In this document: positions 1 to 64,000 of the stretch, piece after piece | How the letters are laid out: every line of letters begins with the position of its first letter | Position numbering within the stretch: the first letter of the stretch is position 1 | DNA from: a virus | Direction: 5' to 3' (one strand) | Virus record (IMG/VR): IMGVR_UViG_3300020193_000004 | Location: 51,145 to 115,144 of that record | DNA length: 64,000 nucleotides | Translations under genes and position numbers: made by a program | The notes under the pieces: generated by a model | Databases searched by the model: none | Told to the model about the DNA's origin: nothing | Seen by the model: the letters and a program-made list of their open reading frames with translations, nothing else

Positions 1-1094
1 CGCGCATGTCCCCACAGGCCCTTCGCCAAGGCCAGCCCGACCATCCCTCCAACGATGCCCCGCTCTACCGGCGTCCAGCCAGCGATCTTCTTGCCGTGGT
101 TCTGGCGGTCGTGGAAGATTCCGGCCGTCTTGGGCGGGGCCTGCGGTACTGCAGGATGTACGGCGTCCCAGAGCTTCTTGACGCCATAGCCGCCCAGGTG
201 GTGGGCGGCGTGGAAGATTCCGGCCGTCTTGGGCGGGGCCTGCGGTACTGCAGGATGTACGGCGTCCCAGAGCTTCTTGACGCCATAGCCGCCCAGGGCC
301 GCGGCTCCTGTCGCCAGTGCAGCCCCACCGGCGAACCTACCAGGACGCGCACGTGCGTACTCCGCGATCTCACGCAGACCGACACCTCGATAGTTCTTCG
401 AGCCCTTGATGTACTCTGTCGGTATGGAGTCGACCGCGTGCTCGGCATATGACTGGAGACCGTGCTGTGCGCGCGCAGCGAGCTCGTTGTCCCTGATCAG
501 CGCTGCCTGCTGGTGTGCATTGAAGTCGAGAAAATGGGCGCCCTTTAGACGGTCTAACGTACGCTGCCTCCACGCGTGAAACCCGCCTGCCGTTTCTGGG
601 TTCTCCTGTAGCGGAATCTTCCAGGTTGGTACGGACATCTTGACCGTAGCGGCTCCGCCTTCTCCAGGGCGGAGCTTAGCGGCCTGAGCGGCGTACATTG
701 GCGCCTTCAGGTTCTTGGACGTCGTCACGTACGCCTTGTCTGCCCACTCCTTTGGGAAGTTGCCCTTGTTAATAACGCCGGCGGCGCCACCCCGGTTTGA
801 CGGCAAGAGCCCCTGTTCGCGGATCCGTGCCGCAGACTCCGCCGTAGTGCCGTGGTAGAGCGCCTGCCGTCCTGTGACCCGTGGAACCGACATCTTGGCG
901 AGCACGCCACCACCTGCGAGCGCTCCAACTCCCGTAACGGCATCATCGGTCGTGGAGGGCTCTTGCCGGTCCGCACCCAGCTTCTGGAGCTCGTCCCCGA
1001 AGCTGGTCCAGTGGACGGTCTCTGCTGCGAGCTCGGTAATGCTCGCCTCCTTGGTCAACGGCCCCGCGAGGAGTCGATATAGACGCGCACCCAT
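1..1094 (-). CDS. Putative head/cargo protein with ADP-ribosyltransferase-fold (Tpt1/KptA-like) domain and Gly-rich hydrophobic segments; runs off the window edge
   Basis: Not in the ORF track; translated by hand from ATG 1094: MGARLYRLLAGPLTKEAS...SFGDELQKLG...ALYHGTTAESAARIREQGLLPS...AYVTTS...IPTEYI...; no stop before position 1. Confidence 0.65.
   Translation of the reverse strand, partial: MGARLYRLLAGPLTKEASITELAAETVHWTSFGDELQKLGADRQEPSTTDDAVTGVGALAGGGVLAKMSVPRVTGRQALYHGTTAESAARIREQGLLPSNRGGAAGVINKGNFPKEWADKAYVTTSKNLKAPMYAAQAAKLRPGEGGAATVKMSVPTWKIPLQENPETAGGFHAWRQRTLDRLKGAHFLDFNAHQQAALIRDNELAARAQHGLQSYAEHAVDSIPTEYIKGSKNYRGVGLREIAEYARARPGRFAGGAALATGAAALGGYGVKKLWDAVHPAVPQAPPKTAGIFHAAHHLGGYGVKKLWDAVHPAVPQAPPKTAGIFHDRQNHGKKIAGWTPVERGIVGGMVGLALAKGLWGHA
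110..297. repeat. Exact 89-bp direct repeat, 99-bp period (110-198 and 209-297), in frame
   Basis: Seen directly; duplicates LGGYGVKKLWDAVHPAVPQAPPKTAGIFH in the minus-strand ORF. Confidence 0.95.
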
Positions 1095-1097
1095 CAG

Positions 1098-1508
1098 TCA
1101 GAGCTCCCAGACGTAGTTCGGGTCCTTCAGCTTAGCCTGTACCTCACTGACGGACATGTCGCCGATGGCCTTGTCGAGGCCTGCGTCGGTCTTTGCAGAA
1201 GTGGCGTTCATCTTCTTGGCACGCTCGAGGACCTGCTGCATGCGTTCCTTGGGATCTGCAATCGCGGGCTTCACCGTGACCTTGATGTCGGGCGTAGGCA
1301 ATGCAGCCGCGAGGCTTGAGGTTCCAGTCCTCGACCGCAGGGTGTGGCGCGCAAGGAGGCCGCCACCGGCCAGCAGGCCAACGGCACCCAGGCCTGTGGC
1401 GACTGGATGCCTCTTCCAGAACGGCCGATCGCCCTCGTGCTCCTCGTCCCCGACCTTCTCGAGAGCGAGGGCGTACACGTCGTAGACTTCTGCGGCTGTT
1501 TTGAACAT
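1098..1508 (-). CDS. Small putative head/cargo protein with MFKTA leader and one hydrophobic helix
   Basis: MFKTAAEVYDVYALALEKVG; VATGLGAVGLLAGGGLLA; GGAG upstream. Confidence 0.75.
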   Translation of the reverse strand: MFKTAAEVYDVYALALEKVGDEEHEGDRPFWKRHPVATGLGAVGLLAGGGLLARHTLRSRTGTSSLAAALPTPDIKVTVKPAIADPKERMQQVLERAKKMNATSAKTDAGLDKAIGDMSVSEVQAKLKDPNYVWEL

Positions 1509-1517
1509 GGAGAACTC

Positions 1518-4343
1518 CTACTTCACTGAGACGGCACGGGCATTCGAGCCCACAGCGAGCCGGTGGAGCTTCTTCTCCTCCTGCTGTACCTCGAGACCGC
1601 GCAGGAGGTGGATCATCTGCTCATCCGTGAGGCGGGCAGAGCGCCTCGCACGTGCCCCAGTCGTGGAGAACTTCGGGTCCTTGTAGCTCGACCACGCGTT
1701 CATGCCTCCCAGAACACCGCCACCCAGGAGACCAATCGCCGCGGCGCGTGGCAGGGCATCCTTCATCGGAAGGCCGCTCTTCAGGCTCTGGACGGCCGCG
1801 GTGACTACCTGCGTGTAGCCTGTGATGAGCGCACCGAGTGCTCCGACCGCCAACGTCTGCTTCAGGATCTCCCTCTTGCGCTCGTCATCGGTCTTGGCCT
1901 TCGACACCAGGCCGTCTCCGCTCCCGGGCTTCGCTGCCTCCCGGTAGTAGGCTCGCAATGCCTCGACGTACTCCTGCTCACGCTCCTGCAGCTCCTTGGG
2001 GAGCACCACCTTGGTGGGGTCCACCGCCTCCTCGAGGTGAGGGGCGAACTCCTTCATGTAGGCCTCCATGATCGGCCTGTCGGACTTCACCAGGCGGTAA
2101 GGCTGCATGGGGAGGCGCTGCGCTGCAAGGCGGCGCTCCTTCGTCTTCTGGTCCGCTGCGGTCTTGATCGCCGCCGCCTCTGGGAGGGACCCGCGGTAGG
2201 ACCACGGGCGCTCCTCCCTCAGCATCTGCGCCTTGATCTCTGGAGTGAGACCCTCCCAGGGCATCCGCTGTGAGGTCCTCAGCATCCCATTGTGCTCGTA
2301 CTGGTGCGACCAAGGCGCCTGCTCCACCTTCCACCCGTGGCCGCCCTTCCCCAGGGAGTTCCAAAGACGAGTGGCCTCCGGAGAGACTTGTCCGTCGCTC
2401 TTCAGGGACGCGCCAGGCATACGACGCGCAACCTCCCCGTAGAACTTCCTTCCGAGCCCGAGGTTCCGGAACTCCTTCTCGATCTCGGTACCCATGATCT
2501 GCCCATCACGGGTCACCATCCGCCCAGCGGGCTTCCCACCGACCAGGAGCGTCCAGTGTGTCCGATCTGGATGCACCGAGCTTACTTCAGAGACCACCCG
2601 AGTCATTGCACGTAGACGACTCCCTGCCATCTTGGTGGCGCCACCCCCGGCGCGAGCCGCGAGGCCGTCCTCGAGGAGGTCCAGCATGTCCTCGACGGTG
2701 TCGCAGGGAGCCTCGGCGGTCTTGTCGAGGTTGCCGCGCAGCTGCTTGTTGCGCTCGTCCTTGTTCCACGCCACCTCGTAGGCCCACTCGTCCGGCGAGC
2801 GCTCACGCTTCAGCGGGTTGTAGAAGACGGGCTGGCCCTCGAGGACGCGACTGAGCATGCCGGACGGCGCGATCAGGTTCATCGTGTCCTTCGCGACCTG
2901 CGTCTTCGAGAGAGGGACGCGCGTGACGTAGCGACGGATGAGGACGTGCCGCTGGTCCTCGGGACGGTGCGCCTGCCCGCCGGCGCGCACGCCGCGGGCC
3001 TCGGCCTGGTGGATCTTCTCGGGGTTGAAGTGCCCGTCGACGTTGGCGACGAAGGTGGTGTTGCCCAGGTTCAGTCCCTCGCCGCCAGCGGAGGAGAGGA
3101 GGATGACCTTCTTCGTCCCCGCCTGGTAGTCGGCGACCGCCTGTGAGCGGCTCTGCTCGGTGGAGCCCGCCTGCCCCTTGCCCATGAAGATGCCGTGCGC
3201 GATGCCGCGGTCCTTCAGGCCTTGGCTGAGGACGTCGACCCCACCCTGGATCATGTTCGAGTAGATGATGACCTGCCCGTCCGGCGTCTCCTTCAGGTGC
3301 GTCTCCACGTCGTCCAGCACCCGCTTGATCTTGGGGGAGCGCTGCGCGGACTCCGCGAGCGTCACCGACTTGTTGACGGTGTGGATGGCGTTCGAGACCT
3401 GGCGCGCCTGGGTCATCTTGTTGAAGATGTTGTTGATATCGTTAGTCTTGAGCTTCGACGAGCCGAAGCGGAACTTCAGTGCCGTCACCGGGTCCATCTT
3501 CCCGACGACGTACTGGTAGAGCTCCTGCTGCTCGGGGGTCATGTCGACCTTGACCGTCTCCACGGTCTTCTTCGGCATCGCGCCGCCACCGGTCGAGGCG
3601 TCGACGTGGTGGATGTAGGGGTTCAGCAGCAGGCGCACGACGGGGGTGTTCTGGAGCTTCCCGTCCTCGGTCATGAACCGCCGCTCGAAGTTCTCCTTCG
3701 TACCGAGGTGGTGCTGCCCGTCCGTCATCGCGTCGACGAGCGGGACCAGGTCCGCCGGCGTGTTGCTCACGATCGAGCCCGTCAGCCCGATGAAGTTGCG
3801 GTGATGCTTCCGCGCCTCGCGGAGCGCCTTACCGGTGATCCCGATGTTCTTGATCTTGTGGAGCTCGTCGTAGATGACGGTGTCCGCCCCCGAGGACTTG
3901 ATGTACTTCTCGGGGTTGGTGCGGAAGAGGTCGTAGCTGACGACGTGGTAGCGCGCAGACGGGTCCGGGTCGTCTACATGACGGCCCGTGCCGTTGGCGA
4001 CCTCCTCGGCGTTGCCGAACACCGCGGCCTTGTCCTTCGTGAACTTGTGCACGCCCTCGTTGGTGAAGTTCTTCCGCAGGGAGGCCGGGGTCACGATGAG
4101 CGCGCGGTCGGCCATCCCGTTCTGGCGGAGACGATCGAACGCCGCGATCGCGGTGACGGTCTTCCCGGAACCGACGGGGTGGCTCAGGATGAGGTTGCCG
4201 TTCTGCCGCACGGCCTTCTGGACGGCGTCCTCCTGGTGCGGACGGAGCTCAACGCCAGCCTGCAGGGCCGAGCCCACAGCGGCCGCGAGCTTCTGCCCCA
4301 GGTTGACGAAGATGTGGAAGCCCTGCCGCTCTCGCATGGACAT
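1518..4343 (-). CDS. SNF2-family helicase/ATPase fused to a GNAT-like module and C-terminal hydrophobic helices
   Basis: LRPHQ, HPVGSGKT (motif I), IYDELH (II), LTGS (III), SSAGGEGLNL (V), QAEARGVR (VI); later EFRNLGLGRKFY. Confidence 0.85.
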   Translation of the reverse strand: MSMRERQGFHIFVNLGQKLAAAVGSALQAGVELRPHQEDAVQKAVRQNGNLILSHPVGSGKTVTAIAAFDRLRQNGMADRALIVTPASLRKNFTNEGVHKFTKDKAAVFGNAEEVANGTGRHVDDPDPSARYHVVSYDLFRTNPEKYIKSSGADTVIYDELHKIKNIGITGKALREARKHHRNFIGLTGSIVSNTPADLVPLVDAMTDGQHHLGTKENFERRFMTEDGKLQNTPVVRLLLNPYIHHVDASTGGGAMPKKTVETVKVDMTPEQQELYQYVVGKMDPVTALKFRFGSSKLKTNDINNIFNKMTQARQVSNAIHTVNKSVTLAESAQRSPKIKRVLDDVETHLKETPDGQVIIYSNMIQGGVDVLSQGLKDRGIAHGIFMGKGQAGSTEQSRSQAVADYQAGTKKVILLSSAGGEGLNLGNTTFVANVDGHFNPEKIHQAEARGVRAGGQAHRPEDQRHVLIRRYVTRVPLSKTQVAKDTMNLIAPSGMLSRVLEGQPVFYNPLKRERSPDEWAYEVAWNKDERNKQLRGNLDKTAEAPCDTVEDMLDLLEDGLAARAGGGATKMAGSRLRAMTRVVSEVSSVHPDRTHWTLLVGGKPAGRMVTRDGQIMGTEIEKEFRNLGLGRKFYGEVARRMPGASLKSDGQVSPEATRLWNSLGKGGHGWKVEQAPWSHQYEHNGMLRTSQRMPWEGLTPEIKAQMLREERPWSYRGSLPEAAAIKTAADQKTKERRLAAQRLPMQPYRLVKSDRPIMEAYMKEFAPHLEEAVDPTKVVLPKELQEREQEYVEALRAYYREAAKPGSGDGLVSKAKTDDERKREILKQTLAVGALGALITGYTQVVTAAVQSLKSGLPMKDALPRAAAIGLLGGGVLGGMNAWSSYKDPKFSTTGARARRSARLTDEQMIHLLRGLEVQQEEKKLHRLAVGSNARAVSVK

Positions 4344-4355
4344 CCGGTGCTTCCC

Positions 4356-5057
4356 CTACAGACCGCTGATCAGGCCAACGACCCTGGTGGCGATCGGGAG
4401 CATCCGCTCGTACTGGATCCCGACACCTTCCTGCAGGACCGTGCCCATGGCGTCGGTCGAGAGGGAGTGGTTGGGGACGTAGCAGGCCTCGAAGTAGTAG
4501 GCGCACATCGTGTCCTCGTTACTGTCCTTCAGCATGAGGAGGATGCCAATCGGCTGCTTGAAGAGGTCGCTGGCCAGATTGAGGTAGATGTTCTCGTAGC
4601 CGGGAGGGATGACGACGTCGTGCGGGTTGGCCACCGTCGAGGCCCCGATGTTCGGGAACACGGCGGGGACGACCGTGGGCGGGACCAGGTCCTGGTAGTA
4701 GGCGTAGAGCGTCCGGAGCAGCGAGGGCCCGTGGTACATGATACGGGACAGCGAGAGGCTGCCCATCACGCGGCCAGGGATGAAGTAGCTGCGCTCGGAC
4801 CCGATCTCGAAGAACCGGGCCAGCTGCATGTTGTTGCCGAGCTGGAAGCTCTGGACCACGCCCACCGGGTAGGCGATCTGGTCGCTACTGCTGCTGCCCG
4901 CCGAGAGCGCGGCCGCGAGGAACGAAGGGCCGCCGATGTTCGCCAGACGTGGGGGACCGGCCGCGATCAGGGTGAAGGCCGCGTTCAGAAAGCGACCGTC
5001 GACCATGCCCCCCTGTACGTACTGATCGTACGGGCTCCATTCGGAAAGCGTTGCCAT
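4356..5057 (-). CDS. Tail tube protein
   Basis: Downstream of the sheath; VGVVQSFQL...FEIGS..SYFIPGR..GSLSLSRI pattern typical of myophage tube proteins. Confidence 0.7.
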   Translation of the reverse strand: MATLSEWSPYDQYVQGGMVDGRFLNAAFTLIAAGPPRLANIGGPSFLAAALSAGSSSSDQIAYPVGVVQSFQLGNNMQLARFFEIGSERSYFIPGRVMGSLSLSRIMYHGPSLLRTLYAYYQDLVPPTVVPAVFPNIGASTVANPHDVVIPPGYENIYLNLASDLFKQPIGILLMLKDSNEDTMCAYYFEACYVPNHSLSTDAMGTVLQEGVGIQYERMLPIATRVVGLISGL

Positions 5058-5099
5058 CAGGTACTCCGCAGGGAGAGGAGGTGTGCGTGGTGAAAGAGT

Positions 5100-5126
5100 G
5101 GTGGCCCCGGTCTAACCGGGGCCACC
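5100..5126 (-). terminator. Stem-loop (12-bp perfect stem), possible terminator or processing site
   Basis: GGTGGCCCCGGT-CTA-ACCGGGGCCACC, intergenic, followed on the minus strand by ACTCTTTC. Confidence 0.6.
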
Positions 5127-5135
5127 TACAGCCGA

Positions 5136-6566
5136 CTACCGGGCGGCGCGGACGCGGTACCAGTCGATGCTCATGACCTCGGCCTCGGCCCCGGCGTCGC
5201 GCTGGATGCAGAAGATGGGCTGGAGCATGTTGGAGTTGGTCAGGGCGCCGGCGTCGAGCGTCTGGGTGATCAGCACGCCGTTGACGTAGAACTTGACCGC
5301 GTTGAGGTCGGACGCGTCGATGCGGAACACCGTGTAGGTGTTGTCGACGATGTCCAGCGTGCTGTCGTTGTCGTCGTCGTCGAGGGTACCGTCGTCGGAC
5401 TCGATGAGGATGTTCAGGTTCGCGCCTTCGACCCGGAACCAGAGGTTCGAGACGACGGCGTCGAGCCCGTCCTCGGCGTTGGTGTGTGCGGAGCAGAGCC
5501 CCACGACCGCGCGCTGGTCGGCGGAGAAGGTGGCGCCGTCGAAGTTGATCTTGAGGCGGGCCTCGAAGATCGGGTTCTTCGTGGGGTCGAAGACCAGCTG
5601 GTCGCCGAAGGTGAGCTGTCCGGCTTGGGCTTCCGAGGTGCCGTCGTGGGTGAGGGCCCAGACGCCGCCGGCGACATCGGCCACGAAGTCGCCGGCGATG
5701 TTGGCGGTCTGCAGGTCCTTGGCGAGGGGTGCCGGCAAGGTGCCGGCGGCGTCGAGCTCAAAGTCGTACGACTTGCAGAAGAAGCTCCCGCCGATGGCGC
5801 CCCAGGGCTCGCTGTCGGCGACGAGGGCGGTCTCGTAGGCGAGTACGTCGTCCACCCACAGGCGGAGCATGTAGACCTTGCCCGAGGCGAGCGCGGTCGC
5901 ATCGAAGTCGAAGGTGATCGCCGTGTCGGTGTAGATGGTGATGCCGGTCTTCGAGACGGAGCCGTCGACCGCGACGGTGTCGATCTGGAGCACGGGGAGG
6001 CTCCCCGTACCGCCGTCGACCGTCACGGTCTCGTCGGCGTCGATGTCGCCGGCGGTGCCCACGGTTGCCTGGACCATGAACTTCGCCACCGCATCGGCGT
6101 TGATCGCCGCGACGATCTCGGCCGCTGTCGAGGCCCCGCCCGCACCGCCACCGTCGGAGCCGTGCACGATCTCGATCGTACCGGCCGCGGCGTCCGCGGT
6201 GATTGCGAGGGCCGCGTTGGTGTCCTCGATGGTGACCGTGATGGTCTGCTCGCCGGGGACCACCGCGGTGAAGGTCACCTGGCCGGTGCTGTCTGCCTGG
6301 GTCCCGGTCGACTTCGTCGCGCTGTCGATGAGGTTGGTCCCGGTGATGACCAGGTCCTGGTGCTGGATGAGGGCAAGCCACCCGATCTCCCGGCTGAGCG
6401 ACTGGACCGCCGGGTAGTAGGAGTCGGACCGCGCCTCGATGATCTTGAGCGCGTCGAAGATGGCGTTATCGCGCTCGTCCAGCACGCGGTGCCTGCGGAG
6501 GGTGAGCTGCTCCTTCACGCGCTCGTAGTTGGTGACGCTCGAGAAGGCCTTGGAGTCGGTCGACAT
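5136..6566 (-). CDS. Virion structural protein with beta-rich, possibly lectin/ConA-like C-terminus
   Basis: Start moved to MSTDSKAF (ATG 6566); acidic Thr/Asp/Gly-rich; AEIVAAINAD motif; ends IDWYRVRAAR; lies between sheath and tube. Confidence 0.6.
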   Translation of the reverse strand: MSTDSKAFSSVTNYERVKEQLTLRRHRVLDERDNAIFDALKIIEARSDSYYPAVQSLSREIGWLALIQHQDLVITGTNLIDSATKSTGTQADSTGQVTFTAVVPGEQTITVTIEDTNAALAITADAAAGTIEIVHGSDGGGAGGASTAAEIVAAINADAVAKFMVQATVGTAGDIDADETVTVDGGTGSLPVLQIDTVAVDGSVSKTGITIYTDTAITFDFDATALASGKVYMLRLWVDDVLAYETALVADSEPWGAIGGSFFCKSYDFELDAAGTLPAPLAKDLQTANIAGDFVADVAGGVWALTHDGTSEAQAGQLTFGDQLVFDPTKNPIFEARLKINFDGATFSADQRAVVGLCSAHTNAEDGLDAVVSNLWFRVEGANLNILIESDDGTLDDDDNDSTLDIVDNTYTVFRIDASDLNAVKFYVNGVLITQTLDAGALTNSNMLQPIFCIQRDAGAEAEVMSIDWYRVRAAR

Positions 6567-6603
6567 GGGAGGATTCTCCGCAGATTGAGGCAGTTGAAGT
6601 GTA

Positions 6604-9600
6604 TCAAGAGACGATGGTGATCTTGATCTTGTTGCAGGGGTAGACCGGCTCGACCGAGACATCAATGAGGACGGTGTCGGGCGCGTCGGTATCCTGCAGC
6701 AGCTTCGTGAGCTCGGCCTTGCGGACCACGCCGAGCAGCTCCGCGTAGTCCAGGAAGCCCTCGTTGCAGAGGGTCAGCTGGTCGAGGAAGCCGCTAGTGA
6801 TGACGGACCGCCCGATGAACACGCGGTTCGTCGCCCGCAGGCCCTTCGCGAGCCAGTCGATCGCCTTCGTGATCGACAGCTCCTTGGTCTGGATGCTGGT
6901 CGGGTCGGTCGACAGCTGCTTCCGCGCGACCGGCACACCGCCCAGGTTGACCATCACGTAGCGGCCGGCGTCGGCGATGGTGTCGAGCTGCTTCCCATTG
7001 TAGGTGTCGTCGGTCCCATACACCCGGGTGAAGCCCGCGACCGGGAAGTTCGTGAACGGCTGCTGCGGGGGCTGCTCCGCCACCATACCGGCGATGGCCG
7101 CCGCCAGGTAGAAGCCCTCCACGTTCTGGGTCACGCCGTCGATGCTCGTGTCGACCGAGTCGCACGCCAGGTAGTAAACCCGGCGGTGCGCGAAAGCCGC
7201 GGCCTGCGACGCCGCGGCAGACGCCTCGGCGGCCAGGTCGGGGATCGTGGTCCCGGTCACGTAGAGCCTGTCGCCGCGGATCTTGAGCGTCCAGTCCGCG
7301 GCGGACAGCTCCTCGTCAAGGGTCTCGGTCGTGAAGAACCCGTCCGTGTTCTCGCCGTCCGCGAAGGTCACGCGCAGCGCGATGACCACGCCGTTGACCT
7401 CCTGCACGGAGTAGCGGCGGAGCTCCGAGACGCCCAGGGTCGTTACGACCAGCTCGAGGTAGAGGTTGTCGTCGACCGAGATCTCGTCCGAGGGGTCGAT
7501 GCCGTTCTCGATGAGGTCCGACGCCGGGTTCACGTCGAGCGTGAACGAGTTCTCGGTCCCGTTGCTCTCCCCGTTCTCGCCGCTGGCCACGGTGACGGTG
7601 ACCGCACGGTCCGGCAGCGCCGCCCAGATGAAGAGAATGCGCTCGCCGCGCTCCTCGGGGGCGCTCATCGCCTGGACGTGCGTGGACAGCAGCCCCTGCA
7701 CGTACTCGTCGGCGGTGAGCGGCGCGATGGCGTAGACCTCCTTGCTCTCGATGTACTCGATCGCGCGGCTCCATCCGTCCAGTGTCCCGTAGGGCGCGGC
7801 CGCACTCTCCTCGTCGATGCCGAGGGCGCTGATGGTTTGCGTCGGGCTGTTGGCGAGGGCCAGGAAGACGCCCAGGCACAGCGGGTTGTTGATGCTGATC
7901 GGTCCGATGGACGCCTCGAGGATCTCGGTACTCTCGAATGTCAGGAGCGCCGGGTCCTCCGCCGAGGCCGTCACGTCCTTCCGCAGCGCCGTGTACGGGA
8001 TGTACACGTCGGCGAGGGCCGAGGCGAGCGAGAATGGGATGCCAGAGCTCCGGTTGCGCAGGATGTTGGGGCCGATGTGTACCGCACCGTCCCCGTCCAG
8101 GTAGAAGTCGGGGTCCGGGCGCCCTGCTCCCTCGTCGGTGCCGGTGATGCCGAAGACCGTGTCCGCGGTAGAGGTGGAGTCGATCGCCACCTTCGACGCG
8201 GCGCCTGCGAGCAGGCTGGTCAGGACCAGCTTGCGGGTGTCCTCGGAAGCCACGTCTTCCGCACCATCGACGAGCTCGTTGATATCGTCGATGGCGGCCT
8301 GCAGCGAGTTCGTCGCGAACGTGATCTCGTAGTCGTACGGGTTGTCATCGAGGTTGAAGATCAGGATGGTGCTCTTGAGAGCGTCGGCGCCGCCGTCGTC
8401 CGCGTTGGTCCCGTTGGCTGCGCCCGCGTCGTTGTACGCCGCGGGGTCGACGTCGAAGCCCATCGCTGTGAAGCCGGCCTGCAGTGCGGCCGCCTCCAGC
8501 TCCATCACGACCCCACCGTCGATGGTGCGCACGGACACGACGTCGTTGTCGGCGCTGAACCACTCTACGAGACGCTTCGCTGCGGCGGTGATGCCGTTGA
8601 AGTTCGCCGCCGCGTTGAGCAGCTCGGTGAGCTCCTCAGCATCTGCCGAGCCGGCCATCGCGTAGGTAGCCGTGCCTGTAATGGTGGTAGTGGTGCCGCC
8701 ACCGTCGTCCGACCAGGTGAAGACGATGTCTGCGGGGGTGATACCACTGGGAGTACCACCGAGCCACGTGGCCACGGCCTGCGCGTCGGACGCGCCGGAA
8801 TCAAAGAGAACGTCGCGCAAGTTGGTACCGCCAGTACGGTCCGCGATCGTGATCGACGCCGCGCCCGTGACCGTGATCTCGAACTGCTCGTCATCGAAAT
8901 CGAAGATCACGGAGACAAGGCCCGACGCGGCACCGGCGCCGACCATCGCGGCCTCGAGCTGCGTCTCGAGGTCGGCGGCGAGCTCGTTCAGCGTCAGGCC
9001 CGTCCCGGTCGATAGCGAGATCACCACGGCGGCGGGGTTGCCGCCGGCGACGCCGGTCGTGGAGAAGTCGAAGCCGGAAGTGGCTCCCACGGTGAGGATG
9101 CCACCGAGGCCGCTGAAGTCCGTGACGCCGCCGACAGAGTCGAGCTGCGCGGGAGCGTCGCCAGTATCGTCGTGGAACCCGAGGAATCGGAACCCGTCGG
9201 TCTCGTCCACAGCGGTGATGGCGAGCGTCACGCTCGCGCCACCCTCGATCGTGGTGATGGTGATCGTGCCGGTCGTGTCCGCCCCGCCGGAGTTCGTCAT
9301 CGTCGCGATGGGGATGCCGCCGTCGTAGATGGTCGGGTCGAGGGTTCCATCGGTGGAGCCGAAGGCCTCGCAGAGCTTATCGGTCAGTGCCGCGAGCGTC
9401 CCCGCGTCCGTCGCCAGCGACACCGCCGCCGTGGTGACGGTGTGGGTGCCCTTCGAGTCCTCGATGGTGAGCTCGTAGACCTTCGTGGTCAGGTCGACCA
9501 TGGGCAGGGCGAAGAAGTCGCTCGTGAGCGCTGCCTGGGTCGCGAACTCGACGTCCTTGCCGGTGTCGGTGGTCGCGGCGGTGGTCGAGAACAGGAGCGC

Positions 9601-11130
9601 GGTGTTGGCCGTGCCCGTGGACTTCACGGTAACAGACTGGTCTGCGCCGGCCTTCGTGGTCGTGAGCACGAGACGGTTGTCGACGGAGATGCTGATCGTG
9701 AGCTGGCCGAACTCGTCTGCGGCGGCCAGCAGATCCTTGAGCTCCGTGCGCGTGTACGGGCCGCCGGCGAAGGTGTAGGTGACCTCCTCGCCCTCGACGC
9801 CGTCCTCAGTCACCTGGAAGATCAGCGTGAGGCTGGCCAGGCTCAGCGAGGCGGCGATGGCGCCGGTGCTCTGCACGTAGGCCGAGCGGGACGCGAGCCC
9901 CTGGTTGGAACCGGTGAGCGTGGCGGCCTCGCCCTCGGGGGTGATCGAGCCGTACTCGAGCGCCTGCGCCCGGAAGTACGCGTACTTCGGCGCGAATGGG
10001 GTGCCGTGGTTCTCGGTGTTCACCTCGATGGTGTCGTAGACGCGGTTCGTGGGGTTCCCGTCGTCGTCGAACGTCGAGAGGCTGCTGTTGAGCTTGCCGA
10101 TCTTGAACCGGCTGGCCTCGATCTTGGTGATCTCCCCGCTGCCGACCTGTGAGCCGTCGGCCCACATCTGGTCTCCGGGCTTCGCCGCCGTTGCTGCTGC
10201 GAGCGGCACCGTGGCGGACGTCCCGGTGTAGGTGACCGCGGCCGCCTTCGAGGTGTTGAAGGTCTCGTCGAGGTCGACCTGGCCTGCCCAGAGGAGGTTG
10301 GCGGTGGGAGCCGCGTCGAAGGAGAGCTGCTCGCTGTCGTCCTCGAAGTAGCCGCCACGGTAGAACTCGAGCCACGGCGTGGTGAGGTCGCTGTCCTCGT
10401 CGTCCTGTCCGCGGAAGCCCGCGCCCTCGACGCGGTACTCCTTGGAGGCGTCGAACGAGGCGCCGAAGAGGATGGTGAGGGCCGAGGTCCCGGCTCGGAT
10501 GGTGATACTCGAGGTTGCGCCGAAGGTCGGCGAGGTGAGCTGCACCTTGTCCGAGCCGCTGACGTCGACCACCGTGGCGACCTCGGAACCGACGGCCTCG
10601 TTGATTGCCTCCGCGACCTCCTCTGCCGTCAGGGTCCCGACGAAGGTCACGGTGATGTCGGAGGAGACGTTCACGGGGTTCACGACGTCGAAGGCGAACG
10701 TGAACGCGTCCCCCACGGTGGCGTCGAAGGCGAACGAGTCGCCGACAGAGGTGCGCAGCGCCGCGGCGCGGCACTTGTTCATCAGCTTGAGGAACGCCGA
10801 GCCGTACGAGTCGTTGCTGCCGCGGTCGAGCGTGCGGACACTCCCGCCGAAGTACAGCGAGACCCCGACGGTCTCCTCGTCGATGTTGAGCTCGTCGATG
10901 TTCTCGCGGGGGTCCGGGAAGTCCGCCTGCGGGATGAACATCGACGCTTGGTTGTAGCGTGCGTCGGGGTACTTCGCATCGCTGTTCAGCCCGCCGTCGC
11001 TGTCGAGGACCTCGATGATCTGACGACAGACGCCCATGACGAGAGGGACGAGGGCGGGAGACGAGGGCGTGGAAGAACTCGACGCGATTTCCTGCGTGAT
11101 CTCGACACCGGGGCGGTTGCTGGATGCCAT
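6604..11130 (-). CDS. Tail sheath protein (1508 aa, with many inserted domains)
   Basis: N-terminal RPGVEITQE; C-terminal LAAAIAG...QPFTN...KELSITKAIDW...IDVSVEPVYPCNKIKITI, typical of sheath termini. Confidence 0.85.
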   Translation of the reverse strand: MASSNRPGVEITQEIASSSSTPSSPALVPLVMGVCRQIIEVLDSDGGLNSDAKYPDARYNQASMFIPQADFPDPRENIDELNIDEETVGVSLYFGGSVRTLDRGSNDSYGSAFLKLMNKCRAAALRTSVGDSFAFDATVGDAFTFAFDVVNPVNVSSDITVTFVGTLTAEEVAEAINEAVGSEVATVVDVSGSDKVQLTSPTFGATSSITIRAGTSALTILFGASFDASKEYRVEGAGFRGQDDEDSDLTTPWLEFYRGGYFEDDSEQLSFDAAPTANLLWAGQVDLDETFNTSKAAAVTYTGTSATVPLAAATAAKPGDQMWADGSQVGSGEITKIEASRFKIGKLNSSLSTFDDDGNPTNRVYDTIEVNTENHGTPFAPKYAYFRAQALEYGSITPEGEAATLTGSNQGLASRSAYVQSTGAIAASLSLASLTLIFQVTEDGVEGEEVTYTFAGGPYTRTELKDLLAAADEFGQLTISISVDNRLVLTTTKAGADQSVTVKSTGTANTALLFSTTAATTDTGKDVEFATQAALTSDFFALPMVDLTTKVYELTIEDSKGTHTVTTAAVSLATDAGTLAALTDKLCEAFGSTDGTLDPTIYDGGIPIATMTNSGGADTTGTITITTIEGGASVTLAITAVDETDGFRFLGFHDDTGDAPAQLDSVGGVTDFSGLGGILTVGATSGFDFSTTGVAGGNPAAVVISLSTGTGLTLNELAADLETQLEAAMVGAGAASGLVSVIFDFDDEQFEITVTGAASITIADRTGGTNLRDVLFDSGASDAQAVATWLGGTPSGITPADIVFTWSDDGGGTTTTITGTATYAMAGSADAEELTELLNAAANFNGITAAAKRLVEWFSADNDVVSVRTIDGGVVMELEAAALQAGFTAMGFDVDPAAYNDAGAANGTNADDGGADALKSTILIFNLDDNPYDYEITFATNSLQAAIDDINELVDGAEDVASEDTRKLVLTSLLAGAASKVAIDSTSTADTVFGITGTDEGAGRPDPDFYLDGDGAVHIGPNILRNRSSGIPFSLASALADVYIPYTALRKDVTASAEDPALLTFESTEILEASIGPISINNPLCLGVFLALANSPTQTISALGIDEESAAAPYGTLDGWSRAIEYIESKEVYAIAPLTADEYVQGLLSTHVQAMSAPEERGERILFIWAALPDRAVTVTVASGENGESNGTENSFTLDVNPASDLIENGIDPSDEISVDDNLYLELVVTTLGVSELRRYSVQEVNGVVIALRVTFADGENTDGFFTTETLDEELSAADWTLKIRGDRLYVTGTTIPDLAAEASAAASQAAAFAHRRVYYLACDSVDTSIDGVTQNVEGFYLAAAIAGMVAEQPPQQPFTNFPVAGFTRVYGTDDTYNGKQLDTIADAGRYVMVNLGGVPVARKQLSTDPTSIQTKELSITKAIDWLAKGLRATNRVFIGRSVITSGFLDQLTLCNEGFLDYAELLGVVRKAELTKLLQDTDAPDTVLIDVSVEPVYPCNKIKITIVS

Positions 11131-11132
11131 GT

Positions 11133-11927
11133 TCAGGCCTCGTCAGAGCTGTTGGAGGTGAAAACCGTCTCGAGGAGGACTTCAGCCTCTCGGAGGGTCT
11201 CGGGAGGTGAGCCGATCCGACGTACCACGACGGGCGCCGAAGACATCGCCAACTGTACCTTCTCCAGCACGCTGGGGGAAGAGTAGAGGTAGTCCGAGGC
11301 GCGTCGTTCCTGGTTGATCATGTCGATCGACCGAGCACTTGCGGGAGCAGTGGGCTCTTCTGCCCATGTCCACTGGAACGAGAACGGGAGGTTGACCTGC
11401 ACCATGAAGAGCCCGGTCGGGTCGCCGTGGATCAGTGCCCCCGGTGGGCTCGGGGAGTTCTGCGAGGCCGCCGGGCGCGCTATCTGATGGAACCCACCAG
11501 AGCCTTCGAGGAGGCGGCGGTTGGCGTACGTCCCGTGCACGACCAGGTGTGCCAGCCACTGCGCGACGACGTCGTTCTCGGCCAGGCAGTACACCACGAA
11601 GTGGCCGGAGATCAGGTCCGCGTGGACCCGCCGCCCGGTGGTGAGGTTCATGTACATCAGCTGGTCGATACCGAGCCCCTGGTACTGGACAGGGCCCATG
11701 ACGACGGTCACCGCAGGCTTCTTGCCCACCGTCTTCATGTCGAGCGGGGCCTCGGCGCGGATGATCACTTCCGTCCGCTCGGCATCCGGCTCCCAGTGGA
11801 ACTTCCCCTCTGCGTTGAAGTTGAAGAGTCCCTGCAGGAACCGGACGAAGAGCTTCTGCGCATAGAGCAACGGGTTGTCCCCGCGCTCCAACGAGACGCG
11901 TCGCGAGCGGGTGGCAACCTCACTCAC
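11133..11927 (-). CDS. Putative tail completion/terminator protein
   Basis: Immediately upstream of the sheath; start moved to GTG 11927; function inferred from position. Confidence 0.5.
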   Translation of the reverse strand: MSEVATRSRRVSLERGDNPLLYAQKLFVRFLQGLFNFNAEGKFHWEPDAERTEVIIRAEAPLDMKTVGKKPAVTVVMGPVQYQGLGIDQLMYMNLTTGRRVHADLISGHFVVYCLAENDVVAQWLAHLVVHGTYANRRLLEGSGGFHQIARPAASQNSPSPPGALIHGDPTGLFMVQVNLPFSFQWTWAEEPTAPASARSIDMINQERRASDYLYSSPSVLEKVQLAMSSAPVVVRRIGSPPETLREAEVLLETVFTSNSSDEA

Positions 11928-12351
11928 GGGACAGCTCCAGGAGGGCTTGGTGGTACACGTCGTAGATGGAGGCGACCTTCTCAGACCCAGCAGCCTTGCG
12001 CTCCTTCTCCAGTCGAGAGACCTCCTCTGCGATACGGACTTGACCGGCCATGTGCGCGAGTCCAGCGCTGACGGTGGCCACGGAGCCGAGAGCCCCCACG
12101 GCCTGTGTGATGGCCCGACGCTGAACGTCCGGGTGGAGCCGCGCGAAGCGCGCACCGAACCGGGAACGGGCGAGGGCGTCGGCGACCGGTACCCCTGCGT
12201 AGTACCCGAGCGCGTGTGCAGCCGCGATTCCGCCCATGTTCGCCAGGACGAACCCCCAGGGGTACGACGATGGGGGCGTACGCGCAGCCTGCTCCTGGTA
12301 CTCCTGGTACCCGGGCTGCTTCTTCATCTCGGCGACAGGGTCACGCATCAT
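11920..12351 (-). CDS. Hydrophobic small protein ending in KVASIYDVY motif
   Basis: Start MMRDPVAE (12351); two hydrophobic stretches; C-terminus EKVASIYDVYHQALLEL. Confidence 0.65.
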   Translation of the reverse strand: MMRDPVAEMKKQPGYQEYQEQAARTPPSSYPWGFVLANMGGIAAAHALGYYAGVPVADALARSRFGARFARLHPDVQRRAITQAVGALGSVATVSAGLAHMAGQVRIAEEVSRLEKERKAAGSEKVASIYDVYHQALLELSRE

Positions 12352-13234
12352 CGCGGTATCCGTACCGACCGAGTAGCCGATCCAGCTCGTCCGCGGGAGT
12401 CGAACTCGCTGCCTCGATCGTGTGTGGGTTCGTGTAGTTGCGCGACGCCGCGTGCGTGACCTCCCGGTGGTCGACCTGCAACGGAATCGCCGCCTCGATC
12501 GCACTGGGAGACAGCTGCACAGCCTGCGCCTCCTGATGCACCGAGACCCCGAGGCGGGTGGTGGCGGAGACGCTGAGCACTCGGAAACGCTGGTTCCGGT
12601 GGTCGATGATCAAGGACAGCGGGGTGATGCGCGGCGACGCCGTGGTGCGCAGGGTCAGCGTGTTCTGCTGATAGTGGTCGTACGTGGACGAGATCTCGAC
12701 GGTCGGGTTCCGGTCGAACTGGATGAAGCACTCGACGGGGTAGTGGTAACCCCCCGAGAACCCAGTCCCCCAGCACACCGTGCAGGAGTCGTCCAGGCGC
12801 TTTGCGAGGGCGTCGTCCCAGCACTGCGGACAGCGCTGCCCGAAGGTGCGCCGCGGGAAGAGCCATGCCCGTGTACCGGCGAACTCGGTGAAGAGGAGAT
12901 GCTCCAGACTGACGATCTCGGCGCCGATGAGGTCCAGTTCCCCCTCACGATCGGCAACCCCGGACACGACCTCGACGCTGCGCAGCGTGTTCGCGGCCCG
13001 GATGCGGTAGATGAGCACGCGGTTGAACGCGAACTGCGGAGTCGAGTTGTCCCGCACGTAGTAGCGGTCGATGATCGGCCCGGCGATCACATCCCACGGC
13101 CCGGCCTCGGACTCAGACCGCTCGACGAAGAACTCCCACTCCTGCATGTCGTCGTGGGTGGGCGCGATCTCCCAGTCCACGTCGAGGTACCGGCGGTCGA
13201 ACCCCGTGACACGGACCTGCGTGATGGAGATCAT
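12341..13234 (-). CDS. Putative neck/head-closure protein with Zn finger
   Basis: RCPQCWD...CTVCWGTGFSGGY; between capsid and sheath genes. Confidence 0.55.
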   Translation of the reverse strand: MISITQVRVTGFDRRYLDVDWEIAPTHDDMQEWEFFVERSESEAGPWDVIAGPIIDRYYVRDNSTPQFAFNRVLIYRIRAANTLRSVEVVSGVADREGELDLIGAEIVSLEHLLFTEFAGTRAWLFPRRTFGQRCPQCWDDALAKRLDDSCTVCWGTGFSGGYHYPVECFIQFDRNPTVEISSTYDHYQQNTLTLRTTASPRITPLSLIIDHRNQRFRVLSVSATTRLGVSVHQEAQAVQLSPSAIEAAIPLQVDHREVTHAASRNYTNPHTIEAASSTPADELDRLLGRYGYRDDA

Positions 13235-14094
13235 CGCAGCACGCGCGGTACGACTCCGGCTGCGGCCAACCCCGCGAGAATCCCGTAAGGCAGTGCCGCC
13301 ACCGCTGCCGAGCGCCGAGGGTTCTCGCTGCCCTCCGCGGCAAGCTCTGCCCGCATGTCATGGTACTTCGTCTTCAGCCGCTGGATGGCCGTGTCCTTGC
13401 TGTGCGCTGCGTGGACCTGGTGAGCTGCGCGAGCTGCCTCTTCCTTGATCTCACGAGACGACTTGCCGCTCTCACCTCGCGTGAGCTTGCTCTTCTCGTA
13501 GAGGTACCCACCAGCGGCCGCCGGTACACCCAGGAGCACCGCGCCGATGGCCGGAGCTGCAGCGGGGTGCGCACGCACGTACTCGCGAATGGCTGCACCA
13601 GCAGCCGAAGCAGCCTTGTTCTGGCCTGAGCCGCGTACAGCAAGCCCAGCGGCTCCGCCCACAGTACCCACACCAGCTCCGACTGCGCCGTGCTGAAGAC
13701 CAGACACAAGGGTCCCTGCGTCGCGCAGCTCCTGTGGGTGCGCGACGCGCCCATGCTGCTTCGCGAACGCCTCGGCCGCATCACCCACCACACTCCGGGT
13801 CCTACGAGCGATCGAGGGTGCAGCGAGGTGGCCAACCGCAGCACCACCAAGTCCGCCGACGCCGGCGCCGATAGCCGCACCCTTCAGACGGTTGCCCTTC
13901 CCAGCAGTCAGGGCACCGACGCCGGCACCGACGCCGGCACCGACAAGCCCCCCGACTACCGAGGCACGCTTCTCCATCGCCTCCTTGGCGATCTCGAACG
14001 CGGCTGCCTGCTTCCGCCCGGTGAGCTCCATCCAGAGGTCAGCGGCGGCAGCCTGCCGGGCCGCGGATGTGCGGACGTCCCAGTGCGGTTCCAT
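13231..14094 (-). CDS. Glycine-zipper protein with KxA motifs
   Basis: Start MEPHWD overlaps the upstream stop; KQAA, KEA, KRAS, KAAS; GGLVGAGVGAGVGALTAGKGNRLKGAAIGAGVGGLGG. Confidence 0.7.
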   Translation of the reverse strand: MEPHWDVRTSAARQAAAADLWMELTGRKQAAAFEIAKEAMEKRASVVGGLVGAGVGAGVGALTAGKGNRLKGAAIGAGVGGLGGAAVGHLAAPSIARRTRSVVGDAAEAFAKQHGRVAHPQELRDAGTLVSGLQHGAVGAGVGTVGGAAGLAVRGSGQNKAASAAGAAIREYVRAHPAAAPAIGAVLLGVPAAAGGYLYEKSKLTRGESGKSSREIKEEAARAAHQVHAAHSKDTAIQRLKTKYHDMRAELAAEGSENPRRSAAVAALPYGILAGLAAAGVVPRVLR

Positions 14095-14585
14095 CACATC
14101 AACCCGTTGAGGTAGACGCCGTTGATGACGAAGTACTCCGAAGTCGCGCCGATCCCGTCCATGGCTGCCTCCACGTTCATCGAGGACTTCATCCTGACCT
14201 TCTTGTCCTCGTAACCGGACTTGAGCATGCTCACCCACTGCATGATCATCGGCGCCTTGTCGTTCACGGAGACGGAGATCCCGCCGTCGCTAAACGAGAT
14301 ATGGTTCCGCATCTGCAGCATGGCGATGCTCTCCAGGAGGGAGATCGCGGCCGCCCGGCACAGCAGGTGCTTCGAGGGGAAGTTGTCGATGGTGGTCGTA
14401 CCCAGGAAGGGTGGCGTCGTGTTCCAGTCATCGAGCGCGTCGACGATGGCCCACGCGATCATGCGGGGCGAGCTCTCATAGCCCTGCGTCAGTCGGTTCA
14501 ACTCCGGGTAGTCGCGCATGTACTGGCGCACGTACGCGATCATCTCGTTCATCCGCGCCGACGCTGATGGGAGAGCAGTAGCCAC
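14094..14585 (-). CDS. Putative head-tail adaptor/neck protein
   Basis: VRQYMRDYPELNRL...ALDDWNTTPP...FSDGGISVS; position after the capsid genes. Confidence 0.5.
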   Translation of the reverse strand: MATALPSASARMNEMIAYVRQYMRDYPELNRLTQGYESSPRMIAWAIVDALDDWNTTPPFLGTTTIDNFPSKHLLCRAAAISLLESIAMLQMRNHISFSDGGISVSVNDKAPMIMQWVSMLKSGYEDKKVRMKSSMNVEAAMDGIGATSEYFVINGVYLNGLM

Positions 14586-14588
14586 AGG

Positions 14589-15071
14589 TCACTCCGTCGG
14601 GATGAAGCCGCCACGGGTACGCGTCCAGCGCCCCAGCCAGAAGAACGCCTCGGGGTCGAGCTCGCGACCCTCCTGGAACAGCGCGCGGCTCAGTCGCATG
14701 ACCGCCGCCGCCTTGGAGGCAGGCACGCTGATCGACGGCAGGGCCCGAGTGGCCAGGTTCTGTACCTGCTCGAGCGTGAGGTCGTTCAGGTAGACGCGTA
14801 CCTGCTCGAGGGTGAGCGCGGTGGGGGCCGTGGCCTCCGCCTGCTCACGTGCGGCGCGCAGCCCCGCCTTGCTCGTGCGCGTAAAACGAGCAGGCAGGTC
14901 ACCGATCCAGAGGAGGGTGCCGTGCATCTCGCGGTGCTTCGCGCCAATGGTGGAGGAGTCCACCTCGACGAACTGCCCCGGGCGTACACTCTGCCCGCCG
15001 ATCTTGACCGCGACACCCTCACCGGGGGTGTTCGGCCGGTCGGAGACGTTGTGAACGAGGATCTTGCCCAT
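14589..15071 (-). CDS. Hypothetical protein (head module)
   Basis: Tightly packed ORF with GGAGG RBS, core codon usage. Confidence 0.65.
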   Translation of the reverse strand: MGKILVHNVSDRPNTPGEGVAVKIGGQSVRPGQFVEVDSSTIGAKHREMHGTLLWIGDLPARFTRTSKAGLRAAREQAEATAPTALTLEQVRVYLNDLTLEQVQNLATRALPSISVPASKAAAVMRLSRALFQEGRELDPEAFFWLGRWTRTRGGFIPTE

Positions 15072-15775
15072 CAGACCTCCTCGGTCCGCAGGAGAGCGAC
15101 CGCGCGGTTGGCGATGACCGGGTCGGGGTCACCGGAGAGGCACTCGTTGACCTCCTCGATGAGCGTGGCCTTGTTCTTACCCAGCCACGGCTTCTCGAAG
15201 AGCGCGAGGACGCCGCCCAGCACCTTGTTCTTGGCATCGCGCACCAGCTCGTCGATGTCGAGCGGGAGCGTGAAGGTCTCGTTGTCGGCCACCGGGGGTG
15301 CCTTGGGATCGGTGTGCTCCTCGGCCACGGGGTCCAGGAACGCTTCGACCGGGGGCGGTGCCTCCTCCTCGGGGGTGACATCGCCCTCAGGGGAGACCAC
15401 CGACCCCTCCGCGCCCCCCAGTGGAACTGCAGGGCTGGTGTCGGCGGGAGGAGTCGGCGGTTCGGCTGCTACGGCCTGCGCTGCTGCATCACCCTCGGGA
15501 CCCGGGGTGATGCCCAGGCGCACGCGCAGCTCGGCGAAGTCCACCGACTGGCGAGAGGACCCGAACTCGCGGACCTCGATGTTGCCGATGCTGACCAGAT
15601 ACTCCAGCTGGTCGACGATCGCCGGCAGCAGCAGATCGACAGGCATCACGCGGCGGCCGCGGGGAGGGAGGGGCTGCCCGGCGATCGTCGGCCGCTGGAG
15701 TACCTTGCCCGGGAACCTGGCGCGCAGACGCGCCGTACCAGGGTCCATGACCGTGTTGATGACGAGAAGGCGCAT
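15071..15775 (-). CDS. Hypothetical protein with Pro/Glu-rich linker (head module)
   Basis: Directly after the capsid gene; AGGAG RBS; coupled to the next ORF. Confidence 0.65.
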   Translation of the reverse strand: MRLLVINTVMDPGTARLRARFPGKVLQRPTIAGQPLPPRGRRVMPVDLLLPAIVDQLEYLVSIGNIEVREFGSSRQSVDFAELRVRLGITPGPEGDAAAQAVAAEPPTPPADTSPAVPLGGAEGSVVSPEGDVTPEEEAPPPVEAFLDPVAEEHTDPKAPPVADNETFTLPLDIDELVRDAKNKVLGGVLALFEKPWLGKNKATLIEEVNECLSGDPDPVIANRAVALLRTEEV

Positions 15776-15793
15776 GTGCAGCTCCTGAAACAG

Positions 15794-15824
15794 GTCGGCC
15801 CCGATCTTGTGGACCGGGGCCGAC
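15794..15824 (-). terminator. GC-rich stem-loop downstream of the major capsid gene
   Basis: GTCGGCCCCG...CGGGGCCGAC inverted repeat; weak U-tract. Confidence 0.5.
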
Positions 15825-15863
15825 AGAGGGTGGGAGGCCCGTGGACCTGTCGGCCCGCGAGTC

Positions 15864-17027
15864 TCAGAAGAGCGAGATGTGCGGGAAGGTCAGGCCCTCG
15901 GCGACCTTATTATTCACGCCGCCCATGTCCTCGATCTCGACCGGGATGCCGGCCGCGTAGCCGGAGTCGGTGTCGCCCGCGGTGACGGACCCGGAGTAGA
16001 GCTCGAGCTTCACCACCGAGGCGATGTTCGCGATGCCCAGCCCGATGTCCATCCAGGCCTGCCAGTAGATCCGGTTCGCGATCTTGTCGATGTAGAACTT
16101 CACGTCGTTGAGCGTGTAGTTCCGGCCGAAGTACTGGGCGCTGGTGAAGACGTAGACGTTGCCCTCGCGGAGCAGGTCGTTCTTGATCGTCTTCACGATG
16201 CGCAGGCCGACGGCCTTGTTGTACGACCAGCCGTTCACCGCGGTCTCGCTCTGGAGCCGTGAGCCCAGGTCCTCGTGGGTCCAGGAGTCGAACTCGTCGA
16301 TGTCCGACTCGCAGGCCAGCATGACCTCGGGACGCAAGCGGCCCTGGCGGACCACGTTGCCCGAACCGTCGGTGATCACGCGCTTCAGGAGGCGCTTGAT
16401 CTTGACGATGTCGGGGCGCTGGATCGCCTTGACCACGAAGTTGTCCGAGGCCTGCTGCAGGGCGAGCGAGCCCTTGACCTTCGAGACCTCGAGGCAGGTG
16501 CCGGCATTTACGTTCGTGGTGTTGAAGCCGACCACGGAGCCATTGGCCTCCTCCTGCATCGCCTCGACCGCGGTCTCGGTGTGCACGAGGAAGTTGCGGT
16601 CCTTGACCTCGACCATGTCCTTGAGGCTGTTCTCCTCGATGATGCGCGTCACCGGCATTTCGTAGGCCATCAGCTCTTGCTCCACAATCTCGAACTTGAG
16701 GCTCGAGACAGTGAAGAAGCCGATCGCGAAGCGCTTGCCGGTGACGTACTGGGCGTCGGGCTGGCCGCGGAAGGTGAACGCCATCGCGCGGGACCCGGGC
16801 TCGATGTCCACGATCTTCACGAGGGTGTCGTGCTCGACCGACCGCTGCAGATCGCCGCGCACGACGCGCTCGTTCGGGACGATCATGTCCGTGAAGCTGG
16901 CCTCACGGATACGATCTCGGATGAAGTTGAGGGACTCGGCCGCGGTCTTAGTGGTGCCGTCGGTCTCGAGCCGCTCGACGAACCCTGCGTTGAGATCCCG
17001 GGCGCTGCTGCCGTCGATCGTGTTCAT
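15864..17027 (-). CDS. Major capsid protein (probably HK97 fold)
   Basis: 387 aa; follows protease, scaffold-like and decoration-like genes; strong codon bias; downstream hairpin; N-terminal KTAA. Confidence 0.75.
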   Translation of the reverse strand: MNTIDGSSARDLNAGFVERLETDGTTKTAAESLNFIRDRIREASFTDMIVPNERVVRGDLQRSVEHDTLVKIVDIEPGSRAMAFTFRGQPDAQYVTGKRFAIGFFTVSSLKFEIVEQELMAYEMPVTRIIEENSLKDMVEVKDRNFLVHTETAVEAMQEEANGSVVGFNTTNVNAGTCLEVSKVKGSLALQQASDNFVVKAIQRPDIVKIKRLLKRVITDGSGNVVRQGRLRPEVMLACESDIDEFDSWTHEDLGSRLQSETAVNGWSYNKAVGLRIVKTIKNDLLREGNVYVFTSAQYFGRNYTLNDVKFYIDKIANRIYWQAWMDIGLGIANIASVVKLELYSGSVTAGDTDSGYAAGIPVEIEDMGGVNNKVAEGLTFPHISLF

Positions 17028-17078
17028 GACAGATCCTTGAGAAGGTGGGTGGAGTAGGAGAGGGGGTACCCGGGACGC

Positions 17079-17603
17079 CTACTGGAGCCCGTAGATGACG
17101 CTGATATCGTCCGTGCCGTAGATGCGTGAGACGCGCCCCACGACCCAGCCGGCGCTGAAGACGGCGAGGGCGCGGCGGACCTTGCCCCAGGCGTTGCTGC
17201 CGCCGTCCCAGTCCCACACGGAGACCTTGCTGTTCACCGAGAGGCCGGACGAGCGACAGATCTTAGTGCGGAACTCGAAGCCGAGGGGACCGCGGATGCA
17301 GTGCGCCTGCTGCGACATCTGCGCGTCGTAACGCCCCTCCTCGAGGAAGTACATGAAGGCGGGGTTGGTGCCCTCGCCGTCCGGCGTGCCCTCCACGGCC
17401 ACGGCATTGTTGCCACCTCGGGTGTACTTGGCGGAGGACCCGCTCGAGACGAGCTCGAGGAACTCGCCCTCGACGAGGGCGCGGGTGTCGCTGGGGTCGA
17501 ACGGGTTCACGCCCGACTCGCCGGACCCTGCCGTGTAGGGCAGATCCCGGGTGACGAGAAGGCTGTAACCCGGGTTCAGGATGGTGACGTACTTGCCGGC
17601 CAT
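17079..17603 (-). CDS. Putative capsid decoration/cement protein
   Basis: Small beta/Gly-rich ORF immediately upstream of the capsid gene. Confidence 0.5.
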   Translation of the reverse strand: MAGKYVTILNPGYSLLVTRDLPYTAGSGESGVNPFDPSDTRALVEGEFLELVSSGSSAKYTRGGNNAVAVEGTPDGEGTNPAFMYFLEEGRYDAQMSQQAHCIRGPLGFEFRTKICRSSGLSVNSKVSVWDWDGGSNAWGKVRRALAVFSAGWVVGRVSRIYGTDDISVIYGLQ

Positions 17604-17677
17604 GATGTGATTCCTCTGGAGGGAGATTCTGCCCTTGCGATGCGCGAAGGGTCAAGTGGGTTGGAGAAGGAGAGCCT

Positions 17678-18061
17678 CTACGAGGAGTGGCCCGTGAGAC
17701 AGAACGCCTCGAAAGAGGACGTGCTGACATCGGTATCGGACCGCGGGGCTCCCTCCTCGACCTTGGCCAGGTCGAGCTTGCCGCCACCGGCGAGCTTGAT
17801 GGACTCGCGGACGATGCCGAGGTCGCTATATCGAGAAACCGAGGCGACCTTCTCCTCGAAGGTCAGCTCGGGGGACAGTCCACGGGACTCCATCTCCCGA
17901 GCCAGGGCCCGCACCTCGTCCGCGCGCGCGTAGCTGGCGACCTTCGCGCGCAGCTGGACGTTCTCGGCCTCGGTGCTTGCGAGCTTCGTCGCGAGCTGGC
18001 GCAGGGTCGCGGCCGACTGTGCGGCGACGGCGGCGACGCCGTCATTCATGTTGGTGCTCAT
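17678..18061 (-). CDS. Coiled-coil scaffold-like protein
   Basis: Helical Ala/Glu-rich; KLAS, KVAS, KVAS, KLAG. Confidence 0.6.
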   Translation of the reverse strand: MSTNMNDGVAAVAAQSAATLRQLATKLASTEAENVQLRAKVASYARADEVRALAREMESRGLSPELTFEEKVASVSRYSDLGIVRESIKLAGGGKLDLAKVEEGAPRSDTDVSTSSFEAFCLTGHSS

Positions 18062-18294
18062 GGAGTGGCGTCCTTCGGAGGGGTGGGGGATGCGGAACCG
18101 TTCTCGAGGCTGGAGGGGGCACGGCGACGGAGGAACTCGCCCACGCGACGCAGTCGCGCCTCCTCACTGGTCTCGGCAGATCGGTCGTCGACAGTGGCGG
18201 TCTTGGGAAAGGTCGCACATGCCTTGAACGCACGCGCACGCGTATCCTCGGACACGGAGGCACGCTTCTCGATCATGGCGACCAGTTCGCGCAT
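18058..18294 (-). CDS. Small KxA-motif head protein
   Basis: Coupled ORF; EKRAS, KTAT. Confidence 0.55.
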   Translation of the reverse strand: MRELVAMIEKRASVSEDTRARAFKACATFPKTATVDDRSAETSEEARLRRVGEFLRRRAPSSLENGSASPTPPKDATP

Positions 18295-19706
18295 CAGACC
18301 GACAGCTCCTCGGCGAAGCGGATGACGTTCAGGGCGTCCTCGCCGAGCTGCCCGGCGGCGGCGAGGTCGGCGAGCGCCGCGTAGTCAGCCAGCGACGCGC
18401 GCTTCTCTTCCTGGAGGAAGGGCGAGCGTTTGGTGTCCACGTTGTACGGGGAGCCGCCCTTGTTGATGTTGACGTTGAACATGCCGCTGCCGGCAGCGCG
18501 ACGCCCCTCGCGCGCAGCCACGAGGTCGGCGAGCGCGGCGTGCTCCTGCCGCATGTGCCGCTTGTTGTACAGGTGGCTCGCGACGTCGGCGTGGAGGGCC
18601 GAAGGGTCTGCCGCCTCTTCGCGGGCCAGGCGTGCACGTAGCTTGCTCAGTCCGTACGTCGTCCCGCCCAGGAGTACGCCACCGGTCAGGGCGCCAGCGG
18701 CGGCGCCCGACAGCCCTGCGCGCCGGGCGGCCTCCAGAGCGGCCCCGCGGGCGATACCGTGCTGGAACCCGAGCAGGGCACCAACGGCTGCTCCCGGGTA
18801 GGCGCCGACGAGGGAGCCGAGCGCGGTGTTGCCACGTCGTGCTCTGTCGGAACCCTCCGCGCGGTTCTGGAGTCCCTGACGCAGCAGGTCTTCCCGCTCG
18901 GGCGCCGACATCCCCAGAGACTCCCGCGCTGCGCGTATCTGCGTGTTCCCACGAGACATCTGCGCTTCGCCGCCGAACCAGTCGTGCTTGGGAGGGTCGC
19001 CCGCGTCGGCCACCTTCAGCCCACCCTTGGCGGTGGCCATCGGGAAGGCCGCCTCGGCCGCCGCGCGGGAGGCACCGGTGTCATCGGCGTGGGCGAAGAG
19101 CTGCGCGAGGCGGGCGCGGGTCGGGAGCTTCGCCTCGCGCTTGGTGGCGTTGACGATGTCCTGGACCGAGCGGAGCATCTCGATGTTCGTGTTCTCGTTC
19201 CTCGCCGGAGGTGCGGCGGCGTTCTCGCCGGACACACTCTGCTGGGGACCCGGGATCGCACTGGTGTCCGCCCGCTTGGTGATGAGGTCGAAGAGGGTCA
19301 TCGGGGCGCCGGCCTTCTTGGTGCCGGTCTGGTCCAGGGTGGCCTGGGTACCAGTCGGGGCCTCGCTCTCCGGAGGAGACTCGCCACAGGGATGGCCGGT
19401 CGGGAGGATCTTCTTCGAGCCGGACTGGGGCGGCACTGCCTGGGTTCCGGTCGGTGCCACGCTCCGGGCCGGGCCCGGGATCGCCGAAGTGTCGGCGCCC
19501 TTGAAGAACTGCTCGACCACGCTCCGGCGTACTGCCCCGGCGACGGAGCCGTCGTCGACGGCACTCATGGCGATGAACTCGTTGGCGTCTGCCAACTCGT
19601 GTGCGAGCTTCACGAGATCGCCGCCCGGGGCGGCCGCGGTCTTCGTCCCCCCGGCGGAAGCACGCGCCTTGTTGAGCGCGGCGTCGATGATGTGCTGTAC
19701 CGACAT
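18294..19706 (-). CDS. Scaffold/core-like protein with KxA motifs and a Gly-zipper insert
   Basis: Start MSVQHII (19706); KTAA, KLAH, KGAD/KRAD each followed by TSAIPGP, KVAD, KRAS. Confidence 0.65.
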   Translation of the reverse strand: MSVQHIIDAALNKARASAGGTKTAAAPGGDLVKLAHELADANEFIAMSAVDDGSVAGAVRRSVVEQFFKGADTSAIPGPARSVAPTGTQAVPPQSGSKKILPTGHPCGESPPESEAPTGTQATLDQTGTKKAGAPMTLFDLITKRADTSAIPGPQQSVSGENAAAPPARNENTNIEMLRSVQDIVNATKREAKLPTRARLAQLFAHADDTGASRAAAEAAFPMATAKGGLKVADAGDPPKHDWFGGEAQMSRGNTQIRAARESLGMSAPEREDLLRQGLQNRAEGSDRARRGNTALGSLVGAYPGAAVGALLGFQHGIARGAALEAARRAGLSGAAAGALTGGVLLGGTTYGLSKLRARLAREEAADPSALHADVASHLYNKRHMRQEHAALADLVAAREGRRAAGSGMFNVNINKGGSPYNVDTKRSPFLQEEKRASLADYAALADLAAAGQLGEDALNVIRFAEELSV

Positions 19707-19716
19707 GGGTGATGCC

Positions 19717-19929
19717 TCAGGCGCTGATGTTGGGAGGTGGGAGTGAGGCCGGCGAGGTCGCCTTGATGGCCTGCGAGATGGAGGGGGTAGACCCGGCTGC
19801 CGGTTGGGATGAGGGGAACTTCCGCATCGCGTTGCCATGGGCCGCAGCACCGGCCGGGTTCCTCCCGAGTGACGCCGCGTGCTTGCGGAGCTCCTCGGAG
19901 AACGCTTCCAGCTGGGCTCTCGGCATCAC
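19717..19929 (-). CDS. Small protein with AFSEELRKHA leader
   Basis: GAGGAG RBS; shares the leader motif. Confidence 0.55.
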   Translation of the reverse strand: MMPRAQLEAFSEELRKHAASLGRNPAGAAAHGNAMRKFPSSQPAAGSTPSISQAIKATSPASLPPPNISA

Positions 19930-19936
19930 GGGCTCC

Positions 19937-21442
19937 TCACTCGGCCGTCGCGTATCCGTTGTCGATCAGCCACTGGGCGGCGAGATCCTCGGCGGCGTCC
20001 TGGACGAGCAGGTCGAGCGCGGCATCGGCGGACTTCTCCTCCCCCTCCTCCCTCTCGATCGCCGCGTCGACGATCATGCTGGCCGCCTTCTGCAGCCCAG
20101 CACCGTCCCCAGCGTTGGCGAGCTCGGCCAGGGTGAGGACGTCCTCGCCCGTGAGGGCGATCGCGCTGCTGTTCTTCTCGCTGCCCGCGGTCTTGCTGCG
20201 GTTGCGCAGGGCCTTGACGCCCTTGTACCCACCGAAGCCGAGGCCCGCTGTGCCCGCCGCGGCGACCGCGCGCGCACCGAGGATCTTGCGGGCCTCGACT
20301 GCGTACGGGCCCGAGCCGCGGGCAGCCTCCATGAGTCCGAGCGACGTACGGCGCCTGAACTCGTTGCCGGTGAGCAGCTGCTTGCCGCGCTGACCCGCGG
20401 CCGACGCGAAGTCCATCAGCGTCTCTCGGACCGATGCCTCCTTCTCGAGCGCCGCCTCGACGATCAGGCTGGCCGCCTTCTGGAGGCCTTCGGCATCGCC
20501 GGCCGCGGCGAGGTTGTTGAGGATCAGGACGTCGTCGACCGTGAGGTCGATCGCGCTGCTGGTCTTCTCGCCGTCGTTCTCGGGCGGCGTGCCACGGCTC
20601 ATGCGCTTCTTGGCGGCCATGGCCCCGCCCGCCAGGAGGGTGGCTCCGGCCACCGGGATTCCGTAGCCGATCGCACGAGCGGCGCGGTCGCTGATCGGTC
20701 CGCGCCCCAGTCGGTGGGCGATGTTGGCGCCGAGGTCCAGGGCCCTCGAGTCGATCTTGCCACCCGCCGCGCGCGCCGCGCCGAAGATGCGGTCCGTGAG
20801 CCCCTCCTTCCTCGGGATGAGCGCGAGGGCCCGCTCCCCAGGCGCTGCGACGGGTACTGCGGCGACGGGTACTGCGGCGGCGGCGGCGGCTGCAGCTCTG
20901 CTCCGGTGGCGCCTTCTAACGAAGTCCTCGGGGGTGTCGTTCCACGCCCCGAGCTTGCCCATCTCGTCCACGTAGCTGCGCGCCATCTGCCGTCCGAGGA
21001 TGTCGGCCTCGGCCAGCTTGGCCTGGGCCTCCTCGACCTGGGCCTGCTTCTCGACGTCGACGACGACCGGCTCGAACCCGTTCTCGGCCATCACCGGGAG
21101 CACGTTCTCGAGGAAGTACTCGAACGCCGCGCCGAGCTGCTCGTCGGTGGCGCCCGACAGGTCGAGGCCTTCGGCGCTCGCCTGCTTGTCGAAGAGCGCG
21201 AAGGCCTGCTCCTGGGTCAGGGAGGCGATCTTCTGCTCGGTGGAGGGTGCGTCGAGCAACGCGGGGAGCACGTTCGCCTCGAAGTGCGCGTAGAGCTCCT
21301 CGACCTGCTCCGGGGCCAGCAGGTCGAGGTCGATGCTCTCGGCCGCGGCTACTTTCTGGAAGATACGCACGCTGGCGGCCTTCTCGAGGTCCTCGGGAGT
21401 CACGTTGTGCTGGGCGAGGGTCTCGGCGAGCTTGATGGACAT
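19937..21442 (-). CDS. Prohead scaffold/core-like protein with internal repeats and many KxA motifs
   Basis: Acidic and helical; duplicated SSAIxLTxxDVLxLxxLAxAGDxxGLQKAASxIVxAAxE; next to the protease. Confidence 0.65.
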   Translation of the reverse strand: MSIKLAETLAQHNVTPEDLEKAASVRIFQKVAAAESIDLDLLAPEQVEELYAHFEANVLPALLDAPSTEQKIASLTQEQAFALFDKQASAEGLDLSGATDEQLGAAFEYFLENVLPVMAENGFEPVVVDVEKQAQVEEAQAKLAEADILGRQMARSYVDEMGKLGAWNDTPEDFVRRRHRSRAAAAAAAAVPVAAVPVAAPGERALALIPRKEGLTDRIFGAARAAGGKIDSRALDLGANIAHRLGRGPISDRAARAIGYGIPVAGATLLAGGAMAAKKRMSRGTPPENDGEKTSSAIDLTVDDVLILNNLAAAGDAEGLQKAASLIVEAALEKEASVRETLMDFASAAGQRGKQLLTGNEFRRRTSLGLMEAARGSGPYAVEARKILGARAVAAAGTAGLGFGGYKGVKALRNRSKTAGSEKNSSAIALTGEDVLTLAELANAGDGAGLQKAASMIVDAAIEREEGEEKSADAALDLLVQDAAEDLAAQWLIDNGYATAE

Positions 21443-21546
21443 GCGATTCGGGCTCCGTTGGAGGTAGCAATGAAGTGGGAGGTCCGAGGGGACTCTATGA
21501 AGACGCCGCTCGCCCTGCAGGGAGGACTCTATCCTATGTTGTAGTC

Positions 21547-23457
21547 CTACCAGTAGGCAAGGTGGAGAAGAAGGGAGGAGATCAAGTTCGGGGCATCCGC
21601 GGTCTTGTCACTGAAGAGAGTAGCAGACCTGGACATCGCGGGCACATAACTCCAATCGGGTGGACGCGTCATCAGCCCCGTCCGATAGTCGTTGTACTGC
21701 TGCGAGATCTGGTCAAGAAGCGGGTCGGAAAGCAGTGTACTGACTCCGCCGTCCTGCGGAGCGGGACACATCGTAATGCGGATCGCGACGGCCCTGGGTG
21801 CGAACGACCGCCCGAGAAGCACCGGGCCGAGTGCGCTCACGAGTCGAGAGATCGTGTCGCCGCGCAAGGCACCAGGCAGCCACCGCGGCTCGTGGTAGGG
21901 GTCGAGCGGCGTACGCTCGAAGCAGCTGCCCTCCGCAGCCAGCTCCTGCGCCCTGGCCGACTGCCCCATGGAGCTCAACGAGCAGTACTGGAACTCCTCT
22001 GGGCGGAGAACGACCCCGAGGGCGCCCAGGTGCGACAGCATGTCGTGCATGCTGGAGGGGCCAGCACCGCACTCGTCGTAGATCTCACGAGGCAGCACCG
22101 GGACCAGGCGCCCCATGTGATCCCTCAGCAGCGCCCGCTGGTGCTCGCTCGGAGCCGGAATCCGCTTCACGAGCTCCGCCCACTTGGCCAGAGAGCCCAG
22201 CTTCTCCCCGACCGGCAGCGCATTCATGCGGCTGGTAAGCAAAGCGATCGCGCGGTCCTGCTGCGCAGGCGTGACCGAGGCAGCGTGCAGATCTTGCCCG
22301 CTCCGCCCCTCCCAGAACCGCTGCTCCTCGTCCGTGATCGTACGGTCTCGCACGCCGGCGCGACGTCGCAACGTCTCCTGCGCGTGCTCCATCGCCTTCG
22401 CCTCGGCGTCCGAACGCGCGGCAGGGAGCGCGGACAGCACACTGGCAATGTTCGCGCCGACGCGGGACTCCGCGGGACCGCGCACGCGGGAGTTGAGGAC
22501 ATTGGCAACTGCGTTCCCGAGACGCGCATGCCGTTCGTCGAGCGGCAGGAGAGGCGCGTCGGCCGAGACCTCACGAGTCGAGAGACCAATACCGCCGGGG
22601 GCGAAGAGCCTCTCCGTGTACGGGCGGTTCCCGCGTACCCTGGAGGTAACGTTCGCCATCACCTTCGCCGATCGCTCCGCACCGATGAAGACGTAGGAGT
22701 CGTCGAAGAAGCGCGGGTAGTCGTTGTAGACGCCGCACATCCTCCCGTCGGGGAGGATGGCGCGCATCCCGAACGGAGGAAGCGCCCCGCGCACGACGTG
22801 CTCGCAGTAGTGCTCGGGCGACCGCGCGTAGTGGTTGCAGATCGAGCAGCGGTCGTAAGGCACCTTCGCGCCCATCGAGGTGTCCGGGAACTCCCCCGCG
22901 GCGATCCGATCGTAGAGGTCGACCGCACCCAGGCGAACGCAGAGGTCCCGTACCAGCTCCGAGACGAGGACGACCCGACGCATCCGCGCATCCCAGAACG
23001 CCCCGAGGATGTACCCGTAGGCGCGCTCCGGGTCCTTGTTCACGTGGTGGCGGAAACGGTGCGCGTTGTAGAAGGTCGGGTACCCCCACGCGAGGGAGCC
23101 CCAGTCTTTGACGGTCTCCGTGGTGCTGGCAGCTCGCCGACGTCCCTCGATGTCCCAGACCGGGATCGTGTCCCAGCCCGGCGGCGTGTGGAGCAGCCCG
23201 CGCTCGGTGAACCAGTCGCCCCGGAGGTTGAAGCCAACGAACTCCCCTGCGCCGAGAGCGGAGTTCACCAGGTAGAGCCGCCCCGGCTGGGGCTGGATCG
23301 ACTCGATGAGCTCGAGGACTTCGGGCAGGTGCTCGCCACTCGCGACCTTGTCCAGTCCCGCGGACGTACCCAGGCCGTAGCCGGTGCTCGGCTCGACCAG
23401 GTGGATGAGAGGACGGCCCTCGGCCGTCTTCCCGTGGAGCTGGAAGTGCTTGTCCAT
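21547..23457 (-). CDS. Putative prohead (capsid maturation) serine protease with Zn-finger insertion
   Basis: FRHHVNKDP...G.I; TSMGAKVPYDRCSICNH...CEH; DSYVFIGAE resembling S-x-V-x-x-P-A; lies upstream of scaffold-like and capsid genes. Confidence 0.65.
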   Translation of the reverse strand: MDKHFQLHGKTAEGRPLIHLVEPSTGYGLGTSAGLDKVASGEHLPEVLELIESIQPQPGRLYLVNSALGAGEFVGFNLRGDWFTERGLLHTPPGWDTIPVWDIEGRRRAASTTETVKDWGSLAWGYPTFYNAHRFRHHVNKDPERAYGYILGAFWDARMRRVVLVSELVRDLCVRLGAVDLYDRIAAGEFPDTSMGAKVPYDRCSICNHYARSPEHYCEHVVRGALPPFGMRAILPDGRMCGVYNDYPRFFDDSYVFIGAERSAKVMANVTSRVRGNRPYTERLFAPGGIGLSTREVSADAPLLPLDERHARLGNAVANVLNSRVRGPAESRVGANIASVLSALPAARSDAEAKAMEHAQETLRRRAGVRDRTITDEEQRFWEGRSGQDLHAASVTPAQQDRAIALLTSRMNALPVGEKLGSLAKWAELVKRIPAPSEHQRALLRDHMGRLVPVLPREIYDECGAGPSSMHDMLSHLGALGVVLRPEEFQYCSLSSMGQSARAQELAAEGSCFERTPLDPYHEPRWLPGALRGDTISRLVSALGPVLLGRSFAPRAVAIRITMCPAPQDGGVSTLLSDPLLDQISQQYNDYRTGLMTRPPDWSYVPAMSRSATLFSDKTADAPNLISSLLLHLAYW

Positions 23458-24464
23458 CAGGGCATGTGGCGGCGCAGGTTCGGGTACAGATGCAGCACGT
23501 CACCGATGGTCGGAGGGGTCTTCTGCCCCGTCACGGGATCCAGGTACTCCTGGTTGACTGCGTCGCGCAGGATCGCCTGGGCGAATACGCGGCGGTCGTT
23601 CGCCTCCCGGTCGAGCTTCTTCTCGTGGCGGTCGTCGGCGCGGTCCCGGCGACTGGCATAGAACTGCCGCGCCTTCATGCCCAGTTCCTGGCGCTTGAGC
23701 TTGAGGTCCTGCTGCCGGCGAAAATAGGCGTCCAGCTCCTTGGCCTCCTCGCCGCGCTCCTTCCGCACCCGCTCGGCCTTCGCCTCGGCCAGCTCATCCC
23801 TGCGCTGCGCGATCTGTGCGTCGTTCTGCGCCGCCTGCCAGCTCTGCTGATGCTGCGCACTGCGCAGCTTGGACGCCTCGTTGAAGCCGATGCCCATGCC
23901 CACCGACATGGCGTCGCGCATGATTTCCTCGCCGGTATGCCGCTCCTCCGGGCGCAGGCGCAGGAGGTTGCCGGCGAGATCGGTCTCCATACGCATGGTC
24001 TTGGGGTCCAGGTTGTCCCGCTGGCGGAGGACCTGTCCGAGGAGCGACCCACCTGCGAGGGGGTCCTTCGCGATGTGCGGATTCATATGGCGGATGGAGT
24101 TGTAGGCGAGCTCGATCTCGTTCGGCGGGTACTCCTTGAGGCGCGGGAACACCTCGAGGATGCGCTCCAGGTCCTTCTTCTTAGAGAGTCGCTCGTTGAT
24201 CGCACGTGCACCGCTGGCGACCCCGTGCACGCCGAGGCCTGCCAGACCGATGCCGAGACTCGACGCCAGGCCGGTGGTGATGGCCTGCTGCGTCGCCGGG
24301 CTGAGCGTGAGACGCCCGAGGGCATTGCGTACGGCCGGAGGCACCAAGAGCGCCTCCTTCTTCATCCCAAGCAGCCCGGCGAGCTTCACGGCAGACGCCG
24401 TATCCGCCGGCGTGATCCTCCCAGCCGCCTGCTTTTCCAGCACATTGACGAGAACTGCATCCAT
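23457..24464 (-). CDS. KxA-motif head protein with a hydrophobic helix and coiled coil
   Basis: KQAA, KLAG, KEAL; LASSLGIGLAGLGVHG. Confidence 0.65.
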   Translation of the reverse strand: MDAVLVNVLEKQAAGRITPADTASAVKLAGLLGMKKEALLVPPAVRNALGRLTLSPATQQAITTGLASSLGIGLAGLGVHGVASGARAINERLSKKKDLERILEVFPRLKEYPPNEIELAYNSIRHMNPHIAKDPLAGGSLLGQVLRQRDNLDPKTMRMETDLAGNLLRLRPEERHTGEEIMRDAMSVGMGIGFNEASKLRSAQHQQSWQAAQNDAQIAQRRDELAEAKAERVRKERGEEAKELDAYFRRQQDLKLKRQELGMKARQFYASRRDRADDRHEKKLDREANDRRVFAQAILRDAVNQEYLDPVTGQKTPPTIGDVLHLYPNLRRHMP

Positions 24465-24742
24465 CAGAAACCTCTCACGGTGGGTCCAGTACCACGGACG
24501 AAGCGCTCGTCCTGCGCCAGCCTACCAGCCATCTGCGGGACCTGGGTAGCTGCACCGACCCCGATCGTGCCAAGGAGTCCGGCGCGCATGATCGGGTTCG
24601 GGGCAACGACACCGGCGCCGTGCCAGATGCCCTTCCCGAGTAGTCCGACTCCCTGCCCGACGGCCTTGACGGTGGTACCGAGCCAGCCGGCCTGCTTGCA
24701 CCACTCGGTGAGCGGACCACCCAGACTACTGGTAGAGCGCAT
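24464..24742 (-). CDS. Small Gly-rich hydrophobic protein
   Basis: Start moved to ATG 24742 (GGAG upstream); KQAGWLG...AGLLGTIGVGAA. Confidence 0.55.
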   Translation of the reverse strand: MRSTSSLGGPLTEWCKQAGWLGTTVKAVGQGVGLLGKGIWHGAGVVAPNPIMRAGLLGTIGVGAATQVPQMAGRLAQDERFVRGTGPTVRGF

Positions 24743-25628
24743 CCTTAAGCTCCCGCTCGACCCGGCCGAGCTGCGTCTGGATGTCCTGCAGCGCGACCCC
24801 TCCATGCACACGGTACTCGCGGAGCTCGGCGACCTTGACCGCCTGGGCCCGCAGGGGGTGCCGCACGTTCAGCCCGTAGCCACCCATGTGAGCGAGCTTC
24901 TCGTTGTCGAGGGGGACGCCACGGCGCGGGAGCGCACGCAGCAGATCCGTCGCGATCGTGTCGAGCACGTTGTCCGAGGCGTCGGCCGTCTTCCCGAACT
25001 CCAGACACGCTTCGACGGCGTGCAGCGGTGCCACGCCCTGGCGCACCGAGGAGACCACCCCGTCGAGGAGCTCGAGGAACGCGATCTTCTCGGCGCCCGC
25101 GGCAGACCCCAGGTCGAGGGAGAGCTTGCGCGCGGCCTCCTTGAGGGTGTCCCGCGTACTGAGGAGCTGGTACCGCGCCTCCTTCTTCATCCCGCTGATG
25201 TCCGCAACGGTCCGCGACATGGCAGCGACGAACGCGTTCTGCGCAGGAGGAGGTCCCCGGGACACCGAGTGACTTGCCGTCTTGTCCATGGAGGTGCCTC
25301 CGCGCGGAGCGCTGGCGAGCTTCGCGCTGAATGATTCGATGCGATGCGCGCGCACGGCCGACGCCGCCTTCACGGCATCCGGTGGATCGAAACTGACGAG
25401 GCGGTCCGGGCCCGGGTTCTCGCGGAACGCGCGCTCGAACACGTCGTGGTAGACCATCTCGCAGACTCGCTGGATGTGCTCGCTGGTGAGCCCTTCCTCC
25501 GAGGTCGAAGCGACCTTGATGACCGCGTCCGTTGCGGACAGATCACCCCCACTCTCGCGGTACAAAGACGCGGCCTCGCGAGCCATGGCGCGGAGGTCGG
25601 TCTCAGTAACTTCGCTGAAGTGTGGCAT
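24726..25628 (-). CDS. KxA-motif head protein
   Basis: Start MPHFSE (25628); KVAS, KAAS, KLAS, KTAS, KEAR, KTAD, KLAH. Confidence 0.65.
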   Translation of the reverse strand: MPHFSEVTETDLRAMAREAASLYRESGGDLSATDAVIKVASTSEEGLTSEHIQRVCEMVYHDVFERAFRENPGPDRLVSFDPPDAVKAASAVRAHRIESFSAKLASAPRGGTSMDKTASHSVSRGPPPAQNAFVAAMSRTVADISGMKKEARYQLLSTRDTLKEAARKLSLDLGSAAGAEKIAFLELLDGVVSSVRQGVAPLHAVEACLEFGKTADASDNVLDTIATDLLRALPRRGVPLDNEKLAHMGGYGLNVRHPLRAQAVKVAELREYRVHGGVALQDIQTQLGRVERELKDALYQ

Positions 25629-25696
25629 CTTGAGTACCTGCAGGGGTGCTTGCGCAAGAATATACCCTTCTTCGACCTTGCGCACGGGAGGAGTAA

Positions 25697-26407
25697 GTGT
25701 CTACGACCCTGATGACCATCGAAGATAGCGCTCGGCACCTCGGGGTGAGCACGAGAACTATCCGCTCCTACATCGCGCAGCACCTCCTGTCTACCCGGCA
25801 GGGTGAGGGTAGCCGCCGGAAGTGGCTCGACCCTGCAGAGGTCGAGGAGCTCCGGAAGGATCAGATCGAGCACTGCGCAGCCACGCCCGGTGCCAGAAAG
25901 CGCGAGACCCTTGAGCTGCGCGCGACGGTCCGCCGCCTGCGGGCCGAGATGGACCTGGTGCTCCGGATCCTCGACGTCCACGAAGCGCCGCTGCGGCTCG
26001 ACGCCGCTGGTGCACACACGATCTACGAGAGCGCACAGGCGGGGCTCCGGAAGACGAACTGGGCCCTGGACGAGCTGACCCAGTGGGCGGAGGTGCTCCT
26101 CCGCATCAACGAAGAGGACCTCCACGTGATCTCTGCGGAGGCAGGAGAGCGCCCCTGGAGTGTGCTCTTGCGCCTCTGCGTGGACTTGATCGTCTACGTG
26201 CACGGCTGTCCAGACTACAAGACGTCGCTCGACCTCCAGGTGATGCACCGGCGACTGACAGAAGCACGCCGTCGACTCCGGATCGCCGCGCTCTGCTACG
26301 AGGACATGTACGGCAGGGAGATGGAACGGGAGCTGAAGCGCGCGGCCCTGCTCGACACACCCACCTCGGTGCGGGAGGCCCTGGTAGCGCGGGCACGCCG
26401 AAAGTAG
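25697..26407 (+). CDS. Helix-turn-helix (MerR/excisionase-like) DNA-binding protein
   Basis: MTIEDSARHLGVSTRTIRSYI; GGAGGAG RBS. Confidence 0.75.
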   Translation: MSTTLMTIEDSARHLGVSTRTIRSYIAQHLLSTRQGEGSRRKWLDPAEVEELRKDQIEHCAATPGARKRETLELRATVRRLRAEMDLVLRILDVHEAPLRLDAAGAHTIYESAQAGLRKTNWALDELTQWAEVLLRINEEDLHVISAEAGERPWSVLLRLCVDLIVYVHGCPDYKTSLDLQVMHRRLTEARRRLRIAALCYEDMYGREMERELKRAALLDTPTSVREALVARARRK

Positions 26408-26419
26408 ACCTAAGGACGG

Positions 26420-26425
26420 CATAAG
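26420..26425 (+). promoter_or_regulatory. CATAAG candidate promoter element
   Basis: Recurs ahead of plus-strand units. Confidence 0.45.
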
Positions 26426-26458
26426 AACCTCGGCAGTCAACAACCTGCTGGAGGTTCC

Positions 26459-26776
26459 ATGGATACGAATGAGGGAGAGAGGGGCAGCCAACGCGTCCGG
26501 GGCACATCAGCGGCGGACGGCGTGGACGCCGCCGCACGCGGGAAGGGGAAGCCCGTACAGGCACCCCCGGTCACGGAAAACCCGAGGCAGAGGGCACCGA
26601 CCCGGCGTCCCTCCTCCCGGGAGGTGCACGAGGACACGGGCCTGGCCGCGAAGGTCGCCGCGCTCGAGGCGGAGAACGTGGAGCTCCGGGACGACCTCCG
26701 CGTCATGCGAACGCACCTCGACGATCTCCACCGGCTGTGCACGACCCACGTGCACTATGTGCGCAGCACCGGGTAG
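26459..26776 (+). CDS. Hypothetical protein with short coiled coil
   Basis: GGAGG RBS; LAAKVAALEAENVELRDDL. Confidence 0.6.
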   Translation: MDTNEGERGSQRVRGTSAADGVDAAARGKGKPVQAPPVTENPRQRAPTRRPSSREVHEDTGLAAKVAALEAENVELRDDLRVMRTHLDDLHRLCTTHVHYVRSTG

Positions 26777-26816
26777 GCGCAGGCCAGAATGCCCTAAAAA
26801 CAGGCACTTTCCCAGT

Positions 26817-26822
26817 CATAAG
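26817..26822 (+). promoter_or_regulatory. CATAAG candidate promoter element
   Basis: Intergenic, with an A-run about 17 nt upstream. Confidence 0.45.
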
Positions 26823-26876
26823 GAGCCTACGGAAGCTCCCAAGCCCCCGTGTGTCCACAACTACCAGGAGTCAACC

Positions 26877-27518
26877 ATGTCGTTCAAGTCCAGTGTCACG
26901 AAGTTCCGACTCGGGCTCACCTCCCTCCTCGCCGCCGTGGCCCGCCCCGCGGCGGAGGGCGCCGTCGCGGCGTCCATCCTGACCTGGGGGGTGCCCCGCG
27001 TGACGATGTACTTCCGCGGGTCGCCCATGGTCCTCTCGATGACCGCCATCATCGGCGGCACCATCGCGACGGTCGCCATGGTCGAGGGCATCTGGTGGGT
27101 TCTCAACGACGAGACCACCGTGGCGAAGGCCCAGGCGGACGCCTGGGCCAGCTTCGGCAGGGAGCTCCTCGCCGACGAGCAGCTCCTTGCCGACTACGCC
27201 CTCCTCCGCGGCAAGTCCCCGGAGGAGGTCAGGGAGCTGGCGGCCATGCTCATCAGCGGGGGCCACGTCAACCCGCTGGCGGCCAAGGTGACCGCGCTCG
27301 AGGAGCAGGTCGCCAAGCTGGCCGCCGCGGCGGCCCCGGCCCCGGTCGTGGCGGCCCCGGCCCCGGTCGTGGCGGCCCCGGCCCCGGTCGTGGCGGCCCC
27401 GGCCCCGGTCGCGGCCCCGGTGGTCCAGACCGGTCCCGCCGTGATGCCGGCGGAGGCCCCCGCCGACGAGGCGGTCCCCGCCAAGAAGGGCGGGAAGAAG
27501 GAGGCGGCCGCGGCCTGA
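26877..27518 (+). CDS. Membrane protein with Ala-Pro-rich tail
   Basis: Start MSFKSSV with AGGAG RBS; hydrophobic helices; (AAPAPVV)n. Confidence 0.7.
   Translation: MSFKSSVTKFRLGLTSLLAAVARPAAEGAVAASILTWGVPRVTMYFRGSPMVLSMTAIIGGTIATVAMVEGIWWVLNDETTVAKAQADAWASFGRELLADEQLLADYALLRGKSPEEVRELAAMLISGGHVNPLAAKVTALEEQVAKLAAAAAPAPVVAAPAPVVAAPAPVVAAPAPVAAPVVQTGPAVMPAEAPADEAVPAKKGGKKEAAAA
27330..27425 (+). repeat. 21-bp tandem repeat GCGGCCCCGGCCCCGGTCGTG (about 4 copies), coding
   Basis: Seen directly. Confidence 0.9.
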
Positions 27519-27531
27519 TGGCCATGAGCAT

Positions 27532-27566
27532 CGCGGGAGAGATGGGGGCAACCCCTCTCTCCCGCG
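27532..27566. terminator. Long hairpin with GCAA tetraloop between convergent genes
   Basis: CGCGGGAGAGA-T-GGGG GCAA CCCC TCTCTCCCGCG. Confidence 0.65.
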
Positions 27567-27575
27567 GCCGCTCGC

Positions 27576-30500
27576 TTAGCTCTCGAGCCTCCGATCGATC
27601 GCCGCGCTCGGCACGAAGATGTCAGGGCGCGGGGTGTCCAGCATCGACACGCAGGTGAGGAACAGCAGCGCGTGGAAGGAGTCGTCGGTGTTGTTCGACG
27701 ACTTCTTGTACTGCGTCATGTGCATGTGCTCGTTGTACTCGGAGAAGATCGAGAGCATGTCGGCGGCGTAGGGAGCTGCAAAGTCCTTCCAGGCGGGGAA
27801 CTTGTAGACGGTGCCGCGCTTGATGGCGTTGAAGATCGCAGACATCACTTCCGAGCGGTGGATGATGTAGCGGCCCAGTTGCGAGTCCCACTTCATGAAG
27901 ACGCTGGGGGTCGAGTACTGGAAGCGGACGATACGCTGCGAGCCGTACTTCCGCAGGAGCTCGTCGTTGGGGTGGAGCCCGCCGCCGTAGTCGACTCCAA
28001 CACGAGCGAGCTGGAAGGTGTCGATGAGGCGACAGATCTTGTCCATCTGCACGCGGATGTCGGTGTCTGCTCCGATGAAGCGGTACGCGTAGATGACGCG
28101 GAACCGCCCCTGGTAGTAGCCGCCGATCTTCATGACGGTGTGGGACTTCGTGCTGTCCTGCCCCCAGTCGATCCCGCCGTAGAGTGGGATGCCGTTCAGC
28201 TTCTCCCGCCAGAGCTTCACGATCTCCGGGAGGAGGCGCATCTGCTCGTCGCAGTTGATCTGGATGTCGGCCGCCGTCAACGGGCGCTGGCCGCTGTCGT
28301 ACGAGAGCCCGAGGCACTCGTTGAAGAACATGGCGCGCGGGTAGTCGTTGTACTTGGTGTACAGGTCCTTCCAGTCGATCCACGGCACCATCAGCTGCGG
28401 GATGCGGTAGCCCTCGTACACACTGAGCGTGGGGTCGGGAGAGCCCGTGCGAACCCACTGCGCGAGCGGGTGTGCCGGGTCGATCGGACCGCCGCACTTG
28501 TCGCAGATGAGCCCCAGCTTGCCGATGTTCAACTCGCCGAGGATGTTCCAGTGCCAGGACCCGGGGTCCTTCGGCGTGCCGTGGCGCTCGCAGGGGACGC
28601 CCCACTCGTTCTGCGTGGAGAAGTTCGACCAGTAGTGCTCGATGGGGTTGTCGTTGGACTTCGGCGTCCCCGAGTAGATGAAGTACCTGTATGGGGAGTG
28701 GGAGGCGGCCTCCTCGATGACGGGGATGTTCTCGAGGAGGATGTCCTGGATCTCGTCGAGGGCAACCAGGTCCGCGCGCAGCCCGCGGCACCGGTCCGCG
28801 TTGAGGAAGGCGTACCGGAGCGTCACCGTGCTGCGATTGATGGCCTTCTTCTCGAAGACGTTGTCGGTGAGGTGGATGGGGAACCACTTCCGCAGGTCGG
28901 GCGAGGTCTCCAGGGTCTCGCGGATGCGTGTCTTCGAGAACTCCTGCGTCTGCTGCGCGGAGGGCGAGACATAGAGCGTTCGGAAGTGCGGGATGAGGCA
29001 GCTGCTCGCGAGGATCCGGTTCCCGAGCGTTGTGCTGTTGTGCGTGACGATCGCGCCGGCGACACAGTTGTGGTGGTCCGCGACGGTCAGGTCGTAGCAC
29101 CACTGCTCGCCGAGGTCCTCGACGGCCTGGACCTCGTCCCAGTACACGTCGGAGTCGAGGTGGGCCTCGAGCAGGTCCACGTGGGCCTGGTCATATCGCT
29201 CGTCACCGCGGAAGAACTCGACAAACTGCGCGAGCTTGTCCTTCGTGAGGCAGTACTCGTCAGGGGGCAGACGGGCGATGCCACATGACCGAAGGGTGCG
29301 GTCTCCCTTCCTCGGCTGCACCGCCGCGTAGACCTCCCGGACGAGCTGCGTGACCTCGGGTGGGTACGTGTCGGTGTTCGAGTTCGACTCCCATGGTTCG
29401 AGCTCTTGGCACTCGATCTTGTCCAGCGCGCCGATCTCGCGTACGAAGGCGCGGATGCCCTCCTGCGTCTCCACACGCAGGATGTACGCGAGCTTCTTCT
29501 CCCCGCGCTTCTTGTAGATGTTCGGCCAGTTCTCGCGGATGCACGAGGGGATACCGAACTTGTGCAGCAGCGACTGCACCTGCAGGACGAGCCTCTGCGA
29601 CATCGAGCAGTACTCGATGGACCACTTCGTCGCGTGGTTCATCTTCACATGGCCGTCGGTCGACCACAGGCGGTTCAGGAAGAGCGCAGTCTGCTCGCGG
29701 GAGAGCTGAAAGACCCAGTCCGGGACGAACTTCGTGTACGAACTCGTGCCGAGGAGGCCGTCCTCGTCGAACCAGTCGTAGAGCTTCTGAGCGCTGTAGC
29801 GGGGGAGCTGAAAGTCGACGGCCCTGGAGCGAGGGTCGTCCTGGAACGTATAGCTCATGCCCTCGTCGCAAAGAGCGCGGTCGAAGTCGTCGAGCACGGC
29901 GTACGAGGCGTTCGTGAAGCGGAGGGCCTTGGCGGCGCAGGAACCGTCCCCGATCATGAACGCCGTCAGCCTCACGCGGGACTCGGGTTGCGGCTCGGCG
30001 AGGAAGACGCCGGCCTGGCGCACGACTGCGATGCGGTCGCCCACACGGACGTCGCTGGCGTCCCGCCAACCGGCCCACACGCGCACGGGGTGCGTGGTCG
30101 CCATCTCGGATGCGTGGCCCTGGCGCGTGCGCACGCGGACGCAGGGCTTCTGATAGCGCCTGGACTTCCACGTGACCTCAGATGTTGTCGTACGGTGACC
30201 ATACCCACGTTCGACGCCGGGCTCCGCCTCGTCCGTCTTGAGGCACACGAGCTCATCACCGAGTTCGACGTCCTTGACCTGCTTGAAGGTCCCATCAGCG
30301 CTTCGTAGAAAGGTAGTTTCTACCCAACTTTTCTCGACCTGCCGCGCACACTTCAACAGGATCCGTTTGTGCGGCGTGTCGTAGATCCGACGGAGGTAGG
30401 GACGTTCCGAGAAGTCGAAGCTCCTGAGGGACTTCGTCTCCGCGTCCGGCATCATGACCGACGTCTCGACGAACTGCGAGGGCGAGACCGCGAGGAGGGA

Positions 30501-30662
30501 GCGCGCCTCCTTCAGTGCCTCGCTGAACTCCCAGTCCGCCGCGTCAGGGGTCGGAGGCTCGTAGTCCCAGGGCTCCGCGTAGTCCAGGAGCGTCGTGTCC
30601 TCGCACTCCTGCTTGACGAGGCGGAAGACGTCGAGGGGATCCTGACGATCTGAAAGATTCAC
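27576..30662 (-). CDS. terL: Terminase large subunit (GpA-like) interrupted by an intein
   Basis: RQVEK/STT Walker A once spliced; RGLRADLVALDE Walker B; SGTP; Cys pairs; GIDWG nuclease motif; DDSFHA. Confidence 0.9.
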   Translation of the reverse strand: MNLSDRQDPLDVFRLVKQECEDTTLLDYAEPWDYEPPTPDAADWEFSEALKEARSLLAVSPSQFVETSVMMPDAETKSLRSFDFSERPYLRRIYDTPHKRILLKCARQVEKSWVETTFLRSADGTFKQVKDVELGDELVCLKTDEAEPGVERGYGHRTTTSEVTWKSRRYQKPCVRVRTRQGHASEMATTHPVRVWAGWRDASDVRVGDRIAVVRQAGVFLAEPQPESRVRLTAFMIGDGSCAAKALRFTNASYAVLDDFDRALCDEGMSYTFQDDPRSRAVDFQLPRYSAQKLYDWFDEDGLLGTSSYTKFVPDWVFQLSREQTALFLNRLWSTDGHVKMNHATKWSIEYCSMSQRLVLQVQSLLHKFGIPSCIRENWPNIYKKRGEKKLAYILRVETQEGIRAFVREIGALDKIECQELEPWESNSNTDTYPPEVTQLVREVYAAVQPRKGDRTLRSCGIARLPPDEYCLTKDKLAQFVEFFRGDERYDQAHVDLLEAHLDSDVYWDEVQAVEDLGEQWCYDLTVADHHNCVAGAIVTHNSTTLGNRILASSCLIPHFRTLYVSPSAQQTQEFSKTRIRETLETSPDLRKWFPIHLTDNVFEKKAINRSTVTLRYAFLNADRCRGLRADLVALDEIQDILLENIPVIEEAASHSPYRYFIYSGTPKSNDNPIEHYWSNFSTQNEWGVPCERHGTPKDPGSWHWNILGELNIGKLGLICDKCGGPIDPAHPLAQWVRTGSPDPTLSVYEGYRIPQLMVPWIDWKDLYTKYNDYPRAMFFNECLGLSYDSGQRPLTAADIQINCDEQMRLLPEIVKLWREKLNGIPLYGGIDWGQDSTKSHTVMKIGGYYQGRFRVIYAYRFIGADTDIRVQMDKICRLIDTFQLARVGVDYGGGLHPNDELLRKYGSQRIVRFQYSTPSVFMKWDSQLGRYIIHRSEVMSAIFNAIKRGTVYKFPAWKDFAAPYAADMLSIFSEYNEHMHMTQYKKSSNNTDDSFHALLFLTCVSMLDTPRPDIFVPSAAIDRRLES
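29037..30329 (-). mobile_element. Intein (431 aa) with LAGLIDADG endonuclease
   Basis: Begins SWVETTFLRSADG; block B TTHP; FMIGDGS and LWSTDGH; ends CYDLTV..HHN...IVTHN followed by S. Confidence 0.9.
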
Positions 30663-30672
30663 GTTGCCTCGC

Positions 30673-30678
30673 CATAAG
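30673..30678 (+). promoter_or_regulatory. CATAAG candidate promoter element
   Basis: Divergent intergenic gap; GAAA 17 nt upstream. Confidence 0.45.
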
Positions 30679-30727
30679 ACCCTTGCTGGCGAAACACGCC
30701 AGTTCTACCACCAAGAGGCTCCCTACC

Positions 30728-31522
30728 ATGAAATCCGTCTTCACGCTCGCCCTCGAGGGCCGTCGTCTCCCCGAACACACGGAGGAGGTGAACGGCCAGC
30801 CGGTCCTCATCCCGGCACACTGGACCATCCTTGCCGTGTTCGGCGGGGTCGATCCCCGCGGTGTCGTGCGGATGTGGTCCACGGATACGGGGCTCGTCCA
30901 CCGCGGCGAGAACCCGGAGGGGCTGCGCCCGCTCTTTCACGAGGCGGCGCGCGCGTTCCCGCTCGACGGGCGCGACCTGCGTGTGCAGGGCCGCTACGTC
31001 TGCGGCAGGCTGCGCGGTGCCGGCGGTGAACTCCGCGACTACCACCTGTGGGTGCCTCCGAAGGACATCTTCAGCGACGGGTACGACGTGGTCGAGGTGA
31101 CGGGAACCGTCGTGGGACTCGGCATCGGGCTCGAGACGCGCAAGGACACCCGGGACGTCGAGGGAAACCGGGCGGTCTTCCTCGCCCCGTACTACGCCAC
31201 GCTGGTCTACGAGGAGTTCGAGGACGGGCGGAAGGTGCCCATCGTCGTGCCCGTGCGCTGGATGGCTCCGTGGGACGAGAAGACGCGGCTTGTGGAGGAC
31301 GACGAGCCGCTGACGGTGTTCCTCCCCAAGATCGTGCGGCGCATGCAGGACCGGGCGAGGATCGGCTCGTCGCTGACCGTGCACGTCCGGAAGGACCCCA
31401 CGCCGCACTACTACCTGGAAGGGATCGTGGCCCCCGACACGATCATGGGCGCCGCGGTCAAAGGCGCCGGACTCGACAACCGGGCCTTCCCTGAGGCGCC
31501 GCTGAAGGTCGGTACGGCGTGA
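30728..31522 (+). CDS. Hypothetical protein
   Basis: Start MKSVFTL with GAGG RBS; strong GC3 bias. Confidence 0.65.
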   Translation: MKSVFTLALEGRRLPEHTEEVNGQPVLIPAHWTILAVFGGVDPRGVVRMWSTDTGLVHRGENPEGLRPLFHEAARAFPLDGRDLRVQGRYVCGRLRGAGGELRDYHLWVPPKDIFSDGYDVVEVTGTVVGLGIGLETRKDTRDVEGNRAVFLAPYYATLVYEEFEDGRKVPIVVPVRWMAPWDEKTRLVEDDEPLTVFLPKIVRRMQDRARIGSSLTVHVRKDPTPHYYLEGIVAPDTIMGAAVKGAGLDNRAFPEAPLKVGTA

Positions 31523-31896
31523 CCGAGCTGCCGGCATCGCTGCGCTGGGTACCCCTGTTCGCCGCCTCGGCGAACAGAGCCCTGGATGGTGACATCCTCG
31601 ACGCCAAGATCAGTCAGCGAACCGACCCTCTCCAGTGGGTTCTGGTCCTCACCACGAGCTTCCAGTGGACCGCCATGACCTCGAAAGTCATGCGCGGTCT
31701 GCTGGAGGCCTGGTGCGCAGCGAACGACGCGGTGCTCGACCGCGCGGGTATCGGTACCCCTGCGACGACATGGTCTGCACTCATACTCATCAAGGGGCTG
31801 GGCCCCGAGAAGACGATCAACCCCTACGAGGAGGACAGCGATGCAGCTCGCAACGCGGCCCGTCGACTCCATCAGCGACCCAAGATTCGCCGCTGA
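31519..31896 (+). CDS. Hypothetical protein
   Basis: GTGA-coupled ORF. Confidence 0.55.
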   Translation: MTELPASLRWVPLFAASANRALDGDILDAKISQRTDPLQWVLVLTTSFQWTAMTSKVMRGLLEAWCAANDAVLDRAGIGTPATTWSALILIKGLGPEKTINPYEEDSDAARNAARRLHQRPKIRR

Positions 31897-31897
31897 G

Positions 31898-32029
31898 ATG
31901 GCCCACGCCAGGCAGGTCTGGCTTCAGACGCTCGAGTGGCGGCGCATCGAGGCGCACGTAAGCACACCGCCGATGCGCATCGTACGCGTCGGGGACGAGC
32001 TCCTCCTACCGGGTGATCTCCCCAGATGA
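31898..32029 (+). CDS. Small hypothetical protein
   Basis: MAHARQVW...; fills the gap and is ATGA-coupled to the next ORF. Confidence 0.4.
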   Translation: MAHARQVWLQTLEWRRIEAHVSTPPMRIVRVGDELLLPGDLPR

Positions 32030-32211
32030 AGGACTCCCACAACGACAGCGAGGCTCACCTGCGTGATCTGATCGCGAAGCTCGCGCCAGCAGATCGCGAG
32101 GCTGTTCGCGCGGACTTGACCAAGTGGCATGGCCTCCTCTGGTCATTGCTCCTCGGCACGTCGGAGCAGGATACCGAGCAGGCGCGACAGCGTCTGCTGA
32201 GGCTCCTGTGA
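32026..32211 (+). CDS. Small hypothetical protein
   Basis: Coupled on both sides. Confidence 0.5.
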   Translation: MKDSHNDSEAHLRDLIAKLAPADREAVRADLTKWHGLLWSLLLGTSEQDTEQARQRLLRLL

Positions 32212-32831
32212 GGTACGCCGGCGTGGACGAGGTCGGGTACGGGGCCCTGGCAGGGCCCCTGGTCTCCGTGGCGGTGGCGGTCGACGTTGACCTGTCGTTC
32301 GAGCGACTCCGCCGTTGGTGGCCTGTCGACCGCGTGCGGGACTCGAAGAAGACCACGCCGGCGCAGCGCGCGGAGATCATGTCCAGGCTGATGCCCTGGC
32401 TGGTCGAGCAGCACGCGTCGGTGGGGATCGGAGAGATCCCGCCGTCGACGATCGACCAGTACGGGTACAGCAAGGCGCTGCTCTGGTCGAAGCAGGACGC
32501 ACTGAAGGTGCTGACCGCGGAGGCTCCCGTGGACCTGCTGATCGTCGACGGGTCCGTCGGCGTCGGCGACCTCCCCGGTGTACGGGAGTGCCGCGTCATC
32601 CCGCAGGCAGACGCCGATTACTGGGTCGTGTCGGCAGCGTCGATCATCGCGAAGGTCTACCGGGACGCGCTCATGCGCGACCTGGCCAGCGAGTACCCGC
32701 AGTACGACTGGACGAACAACATGGGGTACGCCGGCGGAGGGAAGCTGACGAGCGTGCACATCGCAGCCCTGCGGAAGCACGGGCTCACCGTGCACCACCG
32801 GAAGCAGGCATGCAGGACCGCCCTCTCGTAG
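32208..32831 (+). CDS. rnhB: Ribonuclease HII
   Basis: GVDEVGYGALAGP, DSKK, IVDG, ADA....SAASIIAKVYRD, NMGY; start GTG 32208. Confidence 0.9.
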   Translation: MRYAGVDEVGYGALAGPLVSVAVAVDVDLSFERLRRWWPVDRVRDSKKTTPAQRAEIMSRLMPWLVEQHASVGIGEIPPSTIDQYGYSKALLWSKQDALKVLTAEAPVDLLIVDGSVGVGDLPGVRECRVIPQADADYWVVSAASIIAKVYRDALMRDLASEYPQYDWTNNMGYAGGGKLTSVHIAALRKHGLTVHHRKQACRTALS

Positions 32832-32849
32832 GAGGCGGTCCTCTTAGCC

Positions 32850-33254
32850 CTATCGGGCGAGCCAGCTCACGAAGTAGAGGCTGTTCGCACCGATTGCGAT
32901 GCGGTTCGCCGCGGTCGCGGTGCCGTCTCCTTCGTACCGCCCTTCCCAGTCGATCTCGAAGGTGTCGCCGCTGAGGATGGTGAACGACCCCTTGTTGAGG
33001 ATGTTCAGAGTGGTGTTGCCGCCTGAGGCGGTGACGCGGATGCGGTGGAGGCGTGCACCGTCAGCGAGGTCGACGTTGGCCGCTCCTGCACCGGCTGCGA
33101 TGCCGGTCGGGTCCGCGTCGTCGTACATGATGTCGATGTGGCCAGACTGGTTCGACCCACCGAAGATCGTGATGTCCTCGGGACCCATGTCGTTCGCGAC
33201 CAGCCAGGTGGATAGCGCGTGCGCGTGGGGGAACGTGTTGGTACGGATGGCCAT
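32850..33254 (-). CDS. Hypothetical protein, possibly virion-associated
   Basis: AGGAG RBS; beta-rich composition. Confidence 0.6.
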   Translation of the reverse strand: MAIRTNTFPHAHALSTWLVANDMGPEDITIFGGSNQSGHIDIMYDDADPTGIAAGAGAANVDLADGARLHRIRVTASGGNTTLNILNKGSFTILSGDTFEIDWEGRYEGDGTATAANRIAIGANSLYFVSWLAR

Positions 33255-33263
33255 GAAGAGCTC

Positions 33264-33680
33264 CTACAGGTCAGCGAGCGCCTGGTTGACGAAGCGAGCG
33301 AACCCGGCGACGTGATGTTCCTTGTCGTAGCTGATCATCCCTGTCAGGTCGCGAGCTATCAGCCCCCAGCTCGAGAGCTCGGAGATGTACGAGGCCGAGA
33401 AGCGATCGAGGCCCCCAAAGTAGATCATGACCATGTCTGTGAGTAAGGCGCGCCCGTCCCCCACGTCCCTGGGCCACTTCTTCTTGGGGAAGATCTGGAA
33501 GACCACGTCGCCGTTCTCGCGGAAGACGACGGTGATGTCGCAGAACTTCCCCTCGAACTCCTCCCGCGGCTCGATCGCGAACTGCGTGCGGTTGAACGAC
33601 TCGAGACCCCGCTCGAACTGGCCGAGGAGGCGTGCACGATCCTTGTCGGTGAACGAGATGTCGGCGGTCTGGGGGGTCAT
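33264..33680 (-). CDS. Hypothetical protein
   Basis: Coupled ORF with core codon usage. Confidence 0.65.
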   Translation of the reverse strand: MTPQTADISFTDKDRARLLGQFERGLESFNRTQFAIEPREEFEGKFCDITVVFRENGDVVFQIFPKKKWPRDVGDGRALLTDMVMIYFGGLDRFSASYISELSSWGLIARDLTGMISYDKEHHVAGFARFVNQALADL

Positions 33681-34555
33681 GCAGTCTCCTTGGCAGTAAT
33701 CTGCGCCACCTGGCGCCCCCTATCACTGATCGTGCCGGTGGGAGCAAGGTCACGCATCGACGGCACCTCGCCGGGTGCCGAGACAAGACGGAAGCGCTCG
33801 AACTTCCGGAGCACGTCGGCCAGCGCGGTGTCGCCTGCCTCGAGGCGCTCCTCGATCCGCACGACGCTGCGCGAGATGTTCGACAGCATCTCCACCTTCT
33901 TGTCCGAGAGAGGCAGCGCACGCACCTCCTGGAAGGTGAAGTAGAGCTCGCGGTGCATCTCCTCGAGCGTCTTGCGCCGGTCGATCTCGACGCGGATGCC
34001 CGTGCGGTAGAGCGCGAACTGCGGGCCCGAGATGCGCGCCGCGTCGTACTGCTCCTGCAGGTCGCGCGTGCGGCCGCGGTTGTCGCTGCGGTAGTAGTGC
34101 GCCCAGTCGCCCGCACCCATGATCTCGGTGTTCCAGAAGTAGTGCCGGAAGTCCGCGACCGCCGACTCGTTCACCCGGTAGCCCAGCTCCTGCAGGCGGA
34201 AGGCTACCTCCTGGTGCGGCACGTTGCCGATGAGCAGGCGCTCCACGGCCTCCCGCAGGCGCCGGTGGGCCACGATGGCCATCATCTCGGTGGTCGCCGC
34301 GTCCTGGTGCAGGACCGAGTAGATCTTCCGCTGGCGGAGCCACCGAGACGACGGCAGATGGGTCGCGTCCCACGGGCGGAAGTCGATCGGCTGCTCGCGC
34401 ACGCTCGCGATCGCCTCCTCGACCTGCGCGTCGTCCAGCTCCGCCACCCCGTAGCGCCCAAGTGCCGGATTCAACTCCTCGCGGGGGTTGTCGAGCACCA
34501 GCACCAGGTACCTGGCGTAGTAGGTTGCGGGGTGGACGAAGACGTTGTTGGTCAT
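33677..34555 (-). CDS. Hypothetical helical protein
   Basis: Core codon usage; function unassigned. Confidence 0.65.
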   Translation of the reverse strand: MTNNVFVHPATYYARYLVLVLDNPREELNPALGRYGVAELDDAQVEEAIASVREQPIDFRPWDATHLPSSRWLRQRKIYSVLHQDAATTEMMAIVAHRRLREAVERLLIGNVPHQEVAFRLQELGYRVNESAVADFRHYFWNTEIMGAGDWAHYYRSDNRGRTRDLQEQYDAARISGPQFALYRTGIRVEIDRRKTLEEMHRELYFTFQEVRALPLSDKKVEMLSNISRSVVRIEERLEAGDTALADVLRKFERFRLVSAPGEVPSMRDLAPTGTISDRGRQVAQITAKETA

Positions 34556-34585
34556 GGCTACTTCCTGTACACACGCCCGGCAGGA

Positions 34586-34783
34586 TCACGCAAGCGCGCG
34601 GCCCAGCGCAATGCCTCCCACGCCCGAGATCCCGCCGATCCCGGCCCCCGTGAGGGCGCCGCGGAGGCGGTGCCCCTTCTCCTCCGTGGCGGCCCCGTAC
34701 GCGGCACCGGCGAGTGCACCGAGTCCGCCGAAGGTGGCGGCCGCGCGCACCGGGTTCACTCCCGCACTGGCGGTCTTGAACAT
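34586..34783 (-). CDS. 65-aa glycine-zipper peptide with MFKTAS leader
   Basis: GAGGAGG RBS; MFKTASAGVNPVRAAATFGGLGALAGAAYGAATEEKGHRLRGALTGAGIGGISGVGGIALG. Confidence 0.7.
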   Translation of the reverse strand: MFKTASAGVNPVRAAATFGGLGALAGAAYGAATEEKGHRLRGALTGAGIGGISGVGGIALGRALA

Positions 34784-34794
34784 GGTGAACCTCC

Positions 34795-37584
34795 TCAGAG
34801 TTTGTAGGTCTTGAGCCCCTTGAGCCCGGTGATGACCTCCTCGAGGGACGTCATCGCGCGGACCGCGGCGGTCTTGGGGATGGACTGCAGGCCGAGCTGG
34901 GTAGCGAAGACCAAGCTGGCGAGCTTGCTCTGGGTCTCCTCGAGCTCGGGGATCGCGTTGACGAAGTCCTGTACGTTCTCGGCGTTGATGAAGCCGAGGG
35001 AGAGCAGGGTGTCGAGCGAGTCGACGCCGGCCAGGGCCTTCGCCTCCTTGTACAGCTCGATGGCCATGGCCTCCTTGAGGAGGCACACCGGCTTGGGCAC
35101 CGGCCCCCTGGTAGTGGCGATGTCCGCCACCGCGTCGGCGAAGGCCTCCTTCACGATGGCCGGGTCGGGCGACAGGGTGCGCAGGCCGTAGATACGTACA
35201 GGCTCCCCGGTCATGGCCGCCTTCTCCATCAGGGCGACGGAGAGGTTCTGGGGCACACCCGCGGCCGCGAGGTAGAAGATCGCGTCCGGCACGCCGTAGT
35301 CGCCCGAGCCGACCTTCTCGAAGACGGGGCCGGTGAGCTTCGCGCCCTGGAGCCCGCCGTAGCCGTCGGTCCAGGCGCGGATGACCGCGGAGCTGGAGAA
35401 GGAAGCAATCTTGGCGGGCATCATCGGATCGGCGCCTGCGCCCATCAGCTCGACCTGCCCGTTCAGGGGCATCCAGACGTAGTCGGCCGGCATCGCGATC
35501 TCGGTGGGGCTGGTCGCGATCGGGCGGCGGATGCCGTCGCTCGGGGTGATCTGGACCTCCATCCCCTCCATCGTCTGCGCGGCGTAGTAGCGCACGCCCT
35601 CGACGCTCACCGCGGTCATCACCGTGAACGGGATGGTGGCGATGATGCCCTTGCCGTCGGTCTTGTAGAAGACGCCGAGGCCGCGGGGTTCGGACTGCCC
35701 GCCAGGCAGGTTGTAGCTGACGCCCACCAGCACGCCGGCGATGTCCGGCTGCAGGGCGAAGGCGCTGCCGTTGGTGAAGAGCTTGGTCGGCGTCGTCTGC
35801 CCGGTGCGCGGGTCGAAGAGCGTCGGGATGACGTAGCCGACGAGCTCGTTGCCGGTGCTGGCCTCGTGGACCTTGTAGGTACCGAAGCCCTCGACGGGCT
35901 GCACCTGCTCCTCGAGGGGGTCGGGCTCCGCCTCGACACCGGTCATCGTGGCCACGCCCTGCTGGTCGGCGGTCTGGAGGGCCTCGGGCGGGAGGGTCTG
36001 CTGGGCCTGCGCCTGCGACATCTCCTGCTGCTGGGGCTGCACGCCATCCGGCGCCGCGGCCCACTTCACCAGGTAGCCGAACTCGGTGGGGCGCACCTGC
36101 ACGACGTCGAACCGGCCACGCGACGCGAGCTTCGTCGCGCCCTGGACGGTCATGCGGGTGCCTACGCCCTTCGAGGCGATCTTGTTCAGCGCGGCCATGG
36201 TCGAGGGGCAGATGGGCAGGAGGTCAGCGACCGCCGCGTCCTTGTACATCTCCTCGAAGACGGCGAAGTCGCTCGCGCGGACGGTGCCGGCGATCTTGGT
36301 CGAGAGGTTCACGGAGCTCTCCTTGACGATGAAGTCTCGAATGTGGCCGGCTGCACGACGGAACGGAGACAGTACGCGGTCACGTGCAGCACCGACCTCC
36401 GACTTCGCCGCGCTCATACCACCTGCGACCGCGGCATGTCCTGCCTCCTGCGCCAAGGGAGTCACGTGAGGTGCCACTGCGGCAACCGCGGCGTCTGCCA
36501 TGTTCTTCCCGACTTCTCGGGAGAGGGGGGCGATGTGCGGGGCCAGCGCCTTAACCGTGGCGTTGGCGTACTCGTCTCCGACCATCCTGGCGCGGGTCTT
36601 GATGAAGTCGTCCAGGTGCCCGAGAGCGGCAGGTGCGTAGTGGGCTGCTGCGCCGGCGCCGAGACCAAGCACGCCACCCTTCGCGGCACCGACGAGTGCA
36701 CGGTGACGCGCGAGCTGGTTGCCGAGTTCCTTGCTGCGATCGGCGTCCTCCTTCTTCATGAGGCCGCGCTGGACAAGGTCGTCCATCCCCATGCGCCCGA
36801 CGTGCTGGCGCTCACGCTCCTTGAGGTACGCCCCGATGCCCCCGAGCGTGGAGCCCCCGAGACTGGTGAGCGCGATGGTGCCGGCGGAGGCCTCCTTCTG
36901 CCGCTCCGAGTACGCATGGGGCATGTGGCCGATCACGGACTTGTGGTGCCAGTCCGGACCGTGCTGCTGCTCCAACGCACGCTGAAGAGGGCCCCAGGAC
37001 CCAACGCTGTCTCCGCCGCAGTAGGCTGCGCGCATCGCGGCTTGTCCGTGCATCCAGTTCATGTAGTGCCTGTCCAGCTCGGCGCTGTGCTGCTGCAGAA
37101 ACGCCTTCTCTTCGGCCGAGCCTTCCGCGTGCCGCATCAACTGCTGCTGCAACGGGTTGTACTTCTTCTCCTTCACTTCCCACACGGGGTGCAGATCCTT
37201 GGCGAACTGCTTGGCGTCGACCATGAACCGGTGCGGACGGATGTTGCGGACGTAGGGGCGTACCTGATCTTCCGGAATGCCCGAGGCGGCTGAGACCTGG
37301 GCCACGTAGGCGGAGGGGGCCTCGCTCTCCATGAGCTTCCTGGTAAGAAAGCTACCGATCCCGGCGTGCTTGTCCACCTCCGCAGAGGCCTCCTTCCCGA
37401 TGTCTGGGAAGCGGGCGTGGACGGCGTCCTGGACCTGCTTCTTCTCCGCGGGTGTGCCGTGTTGCGCGACGCGGGCGAGCGCGTTGCGGGCATGAGCAAG
37501 ATCGTGCACGGGGTACTTCCTCTTCTCGGGGAGGGCGAACGCCCCATCTGAGAGGCTATTCCGCTGTTGCGTTGTCAGATCCAT
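34795..37584 (-). CDS. Large modular head protein: DUF6582-like N-terminus, KxA-bounded inserts, core-like C-terminal part
   Basis: LSDGAFALPEKRKYPVHDLAHARNALARV; KEAS, KHAG, KEAS, KIAG, KDAA, KIAS, KLAS, KTAA. Confidence 0.75.
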   Translation of the reverse strand: MDLTTQQRNSLSDGAFALPEKRKYPVHDLAHARNALARVAQHGTPAEKKQVQDAVHARFPDIGKEASAEVDKHAGIGSFLTRKLMESEAPSAYVAQVSAASGIPEDQVRPYVRNIRPHRFMVDAKQFAKDLHPVWEVKEKKYNPLQQQLMRHAEGSAEEKAFLQQHSAELDRHYMNWMHGQAAMRAAYCGGDSVGSWGPLQRALEQQHGPDWHHKSVIGHMPHAYSERQKEASAGTIALTSLGGSTLGGIGAYLKERERQHVGRMGMDDLVQRGLMKKEDADRSKELGNQLARHRALVGAAKGGVLGLGAGAAAHYAPAALGHLDDFIKTRARMVGDEYANATVKALAPHIAPLSREVGKNMADAAVAAVAPHVTPLAQEAGHAAVAGGMSAAKSEVGAARDRVLSPFRRAAGHIRDFIVKESSVNLSTKIAGTVRASDFAVFEEMYKDAAVADLLPICPSTMAALNKIASKGVGTRMTVQGATKLASRGRFDVVQVRPTEFGYLVKWAAAPDGVQPQQQEMSQAQAQQTLPPEALQTADQQGVATMTGVEAEPDPLEEQVQPVEGFGTYKVHEASTGNELVGYVIPTLFDPRTGQTTPTKLFTNGSAFALQPDIAGVLVGVSYNLPGGQSEPRGLGVFYKTDGKGIIATIPFTVMTAVSVEGVRYYAAQTMEGMEVQITPSDGIRRPIATSPTEIAMPADYVWMPLNGQVELMGAGADPMMPAKIASFSSSAVIRAWTDGYGGLQGAKLTGPVFEKVGSGDYGVPDAIFYLAAAGVPQNLSVALMEKAAMTGEPVRIYGLRTLSPDPAIVKEAFADAVADIATTRGPVPKPVCLLKEAMAIELYKEAKALAGVDSLDTLLSLGFINAENVQDFVNAIPELEETQSKLASLVFATQLGLQSIPKTAAVRAMTSLEEVITGLKGLKTYKL

Positions 37585-38026
37585 GGGACGTCTCCAGATA
37601 CGCGATCATCTTCCTCAGCAGCACGGGGCTGTCTCGGATCGACCCGAGCACCCGATTACACCGATTGCACAGCCACCCACGAAACGTCCCGCTTGCGTGG
37701 CAGTGGTCGAACACGACCTTACCGGACTCTCCGCACAGCTCACAAGCGGCTGGACGCGGGCGCCCGGCAAGAGCCACACGCGCCGCTTCCTGCCGGGCTT
37801 TGAACTGCTGTTGCCGGCGTTGTGCTCCCTCAGGGTCGGCCGAGCGGCGGCGACGCTGCGCCTCCCGATCGAGATCTCGAACTCGTTCCTGGTTCTGCTC
37901 CCGGTGTCGATCGCGAGCAGCCCTGACTTTGTCCGGGTGGCGCTCTCGGTACCTACGCGCTTGCTCTGCGACCTTGTCGGGATTCTGCTTCCGCCATGCC
38001 TTGACCACTGCGTAGTCGCCAGACAT
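37556..38026 (-). CDS. Endonuclease VII-type (His-Me finger) putative homing endonuclease
   Basis: CELCG...VFDHCHASGTFRGWLCNRCNRVLG...D; Arg-rich helical N-terminus. Confidence 0.9.
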   Translation of the reverse strand: MSGDYAVVKAWRKQNPDKVAEQARRYRERHPDKVRAARDRHREQNQERVRDLDREAQRRRRSADPEGAQRRQQQFKARQEAARVALAGRPRPAACELCGESGKVVFDHCHASGTFRGWLCNRCNRVLGSIRDSPVLLRKMIAYLETSHGSDNATAE

Positions 38027-38030
38027 CGAC

Positions 38031-38053
38031 CACCTCCATAAGTCATGGAGATG
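38031..38053 (-). promoter_or_regulatory. Hairpin covering the endonuclease Shine-Dalgarno
   Basis: Minus strand CATCTCCATG-ACT-TATGGAGGTG: 10-bp stem with two G-U pairs, includes GGAGG just upstream of ATG 38026. Confidence 0.6.
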
Positions 38054-38067
38054 ATAACCCTCGGCTC

Positions 38068-38154
38068 CGCGTCATGGATGGGGTAGCGCCGCCCAGGAAG
38101 CGCGAAGGCACCCTCACCGAGGTTGTTGCGCTGGTCCGTGGTGAGCTCGGACAT
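38068..38154 (-). pseudogene. Relic original 5' end of the DUF6582-like gene
   Basis: MSELTTDQRNNLGEGAFALPGRRYPIHD versus MDLTTQQRNSLSDGAFALPEKRKYPVHD; its ATG overlaps the upstream TGA. Confidence 0.8.
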
Positions 38155-41100
38155 CAGCGACCTCCCAGGGTCGGCTGCGGCGCGGGCTCGGGGTTGCGCT
38201 TCTTGAGGAAGTGACGGATGCCAAGAGCCCCGGCAGCCCCAGCAGCCGCGACCCCAGCCCCGAGCACGGCATTGCGCCTGGTCAGGTGCCTGGCGAACCC
38301 ACCTGCAGCAGGCGCCGCCGCGTGCGCGGCCTCCGCAACAACCGGGGCCGCGTGCGACGCCGCCGCTGCCGGCACAGGCGTGTGAACGGGCGCAGGCGTG
38401 TGCACGGGTGCTGCAGGCGGTGGTACCGGCTTCGGAGGTGCTGCTGCAGGCGCAGACGGTGCTGCAGGTGCAACGTCGGAGATCTGCGGGGTCGCAGCCG
38501 GCTGCCGACTGTGGACACGGTCCTGGAGCTTCTGGTATCGATCGGCCACGCGGTTCAGACGCTGCGCCTTGTCAGCATCGCCTGCGGCAGCAGCGGCGGC
38601 GGCGTGTGCACGTAGCTCCTTCGCGCTACCTGTTAGCTCCCTCGCGGAAATGACCGTCTTGCCCCTCCGGACTTGCGCGGCACCCGCATCCGCGGCCTGC
38701 TGCACCGCTGGTGCGTGAGAGATCTGCGGGGTCGCAGCGGCTGGCGTCGGTGCAGCCGGTCGAGGTGCCGTGGGCTCCGCGGTCCAATGTCCGTCATAGG
38801 CAGCCGCGATGTCCTGACCCGTGTTGATGTGCGCCGGAGAAGGGTTCTTCTTTACATGCTCCCCCCACTCGTTCACAGCTCGAGAGACCTGTGCACGCCG
38901 AGCCTCCTGCGCAGCGTTGTGCTGTGCCGCCGCCTGCGCCTCCTGCGCTGCTTGTGCCTGCTGCGCACGCGCCAGCTGCGCCGGGGCCAGCCTCTGCGAG
39001 TTCTCTACGGCAACCGCAGGCGCCTGGGCCGCACGACGGGCCGCTTCCCGTGCCTGCAGCTCTGCTCCGGTGAGCGCCTCCTTCACGAAGAAGGCACGGA
39101 TGCTCGCCATCTTGGATGCTTCGGACATGGGCGCCCCACAGCTCGAGCAGTGACCGGTGTTCCCGACAGTACCCGTACCGCAGTACGCGCACTTGTACTT
39201 CTGCGGGGCGGCCGGGGACGACGACGACGACGAGCGGTCGCCGTAGTGGTGGTGCTCCGTCCGTGCAGGACGAAGCGCGTTGGAGATGACCGCGGCCTGG
39301 AGAGCATGCCGGTGGCGCCGCTCCTCGCCAGCGACGCCCTCGATCGCATGCCGGATCGCCTGGTGTGCCTCGTCCCTCTCCGCCGCCGGTCCTGCGGTGT
39401 TGACTCGCTTCCACTTTGCGATGGCCGCGTCATCGGATGCCTTCATGCCCCCGCCGATGAGCGCGCCGCCGAGACCGCCCACCACAGCCCCCAGCGCGGC
39501 CCCGCGGAGCCCGTGCCCGCGCCCGCCGTGCATTCCTGCGAGAGCTCCCGTGAGGAGGCCGAGTCCACCGCCGACACCCCCGCCGGTCGTCAGCGCGGTA
39601 CCGAGATCAGTCTGCTTTTCCTTCGCCTTCTTCCTGCCGTAGTCGATGACCGCCTTCTCCCGATCACCTTGGCTGACTGCGGCAGAGGCGAGGTAGTCAC
39701 GTCCGGGGTGGCTGGCTCCGAAGACCGCGGCGCCCTTCTCGCCAGCGGGCATCGCCGGTGACATCGGCATGGGCTGCGCTGCCGGGACCGTCTGTGGGTC
39801 CGGAGCGGTCGGTGCGGGCTGCATCGCATCGGCGATCTGGGGAACTGGTTGTTCCTGCGTGGCGGCAGGCGGGGCCGCCGCGGACGGATCGCGCTGCTTG
39901 AGTAGGTACTGGTTCGTCTCGTGCGTGCTCGCGATGCCCATCAGCAGGTCGTCGATCCCAAGGGAGAGCCCGCCGCCCTGGTCGAGGGAGCTGTAGGCCT
40001 CGAACAGGGTTGCCTGGAGCTCTCCCTCAGCGATGAGCGCCGCCTCGAAGATGCTGCCCGCGCCCTGCATCCACTGCTGGGAGCGGGCGGAGGCCTCGGC
40101 GAAGATCGTGCCGGGGTCCAGGCTCTGGTTGCCACCGTGCCCGACGATGCGCTCCGCCACGCTGTCGAACTCCTCCCGCACACCCTCGTACAGGCGCGTG
40201 AAGAGCTGGTGGTCTGAGTACGACGCCTCGCCCTGGCTGGTCCAGTGGGCGAAGTAGTAGAGCTGGTGGAGCGCGAAGAGCGTCGAGAGTACGGGGGCCA
40301 GTGAGGATGCGACGGCGTCCGGCACGGGGGTCGGGGTGTGCTCGGCGGCCTTCTCCGGCCCAGCTTCTCGAAGACGCTCCTCGATCCGCCCCAGTCGAGA
40401 CTTCAAGCCTGACCTGAACCCATAGTGTCCCGCGGCCGCACCCAGTGCCATCGAGCCGAGAGCGATCGGAAGGTCTGCCGCGCCAAGACGCGGACCGAAG
40501 TGAGAGGCGATGCCCATCCCCAAGGCGCCTCCCGCAGCCCCCGGAAGCGTCGCCGTGCGGCTCGCGAGCTGCTGCTCGACACGCTCCTTCTCGGCCAGCA
40601 GCTCCTCGCGCGTCATGGAGCCTACGAGTCTCGGCGTACCTACAAGTGCCGGCCCCCCGACCTTGGTGGCGGCACCAGCCAGCGGGATGGGCGCCGCGCT
40701 GATCTTGTTGAGGCCCATCGCCGGCTCGGTGACGCGGCCGAAGCCGTTGCGCTGCTGGTAGGGCGGGTAGAGCGAGTCCAGCAGCCCGGGCGAGCTCGGC
40801 ATGCTGGTGGCGTCGGTGTCGAAGATCGCCGGGTTCAGCATGGCCTGCTGGATGCGCTCCTCGGTCAGCGGGTAGACCTGGCCGCCCGCCTCGAAGATGT
40901 AGAACTTCTGAAGGCGGCGGTTCTCCACGACGATGGGGATGCGGAGGACGTTGCCCGCGTTCGGGAGGTTGTCCTGGGGGCGCGACATCGTGCGGTTCTG
41001 GACCTGCGCGTAGCCCAGCGCGCCGCCGGCCTCGGGGTCCATCCGGTCGAGGACGATCTCGATGTCGTACCGCGTGAGGAAGGGGTTCTCCTTCTGCAGC

Positions 41101-41222
41101 TCGGAGAAGATGTGCGCGGGCCACTTCTTCTCGTCGTCCGGCATACGCGAGATCGCCGACGCGACCTTCGTGGCGAAGAGGTCGTCGGAGGTCTTGAGCT
41201 GGATCAGAAGGGGTTCATGCAT
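38154..41222 (-). CDS. Large modular head protein with Dps/ferritin-like domain, Gly zippers and Zn-ribbon
   Basis: AHWTSQGEASYSDHQLFTRLYE...DSVAERI; CAYC...CSSC; KVAS, KISA, KAAE, KGAA, KMAS, KEAL. Confidence 0.75.
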   Translation of the reverse strand: MHEPLLIQLKTSDDLFATKVASAISRMPDDEKKWPAHIFSELQKENPFLTRYDIEIVLDRMDPEAGGALGYAQVQNRTMSRPQDNLPNAGNVLRIPIVVENRRLQKFYIFEAGGQVYPLTEERIQQAMLNPAIFDTDATSMPSSPGLLDSLYPPYQQRNGFGRVTEPAMGLNKISAAPIPLAGAATKVGGPALVGTPRLVGSMTREELLAEKERVEQQLASRTATLPGAAGGALGMGIASHFGPRLGAADLPIALGSMALGAAAGHYGFRSGLKSRLGRIEERLREAGPEKAAEHTPTPVPDAVASSLAPVLSTLFALHQLYYFAHWTSQGEASYSDHQLFTRLYEGVREEFDSVAERIVGHGGNQSLDPGTIFAEASARSQQWMQGAGSIFEAALIAEGELQATLFEAYSSLDQGGGLSLGIDDLLMGIASTHETNQYLLKQRDPSAAAPPAATQEQPVPQIADAMQPAPTAPDPQTVPAAQPMPMSPAMPAGEKGAAVFGASHPGRDYLASAAVSQGDREKAVIDYGRKKAKEKQTDLGTALTTGGGVGGGLGLLTGALAGMHGGRGHGLRGAALGAVVGGLGGALIGGGMKASDDAAIAKWKRVNTAGPAAERDEAHQAIRHAIEGVAGEERRHRHALQAAVISNALRPARTEHHHYGDRSSSSSSPAAPQKYKCAYCGTGTVGNTGHCSSCGAPMSEASKMASIRAFFVKEALTGAELQAREAARRAAQAPAVAVENSQRLAPAQLARAQQAQAAQEAQAAAQHNAAQEARRAQVSRAVNEWGEHVKKNPSPAHINTGQDIAAAYDGHWTAEPTAPRPAAPTPAAATPQISHAPAVQQAADAGAAQVRRGKTVISARELTGSAKELRAHAAAAAAAGDADKAQRLNRVADRYQKLQDRVHSRQPAATPQISDVAPAAPSAPAAAPPKPVPPPAAPVHTPAPVHTPVPAAAASHAAPVVAEAAHAAAPAAGGFARHLTRRNAVLGAGVAAAGAAGALGIRHFLKKRNPEPAPQPTLGGR

Positions 41223-41318
41223 CGAGGGACCTCGCGTAGCAAGCAGCAGGATAACAGGAGGGGGCAGTTCTGGCTCACACCAGGGCGGGGACGAGGGCGG
41301 CGTTCTGGACGATCTCCT

Positions 41319-41513
41319 TCACCCGCCCGCCCATCGTACCAGGAGCTGGAGCCCCGCAGTGCCCTCGGCGACTTCCCCGGCGACAACGGGGAAGTCGCCG
41401 TTCACGGCGGCGATCATGCAGTCAGCGCACAGTTCGATGCCATCGCGTTCAAGTTCCATATGAGCCTCCGTGCTCACCCTGGAGTAGTAGCCGACCTCCC
41501 CGAGCTGGTTCAC
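41319..41513 (-). CDS. Small hypothetical protein
   Basis: ORF only. Confidence 0.35.
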   Translation of the reverse strand: MNQLGEVGYYSRVSTEAHMELERDGIELCADCMIAAVNGDFPVVAGEVAEGTAGLQLLVRWAGG

Positions 41514-41555
41514 TTTTTCAGGGAAGGTGATCGCCGGGCGGCAATGGCAGGTCGC

Positions 41556-41741
41556 CTATCCTTTCCCGGGCTCGGTCTGGGGCGCGGGTCGGCGCTGGAT
41601 CTTCACGTCGTCGAGCGCGGTCACGGCGAGCGAGACCCGCCCCGAGTCGGCCCTCGCGACAAAGACCTCCACGAGGCGACCGTCGGGGCCCGTCAACAGG
41701 ATCGCCTCCCCGGTCTTCAGGGTCAGGGTCAGGCGGCCCAC
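41556..41741 (-). CDS. CsrA/RsmA-like RNA-binding protein
   Basis: GTG 41741: MGRLTLTLKTGEAILLTGPDGRLVEVFVARADSGRVSLAVTALDDVKIQRR matches the CsrA pattern L.L.R..GE.I......I.V.V......VR.GI.AP..V.I.R. Confidence 0.65.
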   Translation of the reverse strand: MGRLTLTLKTGEAILLTGPDGRLVEVFVARADSGRVSLAVTALDDVKIQRRPAPQTEPGKG

Positions 41742-41917
41742 TATAGCGCCCGCAGTGCCGCGATCTCGGTCGCGTAGGTGGTCGCGTCGCGAACGGCATA
41801 ACGCTGGGCGCAAGCAAGGAAGGCGACGATCAGCACGGGACTACTCCTGGACAGGCGCGCAGAGCCAGAAAAACGGTTCGCCCCAGCGATGCGGGTCAAA
41901 GCAGTCTCCACGCCCAT
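41741..41917 (-). CDS. Small hypothetical protein
   Basis: MGVETALTRIAG...; stop overlaps the start of the CsrA-like gene. Confidence 0.35.
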   Translation of the reverse strand: MGVETALTRIAGANRFSGSARLSRSSPVLIVAFLACAQRYAVRDATTYATEIAALRAL

Positions 41918-42016
41918 CCTACCCGACGAGATGTGATCCGCGAGCGTCGCGACCCACGACGGGACCACGCCGGGCACTCGCGCCCGTACTGTCAGTTGCT
42001 CACGATCCTACGCGCG

Positions 42017-42382
42017 TCAGCGACGTTCTCGGCGTCTGCCTTTCTCACCCGTGCCTCCCTGCACGGGCGTATTCATGCCCACGGGGGCGCCCGGCGTGGA
42101 GGTCTCCACGCCGGGCGACAATCCCGGGGCCTCTGGGCCGCCGGGCTCCCAGCCGCCGGGGACGCTCATGCGCAGGGGCAGCATGTCGCCCACGCTGTAG
42201 GAGACAACGACCGACCGGCGGATGCTCCAATCGCGCACGACAAGCCGGGGGAAGGCTTCCTCGACGACCCCCTGGATGCCGCGCAGTAGCACGTTGTCGG
42301 AGAGCAACGGACAGGGTCCGATGCTCTCCGCGAGCTGGACACTCTCGGTGCCATCCGGAGCACGCAGACGGACGGCGACCAC
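42017..42382 (-). CDS. Hypothetical protein
   Basis: ORF following the fibre-like gene. Confidence 0.45.
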   Translation of the reverse strand: MVAVRLRAPDGTESVQLAESIGPCPLLSDNVLLRGIQGVVEEAFPRLVVRDWSIRRSVVVSYSVGDMLPLRMSVPGGWEPGGPEAPGLSPGVETSTPGAPVGMNTPVQGGTGEKGRRRERR

Positions 42383-42385
42383 GCG

Positions 42386-43729
42386 CTATACCATGTAGTC
42401 GATCTGGACGGTCTGCCCGGCGGGGATAGACGCGCCCCACTCGATCTTCGTGGCGCCGCCCTCCTCGATCACGCGGTACTCGTCGATGCTGGCCGGGACG
42501 CCCGTGACGAACCTGGCACGCTGCCCGTTGCGGAAGGCATGGATACCCGGGTAGTGTGCGGCGGGGACCACGTTCACCAGCGCGTGCTTCGTGGCGTTGC
42601 CGCCGTCCAGCGACTCGGCCTTCGCGCGGGCACCGATCTTGGCGAGGGTCACGGCGTCGTTGGCGAGGTCGCCGGTCGCGATGGCACCAGCCGCGAACTT
42701 ACCCGCGCCGATGGTGCTCGAGGCGATCTTATCGTTCGTGATCGCGAGGTTGCGAATGTGGTTCGTGGTCACGGCGCGGTCGGCATCGGTAGCCACGCTG
42801 TCCTTCAGCTTGCCCGCGTCCACCGCGTCATCCGCGATGTCAGCCGTGGCAATGCTGCCCGCAGCGTACTTCCCGGCGCTGACGCCGCCGTTGGCGATCT
42901 TCGCGCCGCTCACGGCAGAGTCGGCCATGTCGGCGTTGGCGATGCTACCCGCCGCGTACTTCCCGGCCACGACCGCGCCGTTCGCGATCTTCGTGGACGA
43001 GATCGCGGAGTCCTTGACGTGGTTCGTGGACACGGCGCGGGCGGAGTCATCGGCAGCGGAGGACGAGAGCTTGGCGCTGGTGACGGCGTCGGCGGCCAGG
43101 AGGCTGGTGACGATCTGCCCGGCGGCGAGCTGCGCGGCCGACTTGTCAACCATGGCGACGGTCGCGTCATCCCAGACCGGCATGTCGTTCAGGTCGAAAA
43201 TCTGCGCGTAGGCGAAGACGAACGGCGATGCCATCGTGTAGGCGATCTCGGTCCCGCTGCCGAACTCGCCGCTGAAGAAGCGGAGGGTGTAGCTGCCCGC
43301 CGTGGTGCGGGCGGAACAGGAGATCACGCCCCAGACCTCGCGACCGACGCTGTCCACGATGGCATCGCCGCTCGCGTCCATGATGGGCACCTTGCTGCTG
43401 CGGGCGCGAGCGTTCGCACCGACCTTGCCGGTCGTGGTGTTGAACTCGTTGCCGTTCGCCGCTTCCAGGAGAGCATCCTTGCCCTTGGCGACACCCTCGG
43501 GGTCCACGCCCGCGGCGCTGTCGAAGCCCAGCAGGGTCTTGACGTTCATCGTGCTTGCGGAAGGGCTCGCCTGCTCCGCGACCTGGACCCAGCGGCCCAC
43601 CAGCTTCGACTGGAGTGCGCTGGCCTTCGCGTCGGCGGCGAGCTTGGCGCCCGTGATGGAGGCGTCGGCGAGTTTGCTGGTGGTGACGCTGCTGTCGGTG
43701 TACTGGTCGGTGACAAACTGGAGAGGCAC
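42386..43729 (-). CDS. Fibre-like structural protein with AVTxxK[IL]A repeats
   Basis: Repeated SVTTSKLAD, ITGAKLAA, AVTSAKL, AISSTKIA, AITNDKIA; C-terminal FRNGQR beta module. Confidence 0.65.
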   Translation of the reverse strand: MPLQFVTDQYTDSSVTTSKLADASITGAKLAADAKASALQSKLVGRWVQVAEQASPSASTMNVKTLLGFDSAAGVDPEGVAKGKDALLEAANGNEFNTTTGKVGANARARSSKVPIMDASGDAIVDSVGREVWGVISCSARTTAGSYTLRFFSGEFGSGTEIAYTMASPFVFAYAQIFDLNDMPVWDDATVAMVDKSAAQLAAGQIVTSLLAADAVTSAKLSSSAADDSARAVSTNHVKDSAISSTKIANGAVVAGKYAAGSIANADMADSAVSGAKIANGGVSAGKYAAGSIATADIADDAVDAGKLKDSVATDADRAVTTNHIRNLAITNDKIASSTIGAGKFAAGAIATGDLANDAVTLAKIGARAKAESLDGGNATKHALVNVVPAAHYPGIHAFRNGQRARFVTGVPASIDEYRVIEEGGATKIEWGASIPAGQTVQIDYMV

Positions 43730-43778
43730 GGTAGGCTCCGAGCGTGAGGGGTAAAAGCGAGCGTGCCGCTTCCGACTC

Positions 43779-44531
43779 CTACGTCACGGCGACGATGTAT
43801 TCTACCTCGATGCTCTCCAGGGCGGAAGGGGTCAAGCCCTCCAGTAGCTCAAATGTCGATGCGCTTGCCTCCGCGAAGTCAACGCCGGTTAGGAGCCGCT
43901 GACCGTTCCGGTAGACGCGCATGGAACCGGTGACAGCGGGCTCGGGTAGCACGAAGACCTGCGTCTCCCCGTCGCACTGCTCGGACAGGTCGGACGACTT
44001 CAGCACCGCGTTCGGTCCGGTGATCCCGTACTCGGCTTCCAGTGCCTGCCCCGCGCCGGGGATGAACGAAAATGCGTCCAGCGTGACCAGCGCCCCGGCG
44101 ACGGTGAAGTCTCGCCCGGGGATCAGCCGCTGTCCGTTCCAGTACAGGCGCACCGTGGTCGCGGCGGCCGGGGTCTCGGGCAGGTCGAAGGTGATTGTCG
44201 CTCCGTCGCACTGCGCCGACAGGTCCGCAGACTTCCACTCCAGGCTCGCGTAGTAGATAACTTGTGGTTCCCCGAGGGGCTGGTAGAACTCGGCGTAGTC
44301 TTCTGACTGCGCGGAAACGTCGCCTGAGCGGCTGAACACGCTGGTCACGGGGGCCGCGGTCACGGGGACCTGCGCCTCCTTGATCGCGTCGAAGAGCCAC
44401 GTGGCGAGCGCCTGCGCATAGCCGGTCCTGTACCGGCGCTTCTCCTCCGCGCTCCACTCGGCGAAGCCCGGAGTGTACTGCTCCATCGCCGCGATCAGCG
44501 CCTTGCGCAGGGAGTTCTCGCTGACCGCCAT
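43779..44531 (-). CDS. Structural protein with two tandem beta modules
   Basis: DLSxQCDGxTxxFxLPE...Y.NGQRL..G.DF repeated twice. Confidence 0.65.
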   Translation of the reverse strand: MAVSENSLRKALIAAMEQYTPGFAEWSAEEKRRYRTGYAQALATWLFDAIKEAQVPVTAAPVTSVFSRSGDVSAQSEDYAEFYQPLGEPQVIYYASLEWKSADLSAQCDGATITFDLPETPAAATTVRLYWNGQRLIPGRDFTVAGALVTLDAFSFIPGAGQALEAEYGITGPNAVLKSSDLSEQCDGETQVFVLPEPAVTGSMRVYRNGQRLLTGVDFAEASASTFELLEGLTPSALESIEVEYIVAVT

Positions 44532-45706
44532 CAGTCCGTCTCCAGCTTTTGCGCGGTGTAGGCCTGCGCGCCGAGGGAGGCAGCGTGCTTGTCGATATTC
44601 GTGGAGGGCAGGCCGAGCGCCTTCGCCAGCGCGGAGACCTCGGTCCAGGCAGCCGCTGCGTCGGCGCTGAAACTCAGGTCGAAGAGAGCGCGCGCGGTCC
44701 CGTTCCCCACCTTCACCTTGTCTCCGGTGTGCGTGACTGCCAGCCCCGCTGCCGTGGTGGTGACGGAGGTGTCCGCGTCCAGAGTGACCGTACCATCGGT
44801 GTTGACCGTCAGCGTGACGGTGCTGCTCCCGAGGATTTTGATGACGGTCTTGCCCTTCGTGGTGAGCTCGATCTCTCCACCCTTGTTGATCGCGAGGGAC
44901 GAGGCTGCTGTGAGGTCCGCCTCCTCGACGTCCCCGTCCTCGTAGACGCGGAGGCGGACAACCGGGCCCGCGAGCTCGACGCTGTCCGGAGGTGCGCCGC
45001 TCTCGCCGGCCTCTCCATCAACCGCACCCTCAGTCGTGGCGTCGAGGGACCCACCCACCTGCAGACGCGCTGCGTAGGCCCGGTCGTCCGCGTACTCCTT
45101 CATCTTCAGGTCGAGTCGCGTCGCCTGGTGACCGTCCGGGTCCGACTCCGGGCGGTCGACCTCCCAGCGGGCAGACCCGCCGAACACGTCGAGCTTCGCC
45201 ACCTGGCAGATCGAGTGGATCGTGCTCGTGCGTCCGAGGTAAAGCGTGCGCGCGAGAGGGCCGCCGAAGATCTCCGTCACCTGGCCACGCCGAACGAACA
45301 GGCCGTTCCGGTCTCGGCCGAAGATGGCCATGTCGCCGGGGCCCATGCGCGGGCGGTTGTTCGTCGCCGACGGCTTGTTCTCGTCGCTCGAGGTGGCGAC
45401 GGAGCGGCTCGGATAGGGGCGGTACGCGACGATGAAGGGTGGCGAGTCCCCCTCGCTCGGTTCGCAGACCTGCACCAGCGCGCCGATGTCGGGCATGACA
45501 TACATGCCCTCCCCGTTCAGCAGGTGCAGGTAGCTACCGCCGAGCGGGACGTCGTACAGGACCTTGGAGACGTCTGTCCCCTCCGTGCGGACGATGCACG
45601 TCCAGCGGAGGGGATCGACGTCGATGATCTTCCCCGCCAGGATGATCGCGCCGCTGGGAGGTCCGCTGCTGGAGCTCCCGCGGTGTGCCCGCCTCGCGGT
45701 GGTCAT
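44531..45706 (-). CDS. Putative baseplate spike/hub protein (gp5/GpV-like)
   Basis: GKIIDVDP..WTC.V; G...MPDIGALV.V OB-fold-like pattern; beta-strand repeats near the C-terminus. Confidence 0.6.
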   Translation of the reverse strand: MTTARRAHRGSSSSGPPSGAIILAGKIIDVDPLRWTCIVRTEGTDVSKVLYDVPLGGSYLHLLNGEGMYVMPDIGALVQVCEPSEGDSPPFIVAYRPYPSRSVATSSDENKPSATNNRPRMGPGDMAIFGRDRNGLFVRRGQVTEIFGGPLARTLYLGRTSTIHSICQVAKLDVFGGSARWEVDRPESDPDGHQATRLDLKMKEYADDRAYAARLQVGGSLDATTEGAVDGEAGESGAPPDSVELAGPVVRLRVYEDGDVEEADLTAASSLAINKGGEIELTTKGKTVIKILGSSTVTLTVNTDGTVTLDADTSVTTTAAGLAVTHTGDKVKVGNGTARALFDLSFSADAAAAWTEVSALAKALGLPSTNIDKHAASLGAQAYTAQKLETD

Positions 45707-45712
45707 GCAGGC

Positions 45713-46072
45713 CTACTGCTGGCGCCGCGGTGCGGTCATGCGGCCGGCGAGGACGCCCGCGCCTCCGGCACCGATCATGCCGGCGCCAGCGAGCCCCGCG
45801 ACGCCCGCGGCCGTGCCGGGGTTCGCCGCGATGCCCCTGCCGAGGTTGCGCACGCCCTGGCCCGCTTCGTGGAGCCACGTCGTGCCCCGCGTAGGAACCC
45901 CCTGGCTCGCCTGGTACGCCGTGCGCTGCATCGCACCGCCGAGGCGCCCAACCTGGTGTCCCACCCACTTTGCACCGCTGGTGACGGCCTCGCCGACGGG
46001 CGCGAAGCTGATGGCCTCCTTGTCGAAACCCGCTTCCTTGTAGATCTCGTAGACGTGGGCGACCTTGTTCAT
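45713..46072 (-). CDS. Small Gly-zipper protein with KVAHVYEIY leader
   Basis: MNKVAHVYEIYKEAGFDKEA; AAGVAGLAGAGMIGAGGAGVLAG. Confidence 0.7.
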   Translation of the reverse strand: MNKVAHVYEIYKEAGFDKEAISFAPVGEAVTSGAKWVGHQVGRLGGAMQRTAYQASQGVPTRGTTWLHEAGQGVRNLGRGIAANPGTAAGVAGLAGAGMIGAGGAGVLAGRMTAPRRQQ

Positions 46073-49000
46073 CGACGTACTCCAGCGGCGGGTGAGGGTG
46101 CAGAGATAGCACGCGGCGGGCGTGTTCCGAACTCCGCTCCGTGCGCGAGCCCCGGGATCGGGTGCTCGTGGATGTTGGACTTCCAGCCCTGGGCGGCACC
46201 CTCGGTGTAGGTGTCCTTCAGGCGCTGGTAGTTGAGGCGCGCCATCCAGTCCTCGGTGCCGCTGAGCGGGACCTGGGTCATGGCGCGGAGCACCGGTGCG
46301 TGCGAGACCGTCTCGTGCCCTTCGGCTTCGGCCTCCGCGTTGTGCGCCTCGACGGCAGACAGCGGCACGACCTCGCCGCGACGGAACGGGCTGGCGTGCG
46401 GGGCATCGTGGATCTCGGCGAGGTTCGTCATCCCCCGCACGACGGTCTCGATGTTCCGCTGCCGCACCATCCCCTGGTAGGCTGTGGCCACCTCGTCCGT
46501 GATGTAGTTCCGGACGCGCCCGATGCTCTTCGTGTGGTGCAGCAGCTCGTGTGGATCCGTGGGGCCCGTGGAGAGCGCATCGCCGCGATGGACGCGAGCG
46601 CCGACCTTCACATGCTCGAGCAGGTGCCCGGTCACCACGCGGTGGGGCTTGCCTTCAATGACCACGGTGAATCCGCCGAGGGCGTCCGTGGAGATCTTCT
46701 CGACCACGCCTCCGACCGTGGCCAGGGTGGCGCGGTCCGGGAGCTTGTCCGGCAGCATGAACAGCTGCTTCACGCGCTTGAAGGAGTCGACAGCGGTCTT
46801 TGCCCCCGAGACGCCTCCCGTGTGGAAGGTCTTCATCGTGAGCTGGGTGATCGGCTCACCGAGCGCCTGGCCTGCGATGACCCCGATGTTCGTCCCGACG
46901 GCGTGCAGGGCCCCGCGCTCCGAGTGCCCATAGCACTTCGCACAGATGCCGCGCGGCATCCGGCAGAACAGCGGGGAGCGCGCCACTACCTCCTGCACAC
47001 CAGCGTTCCGCAGCTGAGAGACCAGCGCCGGCGTCACGAGAGTGCCCGCGGGGATGGCATGGCCGTCCGGGAGCTTGACGTCGGTGGCGAGGAAGCGGTC
47101 GACCAGGTCCACTGCGCCCACGCTGACCGTCTTGCCGGCCGTGGCCCCGCAATCTTCGCCCGTGATCTGGATGCCCATCGTGGTGTTCACGATGTCCTTC
47201 GTCACGGCACCAGGCTCCTTGGTGCCCTGCGCGCGGTCGATGGTGCCCTTGCGAGCACCGTGCATCGACGCCCAGTACTCGGAGACAGACAGTCCCTCAC
47301 CGAAGGACTTGGTGATGGGGACCGGCACGGGACGCTTCATCAGGTCGTCGACGAGGATGGGGGCGACGGTCAGCTGCGAGAACTGCCCCCAGTTGCCGCG
47401 CGCACCGGCCTGCGCCCACTCCCACACGCGGTTGTCACCCTGGTTGTAGCGGACCACCCCGAGCTGCTTCAGCTCGGCCTGTGCGTCCTGGTAGAGCTTG
47501 ACGATCTCCTGGTCACGCTTCCGGCTCGACATCGGCGTGGCGTGCAGCTTCTTCTCCTGCTCCCGGTACTTCTTCAGGACCTGGTCGCGGAACGCCGCGC
47601 CGTCGTGGAAGTCGTCGATCGAGAAGGAGCTCCCGTTCTTGAACGACATGGTGTTGCCCAGGTCCTTCCACGCATCGACGACGTGCGGGAAGGCCTGCTC
47701 GTGCTCCTTGCCAACGCGCGTGAGTAGCGCCTTCAGCCGCCCCGAGTCGAGGCGGAACGCGGGGTCGTGCAGGAGCTGCTCATGCTTCGCCATCTCGCCG
47801 GGAAGGTGCGCGGCCAAGGCCAGTCGACCGGGAGTCGTCTTCTTCCCATCGACCGTGATCACGTCCGACGGCTTCAGCTTCCCGTCGTGCATCATCTGGA
47901 CGGCCCGCTCGGCCGTGAGACCGGCGGGGGTCTTCGCCTCTTCGCCCCACTTGGTAGACTGGAAGAGCCCAAGCAGGGAGTCCTGATCGGGCACCGTCAT
48001 GAGTCCATAGGTAGTGGGCGAGAACAGGTTCTTGGAAGGGAGGACCTTCCGGGCCTCGTCGACCGCCTGCGGAGAGACGGGCACGTAGAGGGCCATCGTG
48101 TCGCCGTCGAAGTCCGCGTTGAAGCCCTTGGTCACCAGTGGGTGGATCTTGATGGCGCTGCCGTCCACGATCTTCGGGTTGAACGCCATGATGCTGAACT
48201 TGTGCAGGCCGGGGTCGCGCTTGAGGAACACCGGGTGGTCCGCGACGGCGCGCTCGAGTGCCGCGAGGACCTGAGGGTGGTCCCGCTTCTCGGTGGCCCA
48301 CTTGAGCGCGTCGATGTGCGTCTTCCCGCCCCGCACGAGCTCGCGGATCACGAAGGGCTTGTACATCTCCATAAGGATCGGGCGCGGGACTCCGACCTCG
48401 TCGAGCCCAAGCGTCGGCTCAGGGACGATCGTCGAGCGTCCGGAGAGATCCTGGCGCCGCGCAAGCACACCCTCCTGGAAGAAGCTCTCCTTCGGAGCCC
48501 CGCGATCCTCCGTCTTCCCGGAGAGGAGCTCCATGAGCCCCTGCATGTGCCGCGGCTTGCCGGTGCCTGCGGGAGAGGTCATGCCCTCGACACGGAGCGC
48601 CCTGATGCTGTTGTAGAGCTCAGCGCGTGCCTTCTGGGCCCCGGCGTGCGTCGACGACTTGTCGAGGTTCTTGAGGATGCCGTTGTTGTACCCGACGTTC
48701 AGGTACAAGGGATTCCGGTCGTCGGTCACTTGCTTGCCGTCGAGCCCGATGGACACGCGACGCACCGCGGGCGGCAGCACGGGCAGGTGCTGGTTCGTGT
48801 AGGCCTCGAGGGGCGACATGTCGTGCGCCTTGAGGGCCTCGAGGTACCGGATCTTCTTGAGCCCGCGGTTCAGATCGGTCCTGCTCGCCGTGGCCAGCTT
48901 CGCCTGCTCCGCCTTCAGTTCCTTGTCCACGTCGATGGCGGACAGCCGCGCGTTGATGATGTGGAACCCTGACTTCCCGCCGACCAGCCCCTTCTCGCTG

Positions 49001-49278
49001 GTGAGCATGTCGTATTCCTTCTTCGTCAGGCCCGTCAGGTTCTGGATGGCCCCCTCGAAGATGGGGTTCGGCATGCGCTCGGCGAGCGTCACGTGGCTCC
49101 AGAACTTGCCCTGGAGGCCGCCCGTGACGCGCGGGTCGAACAGGCCGCCCGACTCTTCGACGGTCCGCGCCCCGCGAGCGACGGTCTGCTTCTCCGGGAG
49201 CCGGATCTCTCCGTTCGAGATGCCGTGGATGCCGCGCTTCGTGTCGCCCAGCAGGTGCGCGTCCGTCATCGGCATCAT
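46069..49278 (-). CDS. Phage multisubunit RNA polymerase, beta'-like subunit
   Basis: FNADFDGD catalytic motif; LPVLPP, R.D.SGRS.I, R.P.LH, HGARKG, GEPITQLTMKTFHTGG, RSPLFC...CAKCYG. Confidence 0.95.
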   Translation of the reverse strand: MMPMTDAHLLGDTKRGIHGISNGEIRLPEKQTVARGARTVEESGGLFDPRVTGGLQGKFWSHVTLAERMPNPIFEGAIQNLTGLTKKEYDMLTSEKGLVGGKSGFHIINARLSAIDVDKELKAEQAKLATASRTDLNRGLKKIRYLEALKAHDMSPLEAYTNQHLPVLPPAVRRVSIGLDGKQVTDDRNPLYLNVGYNNGILKNLDKSSTHAGAQKARAELYNSIRALRVEGMTSPAGTGKPRHMQGLMELLSGKTEDRGAPKESFFQEGVLARRQDLSGRSTIVPEPTLGLDEVGVPRPILMEMYKPFVIRELVRGGKTHIDALKWATEKRDHPQVLAALERAVADHPVFLKRDPGLHKFSIMAFNPKIVDGSAIKIHPLVTKGFNADFDGDTMALYVPVSPQAVDEARKVLPSKNLFSPTTYGLMTVPDQDSLLGLFQSTKWGEEAKTPAGLTAERAVQMMHDGKLKPSDVITVDGKKTTPGRLALAAHLPGEMAKHEQLLHDPAFRLDSGRLKALLTRVGKEHEQAFPHVVDAWKDLGNTMSFKNGSSFSIDDFHDGAAFRDQVLKKYREQEKKLHATPMSSRKRDQEIVKLYQDAQAELKQLGVVRYNQGDNRVWEWAQAGARGNWGQFSQLTVAPILVDDLMKRPVPVPITKSFGEGLSVSEYWASMHGARKGTIDRAQGTKEPGAVTKDIVNTTMGIQITGEDCGATAGKTVSVGAVDLVDRFLATDVKLPDGHAIPAGTLVTPALVSQLRNAGVQEVVARSPLFCRMPRGICAKCYGHSERGALHAVGTNIGVIAGQALGEPITQLTMKTFHTGGVSGAKTAVDSFKRVKQLFMLPDKLPDRATLATVGGVVEKISTDALGGFTVVIEGKPHRVVTGHLLEHVKVGARVHRGDALSTGPTDPHELLHHTKSIGRVRNYITDEVATAYQGMVRQRNIETVVRGMTNLAEIHDAPHASPFRRGEVVPLSAVEAHNAEAEAEGHETVSHAPVLRAMTQVPLSGTEDWMARLNYQRLKDTYTEGAAQGWKSNIHEHPIPGLAHGAEFGTRPPRAISAPSPAAGVRR

Positions 49279-52200
49279 GACGTATCGTCGCCACGCTTCT
49301 CGGTGTTCACCCCCATGGCGCGTAGGTAGTGCTGGAAGTTGGTCATCCCACGCGAGGGCTGCGGCGGCGGGAGCGGACTCCCGGAGATCACGGCGGCCCA
49401 GGCGGCGTGCTGGTCCCCGTCGCTCTTGAAGGTGTAGGCCTCCCGGAGGTTCTGGTTCGCACCGTGCGCGAGCATCGCGTACGTCGTGAGCATGTCCATC
49501 TTCTGCCCGCCGCCAGGGACGCCGGAGCCCTTCGGGGCCTCCCCGGAGTGCGTGTAGCCGGTCGCGAAGGACCGACCGGTCATCTTCTTCTCGACCTGGT
49601 GATGCAGCTGCATCATGTACTGCTTGCCGACCATCACCTGCCCGACCGAGCGTCCGGTCTCCGGGTCGATGAGCTCTTCCGTATCGGAGAGCCCGTACCG
49701 TGCCAGATCCCGCTTGACCTGCGCGGCGTAGTCGACGCCGGGCACGAAGTTCTCCACGACGTAGGGCTTGCCGGTCTTGTCCGCGATCTTCGACGCGGCC
49801 GTCTCGAGCACCTGCCCCACGTTCATACGGCTGGGCACGCCCGCGGGGTTCAGGAGGACCTCGACGTGCTGCCCGTCCTTCGTGTGGGGCATCTGGGAGT
49901 CGGGGACGATGCGGCTGATGATGCCCTTGTTGCCGTGCCGCCCCGCCATCTTGTCACCGATCTCGAGCGGCTTGGACGTCTTCACGTGGACCGCGATCTG
50001 GCGCCGGTTCAGAGTCTCGTTGACGATGATCTTGACTACGGTCCCGGAGTACGGGTGGTCCCACAGGAGCGACACGTCCTTGTAGGGCTTCGCGAGGGAC
50101 TTGTGGATGCGCGCAGCGATCTTGTCGTCCTCGCTCATCTGCTTCGGGCTGAGGACGGCCACGAGGATGTCGCCGGTGTGTACAGGCGTCCCCTCCTTCA
50201 CGATCCCGCGGTCGTCGAGCTTGGCCAGGTGCTCCGGCGAAGCCGCGGCAGGGGTCGCGTAGTCCGCCCAGCGCGCCTTCGACCCGCCGGTGCCGCCGAG
50301 CATGCTCGCGTAGACCGTGATCTCCGAGACGTGCAGGTGGTCCGACGCCATCTTCTGCGCGGCGGACTCGGACACGACGATCCCGTCCTCGAAGGTCAGA
50401 CCCTTCCACGGGATGTAGGCCACCCGCAGATTGGCCCCCATCGCGAGCGCGCCGCCCTTCGTGTAGTTCGTGTCCGCGAGCAGCGTGCCCTTCTGTACGG
50501 TGTCGCCCGCCTTCACGAGCGGTGCAGCGTGGAGCGAGTTCTTCCCCCCGTTCAGCGGGAAGTGGTTGTAGACCGGGACCGCCACGGAGCCCGTGGGCGT
50601 CTGGACATGGATGGCGCCCGGCTCCACCTTCCTGACCACGCCGGCCACGGGCGACGTGTGCGAGACGAAGGAGCCCACAACCTGCTCGAAGGTCTGGGCG
50701 CCGTCCGTCTTCACCTGCACGAGCGGAGCTTCCCGGTGCACCAGTGCGAGCGCCTGCTCCTGCTGCTTGGCAGCCATCATGGCGCGGTTGCCGTTGTCGT
50801 TCTGGAGGAACGGGATGAGGTTCGCACTGAAGGAGAGCAGGGCCTTCGACGACGGGAGCACGTACCGGACCTTCGCCCAGGGACGCTTCGACGTGCGACG
50901 CTCCTCGTCGTAGCAGACGACCTCGTTCGACACCGGCTCGGGCATGCCCCGCACCCAGCGCACCTGGTCCGGGTAGGCCACGATGGCGTGCTCGAGGTCC
51001 GCCGGCGAGGCCAAGATCATCTTCCCCGTCTTCGTGTCGAAGACCTTTGTGCGTAGGTCCTGGCCGGAAGACGTCTTGCTCTTCGAGCCCTCGCGCACGT
51101 CGGCACGCGACATGTGGATCCCCAGGGGCAGGTTCAGCGCGATCCCGGTGTCCTCTCCCTCTGGGGTCTGGATCGGATCGATGAACCCAAGGTGCGTGGG
51201 GTTCAGTTCCTTGTCGGGGTCGAGGTTGATCTTGTCACTGCCGACGCCGCCAAAGTCCTTGCCGCGGATCGTCGTCCGCATGTGCCCCGAGAGGAACTGG
51301 AGCGGGTTGGTCTGGTCGGGCCGCTGCGCGTGGGCGAACGGTGCCAGGACGACCTTGTTGTAGGTGTTCGGCGACATGATCTGGTCGATGCCGTACTCGG
51401 GCTTGTCGATCCGGTCGCGCACCTGGCGCCGCAGCAGCGTCTCGTGATGGCGGATGGCCTCCACGACGAAGTCCTCGGTCGTGGTCAGGTACTTGGCCGA
51501 CAGCGCCTGTCGATCATCGGGGAGCTCGGACGGCGGCGGGTCTTCCTTCGTGCGTCCCTTCTGGATGTCCAGGAGCCGGCGCGAGGATGCGAGGAGGTTC
51601 TCGCCGTTGACGTTGGAGGACTCCCTGCCGAACGCCGACTTCATCGCGTCTGGCCAGACCTCGGTCTCCCTGTCGAAGTACTCGCGGACGCGCTGGGCAC
51701 GCGCCTGCGGCGTCCCGTGCGACCGGTCCTCGAGGCGCAGCCCGAGCGCTGCGAAGAGCTTGTCCACGTCCTTGTCGAGGTGGACCGCCTTCGTGTTGGC
51801 GGCGTAGACGGCGTTCCCCCAGGCGTGCTCGATCTCCGCATCCGTGACACCGAGTGTGCGAAGCACGGAGTAGAGCGGCAGGTTCGAGGTCCCCACCGAG
51901 AATGTCATCTTGCCGGCCTTGGGTTCGTAGCCGATGTCGAACCCGCGGCCGCGCGCCAGGTTCCAGCGCCCCTGGAGGTCGCCGTTGCCCGCAATGCGGT
52001 GGTAGGGGCGGGGCTTCGAGCGGAAGACGCTGTCGTGCTGTCGCTCCTGCCCCTCGATGATGTAGGAGTACCGGCGCGTCATCTTCGGGAGGCGTGCGAG
52101 CGTGACGAGCTTCTCCTCCACGAGGGCACCGCTCGTCTTGTCAACGAGACGCAGTCGTGCCCGGACCGGCACGCCCCAGGTCATACCGGTCGTCCGCGCG

Positions 52201-52385
52201 CGGAACTGCTCCTCAAGGTTGTCGACGTGATGGATGTCGGAGGAGATGGCCGCGCGGTCGTCGAAGACGATCTCAGCCAGCTCCAGCCGCCGCCGCGCCC
52301 CCTCGAACGGGAACTGCGCGCGGATCGCCTCGGCGGCGCGCTCCTTGAGACTCTCGAAAGCGGCTTCTGGGTTAAGGTTCGGCAT
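49275..52385 (-). CDS. Phage multisubunit RNA polymerase, beta-like subunit
   Basis: LPKMT, DPIQTPEG..G, LIPFLQNDNGNRAMM...Q.QA, G.TFEDG, GDKMAGRHGNKG, LNPAGVPSRMNVGQ, GGQK; start moved to MPNLNP (52385). Confidence 0.95.
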   Translation of the reverse strand: MPNLNPEAAFESLKERAAEAIRAQFPFEGARRRLELAEIVFDDRAAISSDIHHVDNLEEQFRARTTGMTWGVPVRARLRLVDKTSGALVEEKLVTLARLPKMTRRYSYIIEGQERQHDSVFRSKPRPYHRIAGNGDLQGRWNLARGRGFDIGYEPKAGKMTFSVGTSNLPLYSVLRTLGVTDAEIEHAWGNAVYAANTKAVHLDKDVDKLFAALGLRLEDRSHGTPQARAQRVREYFDRETEVWPDAMKSAFGRESSNVNGENLLASSRRLLDIQKGRTKEDPPPSELPDDRQALSAKYLTTTEDFVVEAIRHHETLLRRQVRDRIDKPEYGIDQIMSPNTYNKVVLAPFAHAQRPDQTNPLQFLSGHMRTTIRGKDFGGVGSDKINLDPDKELNPTHLGFIDPIQTPEGEDTGIALNLPLGIHMSRADVREGSKSKTSSGQDLRTKVFDTKTGKMILASPADLEHAIVAYPDQVRWVRGMPEPVSNEVVCYDEERRTSKRPWAKVRYVLPSSKALLSFSANLIPFLQNDNGNRAMMAAKQQEQALALVHREAPLVQVKTDGAQTFEQVVGSFVSHTSPVAGVVRKVEPGAIHVQTPTGSVAVPVYNHFPLNGGKNSLHAAPLVKAGDTVQKGTLLADTNYTKGGALAMGANLRVAYIPWKGLTFEDGIVVSESAAQKMASDHLHVSEITVYASMLGGTGGSKARWADYATPAAASPEHLAKLDDRGIVKEGTPVHTGDILVAVLSPKQMSEDDKIAARIHKSLAKPYKDVSLLWDHPYSGTVVKIIVNETLNRRQIAVHVKTSKPLEIGDKMAGRHGNKGIISRIVPDSQMPHTKDGQHVEVLLNPAGVPSRMNVGQVLETAASKIADKTGKPYVVENFVPGVDYAAQVKRDLARYGLSDTEELIDPETGRSVGQVMVGKQYMMQLHHQVEKKMTGRSFATGYTHSGEAPKGSGVPGGGQKMDMLTTYAMLAHGANQNLREAYTFKSDGDQHAAWAAVISGSPLPPPQPSRGMTNFQHYLRAMGVNTEKRGDDTS

Positions 52386-52410
52386 CTGTGAAGAGCGCTC
52401 CACTACTGGC

Positions 52411-52416
52411 CATAAG
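52411..52416 (+). promoter_or_regulatory. CATAAG candidate promoter element
   Basis: Divergent gap upstream of a plus-strand island. Confidence 0.45.
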
Positions 52417-52436
52417 AGCCATGACGGAGGTAGCCT

Positions 52437-52688
52437 GTGACTCAAAGTTCTACCACGCCCCGGAAGCGCGCGCTGCATGACAAGACGGCGGGGGCGCACC
52501 GGTCCACCCTGTCAGAGTTCGCGAGTTTGGTACACCAGATGGTATCGGGGCCGATGGCCCAGGAGGATGTCGTAGATGAGCACGCTCGAGTGGATGCTCC
52601 TGTTCGCCTTCATCAGCGGGGTGGCCACCGGCCTCGCGGAGTACGGGGCCGGGCTGTTGCCGCGGATTGGAAGGAAGAGACGGAGTAG
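52437..52688 (+). CDS. Hypothetical protein (an overlapping 40-aa hydrophobic ORF at 52576-52698 is an alternative)
   Basis: GGAG upstream of GTG; reading frame ambiguous. Confidence 0.35.
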   Translation: MTQSSTTPRKRALHDKTAGAHRSTLSEFASLVHQMVSGPMAQEDVVDEHARVDAPVRLHQRGGHRPRGVRGRAVAADWKEETE

Positions 52689-52690
52689 GT

Positions 52691-53086
52691 ATGCCTGAGC
52701 GCCGCAAGGCGTCACCCCTGCGAGAACTACGCGATCAGCTGAGTCCGCGAGTACGCCGGGCGCCGACAGCACTACGGGTAGATCCAACACTGCCTGGTGA
52801 GGCAGGTGAAGAGACGCTGGTCTTCTGCCCGAAGCTGAAGCACGCAACGCAGTACCTGCGCCGGCGGCTGCCGCCGGGGCGGTACAACCGCGGCGGGATG
52901 TGTGGGGACGTGAACTGCGGCAGGTGCCCCGTGCTGTTGGCAGATCTGGAGGAGCGATCGCCCGACTACGCGTGGGTGTGCTCCTCGTGCACGGACGGGT
53001 TCTACATCGAGCCGTACTGGACTGACGGGGCCTGCGTGGCCTGTGGCTTCCAGAGCTCGGTCTTGATGCTCGCCACCCCCAGGTAG
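52691..53086 (+). CDS. Cys-rich (Zn-binding) hypothetical protein
   Basis: CGRC, CSSC, CVAC; GGAG RBS; start ATG 52691. Confidence 0.6.
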   Translation: MPERRKASPLRELRDQLSPRVRRAPTALRVDPTLPGEAGEETLVFCPKLKHATQYLRRRLPPGRYNRGGMCGDVNCGRCPVLLADLEERSPDYAWVCSSCTDGFYIEPYWTDGACVACGFQSSVLMLATPR

Positions 53087-53153
53087 GGGAGCGAGTCCGA
53101 CCTCCGCAGCAATATCTGGCGTAACACGGCTATAAGATAATCAGGAGGTAGAA

Positions 53154-53360
53154 ATGGTGGACAGCCTGATGACGTGGATGTGGTTCTTCACGACCGGACC
53201 CATCTCGACCATAAGAACAGTTTTGAGAGCTATGAGGCGGCCGCCTCATCAGGAGGGACCGCCGCCTCATCAGGAGGGACCGCCGCCTCATCAGGAGGGA
53301 CCGCCGCCTCATCAGGAGGGACCGCCGCCTCATCAGGAGGGACCGCCGCCTCATCAGTAG
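53154..53360 (+). CDS. Small ORF ending in (PPPHQEG)n
   Basis: AGGAGG RBS and upstream TATAAG; the C-terminal half is the tandem repeat. Confidence 0.45.
   Translation: MVDSLMTWMWFFTTGPISTIRTVLRAMRRPPHQEGPPPHQEGPPPHQEGPPPHQEGPPPHQEGPPPHQ
53240..53357 (+). repeat. Perfect 21-bp tandem repeat GCCGCCTCATCAGGAGGGACC, 5.6 copies, overlapping an 18-bp palindrome (53232-53249)
   Basis: Seen directly. Confidence 0.95.
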
Positions 53361-54193
53361 AGGCTGCGCAGCGCGGCGCGCAGCGCGCCACCTGCGCGGG
53401 AGGCCTCTCCCCTAAGATAGCGGGATGTCCTTGATGCCTCCCCAGCGATTCGGCTGGGGAGGCTCGGGGCCTGCATGTGCTGGAAGAAATGCTCGGCGTT
53501 CGCCGCCGCTGCCTGTGGTGACATGCCGTGGTGCGAAACCAGGCGGGCCTGCACTTTCTTAGCAGTCGAAGAACCGAAGCGCTCCGAACGCGCAAGGGCC
53601 GCGCGATCGACCGCGGAGGACTCGGGGCGCAGCCGATCGAGATCCGCGTGCAGTCCGTCCCTTTTCAGCTTCATCCCGGAGAGATGGTGCTCCCGCCCGG
53701 AAATAAGTCCGCCCCCGTATCCGTGCTCCTTCCCCTTCATGACACCGCGCAGGCGTGTCACCTGGCCCTCCCGCTCGGGACGTTCCATGTGTGCCCCGAT
53801 GTCCATCAGCTGGTGGTGCCCCTCTCCAAGGTTCATCAAACCGCGGTGTGCGCGCGCACCGGAAAGGGGACTTCCCTTGGTGGCGATGGACTTGGCGATA
53901 TCGTGCACTGCCAAGTCCTGTTTCTGCGCGACATTCTTGCCGACCATCGATCGCGTCTGCGACCCGGGAAAGGAGTGCAAGGGATCCGTATGTGGCAGCC
54001 ACGGATGACGAATGCCGCTATCCACCTTCAGGGCGCCGCGCTGGATCGTAGACGCGACCGCTGGCGACGGAGCGCCGCTACCCACTGACTTCGCCGCGAT
54101 GTCTGCGAGCTGCGCGTGCTCCTCGTTTCCATAAGCCAGCTTCTCGTAGGCAAGAGCGTAAGTATCGTAGACAGCAGAGGCAGTCTTGAACAT
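53354..54193 (-). CDS. MFKTA-leader protein with Zn-dependent phospholipase C/P1 nuclease/Het-C-like domain
   Basis: EKLA followed by YGNEEH; GALKVD; DPLH; LGEGHHQLMDIGAH. Confidence 0.55.
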   Translation of the reverse strand: MFKTASAVYDTYALAYEKLAYGNEEHAQLADIAAKSVGSGAPSPAVASTIQRGALKVDSGIRHPWLPHTDPLHSFPGSQTRSMVGKNVAQKQDLAVHDIAKSIATKGSPLSGARAHRGLMNLGEGHHQLMDIGAHMERPEREGQVTRLRGVMKGKEHGYGGGLISGREHHLSGMKLKRDGLHADLDRLRPESSAVDRAALARSERFGSSTAKKVQARLVSHHGMSPQAAAANAEHFFQHMQAPSLPSRIAGEASRTSRYLRGEASRAGGALRAALRSLY

Positions 54194-56332
54194 TTAACCT
54201 CCCACTGCCCGGCTTGCGTCGACCTGCGCACCGGACCGTGGCGTGATGGGGGACTTGAGCGGGTCTAACGGGTTCCGCGCCGAGCCGCTGCTGTTCAGCA
54301 GCTGGATGACCATCTGGTAGAGCTGCGGGCTCTCCATCTGCAGCTTATTGAGCTCCTGGTACATCAGCTGCTCGCCGCCGGGCTGCTGCTTCAGCGTGTT
54401 CATGTAGGCAGCGACACGCTGGGCGACGTAGCGCATGTCGAAGCCGCCCTGTCCCATCTGCAGCGTGGACTCGAGACCCGCCATCGGGGTAGGCCCTCGG
54501 GATGCGTTGGGGGTCGCCGCGTTCTCGTCGTAGAGCGTTGCCCCCTCGGGCACCCCCGGGGTCTGCTGCACGGCGTCCTGCCCAGGTGCACCCGCGGGTG
54601 CACCTGGCGCTGCTCCGGGGGCTGCCTCGGGCTGCTGCGCACCTGCTGCTGGATCGCCAGCTGCGGGAGCACCGCTGGCTGCCGCTGCCGCCGGATCGCC
54701 CGCAGGCGCGGCACCGGGGACCATCCCCATGGCCGCCTGCTCCTGCTGGATGTCCATCTGCGTGGAGGCCTGCGCCTTCATCGTGATCTCGGTCGCCTTG
54801 GCCTGGTACCGCGACGTACGGAGCATTGCGGCGCCCTGGATGTCGGCAGACGCGAGCTGCGTGGCGCGCTGGGTCGTGACCTGCTTCCGCATCTCGGCGG
54901 TGAGCCGCGCCTGCTCGGTGTCGAAGTCCTCGCCGATCTCCTCGAGCAGACGCTGGTCGGAGACCTTGCTCGCCTGGTTGAGCTGGAAGTAGAACATCGC
55001 CCGCTGCAGGTCGTCCGCCATGCGGAACTTCTCGAAGCGGAAGGGGATGCGCGGCCACCCCATGTGGGAGGCGACTTTGTCGATGACAAAGCGCGTGAGG
55101 TTGTACCGCTCCTTGTTGTAGCCCAGGAAGGTGTTTTCGAGAGCGCGCAGCGAGGTATTGGAGCTCGACCACTGCAAGCCGCCGTAGACGAACTCTACGG
55201 GGATGCCTGCGCCCGCCAGCATCGCCTCGGCGTGAATGCGGAACTCCTGGTGCAGGATGAGCGCCTTCGCCTGCCCGCCGATCTGCTGGTACCCGATGTT
55301 CATCGGGAGGATCGGGATGTAGTTATGGTCCCGCTTCCACATCGCCATCTCGACCTCGACCTTCTGCTTCCAGTTGACGAGGTTGTACGCGCCGAAGGGT
55401 CCATCGTTGCCGCCGGTGGTGGGCCCGGGGAAGATGATGCGCAGGGGAACGACGTGTTCGAGAAGCAGACTCTCCTGGGCCTTCTTCATGACCTGCATGT
55501 AGAAGGCGTCCTTGAGGAGCGGGAAGATCAGCGGCATCCCCCAGCCCTGGTCCTTCTGGGCGATGGTGGGGCGCTTCAGGTGGAAGAAGTTGTCGGGGTG
55601 GAACAGGAGCGCGCGGTTCGTGCGCGCCGCCTCGAGGAACTGGTAGGGGAGGGTCTCGATCGTCTCGGGGTCGCCGAGCCGGACATCGTTGACGACGCTC
55701 CTCGGCAGGCGGAAGTAGTACCGGCTGTTGCCGGTGATCTCGTTGTACTTGATCTCGATGTTCTCGGGGTTCCAGCGGACGAGGCGGGCCCCTCGCGCGT
55801 TGCGCGGGTAGTTGTCGGCCTGGTCGGCGTAATCCTCGACAGCGCACTTCGGGCAGTGCAGGTAGAACCGGCCCCCGCGCCACTTGTAGCGGCTCCGGTT
55901 CTTCGAGGCACGCACCCGCTCCTGGCAGTGTCTGCAGATGAGGTACTTCTCCAGCTGGAAGAAGACGCTGGCGAAGGCGTTGCCGTAGACGAAGTAGTCC
56001 AGGCCGATCTCGACCTGGAACTGCCGCAGCTTCAACTGCTCCTCGAGGTCGAGGTACAGCTTCCCGAGCTGGTCGTCGTCTGTCTCCCAGACCAGCGGCG
56101 TCACCGGGTACTCCGCCATCTTCTGGCAGGCGACGTTGATCACCGGGTTCGTGAGGAAGTAGTACCGACACCAGGTGTGCAGCTGGTGGACGTTCTCGGG
56201 GAGGAACTGTTGAGCGACGTCGAAGAACGGAGACGGGTAGCGGACGCCGTACCCGCGGCTCGTCCAGTAGGACGTGGCCTGGCGCGGGGTGAAGCGGCTG
56301 GCGTCGCCGCCGAGGACACCGATGCTCATCAC
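54194..56332 (-). CDS. Portal protein with Zn-finger insertion and low-complexity C-terminal linker
   Basis: CRYYFLTNPVIN..CQKMAEYP; IGLDYFVYGNAF; FFHLKRP....GWG.P; AGIPVEFVYGG. Confidence 0.8.
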   Translation of the reverse strand: MMSIGVLGGDASRFTPRQATSYWTSRGYGVRYPSPFFDVAQQFLPENVHQLHTWCRYYFLTNPVINVACQKMAEYPVTPLVWETDDDQLGKLYLDLEEQLKLRQFQVEIGLDYFVYGNAFASVFFQLEKYLICRHCQERVRASKNRSRYKWRGGRFYLHCPKCAVEDYADQADNYPRNARGARLVRWNPENIEIKYNEITGNSRYYFRLPRSVVNDVRLGDPETIETLPYQFLEAARTNRALLFHPDNFFHLKRPTIAQKDQGWGMPLIFPLLKDAFYMQVMKKAQESLLLEHVVPLRIIFPGPTTGGNDGPFGAYNLVNWKQKVEVEMAMWKRDHNYIPILPMNIGYQQIGGQAKALILHQEFRIHAEAMLAGAGIPVEFVYGGLQWSSSNTSLRALENTFLGYNKERYNLTRFVIDKVASHMGWPRIPFRFEKFRMADDLQRAMFYFQLNQASKVSDQRLLEEIGEDFDTEQARLTAEMRKQVTTQRATQLASADIQGAAMLRTSRYQAKATEITMKAQASTQMDIQQEQAAMGMVPGAAPAGDPAAAAASGAPAAGDPAAGAQQPEAAPGAAPGAPAGAPGQDAVQQTPGVPEGATLYDENAATPNASRGPTPMAGLESTLQMGQGGFDMRYVAQRVAAYMNTLKQQPGGEQLMYQELNKLQMESPQLYQMVIQLLNSSGSARNPLDPLKSPITPRSGAQVDASRAVGG

Positions 56333-56928
56333 GCCCCCCGAGCGACGGGTGTACCGCCAGCGGCAGTCGCTGGGTGCGCGGCGTACATACTGCCCATGCG
56401 CCCGGTCGGGCGCGCGGTGTACATACTGCTCATGCGCCCGATCGCGGCGCCGCCCTGCGGCGCCGTCGGCATCAACTTCCGATCAAGGAACCGTCCCGCG
56501 TGCCGCGTAATCATGTCCGTGCCGAGCCCCGCAGCCATCGCGACCCCGAGCCCGCGAAAAAGACCTCCATGGTTCAACGCGGTCATGCCTGCCACCCCAG
56601 AGGTGACCTTCCCCAGGGCGGTTGCACCGCGCTCGAACACTCCGATGGGCTTGCCGCTCACAGGGTCCGTCTTGGTGCGAAGGGTGTTCGCCGTGTCCCA
56701 TGCCGTGAACGGAACCGCTACGCCCACCCCGATACGCGAGAATGCGTCCCCGTGCAGGAGCTGCTGCTTACCGGCCTGGAAGCCCTCCCGGATTCCGGAA
56801 GGTGTGAACCCACGCAGTGTGAGTTCTCCGGCATCGCGGGCGAAGTTCCCTACGGCGCGGGCGGCGCCGCCCAGCGAGGCGGCCTTGCTGAGTTCTGCGA
56901 AGCAGGTCCTGTAGACGTCAGCGTTCAT
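56329..56928 (-). CDS. Hydrophobic protein with FAELSKAA leader
   Basis: Start MNADVYRTCFAELSKAAS (56928); Gly-rich helices. Confidence 0.65.
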   Translation of the reverse strand: MNADVYRTCFAELSKAASLGGAARAVGNFARDAGELTLRGFTPSGIREGFQAGKQQLLHGDAFSRIGVGVAVPFTAWDTANTLRTKTDPVSGKPIGVFERGATALGKVTSGVAGMTALNHGGLFRGLGVAMAAGLGTDMITRHAGRFLDRKLMPTAPQGGAAIGRMSSMYTARPTGRMGSMYAAHPATAAGGTPVARGA

Positions 56929-57713
56929 GTGAAACCTGCACCAGGCTGGTTGGCGTACTCTATCGCGGCGAGGAGCCGGCTCACGCAGATGTCCGTCTGC
57001 GTCTCCTGCAACGTGCGTCCCGGGTGCTCGGTCAACTCCTTCAGGCGCTTCGCGACTGGGGCCGTGGGGTTCGCCTCGAAGTACTCGATGTTGCTCCCCC
57101 AGCCCTTCGCGAGTCGTTCTGGATCCGGGCGCCAGGCACCGAGCCTGCTGGTGTTGAAGCGGTCGACGCAGACGTCGCACATGCCGTCGTCCACCAGCAC
57201 CTCGGAGACCGTGCCGCAGTCCTTACACCGGTAGCGCAGTCCGCTCGCATGGCGCGTCGCGAAGTCGAGGGGCGGAGGCAGGTACCAGACACCCGCCTGC
57301 AGCGCCTGCGTAGCGACGTACCGCGCGACCTCCTCCGAGAAGGGGACCTGCGACGACAGGCCTCCGAGGTCCTCACGGATCTGCTCCGCCACGCGAACGG
57401 CGCGCATCATCTGCCCGACGGAGAGCTCCTGGTGGTTCTTGAAGTCGGGGACCTGCCCGTTGAGCGCCTGGGTCAGGAAGTGGAAGTGCTCCCAGTTCTG
57501 CCAGAACATGTCGTGCTGCGCGACGGCGGCCCCGGCCAGGGCCAGGCTCATCACGGCCGGCAGGACCTGCACGCCGAGCTCGCGCTCCAGGGTCATCTGG
57601 AGGGCGTCCGGCTCCCAGGTCAGCCAGTCAAGCCCGAAACGCGCAGTGAGACCGCGCATAAGGGCCAGCGGAGATGTAGTTCGATCTCCAAGTAGGGCCT
57701 CGAGCGTCGGCAT
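56925..57713 (-). CDS. Hypothetical protein with Zn finger
   Basis: Start MPTLEAL (57713); CKDC...CDVC. Confidence 0.65.
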   Translation of the reverse strand: MPTLEALLGDRTTSPLALMRGLTARFGLDWLTWEPDALQMTLERELGVQVLPAVMSLALAGAAVAQHDMFWQNWEHFHFLTQALNGQVPDFKNHQELSVGQMMRAVRVAEQIREDLGGLSSQVPFSEEVARYVATQALQAGVWYLPPPLDFATRHASGLRYRCKDCGTVSEVLVDDGMCDVCVDRFNTSRLGAWRPDPERLAKGWGSNIEYFEANPTAPVAKRLKELTEHPGRTLQETQTDICVSRLLAAIEYANQPGAGFT

Positions 57714-57715
57714 GC

Positions 57716-58735
57716 CTACACCTCGCGAGCCATGCGCGACAGGATCACCTTCTGCTCGTGGGGCATGGCCTTGAACGTACCGACCGGGTCCTTCTCGATG
57801 CGGGCACACAGCTCGTCCGTGAAGGTGCCCTTGAGCCGCATCAGGCGGCGCGGGTCGTGAACCATGTCGTAGAGCTCGTTCTCGTTGGTGGCCTCGGCCC
57901 CGTGGTTCCACGAGAAGCTGGCGATCTTGTTGCAGTCGTAGACGCACCGCACGGGGTCAGCCAGCTTCTCGCCGTAGCGGTCTCCGCCGCCCCAGCGCAG
58001 CCCTGCGAGCTCGTCGAGCGCGTACAGCGACTGCACGACGGAGTCGGGCGTGCATGCCTCGGCGATCTTGGCCAAGGTCTGGTACCCCTCGGCCACCTCG
58101 GGGTCGCTCACATAGTCGAGCCGCTCGCGCATGTAGGACGCGAACTTCCCGCTGAGACGCTCACCGGCGTACCGGTAGAAGTGGTCCGGGATCGAGAGCG
58201 GGACGGCCGACGCCGCCTTGGTGAGCTCCAACGCAACCTCGCGCCGCGCGAACGGGTCCATGTCGGCCCACTGCAGCTTCGCGCCAGCGAGCTTCGCGAA
58301 CGGCCCCTCCGACTTCCGCGGAGCGGCCGCCACCTTCGGCGGGTGGTAATGCACGCGCCGTGCATCGACGACGTGGCGCTGGTCCTCCGGGCTCAGCTCA
58401 ATGCTGGCCATCTTCGCGATCTCGGAGGGTACGGGGAGCCCCCAGTCCTGCGCGGCCGCGGCGAGGGTGGTGGCCGCGACCTTGATGGCGGCCGGGTTGA
58501 GGTGCGGTCGCGCGTGCTCGAGGTAGAGCATGGAGACCGCCGTATTCCCGGGATCGAAGCACGCGTACTTCACGTACTCCTTGCCGTCGGTGTCGATGAG
58601 GATGAGCGCACCGTCCCGAGGTCGGAGCGCGCTGGGCTCACGCCAGGCGGCGGTCTTGACCAGCCCCATCTGCATGACCGGCATGGCCGCCTTGAGGAAG
58701 GCGCCGAAGTCGTCGGCAACATCGAGAACACGCAT
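57716..58735 (-). CDS. KxA-motif hypothetical (head-associated) protein
   Basis: Start MRVLDVADD (58735); KTAA, KVAA, KMAS, KLAG, KAAS, KIAE, KIAS. Confidence 0.65.
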   Translation of the reverse strand: MRVLDVADDFGAFLKAAMPVMQMGLVKTAAWREPSALRPRDGALILIDTDGKEYVKYACFDPGNTAVSMLYLEHARPHLNPAAIKVAATTLAAAAQDWGLPVPSEIAKMASIELSPEDQRHVVDARRVHYHPPKVAAAPRKSEGPFAKLAGAKLQWADMDPFARREVALELTKAASAVPLSIPDHFYRYAGERLSGKFASYMRERLDYVSDPEVAEGYQTLAKIAEACTPDSVVQSLYALDELAGLRWGGGDRYGEKLADPVRCVYDCNKIASFSWNHGAEATNENELYDMVHDPRRLMRLKGTFTDELCARIEKDPVGTFKAMPHEQKVILSRMAREV

Positions 58736-58783
58736 CTCTACCTCGACGGAAGGGGTCGATGTGCAGACCGTAACATACCCCGG

Positions 58784-58789
58784 CATAAG
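58784..58789 (+). promoter_or_regulatory. CATAAG candidate promoter element ahead of the replication operon
   Basis: Divergent intergenic gap. Confidence 0.45.
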
Positions 58790-58813
58790 AGAGTCGAACC
58801 AGGAGGGCACTAA

Positions 58814-59287
58814 GTGGCTCGCTATGAAGAAAACACGCTCCGCAGGCCCAGTTGCTTCGGAGATGAACGAGAACACGACGAGAACGACCGCATCTGCCGC
58901 AACTGCCGCTGGCAGGCGACGTGCGCCGTCATCGTCAAGAACAACCTGCGGGACAAGCGGGAGCGGGATAGTCGGCGAGACGATCGGGACGACAGGGATG
59001 ACCGCCGCTCCGCCGGACGAAAGGGCCCGGGGAACAGCATCGCAGTCACGCCGGACCCGGAGAGCTTCGTGGAGCGGAACGACGAGGCGCTGGGTTTCTT
59101 CGAGGCGTTGATGTTCAACGGGGCCCTGGCAGGGATCCGCGCAGGCATGGTCGAGGGTATCTTCGCGATGGACCAGATCCCGCGCGCGCCCTACCGGGAT
59201 CCCTTCAAGCACGTCTTCGAGGAACGGGCACGGAAGCCGAAGCGCAGCACTCGGCACCGCGACGAGGACGAGGAGGAGGAAGATTGA
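58814..59287 (+). CDS. Hypothetical protein, Cys-rich N-terminus and acidic tail
   Basis: AGGAGG RBS; CFG...ICRNCRWQATC. Confidence 0.65.
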   Translation: MARYEENTLRRPSCFGDEREHDENDRICRNCRWQATCAVIVKNNLRDKRERDSRRDDRDDRDDRRSAGRKGPGNSIAVTPDPESFVERNDEALGFFEALMFNGALAGIRAGMVEGIFAMDQIPRAPYRDPFKHVFEERARKPKRSTRHRDEDEEEED

Positions 59288-60726
59288 CGATGCGGCTCCG
59301 CCTGCCCATTCTTGATCCAGACGTGGCCTACATCGGCGCGTCGCTGTTCTTGCCGCGGAGTGCCGTAACGGAGGCGCCGATCGTGCGCGCCCTCACCTTC
59401 GGGATCGAGGCCGGGATGGAGCCCAGGATCCTGGTACGGCGGCACCCGCACCACCTGGAGGTACCGCGCAACTACGTGCGGCGAGTGGACCTGCCTCGGC
59501 TGGGGGTCGACTCGGTAGTCGATCTCCGGCCCCAGACCTTCCGCGCCAGCACCCTGCGTGTGCGGGACTCCTTCGCGTTCAGACCTAACCAGATCCCGGC
59601 GTGGGCTGCGCTGCAGCAGGCCGCCGCGGATGGCCAGGACGGCGTCCTACGCCTCGACACCGGGAAGGGGAAGACCGTGCTGGGGCTCCGCTACGCCTGC
59701 GAGATCGGCGCGCCCGTACTCGTGGTCTCTGCCCAGGAGGCGCACCTGCGGAACTGGGAGCGCGAGCTTCGCGAGCTCTTCCACATGGATGGAGAGGTCG
59801 GTTGGGTGCTCGGAGACCGGCTGGATTATCGGCGAGACGTGGTGTTCTCCACCATCCAGACGCTGGTGAAGCGCGCGGAGGCCGGCAAGCTCCCGCACGA
59901 CTTCCACTCGTACTACGGGCTCACCATCTACGACGAGGTGCACCACCAGGCCGCAGAGTGGTTCGCCCGCGGGTCCGACCTGACGAACGGTCAGCGTCTC
60001 GGGCTGACCGCAACGCTGAAGCGACGGGACCGCTGCGAGGGCATCGTGCTCTACCACATAGGCCCGGTGCTCTACGACGACCCGTCCGATGACTCGCTCG
60101 TGCCAACGGTCTGGCTGCACGAGACGGATACGGTGATAGCCGAGGACGACCCGGACATCTGCGACGTGAAGGGCATGCCGAACGTCTCGAAGCTGCGCGG
60201 GAAGCTGGCGGCGGACGACCAGCGGAACCGCAAGATCGTGGACGTCGTGGTCAGAAGAACTCGTGAAGGGCACAAGGTGTACGTCCTGAGCCACTCGAAG
60301 GCCCACGTCTTCACCCTCGTCGGACTGATCACGGATGAGGGTATCCGGTGCGGCGGGATCACCGGCGACGAGAAGGACGCACAGGAGCGTCTACGTCAGC
60401 TGAACGATTACGACGTAGTGGTCGCGACCCTGCACGTCGGCAAGGAGAACTACAACCGCCCCGCGCTCAGCGCACTGGTCATGACCACCCCGCTCGCGGT
60501 CGACTCTTACGCACCCACTGAGTGGGTGCAGGCGGTGGGGCGCGTGCTCCGACCGCTCCGCGGCAAGCTCGACCCGGTCGTAGACATCTTCTCCGACCGC
60601 GGCGTCAAGCAGAGCTTCGGAATGCTCCGGTCCGTCCTGAAATGGTGCCGAACCTCTGGCTGGAAAATCAAAGGAGACACATGGGACAGCAAACACTCCA
60701 AGGCCCTCCGTACGTGGAAGGCGTAG
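59284..60726 (+). CDS. Superfamily 2 (DExH) helicase
   Basis: DTGKGKT, YDEVH, LTAT, QAVGRVLR. Confidence 0.9.
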   Translation: MTMRLRLPILDPDVAYIGASLFLPRSAVTEAPIVRALTFGIEAGMEPRILVRRHPHHLEVPRNYVRRVDLPRLGVDSVVDLRPQTFRASTLRVRDSFAFRPNQIPAWAALQQAAADGQDGVLRLDTGKGKTVLGLRYACEIGAPVLVVSAQEAHLRNWERELRELFHMDGEVGWVLGDRLDYRRDVVFSTIQTLVKRAEAGKLPHDFHSYYGLTIYDEVHHQAAEWFARGSDLTNGQRLGLTATLKRRDRCEGIVLYHIGPVLYDDPSDDSLVPTVWLHETDTVIAEDDPDICDVKGMPNVSKLRGKLAADDQRNRKIVDVVVRRTREGHKVYVLSHSKAHVFTLVGLITDEGIRCGGITGDEKDAQERLRQLNDYDVVVATLHVGKENYNRPALSALVMTTPLAVDSYAPTEWVQAVGRVLRPLRGKLDPVVDIFSDRGVKQSFGMLRSVLKWCRTSGWKIKGDTWDSKHSKALRTWKA

Positions 60727-61052
60727 CCGGCCTCGTCGGAGTCCGGTCCGACAGGTACTACTACGTTGGCAAGCTCGACCGCGAGGCGCACACCCCGCTC
60801 GCAGCGGAGGAGGGCTACGTCGCGCTCAAGGACGCGTACGAGATCGTCATCCAGCACCGGCCACGTGCGGGCGAGGACCTCGAGATGACGGTGGTCCCGC
60901 TGCCGATCGGGCCGTTCGAGAAGCCCACGAAGGTCGTGGTCCGCGTCGACGCCTACCTCGACCTCAGCCAGTGCAGGAGCATGGTCGAGATCGACCGCGT
61001 CATGACGGGGAGCACCGGGCTGCTCCTGCCGGGAATGGGACCGAGGCGCTGA
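60681..61052 (+). CDS. Hypothetical protein
   Basis: Start MGQQTLQ with AAGGAG RBS. Confidence 0.55.
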   Translation: MGQQTLQGPPYVEGVAGLVGVRSDRYYYVGKLDREAHTPLAAEEGYVALKDAYEIVIQHRPRAGEDLEMTVVPLPIGPFEKPTKVVVRVDAYLDLSQCRSMVEIDRVMTGSTGLLLPGMGPRR

Positions 61053-61053
61053 C

Positions 61054-61797
61054 ATGCCGTTCGAGACCTGCGGCAGGAAGGCCCTCGAGGACCTCTCGGA
61101 CGAGTACGACGCGTGCGAGCGGTGCACGTATCTCAAAGATTCCCGGACCCAGGTCGTGTTCGGGAGCGGGAGCAGCACGGCGCCGATCGTCATGATCGGC
61201 GAGGCGCCGGGCGCGTTGGAGGACGAGGAGGGCGCCGCCTTCCTCGGGGAGTCGGGGCAGCTCCTCATGGACATGCTGCGGAAGGCGTGGCCGGAAGATG
61301 ACGAGCTCAACAACCTCTCACAGATCCAGGAGGACTCCCTGTTCTTCATGAAGCTCCGCGACTACCTCGATCGGTACATCTTCTGGACCAACGCGGTCCT
61401 GTGTCGACCCGAGGAGAACCGCACCCCTACGACGGCCGAGGTCAAGGAGTGCCTCGACCGGCTGCACCGAACCATCTACGCCGTGGACCCGCTCCTGATC
61501 ATCGCTGCCGGCAAGACCGCGGCCACAGCCCTCCTGGGGAAGGCGGTGGCCATCACGGACAAGCGCGGCACGATCTACGACATCAGCATCCCCAGTCCCG
61601 TGACGGGTACGCCCGTCCGCTACCCAATGCTCGTCATCCTGCTTCCGTCGTACCTCCTGCGCGAGGGAGACCAGAAGCTGGTCAAGAGCAAGAAGGGCAA
61701 GACTTACCAGACCATCTGCGACCTGAAGAACGGGTTGCACCTGGTCGACAACCTACACCGGAACGCCTACGGGCGTTCCTTCCTGGAGAAGAGATGA
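61054..61797 (+). CDS. Uracil-DNA glycosylase family 4-like protein
   Basis: CERC..L...R...VFG.G; IGEAPG..E...G..F.G.SG.LL; TNAVLCRP.ENRTP. Confidence 0.85.
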   Translation: MPFETCGRKALEDLSDEYDACERCTYLKDSRTQVVFGSGSSTAPIVMIGEAPGALEDEEGAAFLGESGQLLMDMLRKAWPEDDELNNLSQIQEDSLFFMKLRDYLDRYIFWTNAVLCRPEENRTPTTAEVKECLDRLHRTIYAVDPLLIIAAGKTAATALLGKAVAITDKRGTIYDISIPSPVTGTPVRYPMLVILLPSYLLREGDQKLVKSKKGKTYQTICDLKNGLHLVDNLHRNAYGRSFLEKR

Positions 61798-62270
61798 GCC
61801 GCAGCAATAGCGAGAACGACGAGCCCGCCGACGGCCTCTACCTGCTGGAGCGAGCGGTCGCCGCCCTCGAGAGCCGGAAGAACACCATCATCACCATCAA
61901 GGCGGCGCTCCGCGAGCAGATGCCGGACGTGATCCGGGAGCTGGAAGAGGCCGAGACCGAGCTCCCCGGGCTGCAGGAGGATGTCAAGAAGGCCATCCGC
62001 CCGATGGGCAAGGGTCTGCACATGATCAATGGGCACGCCATCGAGGTGAAGTCGGCGAGTACCACGACCGAGGTCGACGACCTCGGTCTCATCGACCGGG
62101 CCATCGAGGTGGGCGAGATCGACGAGCTCCTCAAGCTCGGTGTTCTCAAGTACAAGGTGGAGCCGCACCAGATCGCGCGCCTCCCCACGAAGCAGCGGAT
62201 CCGGTACGAGACCTACCTGAAGACCAAGACCGGCACCGCGTCGGTGGTCCTCCCGCCCGAGCTCAAGTAG
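61794..62270 (+). CDS. Hypothetical coiled-coil protein
   Basis: Start MSRSNSE, ATGA-coupled. Confidence 0.6.
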   Translation: MSRSNSENDEPADGLYLLERAVAALESRKNTIITIKAALREQMPDVIRELEEAETELPGLQEDVKKAIRPMGKGLHMINGHAIEVKSASTTTEVDDLGLIDRAIEVGEIDELLKLGVLKYKVEPHQIARLPTKQRIRYETYLKTKTGTASVVLPPELK

Positions 62271-62278
62271 GCGCCGCC

Positions 62279-62623
62279 GTGGTCATGCTGGGCGCCGTGC
62301 ACTACACGGTAGTGCACGGCGAGGAACGCCGCTATTTCGACAAGAACATCACCGAGGAGGACGTGCCCATGCCACGTGATAGGCTGGCTGCTCTGGTCGG
62401 CGATGGACAGGCCCGCGTGACCTGCTCCTTCGACCTGAGCGACAAGGACTTCGGCGCCGGCTTCGGCGCGCACTGCACCGTCTCGCTGACGGTCAACCAG
62501 TCGGAGGAAGACGTGGAGCGCGCGTCCGACATCGCCGCGGCTCTGGCGTCCCAGTACACCGAGGACGCCGTGAAGGTCGCCGAGGCGCTCTACCAGGCCG
62601 CCCTCGGCCGGCGGAAGCGGTAG
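62279..62623 (+). CDS. Hypothetical protein
   Basis: Operon-packed ORF. Confidence 0.6.
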   Translation: MVMLGAVHYTVVHGEERRYFDKNITEEDVPMPRDRLAALVGDGQARVTCSFDLSDKDFGAGFGAHCTVSLTVNQSEEDVERASDIAAALASQYTEDAVKVAEALYQAALGRRKR

Positions 62624-62624
62624 C

Positions 62625-62945
62625 ATGCGCGCGGGTGTACGCGTCGAGGTCCAGGTGACGGGCGTGCTCACCCCGCCGGCCCAGCACGGAGCCGGGTTCG
62701 TCGTCCGCTACAACGTCGTGGTGGTGAACGAGACGTTGAAGCAGGTCGACGTGCTGGCTCGAGACCAGGAGACCCTAATCTCGCTTCCCCAGGAGATGGT
62801 GGACGACATGACCGGCCTCATGCACGAGGTTGCCGTGCACATGATGGGCATCGTCGGTCTGGCCACCACCGAAGTCTCTCCCTTGGCCGCCGCCAGCGAG
62901 GATGGGACGCCCACGCAGAACGTCGATGACGACACGGAGCTCTGA
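62625..62945 (+). CDS. Hypothetical protein
   Basis: Operon-packed ORF. Confidence 0.55.
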   Translation: MRAGVRVEVQVTGVLTPPAQHGAGFVVRYNVVVVNETLKQVDVLARDQETLISLPQEMVDDMTGLMHEVAVHMMGIVGLATTEVSPLAAASEDGTPTQNVDDDTEL

Positions 62946-64000
62946 ATGCCGAATGCGGAACTGACCCTCATCTCGAACATTATCCGGGATGGGGACCTCT
63001 CGTCACTTCGGCGGTCCGGGTTCAACGCGGCGTACCTGCAGACGGAAGAGGCGCGGGAGATGTACCGCTGGCTCACCGCGGCCTTCTCGGACCCGCGGGC
63101 CCCTGGTGTCGTCCCGAGCCTGGAGAGGGTCCGGCGCGTCTTCCCCGAGTTCGACTACCACCCCTCCAGGGACCCGATCGAGGCCCTGATGAAGGAGGTG
63201 ATCGACAACAACGTGAAGGCCGAGATCCGCACACTGGTCGAGGAGGTGGACAGCCTGCTCGACGAGGGGGAGGACCCGCAGGTCATCCTCGGCGCATACC
63301 TTCCCCAACTACGTGAGTTGGGCTTGCAGGGCAGCTCCAGCAAGCACCTCATGATGTCGACCGCCGCCAAGCTCCTGCGTGAGGACTACGACAGGATGCA
63401 GGAGGCTGGTGGGATCACTGGCATCCCCTTCCCTTGGGCGCCCCTCAACAAGGCGACTGCGGGGATGCAGAACGAGGACTTCATCGTCATCTACGCACGG
63501 CCGAAGCAGATGAAGACCTGGGTGGCGCTGGCCATCGCGGTCTACGCCTACATGGCCGGGTACAGGGTGCTCGTGTACTCGAAGGAGATGGCTGACAAGA
63601 TCCTCGTCCGGCGTGCGGCAGCCATCATCGCCGAGGTCGACTACGAGGAGGTGAAGAGTGGCACCCTCTCCGCGCAGGACGAGCGCCGGTTCTTCGACAC
63701 CCTGGAGGGCCTGGAGGACTGGGAGAAGTCCGGCGCGCGAGAGGGCGGGAAGAAGGCGGCCATGACCTTCCTCAGCGACCGGAAGCTGAGCAGCGGGTCG
63801 AAGGGTGCGACGGTCGACCTCATCTCGGCGGAGGCGGAGCGCTTCGGAACCGACCTCATCATCGTCGACGGGTTCTACCTGATGCGCGATGGGCGCACGA
63901 ACCAGCGCAGCCGGGAATGGAAGCAGATCTCGAACATCTCGTCGGACCTGAAGGCGATGGCGCAGGCGCTTCAGGTGCCCGTGGTCGGCACGACCCAGGC
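62946..64000 (+). CDS. dnaB: DnaB-like replicative helicase (truncated by the window end)
   Basis: Not in the ORF track; translated by hand: MPNAELTLIS...GIPFPWAPLNKATAG...YARPKQMKTW...YSKEM...IIVDGFYLM...ISSDLKAMAQALQVPVVGTTQ. Confidence 0.85.
   Translation, partial: MPNAELTLISNIIRDGDLSSLRRSGFNAAYLQTEEAREMYRWLTAAFSDPRAPGVVPSLERVRRVFPEFDYHPSRDPIEALMKEVIDNNVKAEIRTLVEEVDSLLDEGEDPQVILGAYLPQLRELGLQGSSSKHLMMSTAAKLLREDYDRMQEAGGITGIPFPWAPLNKATAGMQNEDFIVIYARPKQMKTWVALAIAVYAYMAGYRVLVYSKEMADKILVRRAAAIIAEVDYEEVKSGTLSAQDERRFFDTLEGLEDWEKSGAREGGKKAAMTFLSDRKLSSGSKGATVDLISAEAERFGTDLIIVDGFYLMRDGRTNQRSREWKQISNISSDLKAMAQALQVPVVGTTQ

Follow-up and report, generated by a model that had tools for sequence, protein, structure and literature searches.

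A candidate Endonuclease VII-type homing cassette that may have replaced the 5' end of a late gene in an uncultured lake phage

In an uncultured large lake phage, a conserved late gene encoding a 929-aa protein appears to have received a foreign start together with a candidate homing endonuclease gene, and its apparent own first 29 codons persist upstream as a disconnected stub. Homing endonuclease genes in coding sequence are thought to survive either within an intron or intein, or by dividing the host gene into parts that come together again. The window that we analysed comprises 64,000 nucleotides (positions 51,145 to 115,144 of IMG/VR record IMGVR_UViG_3300020193_000004); within it the layout of stub, endonuclease gene and restarted gene was confirmed, with all features on the minus strand. 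The most likely origin, and one that we regard as probable judging from sequence comparison, is a one-sided (illegitimate) homing event that copied in the endonuclease gene together with the 5' end of a donor gene. The features are given below in window coordinates.

38154..41222, minus strand: upstream gene of 1022 aa, with a conserved N-terminal portion of ~180 aa followed by variable cassettes that include a ferritin/Dps-like domain
38161..38166, minus strand: Shine-Dalgarno (SD) sequence of the stub, GGGAGG, 6 nt 5' of the stub ATG
38156-38154, minus strand: TGA stop of the 1022-aa gene, overlapping the stub ATG (TGATG; CGC TGA TG TCC)
38068..38154, minus strand: stub, the apparent native 5' end, comprising 29 codons of a DUF6582 N-terminus, MSELTTDQRNNLGEGAFALPGRRYPIHDA, of the subtype found in this phage group
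37615..38067, minus strand: out-of-frame continuation of the stub across the endonuclease gene, Arg/Ser-rich; the whole ORF has 179 aa
38027..38067, minus strand: spacer of 41 nt, GC 0.54, with a 12-bp hairpin (arms 38055-38044 and 38040-38029)
37556..38026, minus strand: free-standing Endonuclease VII-type gene, 156 aa, a candidate homing endonuclease with intact motif
37582..37595, minus strand: dual-coding junction, in which the endonuclease codons for L-E-T-S-H-G hold an SD sequence, GGAGAC (37595-37590), and an ATG (37584-37582)
37420..37584, minus strand: 5' end of the 929-aa gene (codons 1 to ~55), putatively imported and belonging to the small stand-alone subtype of DUF6582
34795..37419, minus strand: putatively resident remainder of the 929-aa gene: the last part of the DUF6582 module (group subtype, HARFPDIGKEA), then variable modules B and C, then the core

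The N-terminal domain of the upstream gene is conserved in L001, L034, L132 and other related loci. In relatives the native start of the downstream gene tightly abuts the upstream stop (ATGA in L001; also L132), and the stub occupies the same position. As originally predicted, the stub is coupled to the upstream stop and breaks off after about 29 codons: the ORF from 38154 to 37615 (minus strand) opens with the residues listed above, but the DUF6582 wording ends after HDA at codon 29, beyond which the reading frame is out of frame. The nuclease ORF comes next and is overlapped, again as predicted, by a diverged second start; the 929-aa ORF begins at 37584, 29 nt within the endonuclease ORF, with MDLTTQQRNSLSDGAFALPEKRKYPVHD. 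This gene, which includes a conserved core of ~505 aa with a GC3 of 0.93-1.0, has its own SD sequence in an initiation region that is unusually unstructured (z +2.6). The whole arrangement recurs, with one base difference, in a 16-kb contig assembled independently from a lake-water run, and misassembly by a repeat is not expected because the two copies are only 63% identical.

The expectation that no splicing is involved agrees with this independent second start and with an Rfam comparison of 36800-38800, which gave no intron match at E<=1. The reading frame of the stub differs from that of the endonuclease gene, and a stop in the endonuclease frame falls inside the stub; a group I or group II intron, or an intein-borne endonuclease, was rejected on the grounds of these frames, this stop and the missing ribozyme match. 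We also considered a -1 frameshift fusion of stub and endonuclease, with which the frames would be compatible, but there is no slippery heptamer and the endonuclease-frame stop within the stub is a TGA. Neither a sigma-70 promoter nor a terminator was detected within 37300-38500. The hairpin in the spacer pairs the GGAGG of the endonuclease gene (38037-38033) and has a predicted fold of -21 kcal/mol (z -2.2; 6 of 200 shuffles were as stable). In this respect it resembles the hairpins that sequester the ribosome binding site (RBS) before the endonuclease genes I-TevI, segB and mobE (PMC2988022). Such a hairpin is missing 5' of the endonuclease homologues in L004, L009 and L081, so that it is not a conserved feature of the cassette.

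The 156-aa protein matches Pfam Endonuclease_7 (PF02945) with an E value of 2.2e-17 (63.2 bits against a cut-off of 23.6), phrog_2633 (annotated 'endonuclease VII') at 3.8e-20 and the beta-beta-alpha-Me core of Hpy99I at 9e-8. The Endonuclease VII-motif signature consists of CX2-4C, D-H-x-H, a conserved R and CX2C-N (PMC6083498), and the corresponding zinc and catalytic residues are all intact (C95xxC98, D107-H108-x-H110, R116 and C120xxC123-N124). The catalytic domain occupies the C-terminal part of a small protein and follows a basic N-terminal extension, an order shared with the F-CphI homing clade, and here too the gene is free-standing, optional and adjacent to a conserved phage gene (PMC6083498); the sequence similarity, however, is at the family level only. 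Self-immunity also differs in kind: F-CphI owes it to an intron within its target (collaborative homing), and in the present phage a divergent replacement allele would confer it. The tail of the enzyme (YLETSHGS in this phage) is conserved as YLET-HGS-N in the nearest homologue, L004; because this tail bears the SD sequence and the ATG, the junction between endonuclease and new start would predate the insertion. The nearest homologues, in L004 and L009 and also in L081, lie 0-600 nt from DUF6582 genes. No donor was found in which the endonuclease directly overlaps a DUF6582 start, the neighbours in L004, L009 and L081 being otherwise arranged. When the surroundings of 31 homologous endonuclease genes were searched by tblastx for duplicated flanks, noise from high-GC, low-complexity sequence drowned any signal.

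In accordance with the claim that the element is mobile, the 156-aa ORF is the only PF02945 match in the 115-kb record (CheckV completeness estimate 66%), and the endonuclease is missing from the complete relatives G001 (99%) and G002 (100%). Neither an endonuclease nor a DUF6582 module is present at the counterpart of the 929-aa gene in ~35 related syntenic loci. This distribution supports the assignment of the endonuclease as an optional, sporadic gene of mobile type. It is highly unlikely that the ORF encodes an ordinary junction-resolving or packaging enzyme similar to T4 gp49, with the stub as an unrelated relic. The Pfam family is indeed named after the T4 resolvase, and the homologues in L081 and L004 adjoin terminase genes, but the gene is missing from two complete relatives, its domain order is that of the homing clade and not of the resolvase clade (PMC6083498), its codon adaptation is the lowest of the region, and it sits exactly between a gene fragment and the replacement for that fragment.

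Since the 5' extension of the invaded gene is a region of variable cassettes, most relatives lack a DUF6582 N-terminus there altogether. The original prediction called for uninterrupted alleles in related phages, and at the protein level there is a candidate: the related protein P0004 has an uninterrupted stub-type DUF6582 N-terminus joined to the same core. Among the contigs of four lake runs there was no joint that skips the cassette; the fragments in lake samples X5-X7 happen to miss 37593-38146, a result of patchy coverage which is no evidence for an empty allele.

Across residues 2-28 the stub shows 66.7% amino-acid identity to the present start (tblastn E 1.6e-7, database size ~0.5 Mb); in DNA the two are ~63% identical, with synonymous sites saturated. 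At the level of sequence, then, the duplicated N-terminus is real and not a chance resemblance, and its saturated synonymous sites indicate that the duplication is old. It is extremely unlikely that the first ~29 codons were duplicated in place at the time of the insertion and that the copies then diverged. Such a duplication would predict what is seen, two colinear copies with a common last codon, but divergence to 63% DNA identity with saturated synonymous sites would take very long; the unselected stub nevertheless still matches its own subfamily at 75%, compared with 81% for the selected part, the endonuclease ORF is intact, and the two copies belong to different DUF6582 subtypes.

The affinities of the two copies point to different sources. 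The stub is identical at 19-21 of 28 positions to P0004, P0005 (from L053), P0007 and P0006, and P0004 agrees with it at 21/29 positions as against 15-17/29 for the present start. When segments of the present module were compared with 134 DUF6582 modules, the three best matches to residues 56-66 (P0005, P0007 and P0060) were all among the six best matches to the stub, an overlap expected by chance at ~5e-5, although the segments span 11-30 residues, the references were picked after looking and the rankings contain ties. Over residues 1-30 of the present protein these same three references are average or below (13-17/29, where the maximum is 20 and the mean 16); the best matches to residues 1-30 and 45-55 are small stand-alone DUF6582 proteins, and P0077 matches the present 5' end at 20/29, a partial sign that this subtype occurs in unrelated genomes with an identity above that of the stub, contrary to a duplication in place. 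Family-wide rank correlations between segment identities are approximately zero, the nearest-neighbour sets alone being informative, and at the DNA level, where L053 was set against both the stub and the present start, identities are saturated (58-66%) and cannot discriminate. These affinities suggest that the present module is chimeric, with residues 1 to ~55 of the stand-alone type and residues 56-66 of the group type. The right-hand crossover is probably located between codon 30 and codon ~55, within or just past the invariant HARNALARVAQHGT stretch. GC3 is 0.68 in the endonuclease gene, the lowest value in the region, 0.70 in codons 1-30 and 0.87 thereafter, a step that on its own is not significant (21/30 versus 26/30). 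The suggestion that the 5' end had been replaced thus stands in so far as its nearest relatives differ from those of the stub and of residues 56-66, but the tract that appears to be imported probably extends to about codon 55 and not to codon 28; this end, described as a recoded copy, is better called a foreign allele of a different DUF6582 subtype.

An alternative that we consider unlikely is that the stub represents the remains of a separate small DUF6582 gene, one of two tandem paralogues, into which the endonuclease gene was inserted with deletion of the 3' half, so that the start of the 929-aa gene was never replaced. The family occurs most commonly as small proteins of 65-90 aa that stand alone (phrog_16160; >1300 small homologues; examples in L004, L009 and L081), and two modules can stand close together, as in L084. 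Moreover, all DUF6582 members begin with M-x-(E/K)-L-(T/S)-T..R..L, and N-terminal wording that is common to the whole family does not prove the two copies to be alleles. Tandem paralogy leaves unexplained, however, why residues 56-66 share the best relatives of the stub while residues 1-55 do not, and it requires a precise deletion that set the conserved tail of the endonuclease over the SD sequence and ATG of the next gene. In P0004 the group-type module is fused straight to the core, and no relative has a small DUF6582 gene at this locus, which goes against the two-paralogue arrangement that the original prediction had named as its refutation.

It is very unlikely that a donor supplied the stub, as a truncated gene, along with the endonuclease gene, and that the pair was placed before an intact resident gene. 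The structure A-X-A'-B is formally symmetric, and the proximity of the nearest endonuclease homologues to DUF6582 genes could be read in this way, but the stub is of the subtype typical of the group (P0004-P0007) and the start in use is not. It is also the stub that holds the native coupled start and a strong SD sequence, and of the two junctions that the endonuclease forms, the tightly adapted one is with the start in use, not with the stub.

One-sided homing, the reading that we prefer, would have proceeded as follows, where we infer the cleavage site, the donor and the order of events. The cassette, which would consist of the spacer with its RBS-hiding hairpin, the endonuclease gene and the foreign first ~30-55 DUF6582 codons, would have entered the 5' end of the conserved late gene. 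The enzyme may have cut a cassette-free allele near codon 29-30, just 5' of the near-invariant stretch, and homologous recombination may then have mended the downstream end from a donor whose endonuclease gene stood immediately 5' of a DUF6582 gene. The upstream end, where there is no homology, would have been joined illegitimately, and because of this the native 29 codons would have been left as a stub coupled to the upstream gene. The 929-aa gene would then restart from the SD sequence and ATG embedded in the 3' end of the endonuclease gene, making splicing unnecessary. The new 5' end is probably not a substrate for the enzyme because ~37% of its bases differ from those of the old one.

The nearest known arrangements are the mORF (mobile ORF) gene hybrids of fungal mitochondria, which have been described for atp6 in Allomyces macrogynus and for atp6, atp9, cox2 and nad3 in Glomus sp. 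(PMC3630166); duplications of the atp9 N-terminus also adjoin GIY-YIG genes in fungal mitochondria (PMC7487136). As in the mORF hybrids, the endonuclease gene in the phage is flanked by a duplicated gene end of which one copy is used and the other is a remnant, the copy that appears to have come with the endonuclease within a protein gene being the one in use and the apparent native end being kept next to it, with no splicing involved. The affinities described above suggest that the remnant groups with close relatives and that the used copy does not, as has been found for the hybrids. In contrast to the hybrids, in which a foreign C-terminus is acquired at the 3' end, the phage case concerns the 5' end and is thus a mirror image; it occurs in a bacteriophage and not in an organelle, the enzyme carries an Endonuclease VII motif as opposed to LAGLIDADG or GIY-YIG, and the endonuclease is unfused to the host gene, to which its 3' end supplies the SD sequence and the ATG. 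The phage cassette works like an mORF hybrid, yet lies outside the described set as a 5'-end replacement in a phage.

In T4, one-sided homing has been demonstrated in which the side that lacks homology is repaired illegitimately (Parker et al. 1999, reviewed in PMC2988022). Homology at one side only, with illegitimate joining at the other, would be shared with that system, and as in T4 free-standing homing the endonuclease gene lies between or within conserved genes and flanking donor sequence would be co-converted. Unlike the phage cassette, the natural T4-type cases either replace the recipient cleanly or split a gene into two functional polypeptides (nrdA, gene 43 and topoisomerase), and a dead 5' stub kept beside a restarted gene is not among the T4-type cases in that review (PMC2988022). 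We found no report of gene-start replacement by a homing cassette in phages; its mirror image is known from fungal mitochondria, where cassettes with a replacement gene end are documented for the 3' ends of genes (PMC3630166). A clear phage case at a 5' end, in which the endonuclease tail gives the RBS and start codon, would extend the replacement-end strategy to viruses and would show that one-sided illegitimate homing, made experimentally in T4, also happens in nature. Such a cassette also offers a mechanism for module swapping at the highly variable 5' extension of the late gene, and yields a testable enzyme-target pair from an uncharacterised branch of the Endonuclease VII homing family.

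A wider conjecture, which we advance tentatively and think somewhat unlikely, is that the specific target of this Endonuclease VII homing clade is the near-invariant coding core of DUF6582, a very abundant module, and that the clade moves between unrelated genes and phages as a self-sufficient unit of endonuclease, SD/ATG and replacement 5' end. If this were true, the unit could insert itself at the start of any gene with DUF6582 at its 5' end and not inactivate it, and would thereby cause cassettes to be shuffled at the hotspot that separates the two large late genes. It would then be a phage counterpart of the mitochondrial mORFs and a third means of neutralising an insertion into coding sequence, besides introns and inteins.

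AlphaFold modelled the conserved core of the invaded gene poorly (pLDDT 53), and this model was set aside for the fold search; the ESM Atlas gave no usable match. The region had no blastn match among 50,697 phage records; tblastn with the 929-aa protein matched DUF6582 pieces alone, in three Streptomyces jumbo phages, and the neighbourhood in Kela was uninformative.

The locus is also liable to mislead annotation. The stop codon of the stub ORF (37617-37615) lies 30 nt ahead of the second start, but the length of this 179-aa ORF is not significant because long ORFs in alternative frames are common in DNA of 65-70% GC. The coupled first start is best regarded as a relic, and the 179-aa ORF should not be annotated as a gene.

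The locus is laid out as in the original prediction, with a stub that breaks off after about 29 codons, an EndoVII ORF and a diverged second start, all on the minus strand:

41222-38154, minus strand: 1022-aa upstream gene, ending CGC TGA, the A of TGA being the first base of ATG 38154
38154, minus strand: ATG start codon of the stub, with GGGAGG 6 nt upstream
38154-38068, minus strand: stub of 29 codons, reading MSELTTDQRNNLGEGAFALPGRRYPIHDA
41 nt from stub to endonuclease ORF, minus strand: spacer, GC 0.54
38026-37556, minus strand: endonuclease ORF of 156 aa, matching Pfam Endonuclease_7 and phrog_2633
37584, minus strand: ATG of the 929-aa gene, 29 nt upstream of the end of the endonuclease ORF, beginning MDLTTQQRNSLSDGAFALPEKRKYPVHD

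After codon 29 the stub frame continues as Arg/Ser-rich text to a stop at 37617-37615, making a whole ORF of 179 aa. An independent 16-kb assembly from a lake-water run covers the entire arrangement with one difference, and misassembly caused by the two N-terminal copies is ruled out because they are only about 63% identical in DNA (67% in protein, with E 1.6e-7 against a small database). Both are the beginning of a DUF6582 (phrog_16160) module. Most members of this very abundant family are proteins of 65-90 aa that stand alone (over 1300 small homologues), and it is also found as a cassette within large phage proteins (loci L053 and L084). In L084 (3518-5194) two modules lie about 300 residues apart in a low-GC phage protein exceeding 559 aa, hence DUF6582 also multiplies inside single large proteins. 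The 929-aa gene comprises a conserved core of about 505 aa, whose codon bias is very high (GC3 0.93-1.0), and ahead of it a 420-aa N-terminal extension in which the bias is weaker.

Segment-by-segment comparison of 134 DUF6582 modules gave different nearest matches along the present module. The stub best matches P0004, P0005 (from L053), P0007, P0006 and P0060 (19-21/28), and the same modules best match present residues 56-66 (HARFPDIGKEA; P0005 and P0007 9/11, P0060 8/11, with P0004 and P0006 at 7/11, tied with three others). The chance that the three best of one list fall within the top six of the other is about 5e-5, a figure that derives from short segments, tied rankings and references picked after looking. 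For present residues 1-30 the nearest sequences are small proteins that stand alone, of the type MAKDLTTKQRKKLSKKxFALPGKRKYPIPDKA (up to 20/29); the group modules reach only 13-17/29 there, the overall mean being 16, and residues 45-55 are likewise closer to non-group sequences. Because the segment-wise nearest matches differ, the present module looks chimeric, with a putative crossover between codon 30 and approximately 55, inside the invariant HARNALARVAQHGT stretch or directly behind it, and the stub resembles the native partner that residues 56-66 have lost. GC3 (endonuclease 0.68, codons 1-30 0.70, 0.87 afterwards) agrees weakly with a chimera. Family-wide, correlations between segment identities were nil, and comparisons at the DNA level are saturated. 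The serious rival is that the two N-termini are tandem paralogues, one of them truncated, which we consider unlikely given these segment matches. Duplication in place followed by divergence of the copies is hardly credible.

An uninterrupted form of the module is provided by P0004 (825 aa), where it lies at the N-terminus, joined to the same core; of its first 29 residues, 21 match the stub and 15-17 the present start. It is very unlikely that the stub came in together with the endonuclease. The more distant L053 has the same module subtype in a separate gene between the two conserved genes. In all of approximately 35 related loci, drawn from viral and metagenome collections and retaining the upstream N-domain gene paired with the core gene, neither a DUF6582 module nor an endonuclease is present at the core gene. 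Two complete genomes of the group contain neither family anywhere. In the related loci the core gene begins directly at the upstream stop (e.g. ATGA in L001), and its extension is missing in L001, partial in L132 and unrelated in others. From this comparison, the endonuclease gene is optional, and cassettes have their hotspot at the 5' extension.

The endonuclease ORF scores 63 bits against Pfam Endonuclease_7 (cut-off 23.6) and contains the full motif (C95xxC98, D107-H108-x-H110, R116, C120xxC123-N124) in its C-terminal half, preceded by a basic N-terminal region. Proteins of the homing clade to which F-CphI gives its definition (PMC6083498) are built in this way, and T4 resolvase is not; that the 156-aa protein is an ordinary resolvase is highly improbable. 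Its nearest homologues, in L004 (51% identity) and L009, and also that in L081, are all encoded 0-600 nt from DUF6582 genes, in arrangements other than that of the window. This association is suggestive; it may be partly due to shared placement near head and packaging genes. In L004 (2625-3491) the closest homologue, 220 aa, ends 1 base before the stop of a convergent 67-aa DUF6582 gene, which over its first 30 residues ranks with the better matches to the present start (17/29). In L009 (1952-4062) a 344-aa capsid-like gene lies between two Endonuclease VII-type genes, the first frameshift-broken (ORFs 1952-2305 and 2155-2415) and the second intact (198 aa), with a 65-aa DUF6582 gene 550 nt beyond.

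The two junctions differ in kind. That between stub and endonuclease is a short AT-richer spacer, in which a 12-bp hairpin (-21 kcal/mol, z -2.2) pairs the GGAGG of the endonuclease gene, as known for I-TevI, segB and mobE (PMC2988022); such a hairpin was not seen upstream of the homologous genes in L004, L009 and L081. The other junction is dual-coding: the codons of the endonuclease tail Y-L-E-T-S-H-G-S hold the SD GGAG, and the ATG of the 929-aa gene is embedded in CAT GGA. The tail is kept in L004 (YLET-HGS-N), which suggests that the donor already had endonuclease and new start joined as a unit. Folding of the initiation region (37570-37625) is far weaker than in each of 200 shuffled versions (-6.1 kcal/mol, shuffle mean -13.1 kcal/mol, z +2.6), in keeping with selection to hold the start site open within the endonuclease 3' end.

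Replacement of the 5' end by a homing element, as first proposed, is largely supported by the optional nuclease, the mosaic module and P0004. The enzyme would cut near codon 29-30 of cassette-free alleles, the downstream end would invade the donor via the conserved module core, and the upstream end, lacking homology, would be joined illegitimately. Such one-sided homing was shown experimentally in T4 (Parker et al. 1999, as cited in PMC2988022). The product would read native stub, spacer, endonuclease gene, donor 5' end and resident gene. The proposal that the insertion is neutralised without splicing is borne out at sequence level: intron models found no match in the region and the endonuclease frame differs from that of the stub, so splicing is unnecessary for expression. 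Since the stub has kept its coupling to a strong start, translation probably yields a junk product of 179 aa from it, ending 30 nt before the real start; any benefit of this to re-initiation, or any damping of endonuclease translation, is speculative. With 37% of bases different, the new allele could plausibly be immune to the enzyme.

The closest precedent is the mORF gene hybrid of fungal mitochondria, in which an endonuclease gene brings along a C-terminal gene end of foreign origin, and the native one is left behind as a remnant, grouping with close relatives (PMC3630166); duplications of the atp9 N-terminus have also been reported (PMC7487136). The present case works alike, with a foreign gene end accompanying an endonuclease and a native remnant kept, but is its 5' mirror image, in a phage, with another nuclease family and an overlap that supplies the start. 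Described phage outcomes are clean co-conversion and genes split into two working polypeptides (PMC2988022), together with nucleases at recombination boundaries (PMC10448857); a dead 5' stub with a restarted gene is not described in the open-access phage literature searched.

The hotspot extends from the conserved N-domain of the upstream gene to the core (window 34795-41222), with counterparts at L053:1534-8118, L132:4032-8085 and L001:4286-7536. Two giant ORFs in the window incorporate a Dps/ferritin-like domain, the DUF6582 module and further pieces, which are separate genes in L053 and absent in L001, and GC3 falls from approximately 1.0 at the conserved ends to 0.5-0.9 within the cassettes. 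At 39216-39516, in-frame 3-bp insertions (GAC, GTG, GTA, CCG) in a low-complexity part of the 1022-aa gene differ between lake-sample contigs and represent population microheterogeneity of linker regions. Each of the four lake runs has a second contig that matches 37452-37548, up to about codon 13 of the present start, and past 37548 continues into unrelated sequence (AACGCGGTTAGCGATT). Another DUF6582-bearing element, whose DNA is near-identical for part of the imported 5' end, co-occurs in the lake and could be a donor-type relative.

What the first reader, a model, noticed from the sequence alone, without database searches (positions are those of the whole stretch)
46069..52385. Streamlined two-gene beta/beta' RNA polymerase within the virion gene block
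The subunits are bacterial-like but reduced (about 1036 and 1069 aa). Beta' lacks the N-terminal Cys4 zinc-binding domain (GLFDPRVTGGLQGKFWSHVTL runs straight through) while keeping the C-terminal Zn site. No alpha, omega or sigma gene is visible in the window. This differs from the multi-fragment phiKZ-type RNAPs, and its position between portal and baseplate genes suggests a virion-packaged enzyme.
Basis: partly seen in the sequence, partly recalled or inferred. Interest (0 to 1): 0.7.

Follow-up and report, generated by a model that had tools for sequence, protein, structure and literature searches.

The report
Single-chain phage RNA polymerase, split by artefact
The two genes are really one gene for a slimmed-down bacterial-type RNA polymerase made as a single 2105-residue chain by a large uncultured lake phage; the apparent split is a one-base gap in this contig, and the enzyme belongs to a little-studied phage family that brings its own sigma factor and probably carries the polymerase in the virus particle.

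Summary
The beta and beta' reading frames are real, at the stated coordinates. They have all catalytic motifs, lack the beta' N-terminal Cys4 zinc ribbon and keep the second zinc site.

The "two-gene" layout does not hold. Contigs assembled independently from two lake-water runs carry one extra base at window 49284/49285. That base joins the frames into one 2105-aa beta-beta' chain. All 21 related IMG/VR loci also have a single ORF.

The missing sigma reflects a truncated contig (66% complete). A collinear, 99%-complete relative encodes a sigma70-family factor in the 47 kb that this contig lacks. Alpha and omega are absent even from complete relatives.

In a beta' tree the family is a well-supported clade, sister to Salmonella phage Arash and Vibrio phage D69. 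It lies inside no sampled bacterial group and is unlike the fragmented phiKZ type.

The gene sits between the portal gene and a central-spike (baseplate hub) gene in nearly all relatives. Arash virion proteomics detected the homologous polymerase and sigma. Packaging is therefore plausible but untested.

This scan has already met the same family, as a single chain, in other genomes. I found no paper describing the design beyond the Arash annotation.

The parts
46069..52385 (-). Single-chain beta-beta' RNA polymerase gene. It reads as two ORFs in the window and as one 2105-aa ORF once the base seen in independent assemblies is included.
49275..52385 (-). Beta module (1036 aa in the window's reading). 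Carries Rpb2_3 and Rpb2_6, the GDKMAGRHGNKG motif at 49923-49958 and the flap-tip helix at 50091-50138. Lacks E. coli SI1, SI2, residues 1-37 and 1169-1210.
46069..49278 (-). Beta' module (1069 aa). Carries Rpb1_2 and Rpb1_5. Lacks the zinc ribbon, SI3 and short N- and C-terminal segments.
49284..49285 (.). Frame-break site. The window lacks one base here. Logan contigs of runs X1 and X4 have an extra C (+ strand), which gives ...EKRGDEYVMMPMTD... in one frame.
49084..49146 (-). Place where the beta' N-terminal Cys4 zinc-binding domain is deleted (GLFDP...WSHVTL, beta' residues 45-65).
48583..48720 (-). Beta' clamp helices. In bacterial enzymes this coiled coil docks sigma region 2. It is retained at full length.
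   Evidence: The docking role rests on established knowledge of bacterial RNAP.
48100..48120 (-). Catalytic NADFDGD motif (beta' residues 387-393).
46927..47160 (-). Second zinc site: Cys710 and Cys772/779/782, the only cysteines in beta'.
54194..56332 (-). Portal protein gene (712 aa). It lies upstream on the same strand, and upstream of the polymerase in 21 of 21 relatives.
44531..45706 (-). Central spike / baseplate hub gene (391 aa, gpV/gp5/VgrG-like). It lies downstream of the polymerase in 19 of 21 relatives.
45713..46072 (-). 119-aa ORF whose start overlaps the beta' stop codon. It is lineage-specific (found only in the nearest relative). Function unknown.

Best explanation
Window 46069-52385 (minus strand) holds one gene for a single-chain, bacterial-type RNA polymerase core. 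A beta module runs head-to-tail, without a linker, into a beta' module, about 2105 residues in all.

The stop codon and ATGA restart in the window come from one missing base at 49284/49285. This is an assembly error or a minority allele.

The enzyme is a near-minimal core:
- It keeps both double-psi beta-barrel active-site motifs, the second zinc site, the clamp helices and the flap-tip helix.
- It has lost the beta' zinc ribbon and the proteobacterial inserts SI1, SI2 and SI3.
- It works without alpha and omega. I infer that the covalent beta-beta' link replaces the alpha-dimer assembly platform.

Promoter recognition is most likely supplied by the phage's own sigma70-family factor. The closest complete relative encodes it among virion genes, in the genome block that this contig lacks.

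The gene lies in a late structural block between the portal and the central spike. The holoenzyme is therefore probably loaded into the capsid and injected with the DNA to start early transcription. Packaging and injection are inferred, not shown.
For: Identity as beta and beta': Pfam hits, PDB beta' matches at 1e-107 and the catalytic motifs.

Single chain:
- Logan contigs of X1 (depth 13.5) and X4 (depth 10, another sample and study) both add one base at 49284. They show no other difference over 1 kb.
- Adding that base gives one 2105-aa ORF whose junction, GDEYVMMPMTD, matches the relatives.
- 21 of 21 IMG/VR relatives have one ORF of 2046-2986 aa.
- It is the only frame break found in a long genuine gene when this contig is compared with its relative G001.

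Streamlining: deletion maps against E. coli numbering.

No alpha or omega, even in genomes 99-100% complete. There is one polymerase copy only.

Sigma:
- A homologue of Arash gp10 occurs in 4 of 4 relatives.
- A profile of that family hits only sigma70-family chains in the PDB, best E 5.7e-8 over regions 2-4.
- The AlphaFold model (pLDDT 78) hits only sigma factors.
- The gene lies in G001 54.3-101.8 kb, the block absent from this contig.

Phylogeny: the family clade has support 99/95. It is sister to Arash + D69 at 100/99 on a stem of 0.72.

Context:
- The portal - polymerase - central spike order is conserved.
- The sigma gene follows homologues of the Arash virion proteins gp6 and gp8.
- In Arash virions, gp206 had the highest spectral count, and gp216 and sigma gp10 were also detected (PMC10585845).
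Against: Logan contigs drop rare variants, and X1 may be the contig's own source sample. The split allele could therefore be real at low frequency.

The sigma gene was not seen in this genome itself, only in relatives.

No expression, proteomic or biochemical data exist for this phage.

The Arash proteome listed 116 proteins, including ribonucleotide reductases. Detection there is weak proof of specific packaging.

The polymerase has no N-terminal leader and no enrichment of the Lys-x-Ala motif that earlier notes proposed as the head-protease signal (8 sites against about 12.5 expected).

No promoter motif was found.

The backbone of the tree is unresolved, so an ancient bacterial origin is neither shown nor excluded.
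Confidence: 0.75

Rival explanations
1. The split is genuine in this phage genotype. A recent one-base deletion separated beta from beta'. The ATGA overlap allows coupled re-initiation, so the phage makes a working two-subunit enzyme.
For: The window itself reads this way. Two in-frame ATG codons sit at the break. Cellular enzymes work with separate subunits. The break does not lie in a homopolymer, which is unusual for an Illumina assembly error. The contig shows no other frame breaks in long genes. A Logan contig of run X5 ends exactly at 49284, as would happen at a variant site.
Against: Two independent assemblies have the fused form at full depth. 21 of 21 relatives, including two at 75-77% identity, are fused. 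No Shine-Dalgarno sequence is evident before the beta' ATG.
Confidence: 0.15
2. The polymerase is not packaged. It is made during infection and serves only middle or late transcription, and its place beside the portal gene is a historical accident.
For: No leader or protease-site signature. There is only one polymerase set, so it must also work inside the cell. The Arash virion proteome is broad and may include carry-over of abundant proteins.
Against: The portal - polymerase - spike order is conserved in 19-21 of 21 loci down to about 40% identity, and portal adjacency also holds in Arash and D69. The Arash polymerase had the highest spectral count of all virion proteins. The sigma gene also sits among virion genes.
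Confidence: 0.3
3. It is a recently captured host rpoB-rpoC pair that depends on host alpha and sigma.
For: The closest non-phage matches are bacterial beta' (30-37% identity). The sigma-docking elements are kept.
Against: There is a clear score gap: family 435-1304 bits, bacteria about 375 bits from many phyla alike. The clade is well supported, on a long stem, and lies outside every sampled bacterial group. The zinc-ribbon loss and the fusion are family-wide. The lineage has its own sigma.
Confidence: 0.03
4. A programmed -1 ribosomal frameshift at the junction yields both free beta and the fused chain.
For: A -1 shift at GAC GAT | AC would give GDDYVMM..., in register with the relatives.
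Against: There is no slippery heptamer. The relatives need no shift. The read assemblies simply contain the extra base.
Confidence: 0.02

Closest known systems
RNA polymerase of Salmonella phage Arash (gp206 + gp216, sigma gp10; OQ632216; PMC10585845) and of Vibrio phages D69/D148/D181
   Same: Sister clade in the beta' tree (100/99). The gene sits right after the portal gene. Beta is fused to beta'. The gp10-type sigma occurs in the relatives, with the same gp6-gp8-sigma micro-synteny. No alpha.
   Different: Arash and D69 fuse beta only to the N-terminal half of beta' and encode the C-terminal half separately. Here the whole beta' is in the chain. Identity is only 28-35%. The Arash enzyme was annotated and detected in virions but never characterised.
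phiKZ / AR9-type multisubunit RNA polymerases of jumbo phages (PMC7598289, PMC4666361)
   Same: Phage-encoded beta/beta' homologues that work without alpha and omega. One set is virion-packaged for early transcription.
   Different: Those enzymes are split into 4-5 polypeptides and come as two paralogous sets. They have no sigma homologue (gp68 or gp226 serve instead) and are far more divergent (about 23-26% identity over the barrel, very long branches). Here there is one chain, one copy and a sigma70-family partner.
Natural rpoB-rpoC fusions of Helicobacter and Wolbachia, and engineered E. coli beta-beta' fusions (from my own knowledge of the literature; not tested here)
   Same: Beta is joined head-to-tail to beta' in one functional polypeptide.
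   Different: The cellular fusions keep alpha, omega, the zinc ribbon and the lineage inserts, and they are housekeeping enzymes.
Virion RNA polymerases of N4-like and crAss-like phages
   Same: The proposed strategy is the same: a polymerase made late, packaged and injected to transcribe early genes.
   Different: N4 vRNAP is a T7-like single-subunit enzyme. The crAss gp66 type is a very divergent two-barrel enzyme with no recognisable beta/beta' sequence similarity and no sigma70 partner.

Membership tests
Bacterial-type multisubunit RNAP large subunits (beta/beta') | Beta and beta' domain set with both double-psi beta-barrel active-site motifs | tested here: met
   Pfam Rpb2_6, Rpb2_3, Rpb1_2 and Rpb1_5 above cut-off. 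NADFDGD and GDKMAGRHGNKG present. PDB beta' matches at 1e-107.
Bacterial-type multisubunit RNAP large subunits (beta/beta') | Beta' N-terminal Cys4 zinc-binding domain | tested here: not met
   About 32 residues (E. coli 64-97) are absent in all family members aligned.
Canonical bacterial core enzyme (alpha2-beta-beta'-omega) | Alpha dimer and omega encoded or used | tested here: not met
   No PF01000 or PF01192 match in this contig or in relatives 99-100% complete, while all 14 control genomes matched. Use of host alpha cannot be excluded by sequence.
Sigma70-dependent holoenzyme | A sigma70-family factor plus retained docking sites (clamp helices, flap-tip helix) | tested here: inconclusive
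   The sigma70-family gene is shown in 4 of 4 relatives, but it lies in the block missing from this contig. The docking elements are present. Binding is untested.
Arash/D69-type portal-adjacent phage RNAP | Monophyly with Arash and D69, and a position just downstream of the portal gene | tested here: met
   Sister clade at 100/99. Portal is upstream in 21 of 21 loci and in Arash and D69.
Arash/D69-type portal-adjacent phage RNAP | Beta' split into an N-terminal half fused to beta and a separate C-terminal gene | tested here: not met
   The whole beta' is contiguous here and in all 21 relatives.
Arash/D69-type portal-adjacent phage RNAP | Presence of the polymerase in virions | not testable with these tools
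   Only the Arash LC-MS data exist.
phiKZ/AR9-type jumbo-phage msRNAP | 4-5 fragments, two paralogous sets (virion and non-virion), no sigma homologue | tested here: not met
   One ORF. One copy in a complete relative. A sigma70-family factor is present. Separate placement in the tree.

The most novel reading that the evidence does not exclude
This phage family carries a self-sufficient minimal bacterial-type holoenzyme: one beta-beta' chain plus one phage sigma70-family factor, with no alpha, no omega and no zinc ribbon. The holoenzyme is packaged in the capsid and injected, making early transcription independent of the host. It would be the simplest known sigma-dependent multisubunit-type RNA polymerase.
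Probability: 0.45. Interest if true: 0.75.

Novelty: new variant of a known kind. Interest (0 to 1): 0.5.

Why it matters
Reviews from 2020 and 2026 describe phage multisubunit RNA polymerases as fragmented and lacking any sigma homologue (PMC7598289, PMC13282480). This family is the opposite design: one chain, sigma70-type initiation and no assembly subunits.

If it is active on its own, it would show that a covalent beta-beta' link can replace the alpha platform. It would also give structural biology and synthetic biology a two-component bacterial-type transcription system. Finally, it would extend the injected-polymerase strategy to a widespread group of 130-190-kb aquatic phages.

For this window specifically, the practical lesson is that the "two-gene" feature should not be carried forward. 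It is a one-base discrepancy in the contig.

Tried and rejected
- PHROGs and Pfam on ten neighbouring ORFs gave almost nothing: a tail-fibre-like hit for 42386-43729 only.
- The Pfam Sigma70_r2 model misses the lineage's sigma, even in complete relatives. Only a search with the Arash gp10 protein found it.
- A weak Sigma70_r4 hit at contig 18952-19047 (E 5e-4, an 85-aa frame) was not pursued. Similar weak hits occur in every relative.
- K-mer search for a shared promoter motif in intergenic DNA of this contig and G001 recovered only the Shine-Dalgarno sequence, because my gene calls left too much coding DNA in the set.
- The sigma70-consensus scan found 0 sites against 0.8 expected, and the terminator scan 4 against 6.1 expected.
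- The Lys-x-Ala motif proposed in earlier notes is not enriched in the polymerase, and the polymerase has no N-terminal leader.
- The "moraphage" paper (PMC12619734) describes a different lineage without an RNA polymerase.
- Literature searches for a description of single-chain phage beta-beta' enzymes found only the Arash paper.
- Run X6 covered only part of the stretch laid and did not reach the junction, so it says nothing.
Full report
WHAT THE SEQUENCE SHOWS

The window is the second half of a 115,144-bp IMG/VR viral contig: linear, 66% G+C, and 66% complete by CheckV. On the minus strand there are two long ORFs. One spans 49275-52499 and begins with GTG. Homology to relatives starts at the ATG at 52385, which gives 1036 aa. 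The other spans 46069-49278 (1069 aa). The two overlap by ATGA.

Pfam assigns Rpb2_6 (2e-66) and Rpb2_3 to the first ORF, and Rpb1_2 (1e-29) and Rpb1_5 (7e-24) to the second. The best PHROGs are two families of about 1200 aa labelled "unknown function". The best solved-structure matches for beta' are bacterial beta' chains at about 1e-107. The catalytic NADFDGD motif, the beta motif GDKMAGRHGNKG, the clamp helices and the flap-tip helix are all present.

THE ZINC RIBBON AND THE SIZE REDUCTION

I aligned the N-termini of seven family members and seven cellular beta' subunits. In the family, the stretch between GLF and the (M/W)(G/S)H(I/V) motif, which carries all four Cys of the zinc-binding domain (E. 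coli 64-97), is replaced by about four residues. This holds in every family member. The second zinc site is intact, and its four cysteines (710, 772, 779, 782) are the only cysteines in beta'.

Against Salmonella/E. coli numbering, the other missing pieces are:
- Beta': 1-21, 146-176, 552-568, 704-717, 823-832, 988-1168 (SI3), 1366-1375 and 1392-1407.
- Beta: 1-37, 221-302 plus 336-351 (SI1), 934-1047 (SI2), 1129-1139 and 1169-1210.

Most of the reduction is therefore the absence of proteobacterial lineage-specific inserts. Beyond that there is a real loss of the zinc ribbon and of the termini.

In the rifampicin-pocket region, the column aligned with E. coli His526 holds Gly, and Ser531 aligns with Thr. 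This hints at insensitivity to the drug but is not a test.

THE SPLIT IS NOT REAL, OR AT LEAST NOT THE RULE

At the junction the minus strand reads GGC GAC GAT ACG TCA TGA. The beta' start, ATG ATG CCG, lies one frame over. Relatives read straight through with ...EK(K/R)GD(E/S/K)Y(V/T)(L/M)xP(M/L/I)TD....

I laid Logan's contigs of four lake-water metagenome runs on 48800-49800:
- X1 (depth 13.5; possibly the source sample) carries one extra C behind + strand 49284 and no other difference.
- X4 (depth 10; a different sample and study) carries the same extra C and no other difference.
- The X5 contig stops exactly at that base.
- X6 does not cover it.

With that base inserted, the gene is one ORF of 2105 aa with the junction ...EKRGDEYVMMPMTD....

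All 21 related loci fetched from IMG/VR, at 40-77% identity, have a single ORF of 2046-2986 aa spanning both modules. I also compared the 74 long ORFs of the closest relative with this contig. The junction is the only frame break in a long genuine gene. The contig is therefore not generally error-ridden, and I cannot say whether this base is an assembly slip or a minority allele. Either way, the dominant genotype of this phage and the whole family are single-chain.

SUBUNIT COMPLEMENT

Alpha (PF01000) and omega (PF01192) are absent from this contig and from five relatives, two of which are 99-100% complete. The same searches matched all 14 control genomes. There is one polymerase copy in this contig and one in the complete relative G001.

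Sigma70_r2 gave no match anywhere. A search with the sigma annotated in phage Arash (gp10) found a homologue in 4 of 4 relatives but not here.

The contig is collinear with G001 (182,777 bp) and lacks the part corresponding to G001 54.3-101.8 kb. The sigma-like gene is at G001 63.5-64.6 kb, inside that missing part.

Evidence that the protein is a sigma70-family factor:
- A profile of 18 homologues hits only sigma70-family chains in the PDB. The best E is 5.7e-8, and the match covers regions 2 to 4.
- The AlphaFold model (pLDDT 78) retrieves only sigma factors among its top 50 structural matches.
- Arash gp10 passes Pfam's Sigma70_r3 cut-off. The G001 homologue falls just below it.

In G001 the sigma gene follows homologues of the Arash virion proteins gp6 and gp8, the same order as in Arash.

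PHYLOGENETIC POSITION

In the 5.8-billion-protein search, about 64 clusters scored 435-1304 bits (30-56% identity). Many of them carry both Rpb2 and Rpb1 domains. Cellular beta' from many phyla followed, all at about 375 bits.

I built a maximum-likelihood tree of the beta' core: 44 rows, 358 columns, LG+C20, with a Mollyvirus RPB1 as outgroup.
- The single-chain family is a clade with support 99/95.
- It is sister to Arash + Vibrio phage D69 at 100/99, on a stem of 0.72 changes per site.
- The bacteria fall on one side of a branch, but support is weak (48/86) and the backbone is unresolved.
- The phiKZ-type, phiR1-37 and YerA41 subunits sit on very long branches elsewhere.

Whether the clade arose inside or outside Bacteria stays open.

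GENOMIC CONTEXT

The 712-aa ORF at 54194-56332 is the portal (tblastn with Arash gp204, 1.5e-80).

The 391-aa ORF at 44531-45706 is a central spike or baseplate hub:
- The language-model search places it with Phage_base_V clusters at 0.96.
- Its AlphaFold model (pLDDT 69) best matches phi92 gp138, the R2 pyocin spike, P2 gpV and VgrG-like chains of contractile injection systems.

The order g513 - g340 - portal - (variable) - polymerase - (variable) - spike holds in 18-21 of 21 loci. Arash and D69 also place the polymerase just after the portal gene.

The Arash paper reports LC-MS of virions. Gp206 (beta plus the N-terminal half of beta') had the highest spectral count of all proteins, and gp216 and sigma gp10 were also found. 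The authors themselves note that abundant enzymes might be carried over, and 116 proteins were listed (PMC10585845).

HOW IT MOST LIKELY WORKS

Shown:
- A complete catalytic core sits in one chain.
- No alpha or omega is encoded.
- The sigma docking elements are kept.
- The lineage has a sigma70-family factor.
- The position among late structural genes is conserved.

Inferred:
- The covalent link substitutes for the alpha assembly platform. For phiKZ/AR9 enzymes this role is thought to be met by stronger subunit contacts (PMC7598289).
- The phage sigma directs the enzyme to phage promoters.
- The holoenzyme is packaged and injected to start the infection, and newly made enzyme continues transcription, since there is only one set.

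The weak points are:
- There are no packaging data for this clade.
- The polymerase has no leader and no enrichment of the Lys-x-Ala motif that earlier notes on this genome proposed as the head-protease signal.
- I could not find a promoter motif.

COMPARISON WITH WHAT IS KNOWN, AND NOVELTY

The closest named relatives are Arash and D69. They differ in that the C-terminal half of beta' is a separate gene. phiKZ/AR9-type enzymes share the lack of alpha and omega and the virion strategy, but they are fragmented, duplicated and sigma-less. Natural rpoB-rpoC fusions of Helicobacter and Wolbachia share only the fusion (this rests on my own knowledge).

Neither the 2020 review of phage multisubunit polymerases nor the 2026 jumbo-phage review mentions a single-chain, sigma70-linked form. 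My searches found only the Arash annotation.

Earlier notes of this scan had already met the same family, as a single chain, in several other uncultured phage genomes. One note flagged this junction as one base from a fusion. I tested those points independently here.

I class it as a new variant of a known kind. The specific "two-gene" claim should be dropped.

Noticed in passing
window 45713-46072 (-): The start of this 119-aa ORF overlaps the beta' stop codon. It has three Lys-x-Ala motifs in its first 20 residues (positions 3, 12 and 18) and is conserved only in the nearest relative, L005 (69% identity). It has no Pfam or PHROG hit.
   Followed up: partly
window 52386-53353: About 970 bp between the zinc-phosphoesterase gene and the polymerase start have no confident gene and no nucleotide similarity to the collinear relative G001. 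The portal-polymerase spacer varies among relatives. The phosphoesterase gene itself is present at this spot in only one of the 21 loci (L021); L024 has a homologue elsewhere.
   Followed up: partly
L021 10001-15799 (contig of G002): The polymerase ORF is 2986 aa. The match to beta' breaks right after residue 394, just past NADFDGD, and about 880 extra residues follow. Other family proteins carry intein and LAGLIDADG Pfam domains, so these are probably inteins at the catalytic motif.
   Followed up: no
L008 5933-13156: The polymerase ORF is 2408 aa. The match to beta starts only at residue 396 of the query, so the N-terminal half of beta holds about 300 extra residues.
   Followed up: no
window 27576-30662 (-): The large-terminase ORF is 1028 aa, but the match to Arash TerL (533 aa) covers only 27660-29039. 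About half of the ORF is extra sequence. The alignment with G001 also breaks inside it.
   Followed up: no
window 1518-4343 (-): The homologue of the Arash virion helicase gp217 (E 4e-52) is only one part (2913-4250) of a 941-aa multi-module protein.
   Followed up: no
G001 68148-89260 (block missing from this contig): Downstream of the sigma gene, the complete relative encodes four very large proteins in a row (2446, 823, 1614 and 1883 aa). They would also be expected in the unsequenced third of this phage.
   Followed up: no
phage collection records: Several records labelled as phages are evidently host contigs that carry ordinary rpoB and rpoC. Examples are 'Staphylococcus phage SA 1306 Kay', 'Listeria phage LM 4-11-1', 'Acinetobacter phage MD-2021a' and two Salmonella WGS contigs. 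They inflate the apparent number of phage hits.
   Followed up: partly

Follow-up and report, generated by a model that had tools for sequence, protein, structure and literature searches.

A predicted phage metallo-phosphoesterase of the PLC/S1-P1 superfamily, probably activated by removal of a leader that ends in K-x-A

Introduction

In the solved members of the superfamily that includes the zinc-dependent phospholipases C (PLC) and the S1/P1 nucleases, the amino group and the carbonyl of mature residue 1 bind one metal, so that the alpha-amino group is itself a ligand and a single extra residue inactivates the enzyme (PMC10576769, PMC5201275, PMC11705217). In the PC-PLC of Listeria, W1F is active, one residue added before W1 abolishes activity, and a propeptide of 26 aa is removed by the protease Mpl (PMC10576769); S1 nuclease starts at Trp21 once its signal peptide is gone (PMC5201275). 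The locus described here raises the question of whether a phage could make such an N-terminus with the protease that matures its head. The original prediction held that a gene of an uncultured phage encodes an enzyme of this kind, with its active N-terminus created by a cut after K-x-A. We analyzed a window made up of the right-hand 64 kb of a phage record in IMG/VR (115 kb, 66% G+C, estimated 66% complete), and coordinates refer to the window except where a relative is named.

Results

Gene and genome setting

The gene, here P0001, is an open reading frame of 279 aa plus stop on the minus strand (53354..54193; ATG at 54193-54191, stop at 53356-53354), which we read as the pro-form of a predicted PLC/S1-P1-superfamily metallo-phosphoesterase. 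A fresh reading of the sequence returned the frame and the motif series that had been described: the protein starts MFKTASAVYDTYALAYEKLA|YGNEEH, continues with VD(58) and H73, and later carries LGEGHHQLMDIGAH (H127, D131, H135). It abuts a 712-aa ORF on its upstream side (54194..56332, minus strand), assigned to the portal protein by an ESM Atlas score of 0.98 to portal clusters and by synteny. The ATG of P0001 comes directly after the TAA of the portal ORF, with GGGAGG just ahead of it, which suggests that the two genes are translationally coupled.

Downstream on the same strand lie rpoB and rpoC, for full-length RNA polymerase (RNAP) beta and beta', and the order portal, P0001-family gene, rpoB, rpoC is found again in a complete 188-kb relative (L003/G001). 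Among cultured phages the RNAP finds its nearest match, a distant one (30% identity), in the orphan Salmonella phage Arash, where portal and RNAP genes are likewise neighbors, in the order portal, small ORF, RNAP beta; the family profile run on this phage, the nearest cultured relative by RNAP, found no member of the P0001 family. The two RNAP genes (46069-52499, minus strand), directly beside the portal gene, are of the unsplit multisubunit type and encode about 1070 aa each. In the 188-kb relative (L003 12742-16668) the beta' match falls into two pieces, residues 1-394 and 393-817, about 1.5 kb apart, pointing to an intein or some other insertion, which the beta' copy of the window lacks. 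A perfect 21-bp tandem repeat (53240-53357; 5.6 copies of the unit GCCGCCTCATCAGGAGGGACC, 100% matches) begins at the stop codon of P0001 and occupies part of the 850-bp gap before rpoB.

Family and predicted fold

P0001 has 17 close homologues (E 1e-145 to 1e-49) and its family comprises about 64 clusters at 50% identity, all from metagenomic phages, so that it is not a chance frame. Searches with P0001 of Pfam, PHROGs and the PDB sequences gave no useful match and ESM Atlas no usable one; the Pfam PLC and S1-P1 HMMs had no match at E<=10 over the whole phage record, tblastn with three family members had none among 50,697 phage records, and GTDB genomes scanned for prophage copies of the family yielded none. 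No curated sequence model scored P0001 above its threshold. A Pfam scan of all 53 members at E<=1 had as its best leads, both sub-threshold, Zn_dep_PLPC (two members, E 0.0016) and Het-C (one of the 53, P0052, E 8.5e-4), the latter a family that the original prediction had guessed at. Zn_dep_PLPC, Het-C and S1-P1 belong to one clan.

For P0001, AlphaFold gave a pLDDT of 78.8 from 18 sequences, and from 53 sequences a pLDDT of 93.3 and a pTM of 0.89, with low confidence only at residues 1-20. We aligned this model to each of 48,161 PDB representatives, and the six that scored best are all members of the PLC/P1 superfamily, either Zn-PLCs or S1/P1 nucleases: Clostridium absonum alpha-toxin (1olp; score 9.0; 156; 3.7), Bacillus cereus PLC (1ah7; score 8.6; 152; 3.5), Listeria PC-PLC (8cqm; score 8.3; 150; 3.7), SmNuc1 (8qjl; score 6.0; 153; 4.6), S1 nuclease (5fb9; score 5.9; 158; 4.8) and a plant bifunctional nuclease (3w52; score 5.8; 151; 4.7), followed in seventh place by an unrelated protein with a score of 5.7. 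The shallower first model (18 sequences) had the same top three. Foldseek against the PDB and BFVD gave no significant match, with PLC/alpha-toxin rows recurring at E 0.2-1. The all-alpha model thus bears out the PLC/P1 helical fold that had been proposed. All six alignments begin at model residue 20/21, set against mature residue 1 (Trp) of the known enzyme, and the predicted place of Tyr21 at the metal site agrees with its pairing with mature Trp1 in these six and in the hhalign comparison below, an agreement of alignments and not of distances.

Predicted metal site

Conservation was counted over 79 HMM-aligned family sequences, down to 24% identity. The proposed mature N-terminus, Y21-G-N-E-E-H26 (54116..54133, minus strand), has Tyr in 63 and Phe in four of 70 sequences at position 21, and its His is invariant (70/70); Y21 pairs with Trp1 and H26 with His6 of the S1/P1 nucleases. 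Next come a candidate first Asp ligand (D58, 72/72), a conserved candidate for the complementary basic residue (R62) and a candidate second His ligand (H73, 71/71; D58 to H73, 53975..54022, minus strand). H127-x3-D131-x3-H135 (53789..53815, minus strand; 73/73, 74/74 and 72/72) lies in the model on one long helix, its H-x3-D pairing with HFVGD of S1/P1. The candidate last His and acidic ligands are in E168-H169 ... D186 (53636..53692, minus strand; H169 71/72, D186 72/73), where the ninth ligand would be E168 or D186.

The zinc cluster of SmNuc1 is held by Trp27 (main chain), His32, Asp71, His88, His141, Asp145, His151, His175 and Asp179 (PMC11705217). The invariant set of the family, H-D-H-H-D-H-H-D, has the composition and order of this trinuclear site, and His stands at positions 6 and 149 from Tyr21 as it does in SmNuc1 from Trp27. 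What had been noticed as a His/Asp metal-site pattern therefore corresponds, in the sequence, to the number and order of a nine-ligand zinc cluster (PMC11705217).

A profile of 28 bacterial S1/P1 nucleases, found by motif scan and all confirmed as PF02265, was compared with the family profile by hhalign, of which the local alignment alone was informative and the global one was not. The score was weak (21.65, P 0.037, probability 1.4%); two of 100 block-shuffled controls reached 21.65, and the reversed profile scored 12.35. In the alignment A20-Y21-G22..H26 falls on A-W-G..H, D58 on the Asp of WAD, R62 on the next Arg and H73 on the His of WHY; its extension also sets H127 and D131 against HFVGD, so that five side-chain ligands (H26, D58, H73, H127, D131) are matched. 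The ligand order, the profile comparison and the Pfam leads are each weak taken singly, but none of them depends on the fold search and all point the same way as it does. We consider it highly probable that P0001 belongs to the superfamily of Zn-dependent PLCs, S1-P1 nucleases and Het-C, in which it would represent a new, very divergent, phage-restricted and undescribed family.

Within that superfamily P0001 is, by its sequence, a member of neither PF00882 nor PF02265 proper. With the S1/P1 nucleases (PF02265; P1, S1, TBN1, SmNuc1) it shares the all-alpha fold, the ligand order (N-terminus, H, D, H, H, D, H, H, D), Gly at mature position 2 and His at 6, a basic residue shortly after the first Asp, and a mature chain that must start at an aromatic residue with Ala before it. 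It differs in that the aromatic residue is Tyr and not Trp, and in having an additional helical region (about 60 aa) at the C-terminus, no disulfides, no signal peptide and no significant sequence-model match. The PF02265 hallmarks W-G-x-x-G-H and H-F-x-G-D-x-H-Q-P-L-H are replaced by Y-G-x-x-E-H and H-x3-D-x3-H (the nucleases having H-x2-G-D-x2-Q-P-L-H in the central motif), and this difference at the start and in the center is what places P0001 outside PF02265 itself, in the wider superfamily only. In the Zn-dependent PLCs (PF00882; B. cereus PC-PLC, L. monocytogenes PlcB, the N-domain of clostridial alpha-toxin) the first His ligand is at position 14, whereas in P0001 it is at 6, and no match to the curated HMM of that family reaches the cut-off. 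Nor does P0001 have the secretion signal of the bacterial PLCs: it stands among phage virion modules, and its propeptide ends in the phage's own K-x-A.

Leader and proposed cut

The leader, residues 1-20 (MFKTASAVYDTYALAYEKLA; 54134..54193, minus strand), coincides with the low-confidence part of the model. Ahead of K18 both its sequence and its length vary among relatives; K18-L19-A20 (54134..54142, minus strand), the proposed P3-P1 of a cleavage site A20|Y21, is kept, with K in 70 of 70 sequences and at P1 64 A, five G and one S. That the P3 Lys is more conserved than residue +1 fits a recognition site followed by a main-chain ligand better than a side-chain role. A signal peptide was considered and rejected, the leader being acidic and without a hydrophobic core, and another protease would therefore have to free Tyr21.

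The leader is common to other small ORFs of the window. It is carried by a 136-aa ORF (MFKTAAEVYDVYALALEKVG; 1098..1508, minus strand), and in related form by a 119-aa ORF (MNKVAHVYEIYKEAGFDKEA; 45713..46072, minus strand), while a 65-aa Gly-rich ORF starts MFKTA|S (34586..34783, minus strand). MFKTA... opens three genes of the phage and the reversed control pattern none; the longer leader MxKxAxxVY[DE]xY...[DE]Kx[AG] is found on three ORFs.

Fused forms of the family extend the comparison. The PLC/P1-like domain is joined to LigD 3'-phosphoesterase (P0051), to LigD-PE plus DNA ligase (P0061), to InPase plus C39 peptidase (P0053), to LAGLIDADG (P0055) and to a DUF6582 module (P0021, P0080), and in every one K-x-A-[YF] stands directly ahead of it, the upstream modules being unrelated. 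In P0051 the only K-x-[AG] in 410 residues is the site before the domain. In P0080 (L004 6582-8936, from a 123-kb relative) the domain makes up the C-terminal end of a modular 784-aa polyprotein whose DUF6582 module and spacers are each bounded by K-x-A, DUF6582 lying between SKIA| and EKKA|; in a 929-aa protein of the window the same module makes up residues 1-66 and ends GKEA|S.

K-x-A in the phage clade

We counted K-x-A in the late minus-strand genes of the window and in the early region of the record, with proteins unselected. K.A outnumbers the reversed A.K in the late set (139 vs. 85, binomial p 4e-4) and does not in the early set (42 vs. 46); for K.A[SAG] the figures are 74 vs. 26 (p 2e-6) and 10 vs. 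10, and R.A vs. A.R has no asymmetry in either set. Per-protein shuffles placed the excess in scaffold-like and cargo-like proteins and in a protease candidate, with none in RNAP, terminase or tail proteins. A tail-fibre-like protein (42386-43729, minus strand; phrog_892) has 11 K-x-A against 4.6 expected, which may come from a repeat rich in Ala and Lys and not from cleavage sites.

Among three phages, sites are kept while their flanks vary in the capsid protein (KTA|AESLNF), in a scaffold-like protein and in a 636-aa protein. The last (21547..23457, minus strand) is the candidate head-maturation protease: it has a weak head-protease match (phrog_18299, E 9e-5), no PDB sequence match and no Pfam domain, and it has a site of its own, KVA|SGEH, with K-[TV]-A|S at residues 37-40; about 104 of 109 homologues carry K-[TV]-A|S-x-E-H. 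Its relatives form at least 230 clusters (57-86% identical, on contigs of up to 199 kb), which, taken with the lack of a Pfam domain, indicates that the phage clade is large and uncharacterised. Several copies of this protein (among relatives P0082-P0201) carry inteins (PF14528, PF13403, PF14890).

With late-gene enrichment and conserved sites in agreement, K-x-A has good statistical and comparative support as a processing signal of the clade, as far as sequences can tell. The K-x-A that had been seen before the mature start is thus found ahead of the domain in all fused forms, as part of a motif specific to one strand and to particular modules.

Discussion

We propose that translation of P0001, coupled to that of the portal gene, would yield an inactive pro-protein. 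The head-maturation protease, presumably the 636-aa candidate, would cut many head and cargo proteins of the clade after K-x-A, and here at A20|Y21. Together with H26, D58, H73, H127, D131, H135, H169 and D186 (or E168), the freed amino group and the carbonyl of Tyr21 would make up a full trinuclear metal site. The 20-residue leader would probably also direct the protein to the inside of the prohead, and the active enzyme would ride in the capsid, enter the cell with the DNA, and hydrolyze a phosphoester there. We put the probability of this whole proposal at about 60%. The predicted fold, the ligand pattern, the invariant K-x-A-Y and the K-x-A signal across the genome are results of the analysis, and they support each part of the original prediction that sequence and model comparisons could address; cleavage, the protease, packaging and delivery, the metal and the substrate are inferred. 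P0001 would probably gain activity only after a head protease removes the leader, and that the zymogen would be activated only in the mature head, as originally suggested, is a well-motivated inference.

As to what such an enzyme would cleave, a nucleic acid or nucleotide seems somewhat more likely than a phospholipid: the Y-G-x-x-E-H start, the conserved R62 after D58 (compared with Arg74 in SmNuc1; PMC11705217) and the fusions to ligase and phosphoesterase point to the former, the Pfam leads and the higher Z scores against the PLCs to the latter. The phospholipid case deserves to be spelled out, although we think it unlikely. The protein would be cut and packaged just as above and would be a true phospholipase C acting on the host inner membrane, aiding genome entry or depolarising the cell, the zymogen form protecting the membrane of the producing cell; it is a sub-case of our preferred explanation and differs from it in substrate only. 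What speaks against it is that Y-G-x-x-E-H, with His at +6, resembles the W-G-x-x-G-H of S1/P1 and not the PLC pattern with His at +14, and that the conserved Arg four residues after the first Asp likewise resembles the Arg/Lys that S1/P1 has three residues after it (PMC11705217). The fusions to LigD 3'-phosphoesterase and DNA ligase argue the same way, though neighboring modules of a polyprotein may be co-delivered without any functional link.

A less probable reading does away with processing. P0001 would be an unpackaged cytoplasmic phosphoesterase that retains its leader, K18-x-A20-Y21 being internal to the fold or the active site (with the Lys, for example, binding phosphate). In its favor, K18 varies no more than the catalytic His residues do, some 30 kb separate the gene from the main cluster of head genes, and Tyr is rare at P1', where it occurs at two of 102 K-x-A sites (in a head/cargo set partly chosen for K-x-A richness) and Ser, Ala and Gly dominate. 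Such a protein, however, would keep 20 residues ahead of a position whose alpha-amino group binds metal in the solved members, where one added residue inactivates (PMC10576769, PMC5201275, PMC11705217). The model, moreover, gives residues 1-20 low confidence though K18 and A20 are invariant, the sequences before K-x-A are unrelated among the fusions, and K-x-A is enriched and conserved in head proteins. That P0001 is a non-catalytic helical protein of the head interior or scaffold, its PLC/P1 likeness due to a common helical arrangement, is very improbable given five His and three Asp that are invariant down to 24% identity in exact zinc-ligand order, a fold search in which the PLC/P1 representatives all cluster at the top, and recurring Pfam leads that come from the same clan only.

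The proposal of a packaged, protease-activated phosphoesterase has parallels in known head cargo. As in the T4 internal proteins (IP) and Alt and in the ejection proteins of phiKZ/SPN3US, a short N-terminal leader is common to unrelated proteins, and a cleavage motif, here as read from motif evidence alone, is common to capsid, scaffold and protease; both of these marks of T4 IP/Alt-type cargo are thus found, and the likeness of the leader to the T4 capsid-targeting sequence is offered as an analogy. In the T4 and phiKZ-type systems enzymes are carried in the head and injected, as P0001 would be. The motifs differ (L/I-x-E in T4, A/S/G-x-E in the phiKZ group, K-x-A and then a small residue here), and in P0001 the cut would do more than release cargo, in that it would also create a catalytic metal ligand. 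In the S1/P1 nucleases that N-terminus is made by signal peptidase; in P0001 it would be made by a phage protease, and the closest precedent is the propeptide-activated PlcB of Listeria. The capsid-hidden PLA2 of parvoviruses is a further precedent. A second parallel is with the polyvalent proteins of phages (Iyer et al., 2017, PMC5512222), which are likewise multi-domain, with InPase, peptidase, ligase and phosphoesterase modules, and are encoded beside portal and virion genes. PMC5512222 names no PLC or S1-P1 type domain among them, and in the present clade, unlike in those proteins, a short conserved K-x-A marks the borders of the modules.

Extended to the clade as a whole, the argument becomes tentative, and we would sooner bet against it than for it: in uncultured phages of roughly 115-200 kb with their own RNA polymerase, a K-x-A head protease would both free cargo from polyproteins and create the metal-binding N-terminus of an enzyme, thereby activating an injected trinuclear phosphoesterase. 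If this is true, capsid maturation doubles as zymogen activation, a dangerous enzyme becoming active only once it is sealed in the head because the capsid protease makes its catalytic N-terminus, and what it attacks at entry could be host nucleic acids, nucleotide-based immune signals or the lipids of membranes. P0001 would be a first candidate for a virion-borne PLC/P1-type enzyme in phages, from a phage-specific PLC/S1-P1 branch that sequence searches of Pfam, PHROGs and the PDB miss. Since the cut could be read as a gain of enzyme activity, the protein would also lend itself well to reporting on the proposed K-x-A processing.

Two other genes of the window are of note in their own right. 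The large terminase subunit (27576-30662, minus strand; phrog_675, GpA_ATPase) is split by an intein that contains an endonuclease of the LAGLIDADG type (Intein_splicing, LAGLIDADG_3), and a 1022-aa protein (38154-41222, minus strand; phrog_3636, "DNA binding protein") contains a ferritin/Dps-like module (PF00210, E 3e-5) and has an N-terminal region in common with P0081 of another phage (G002).
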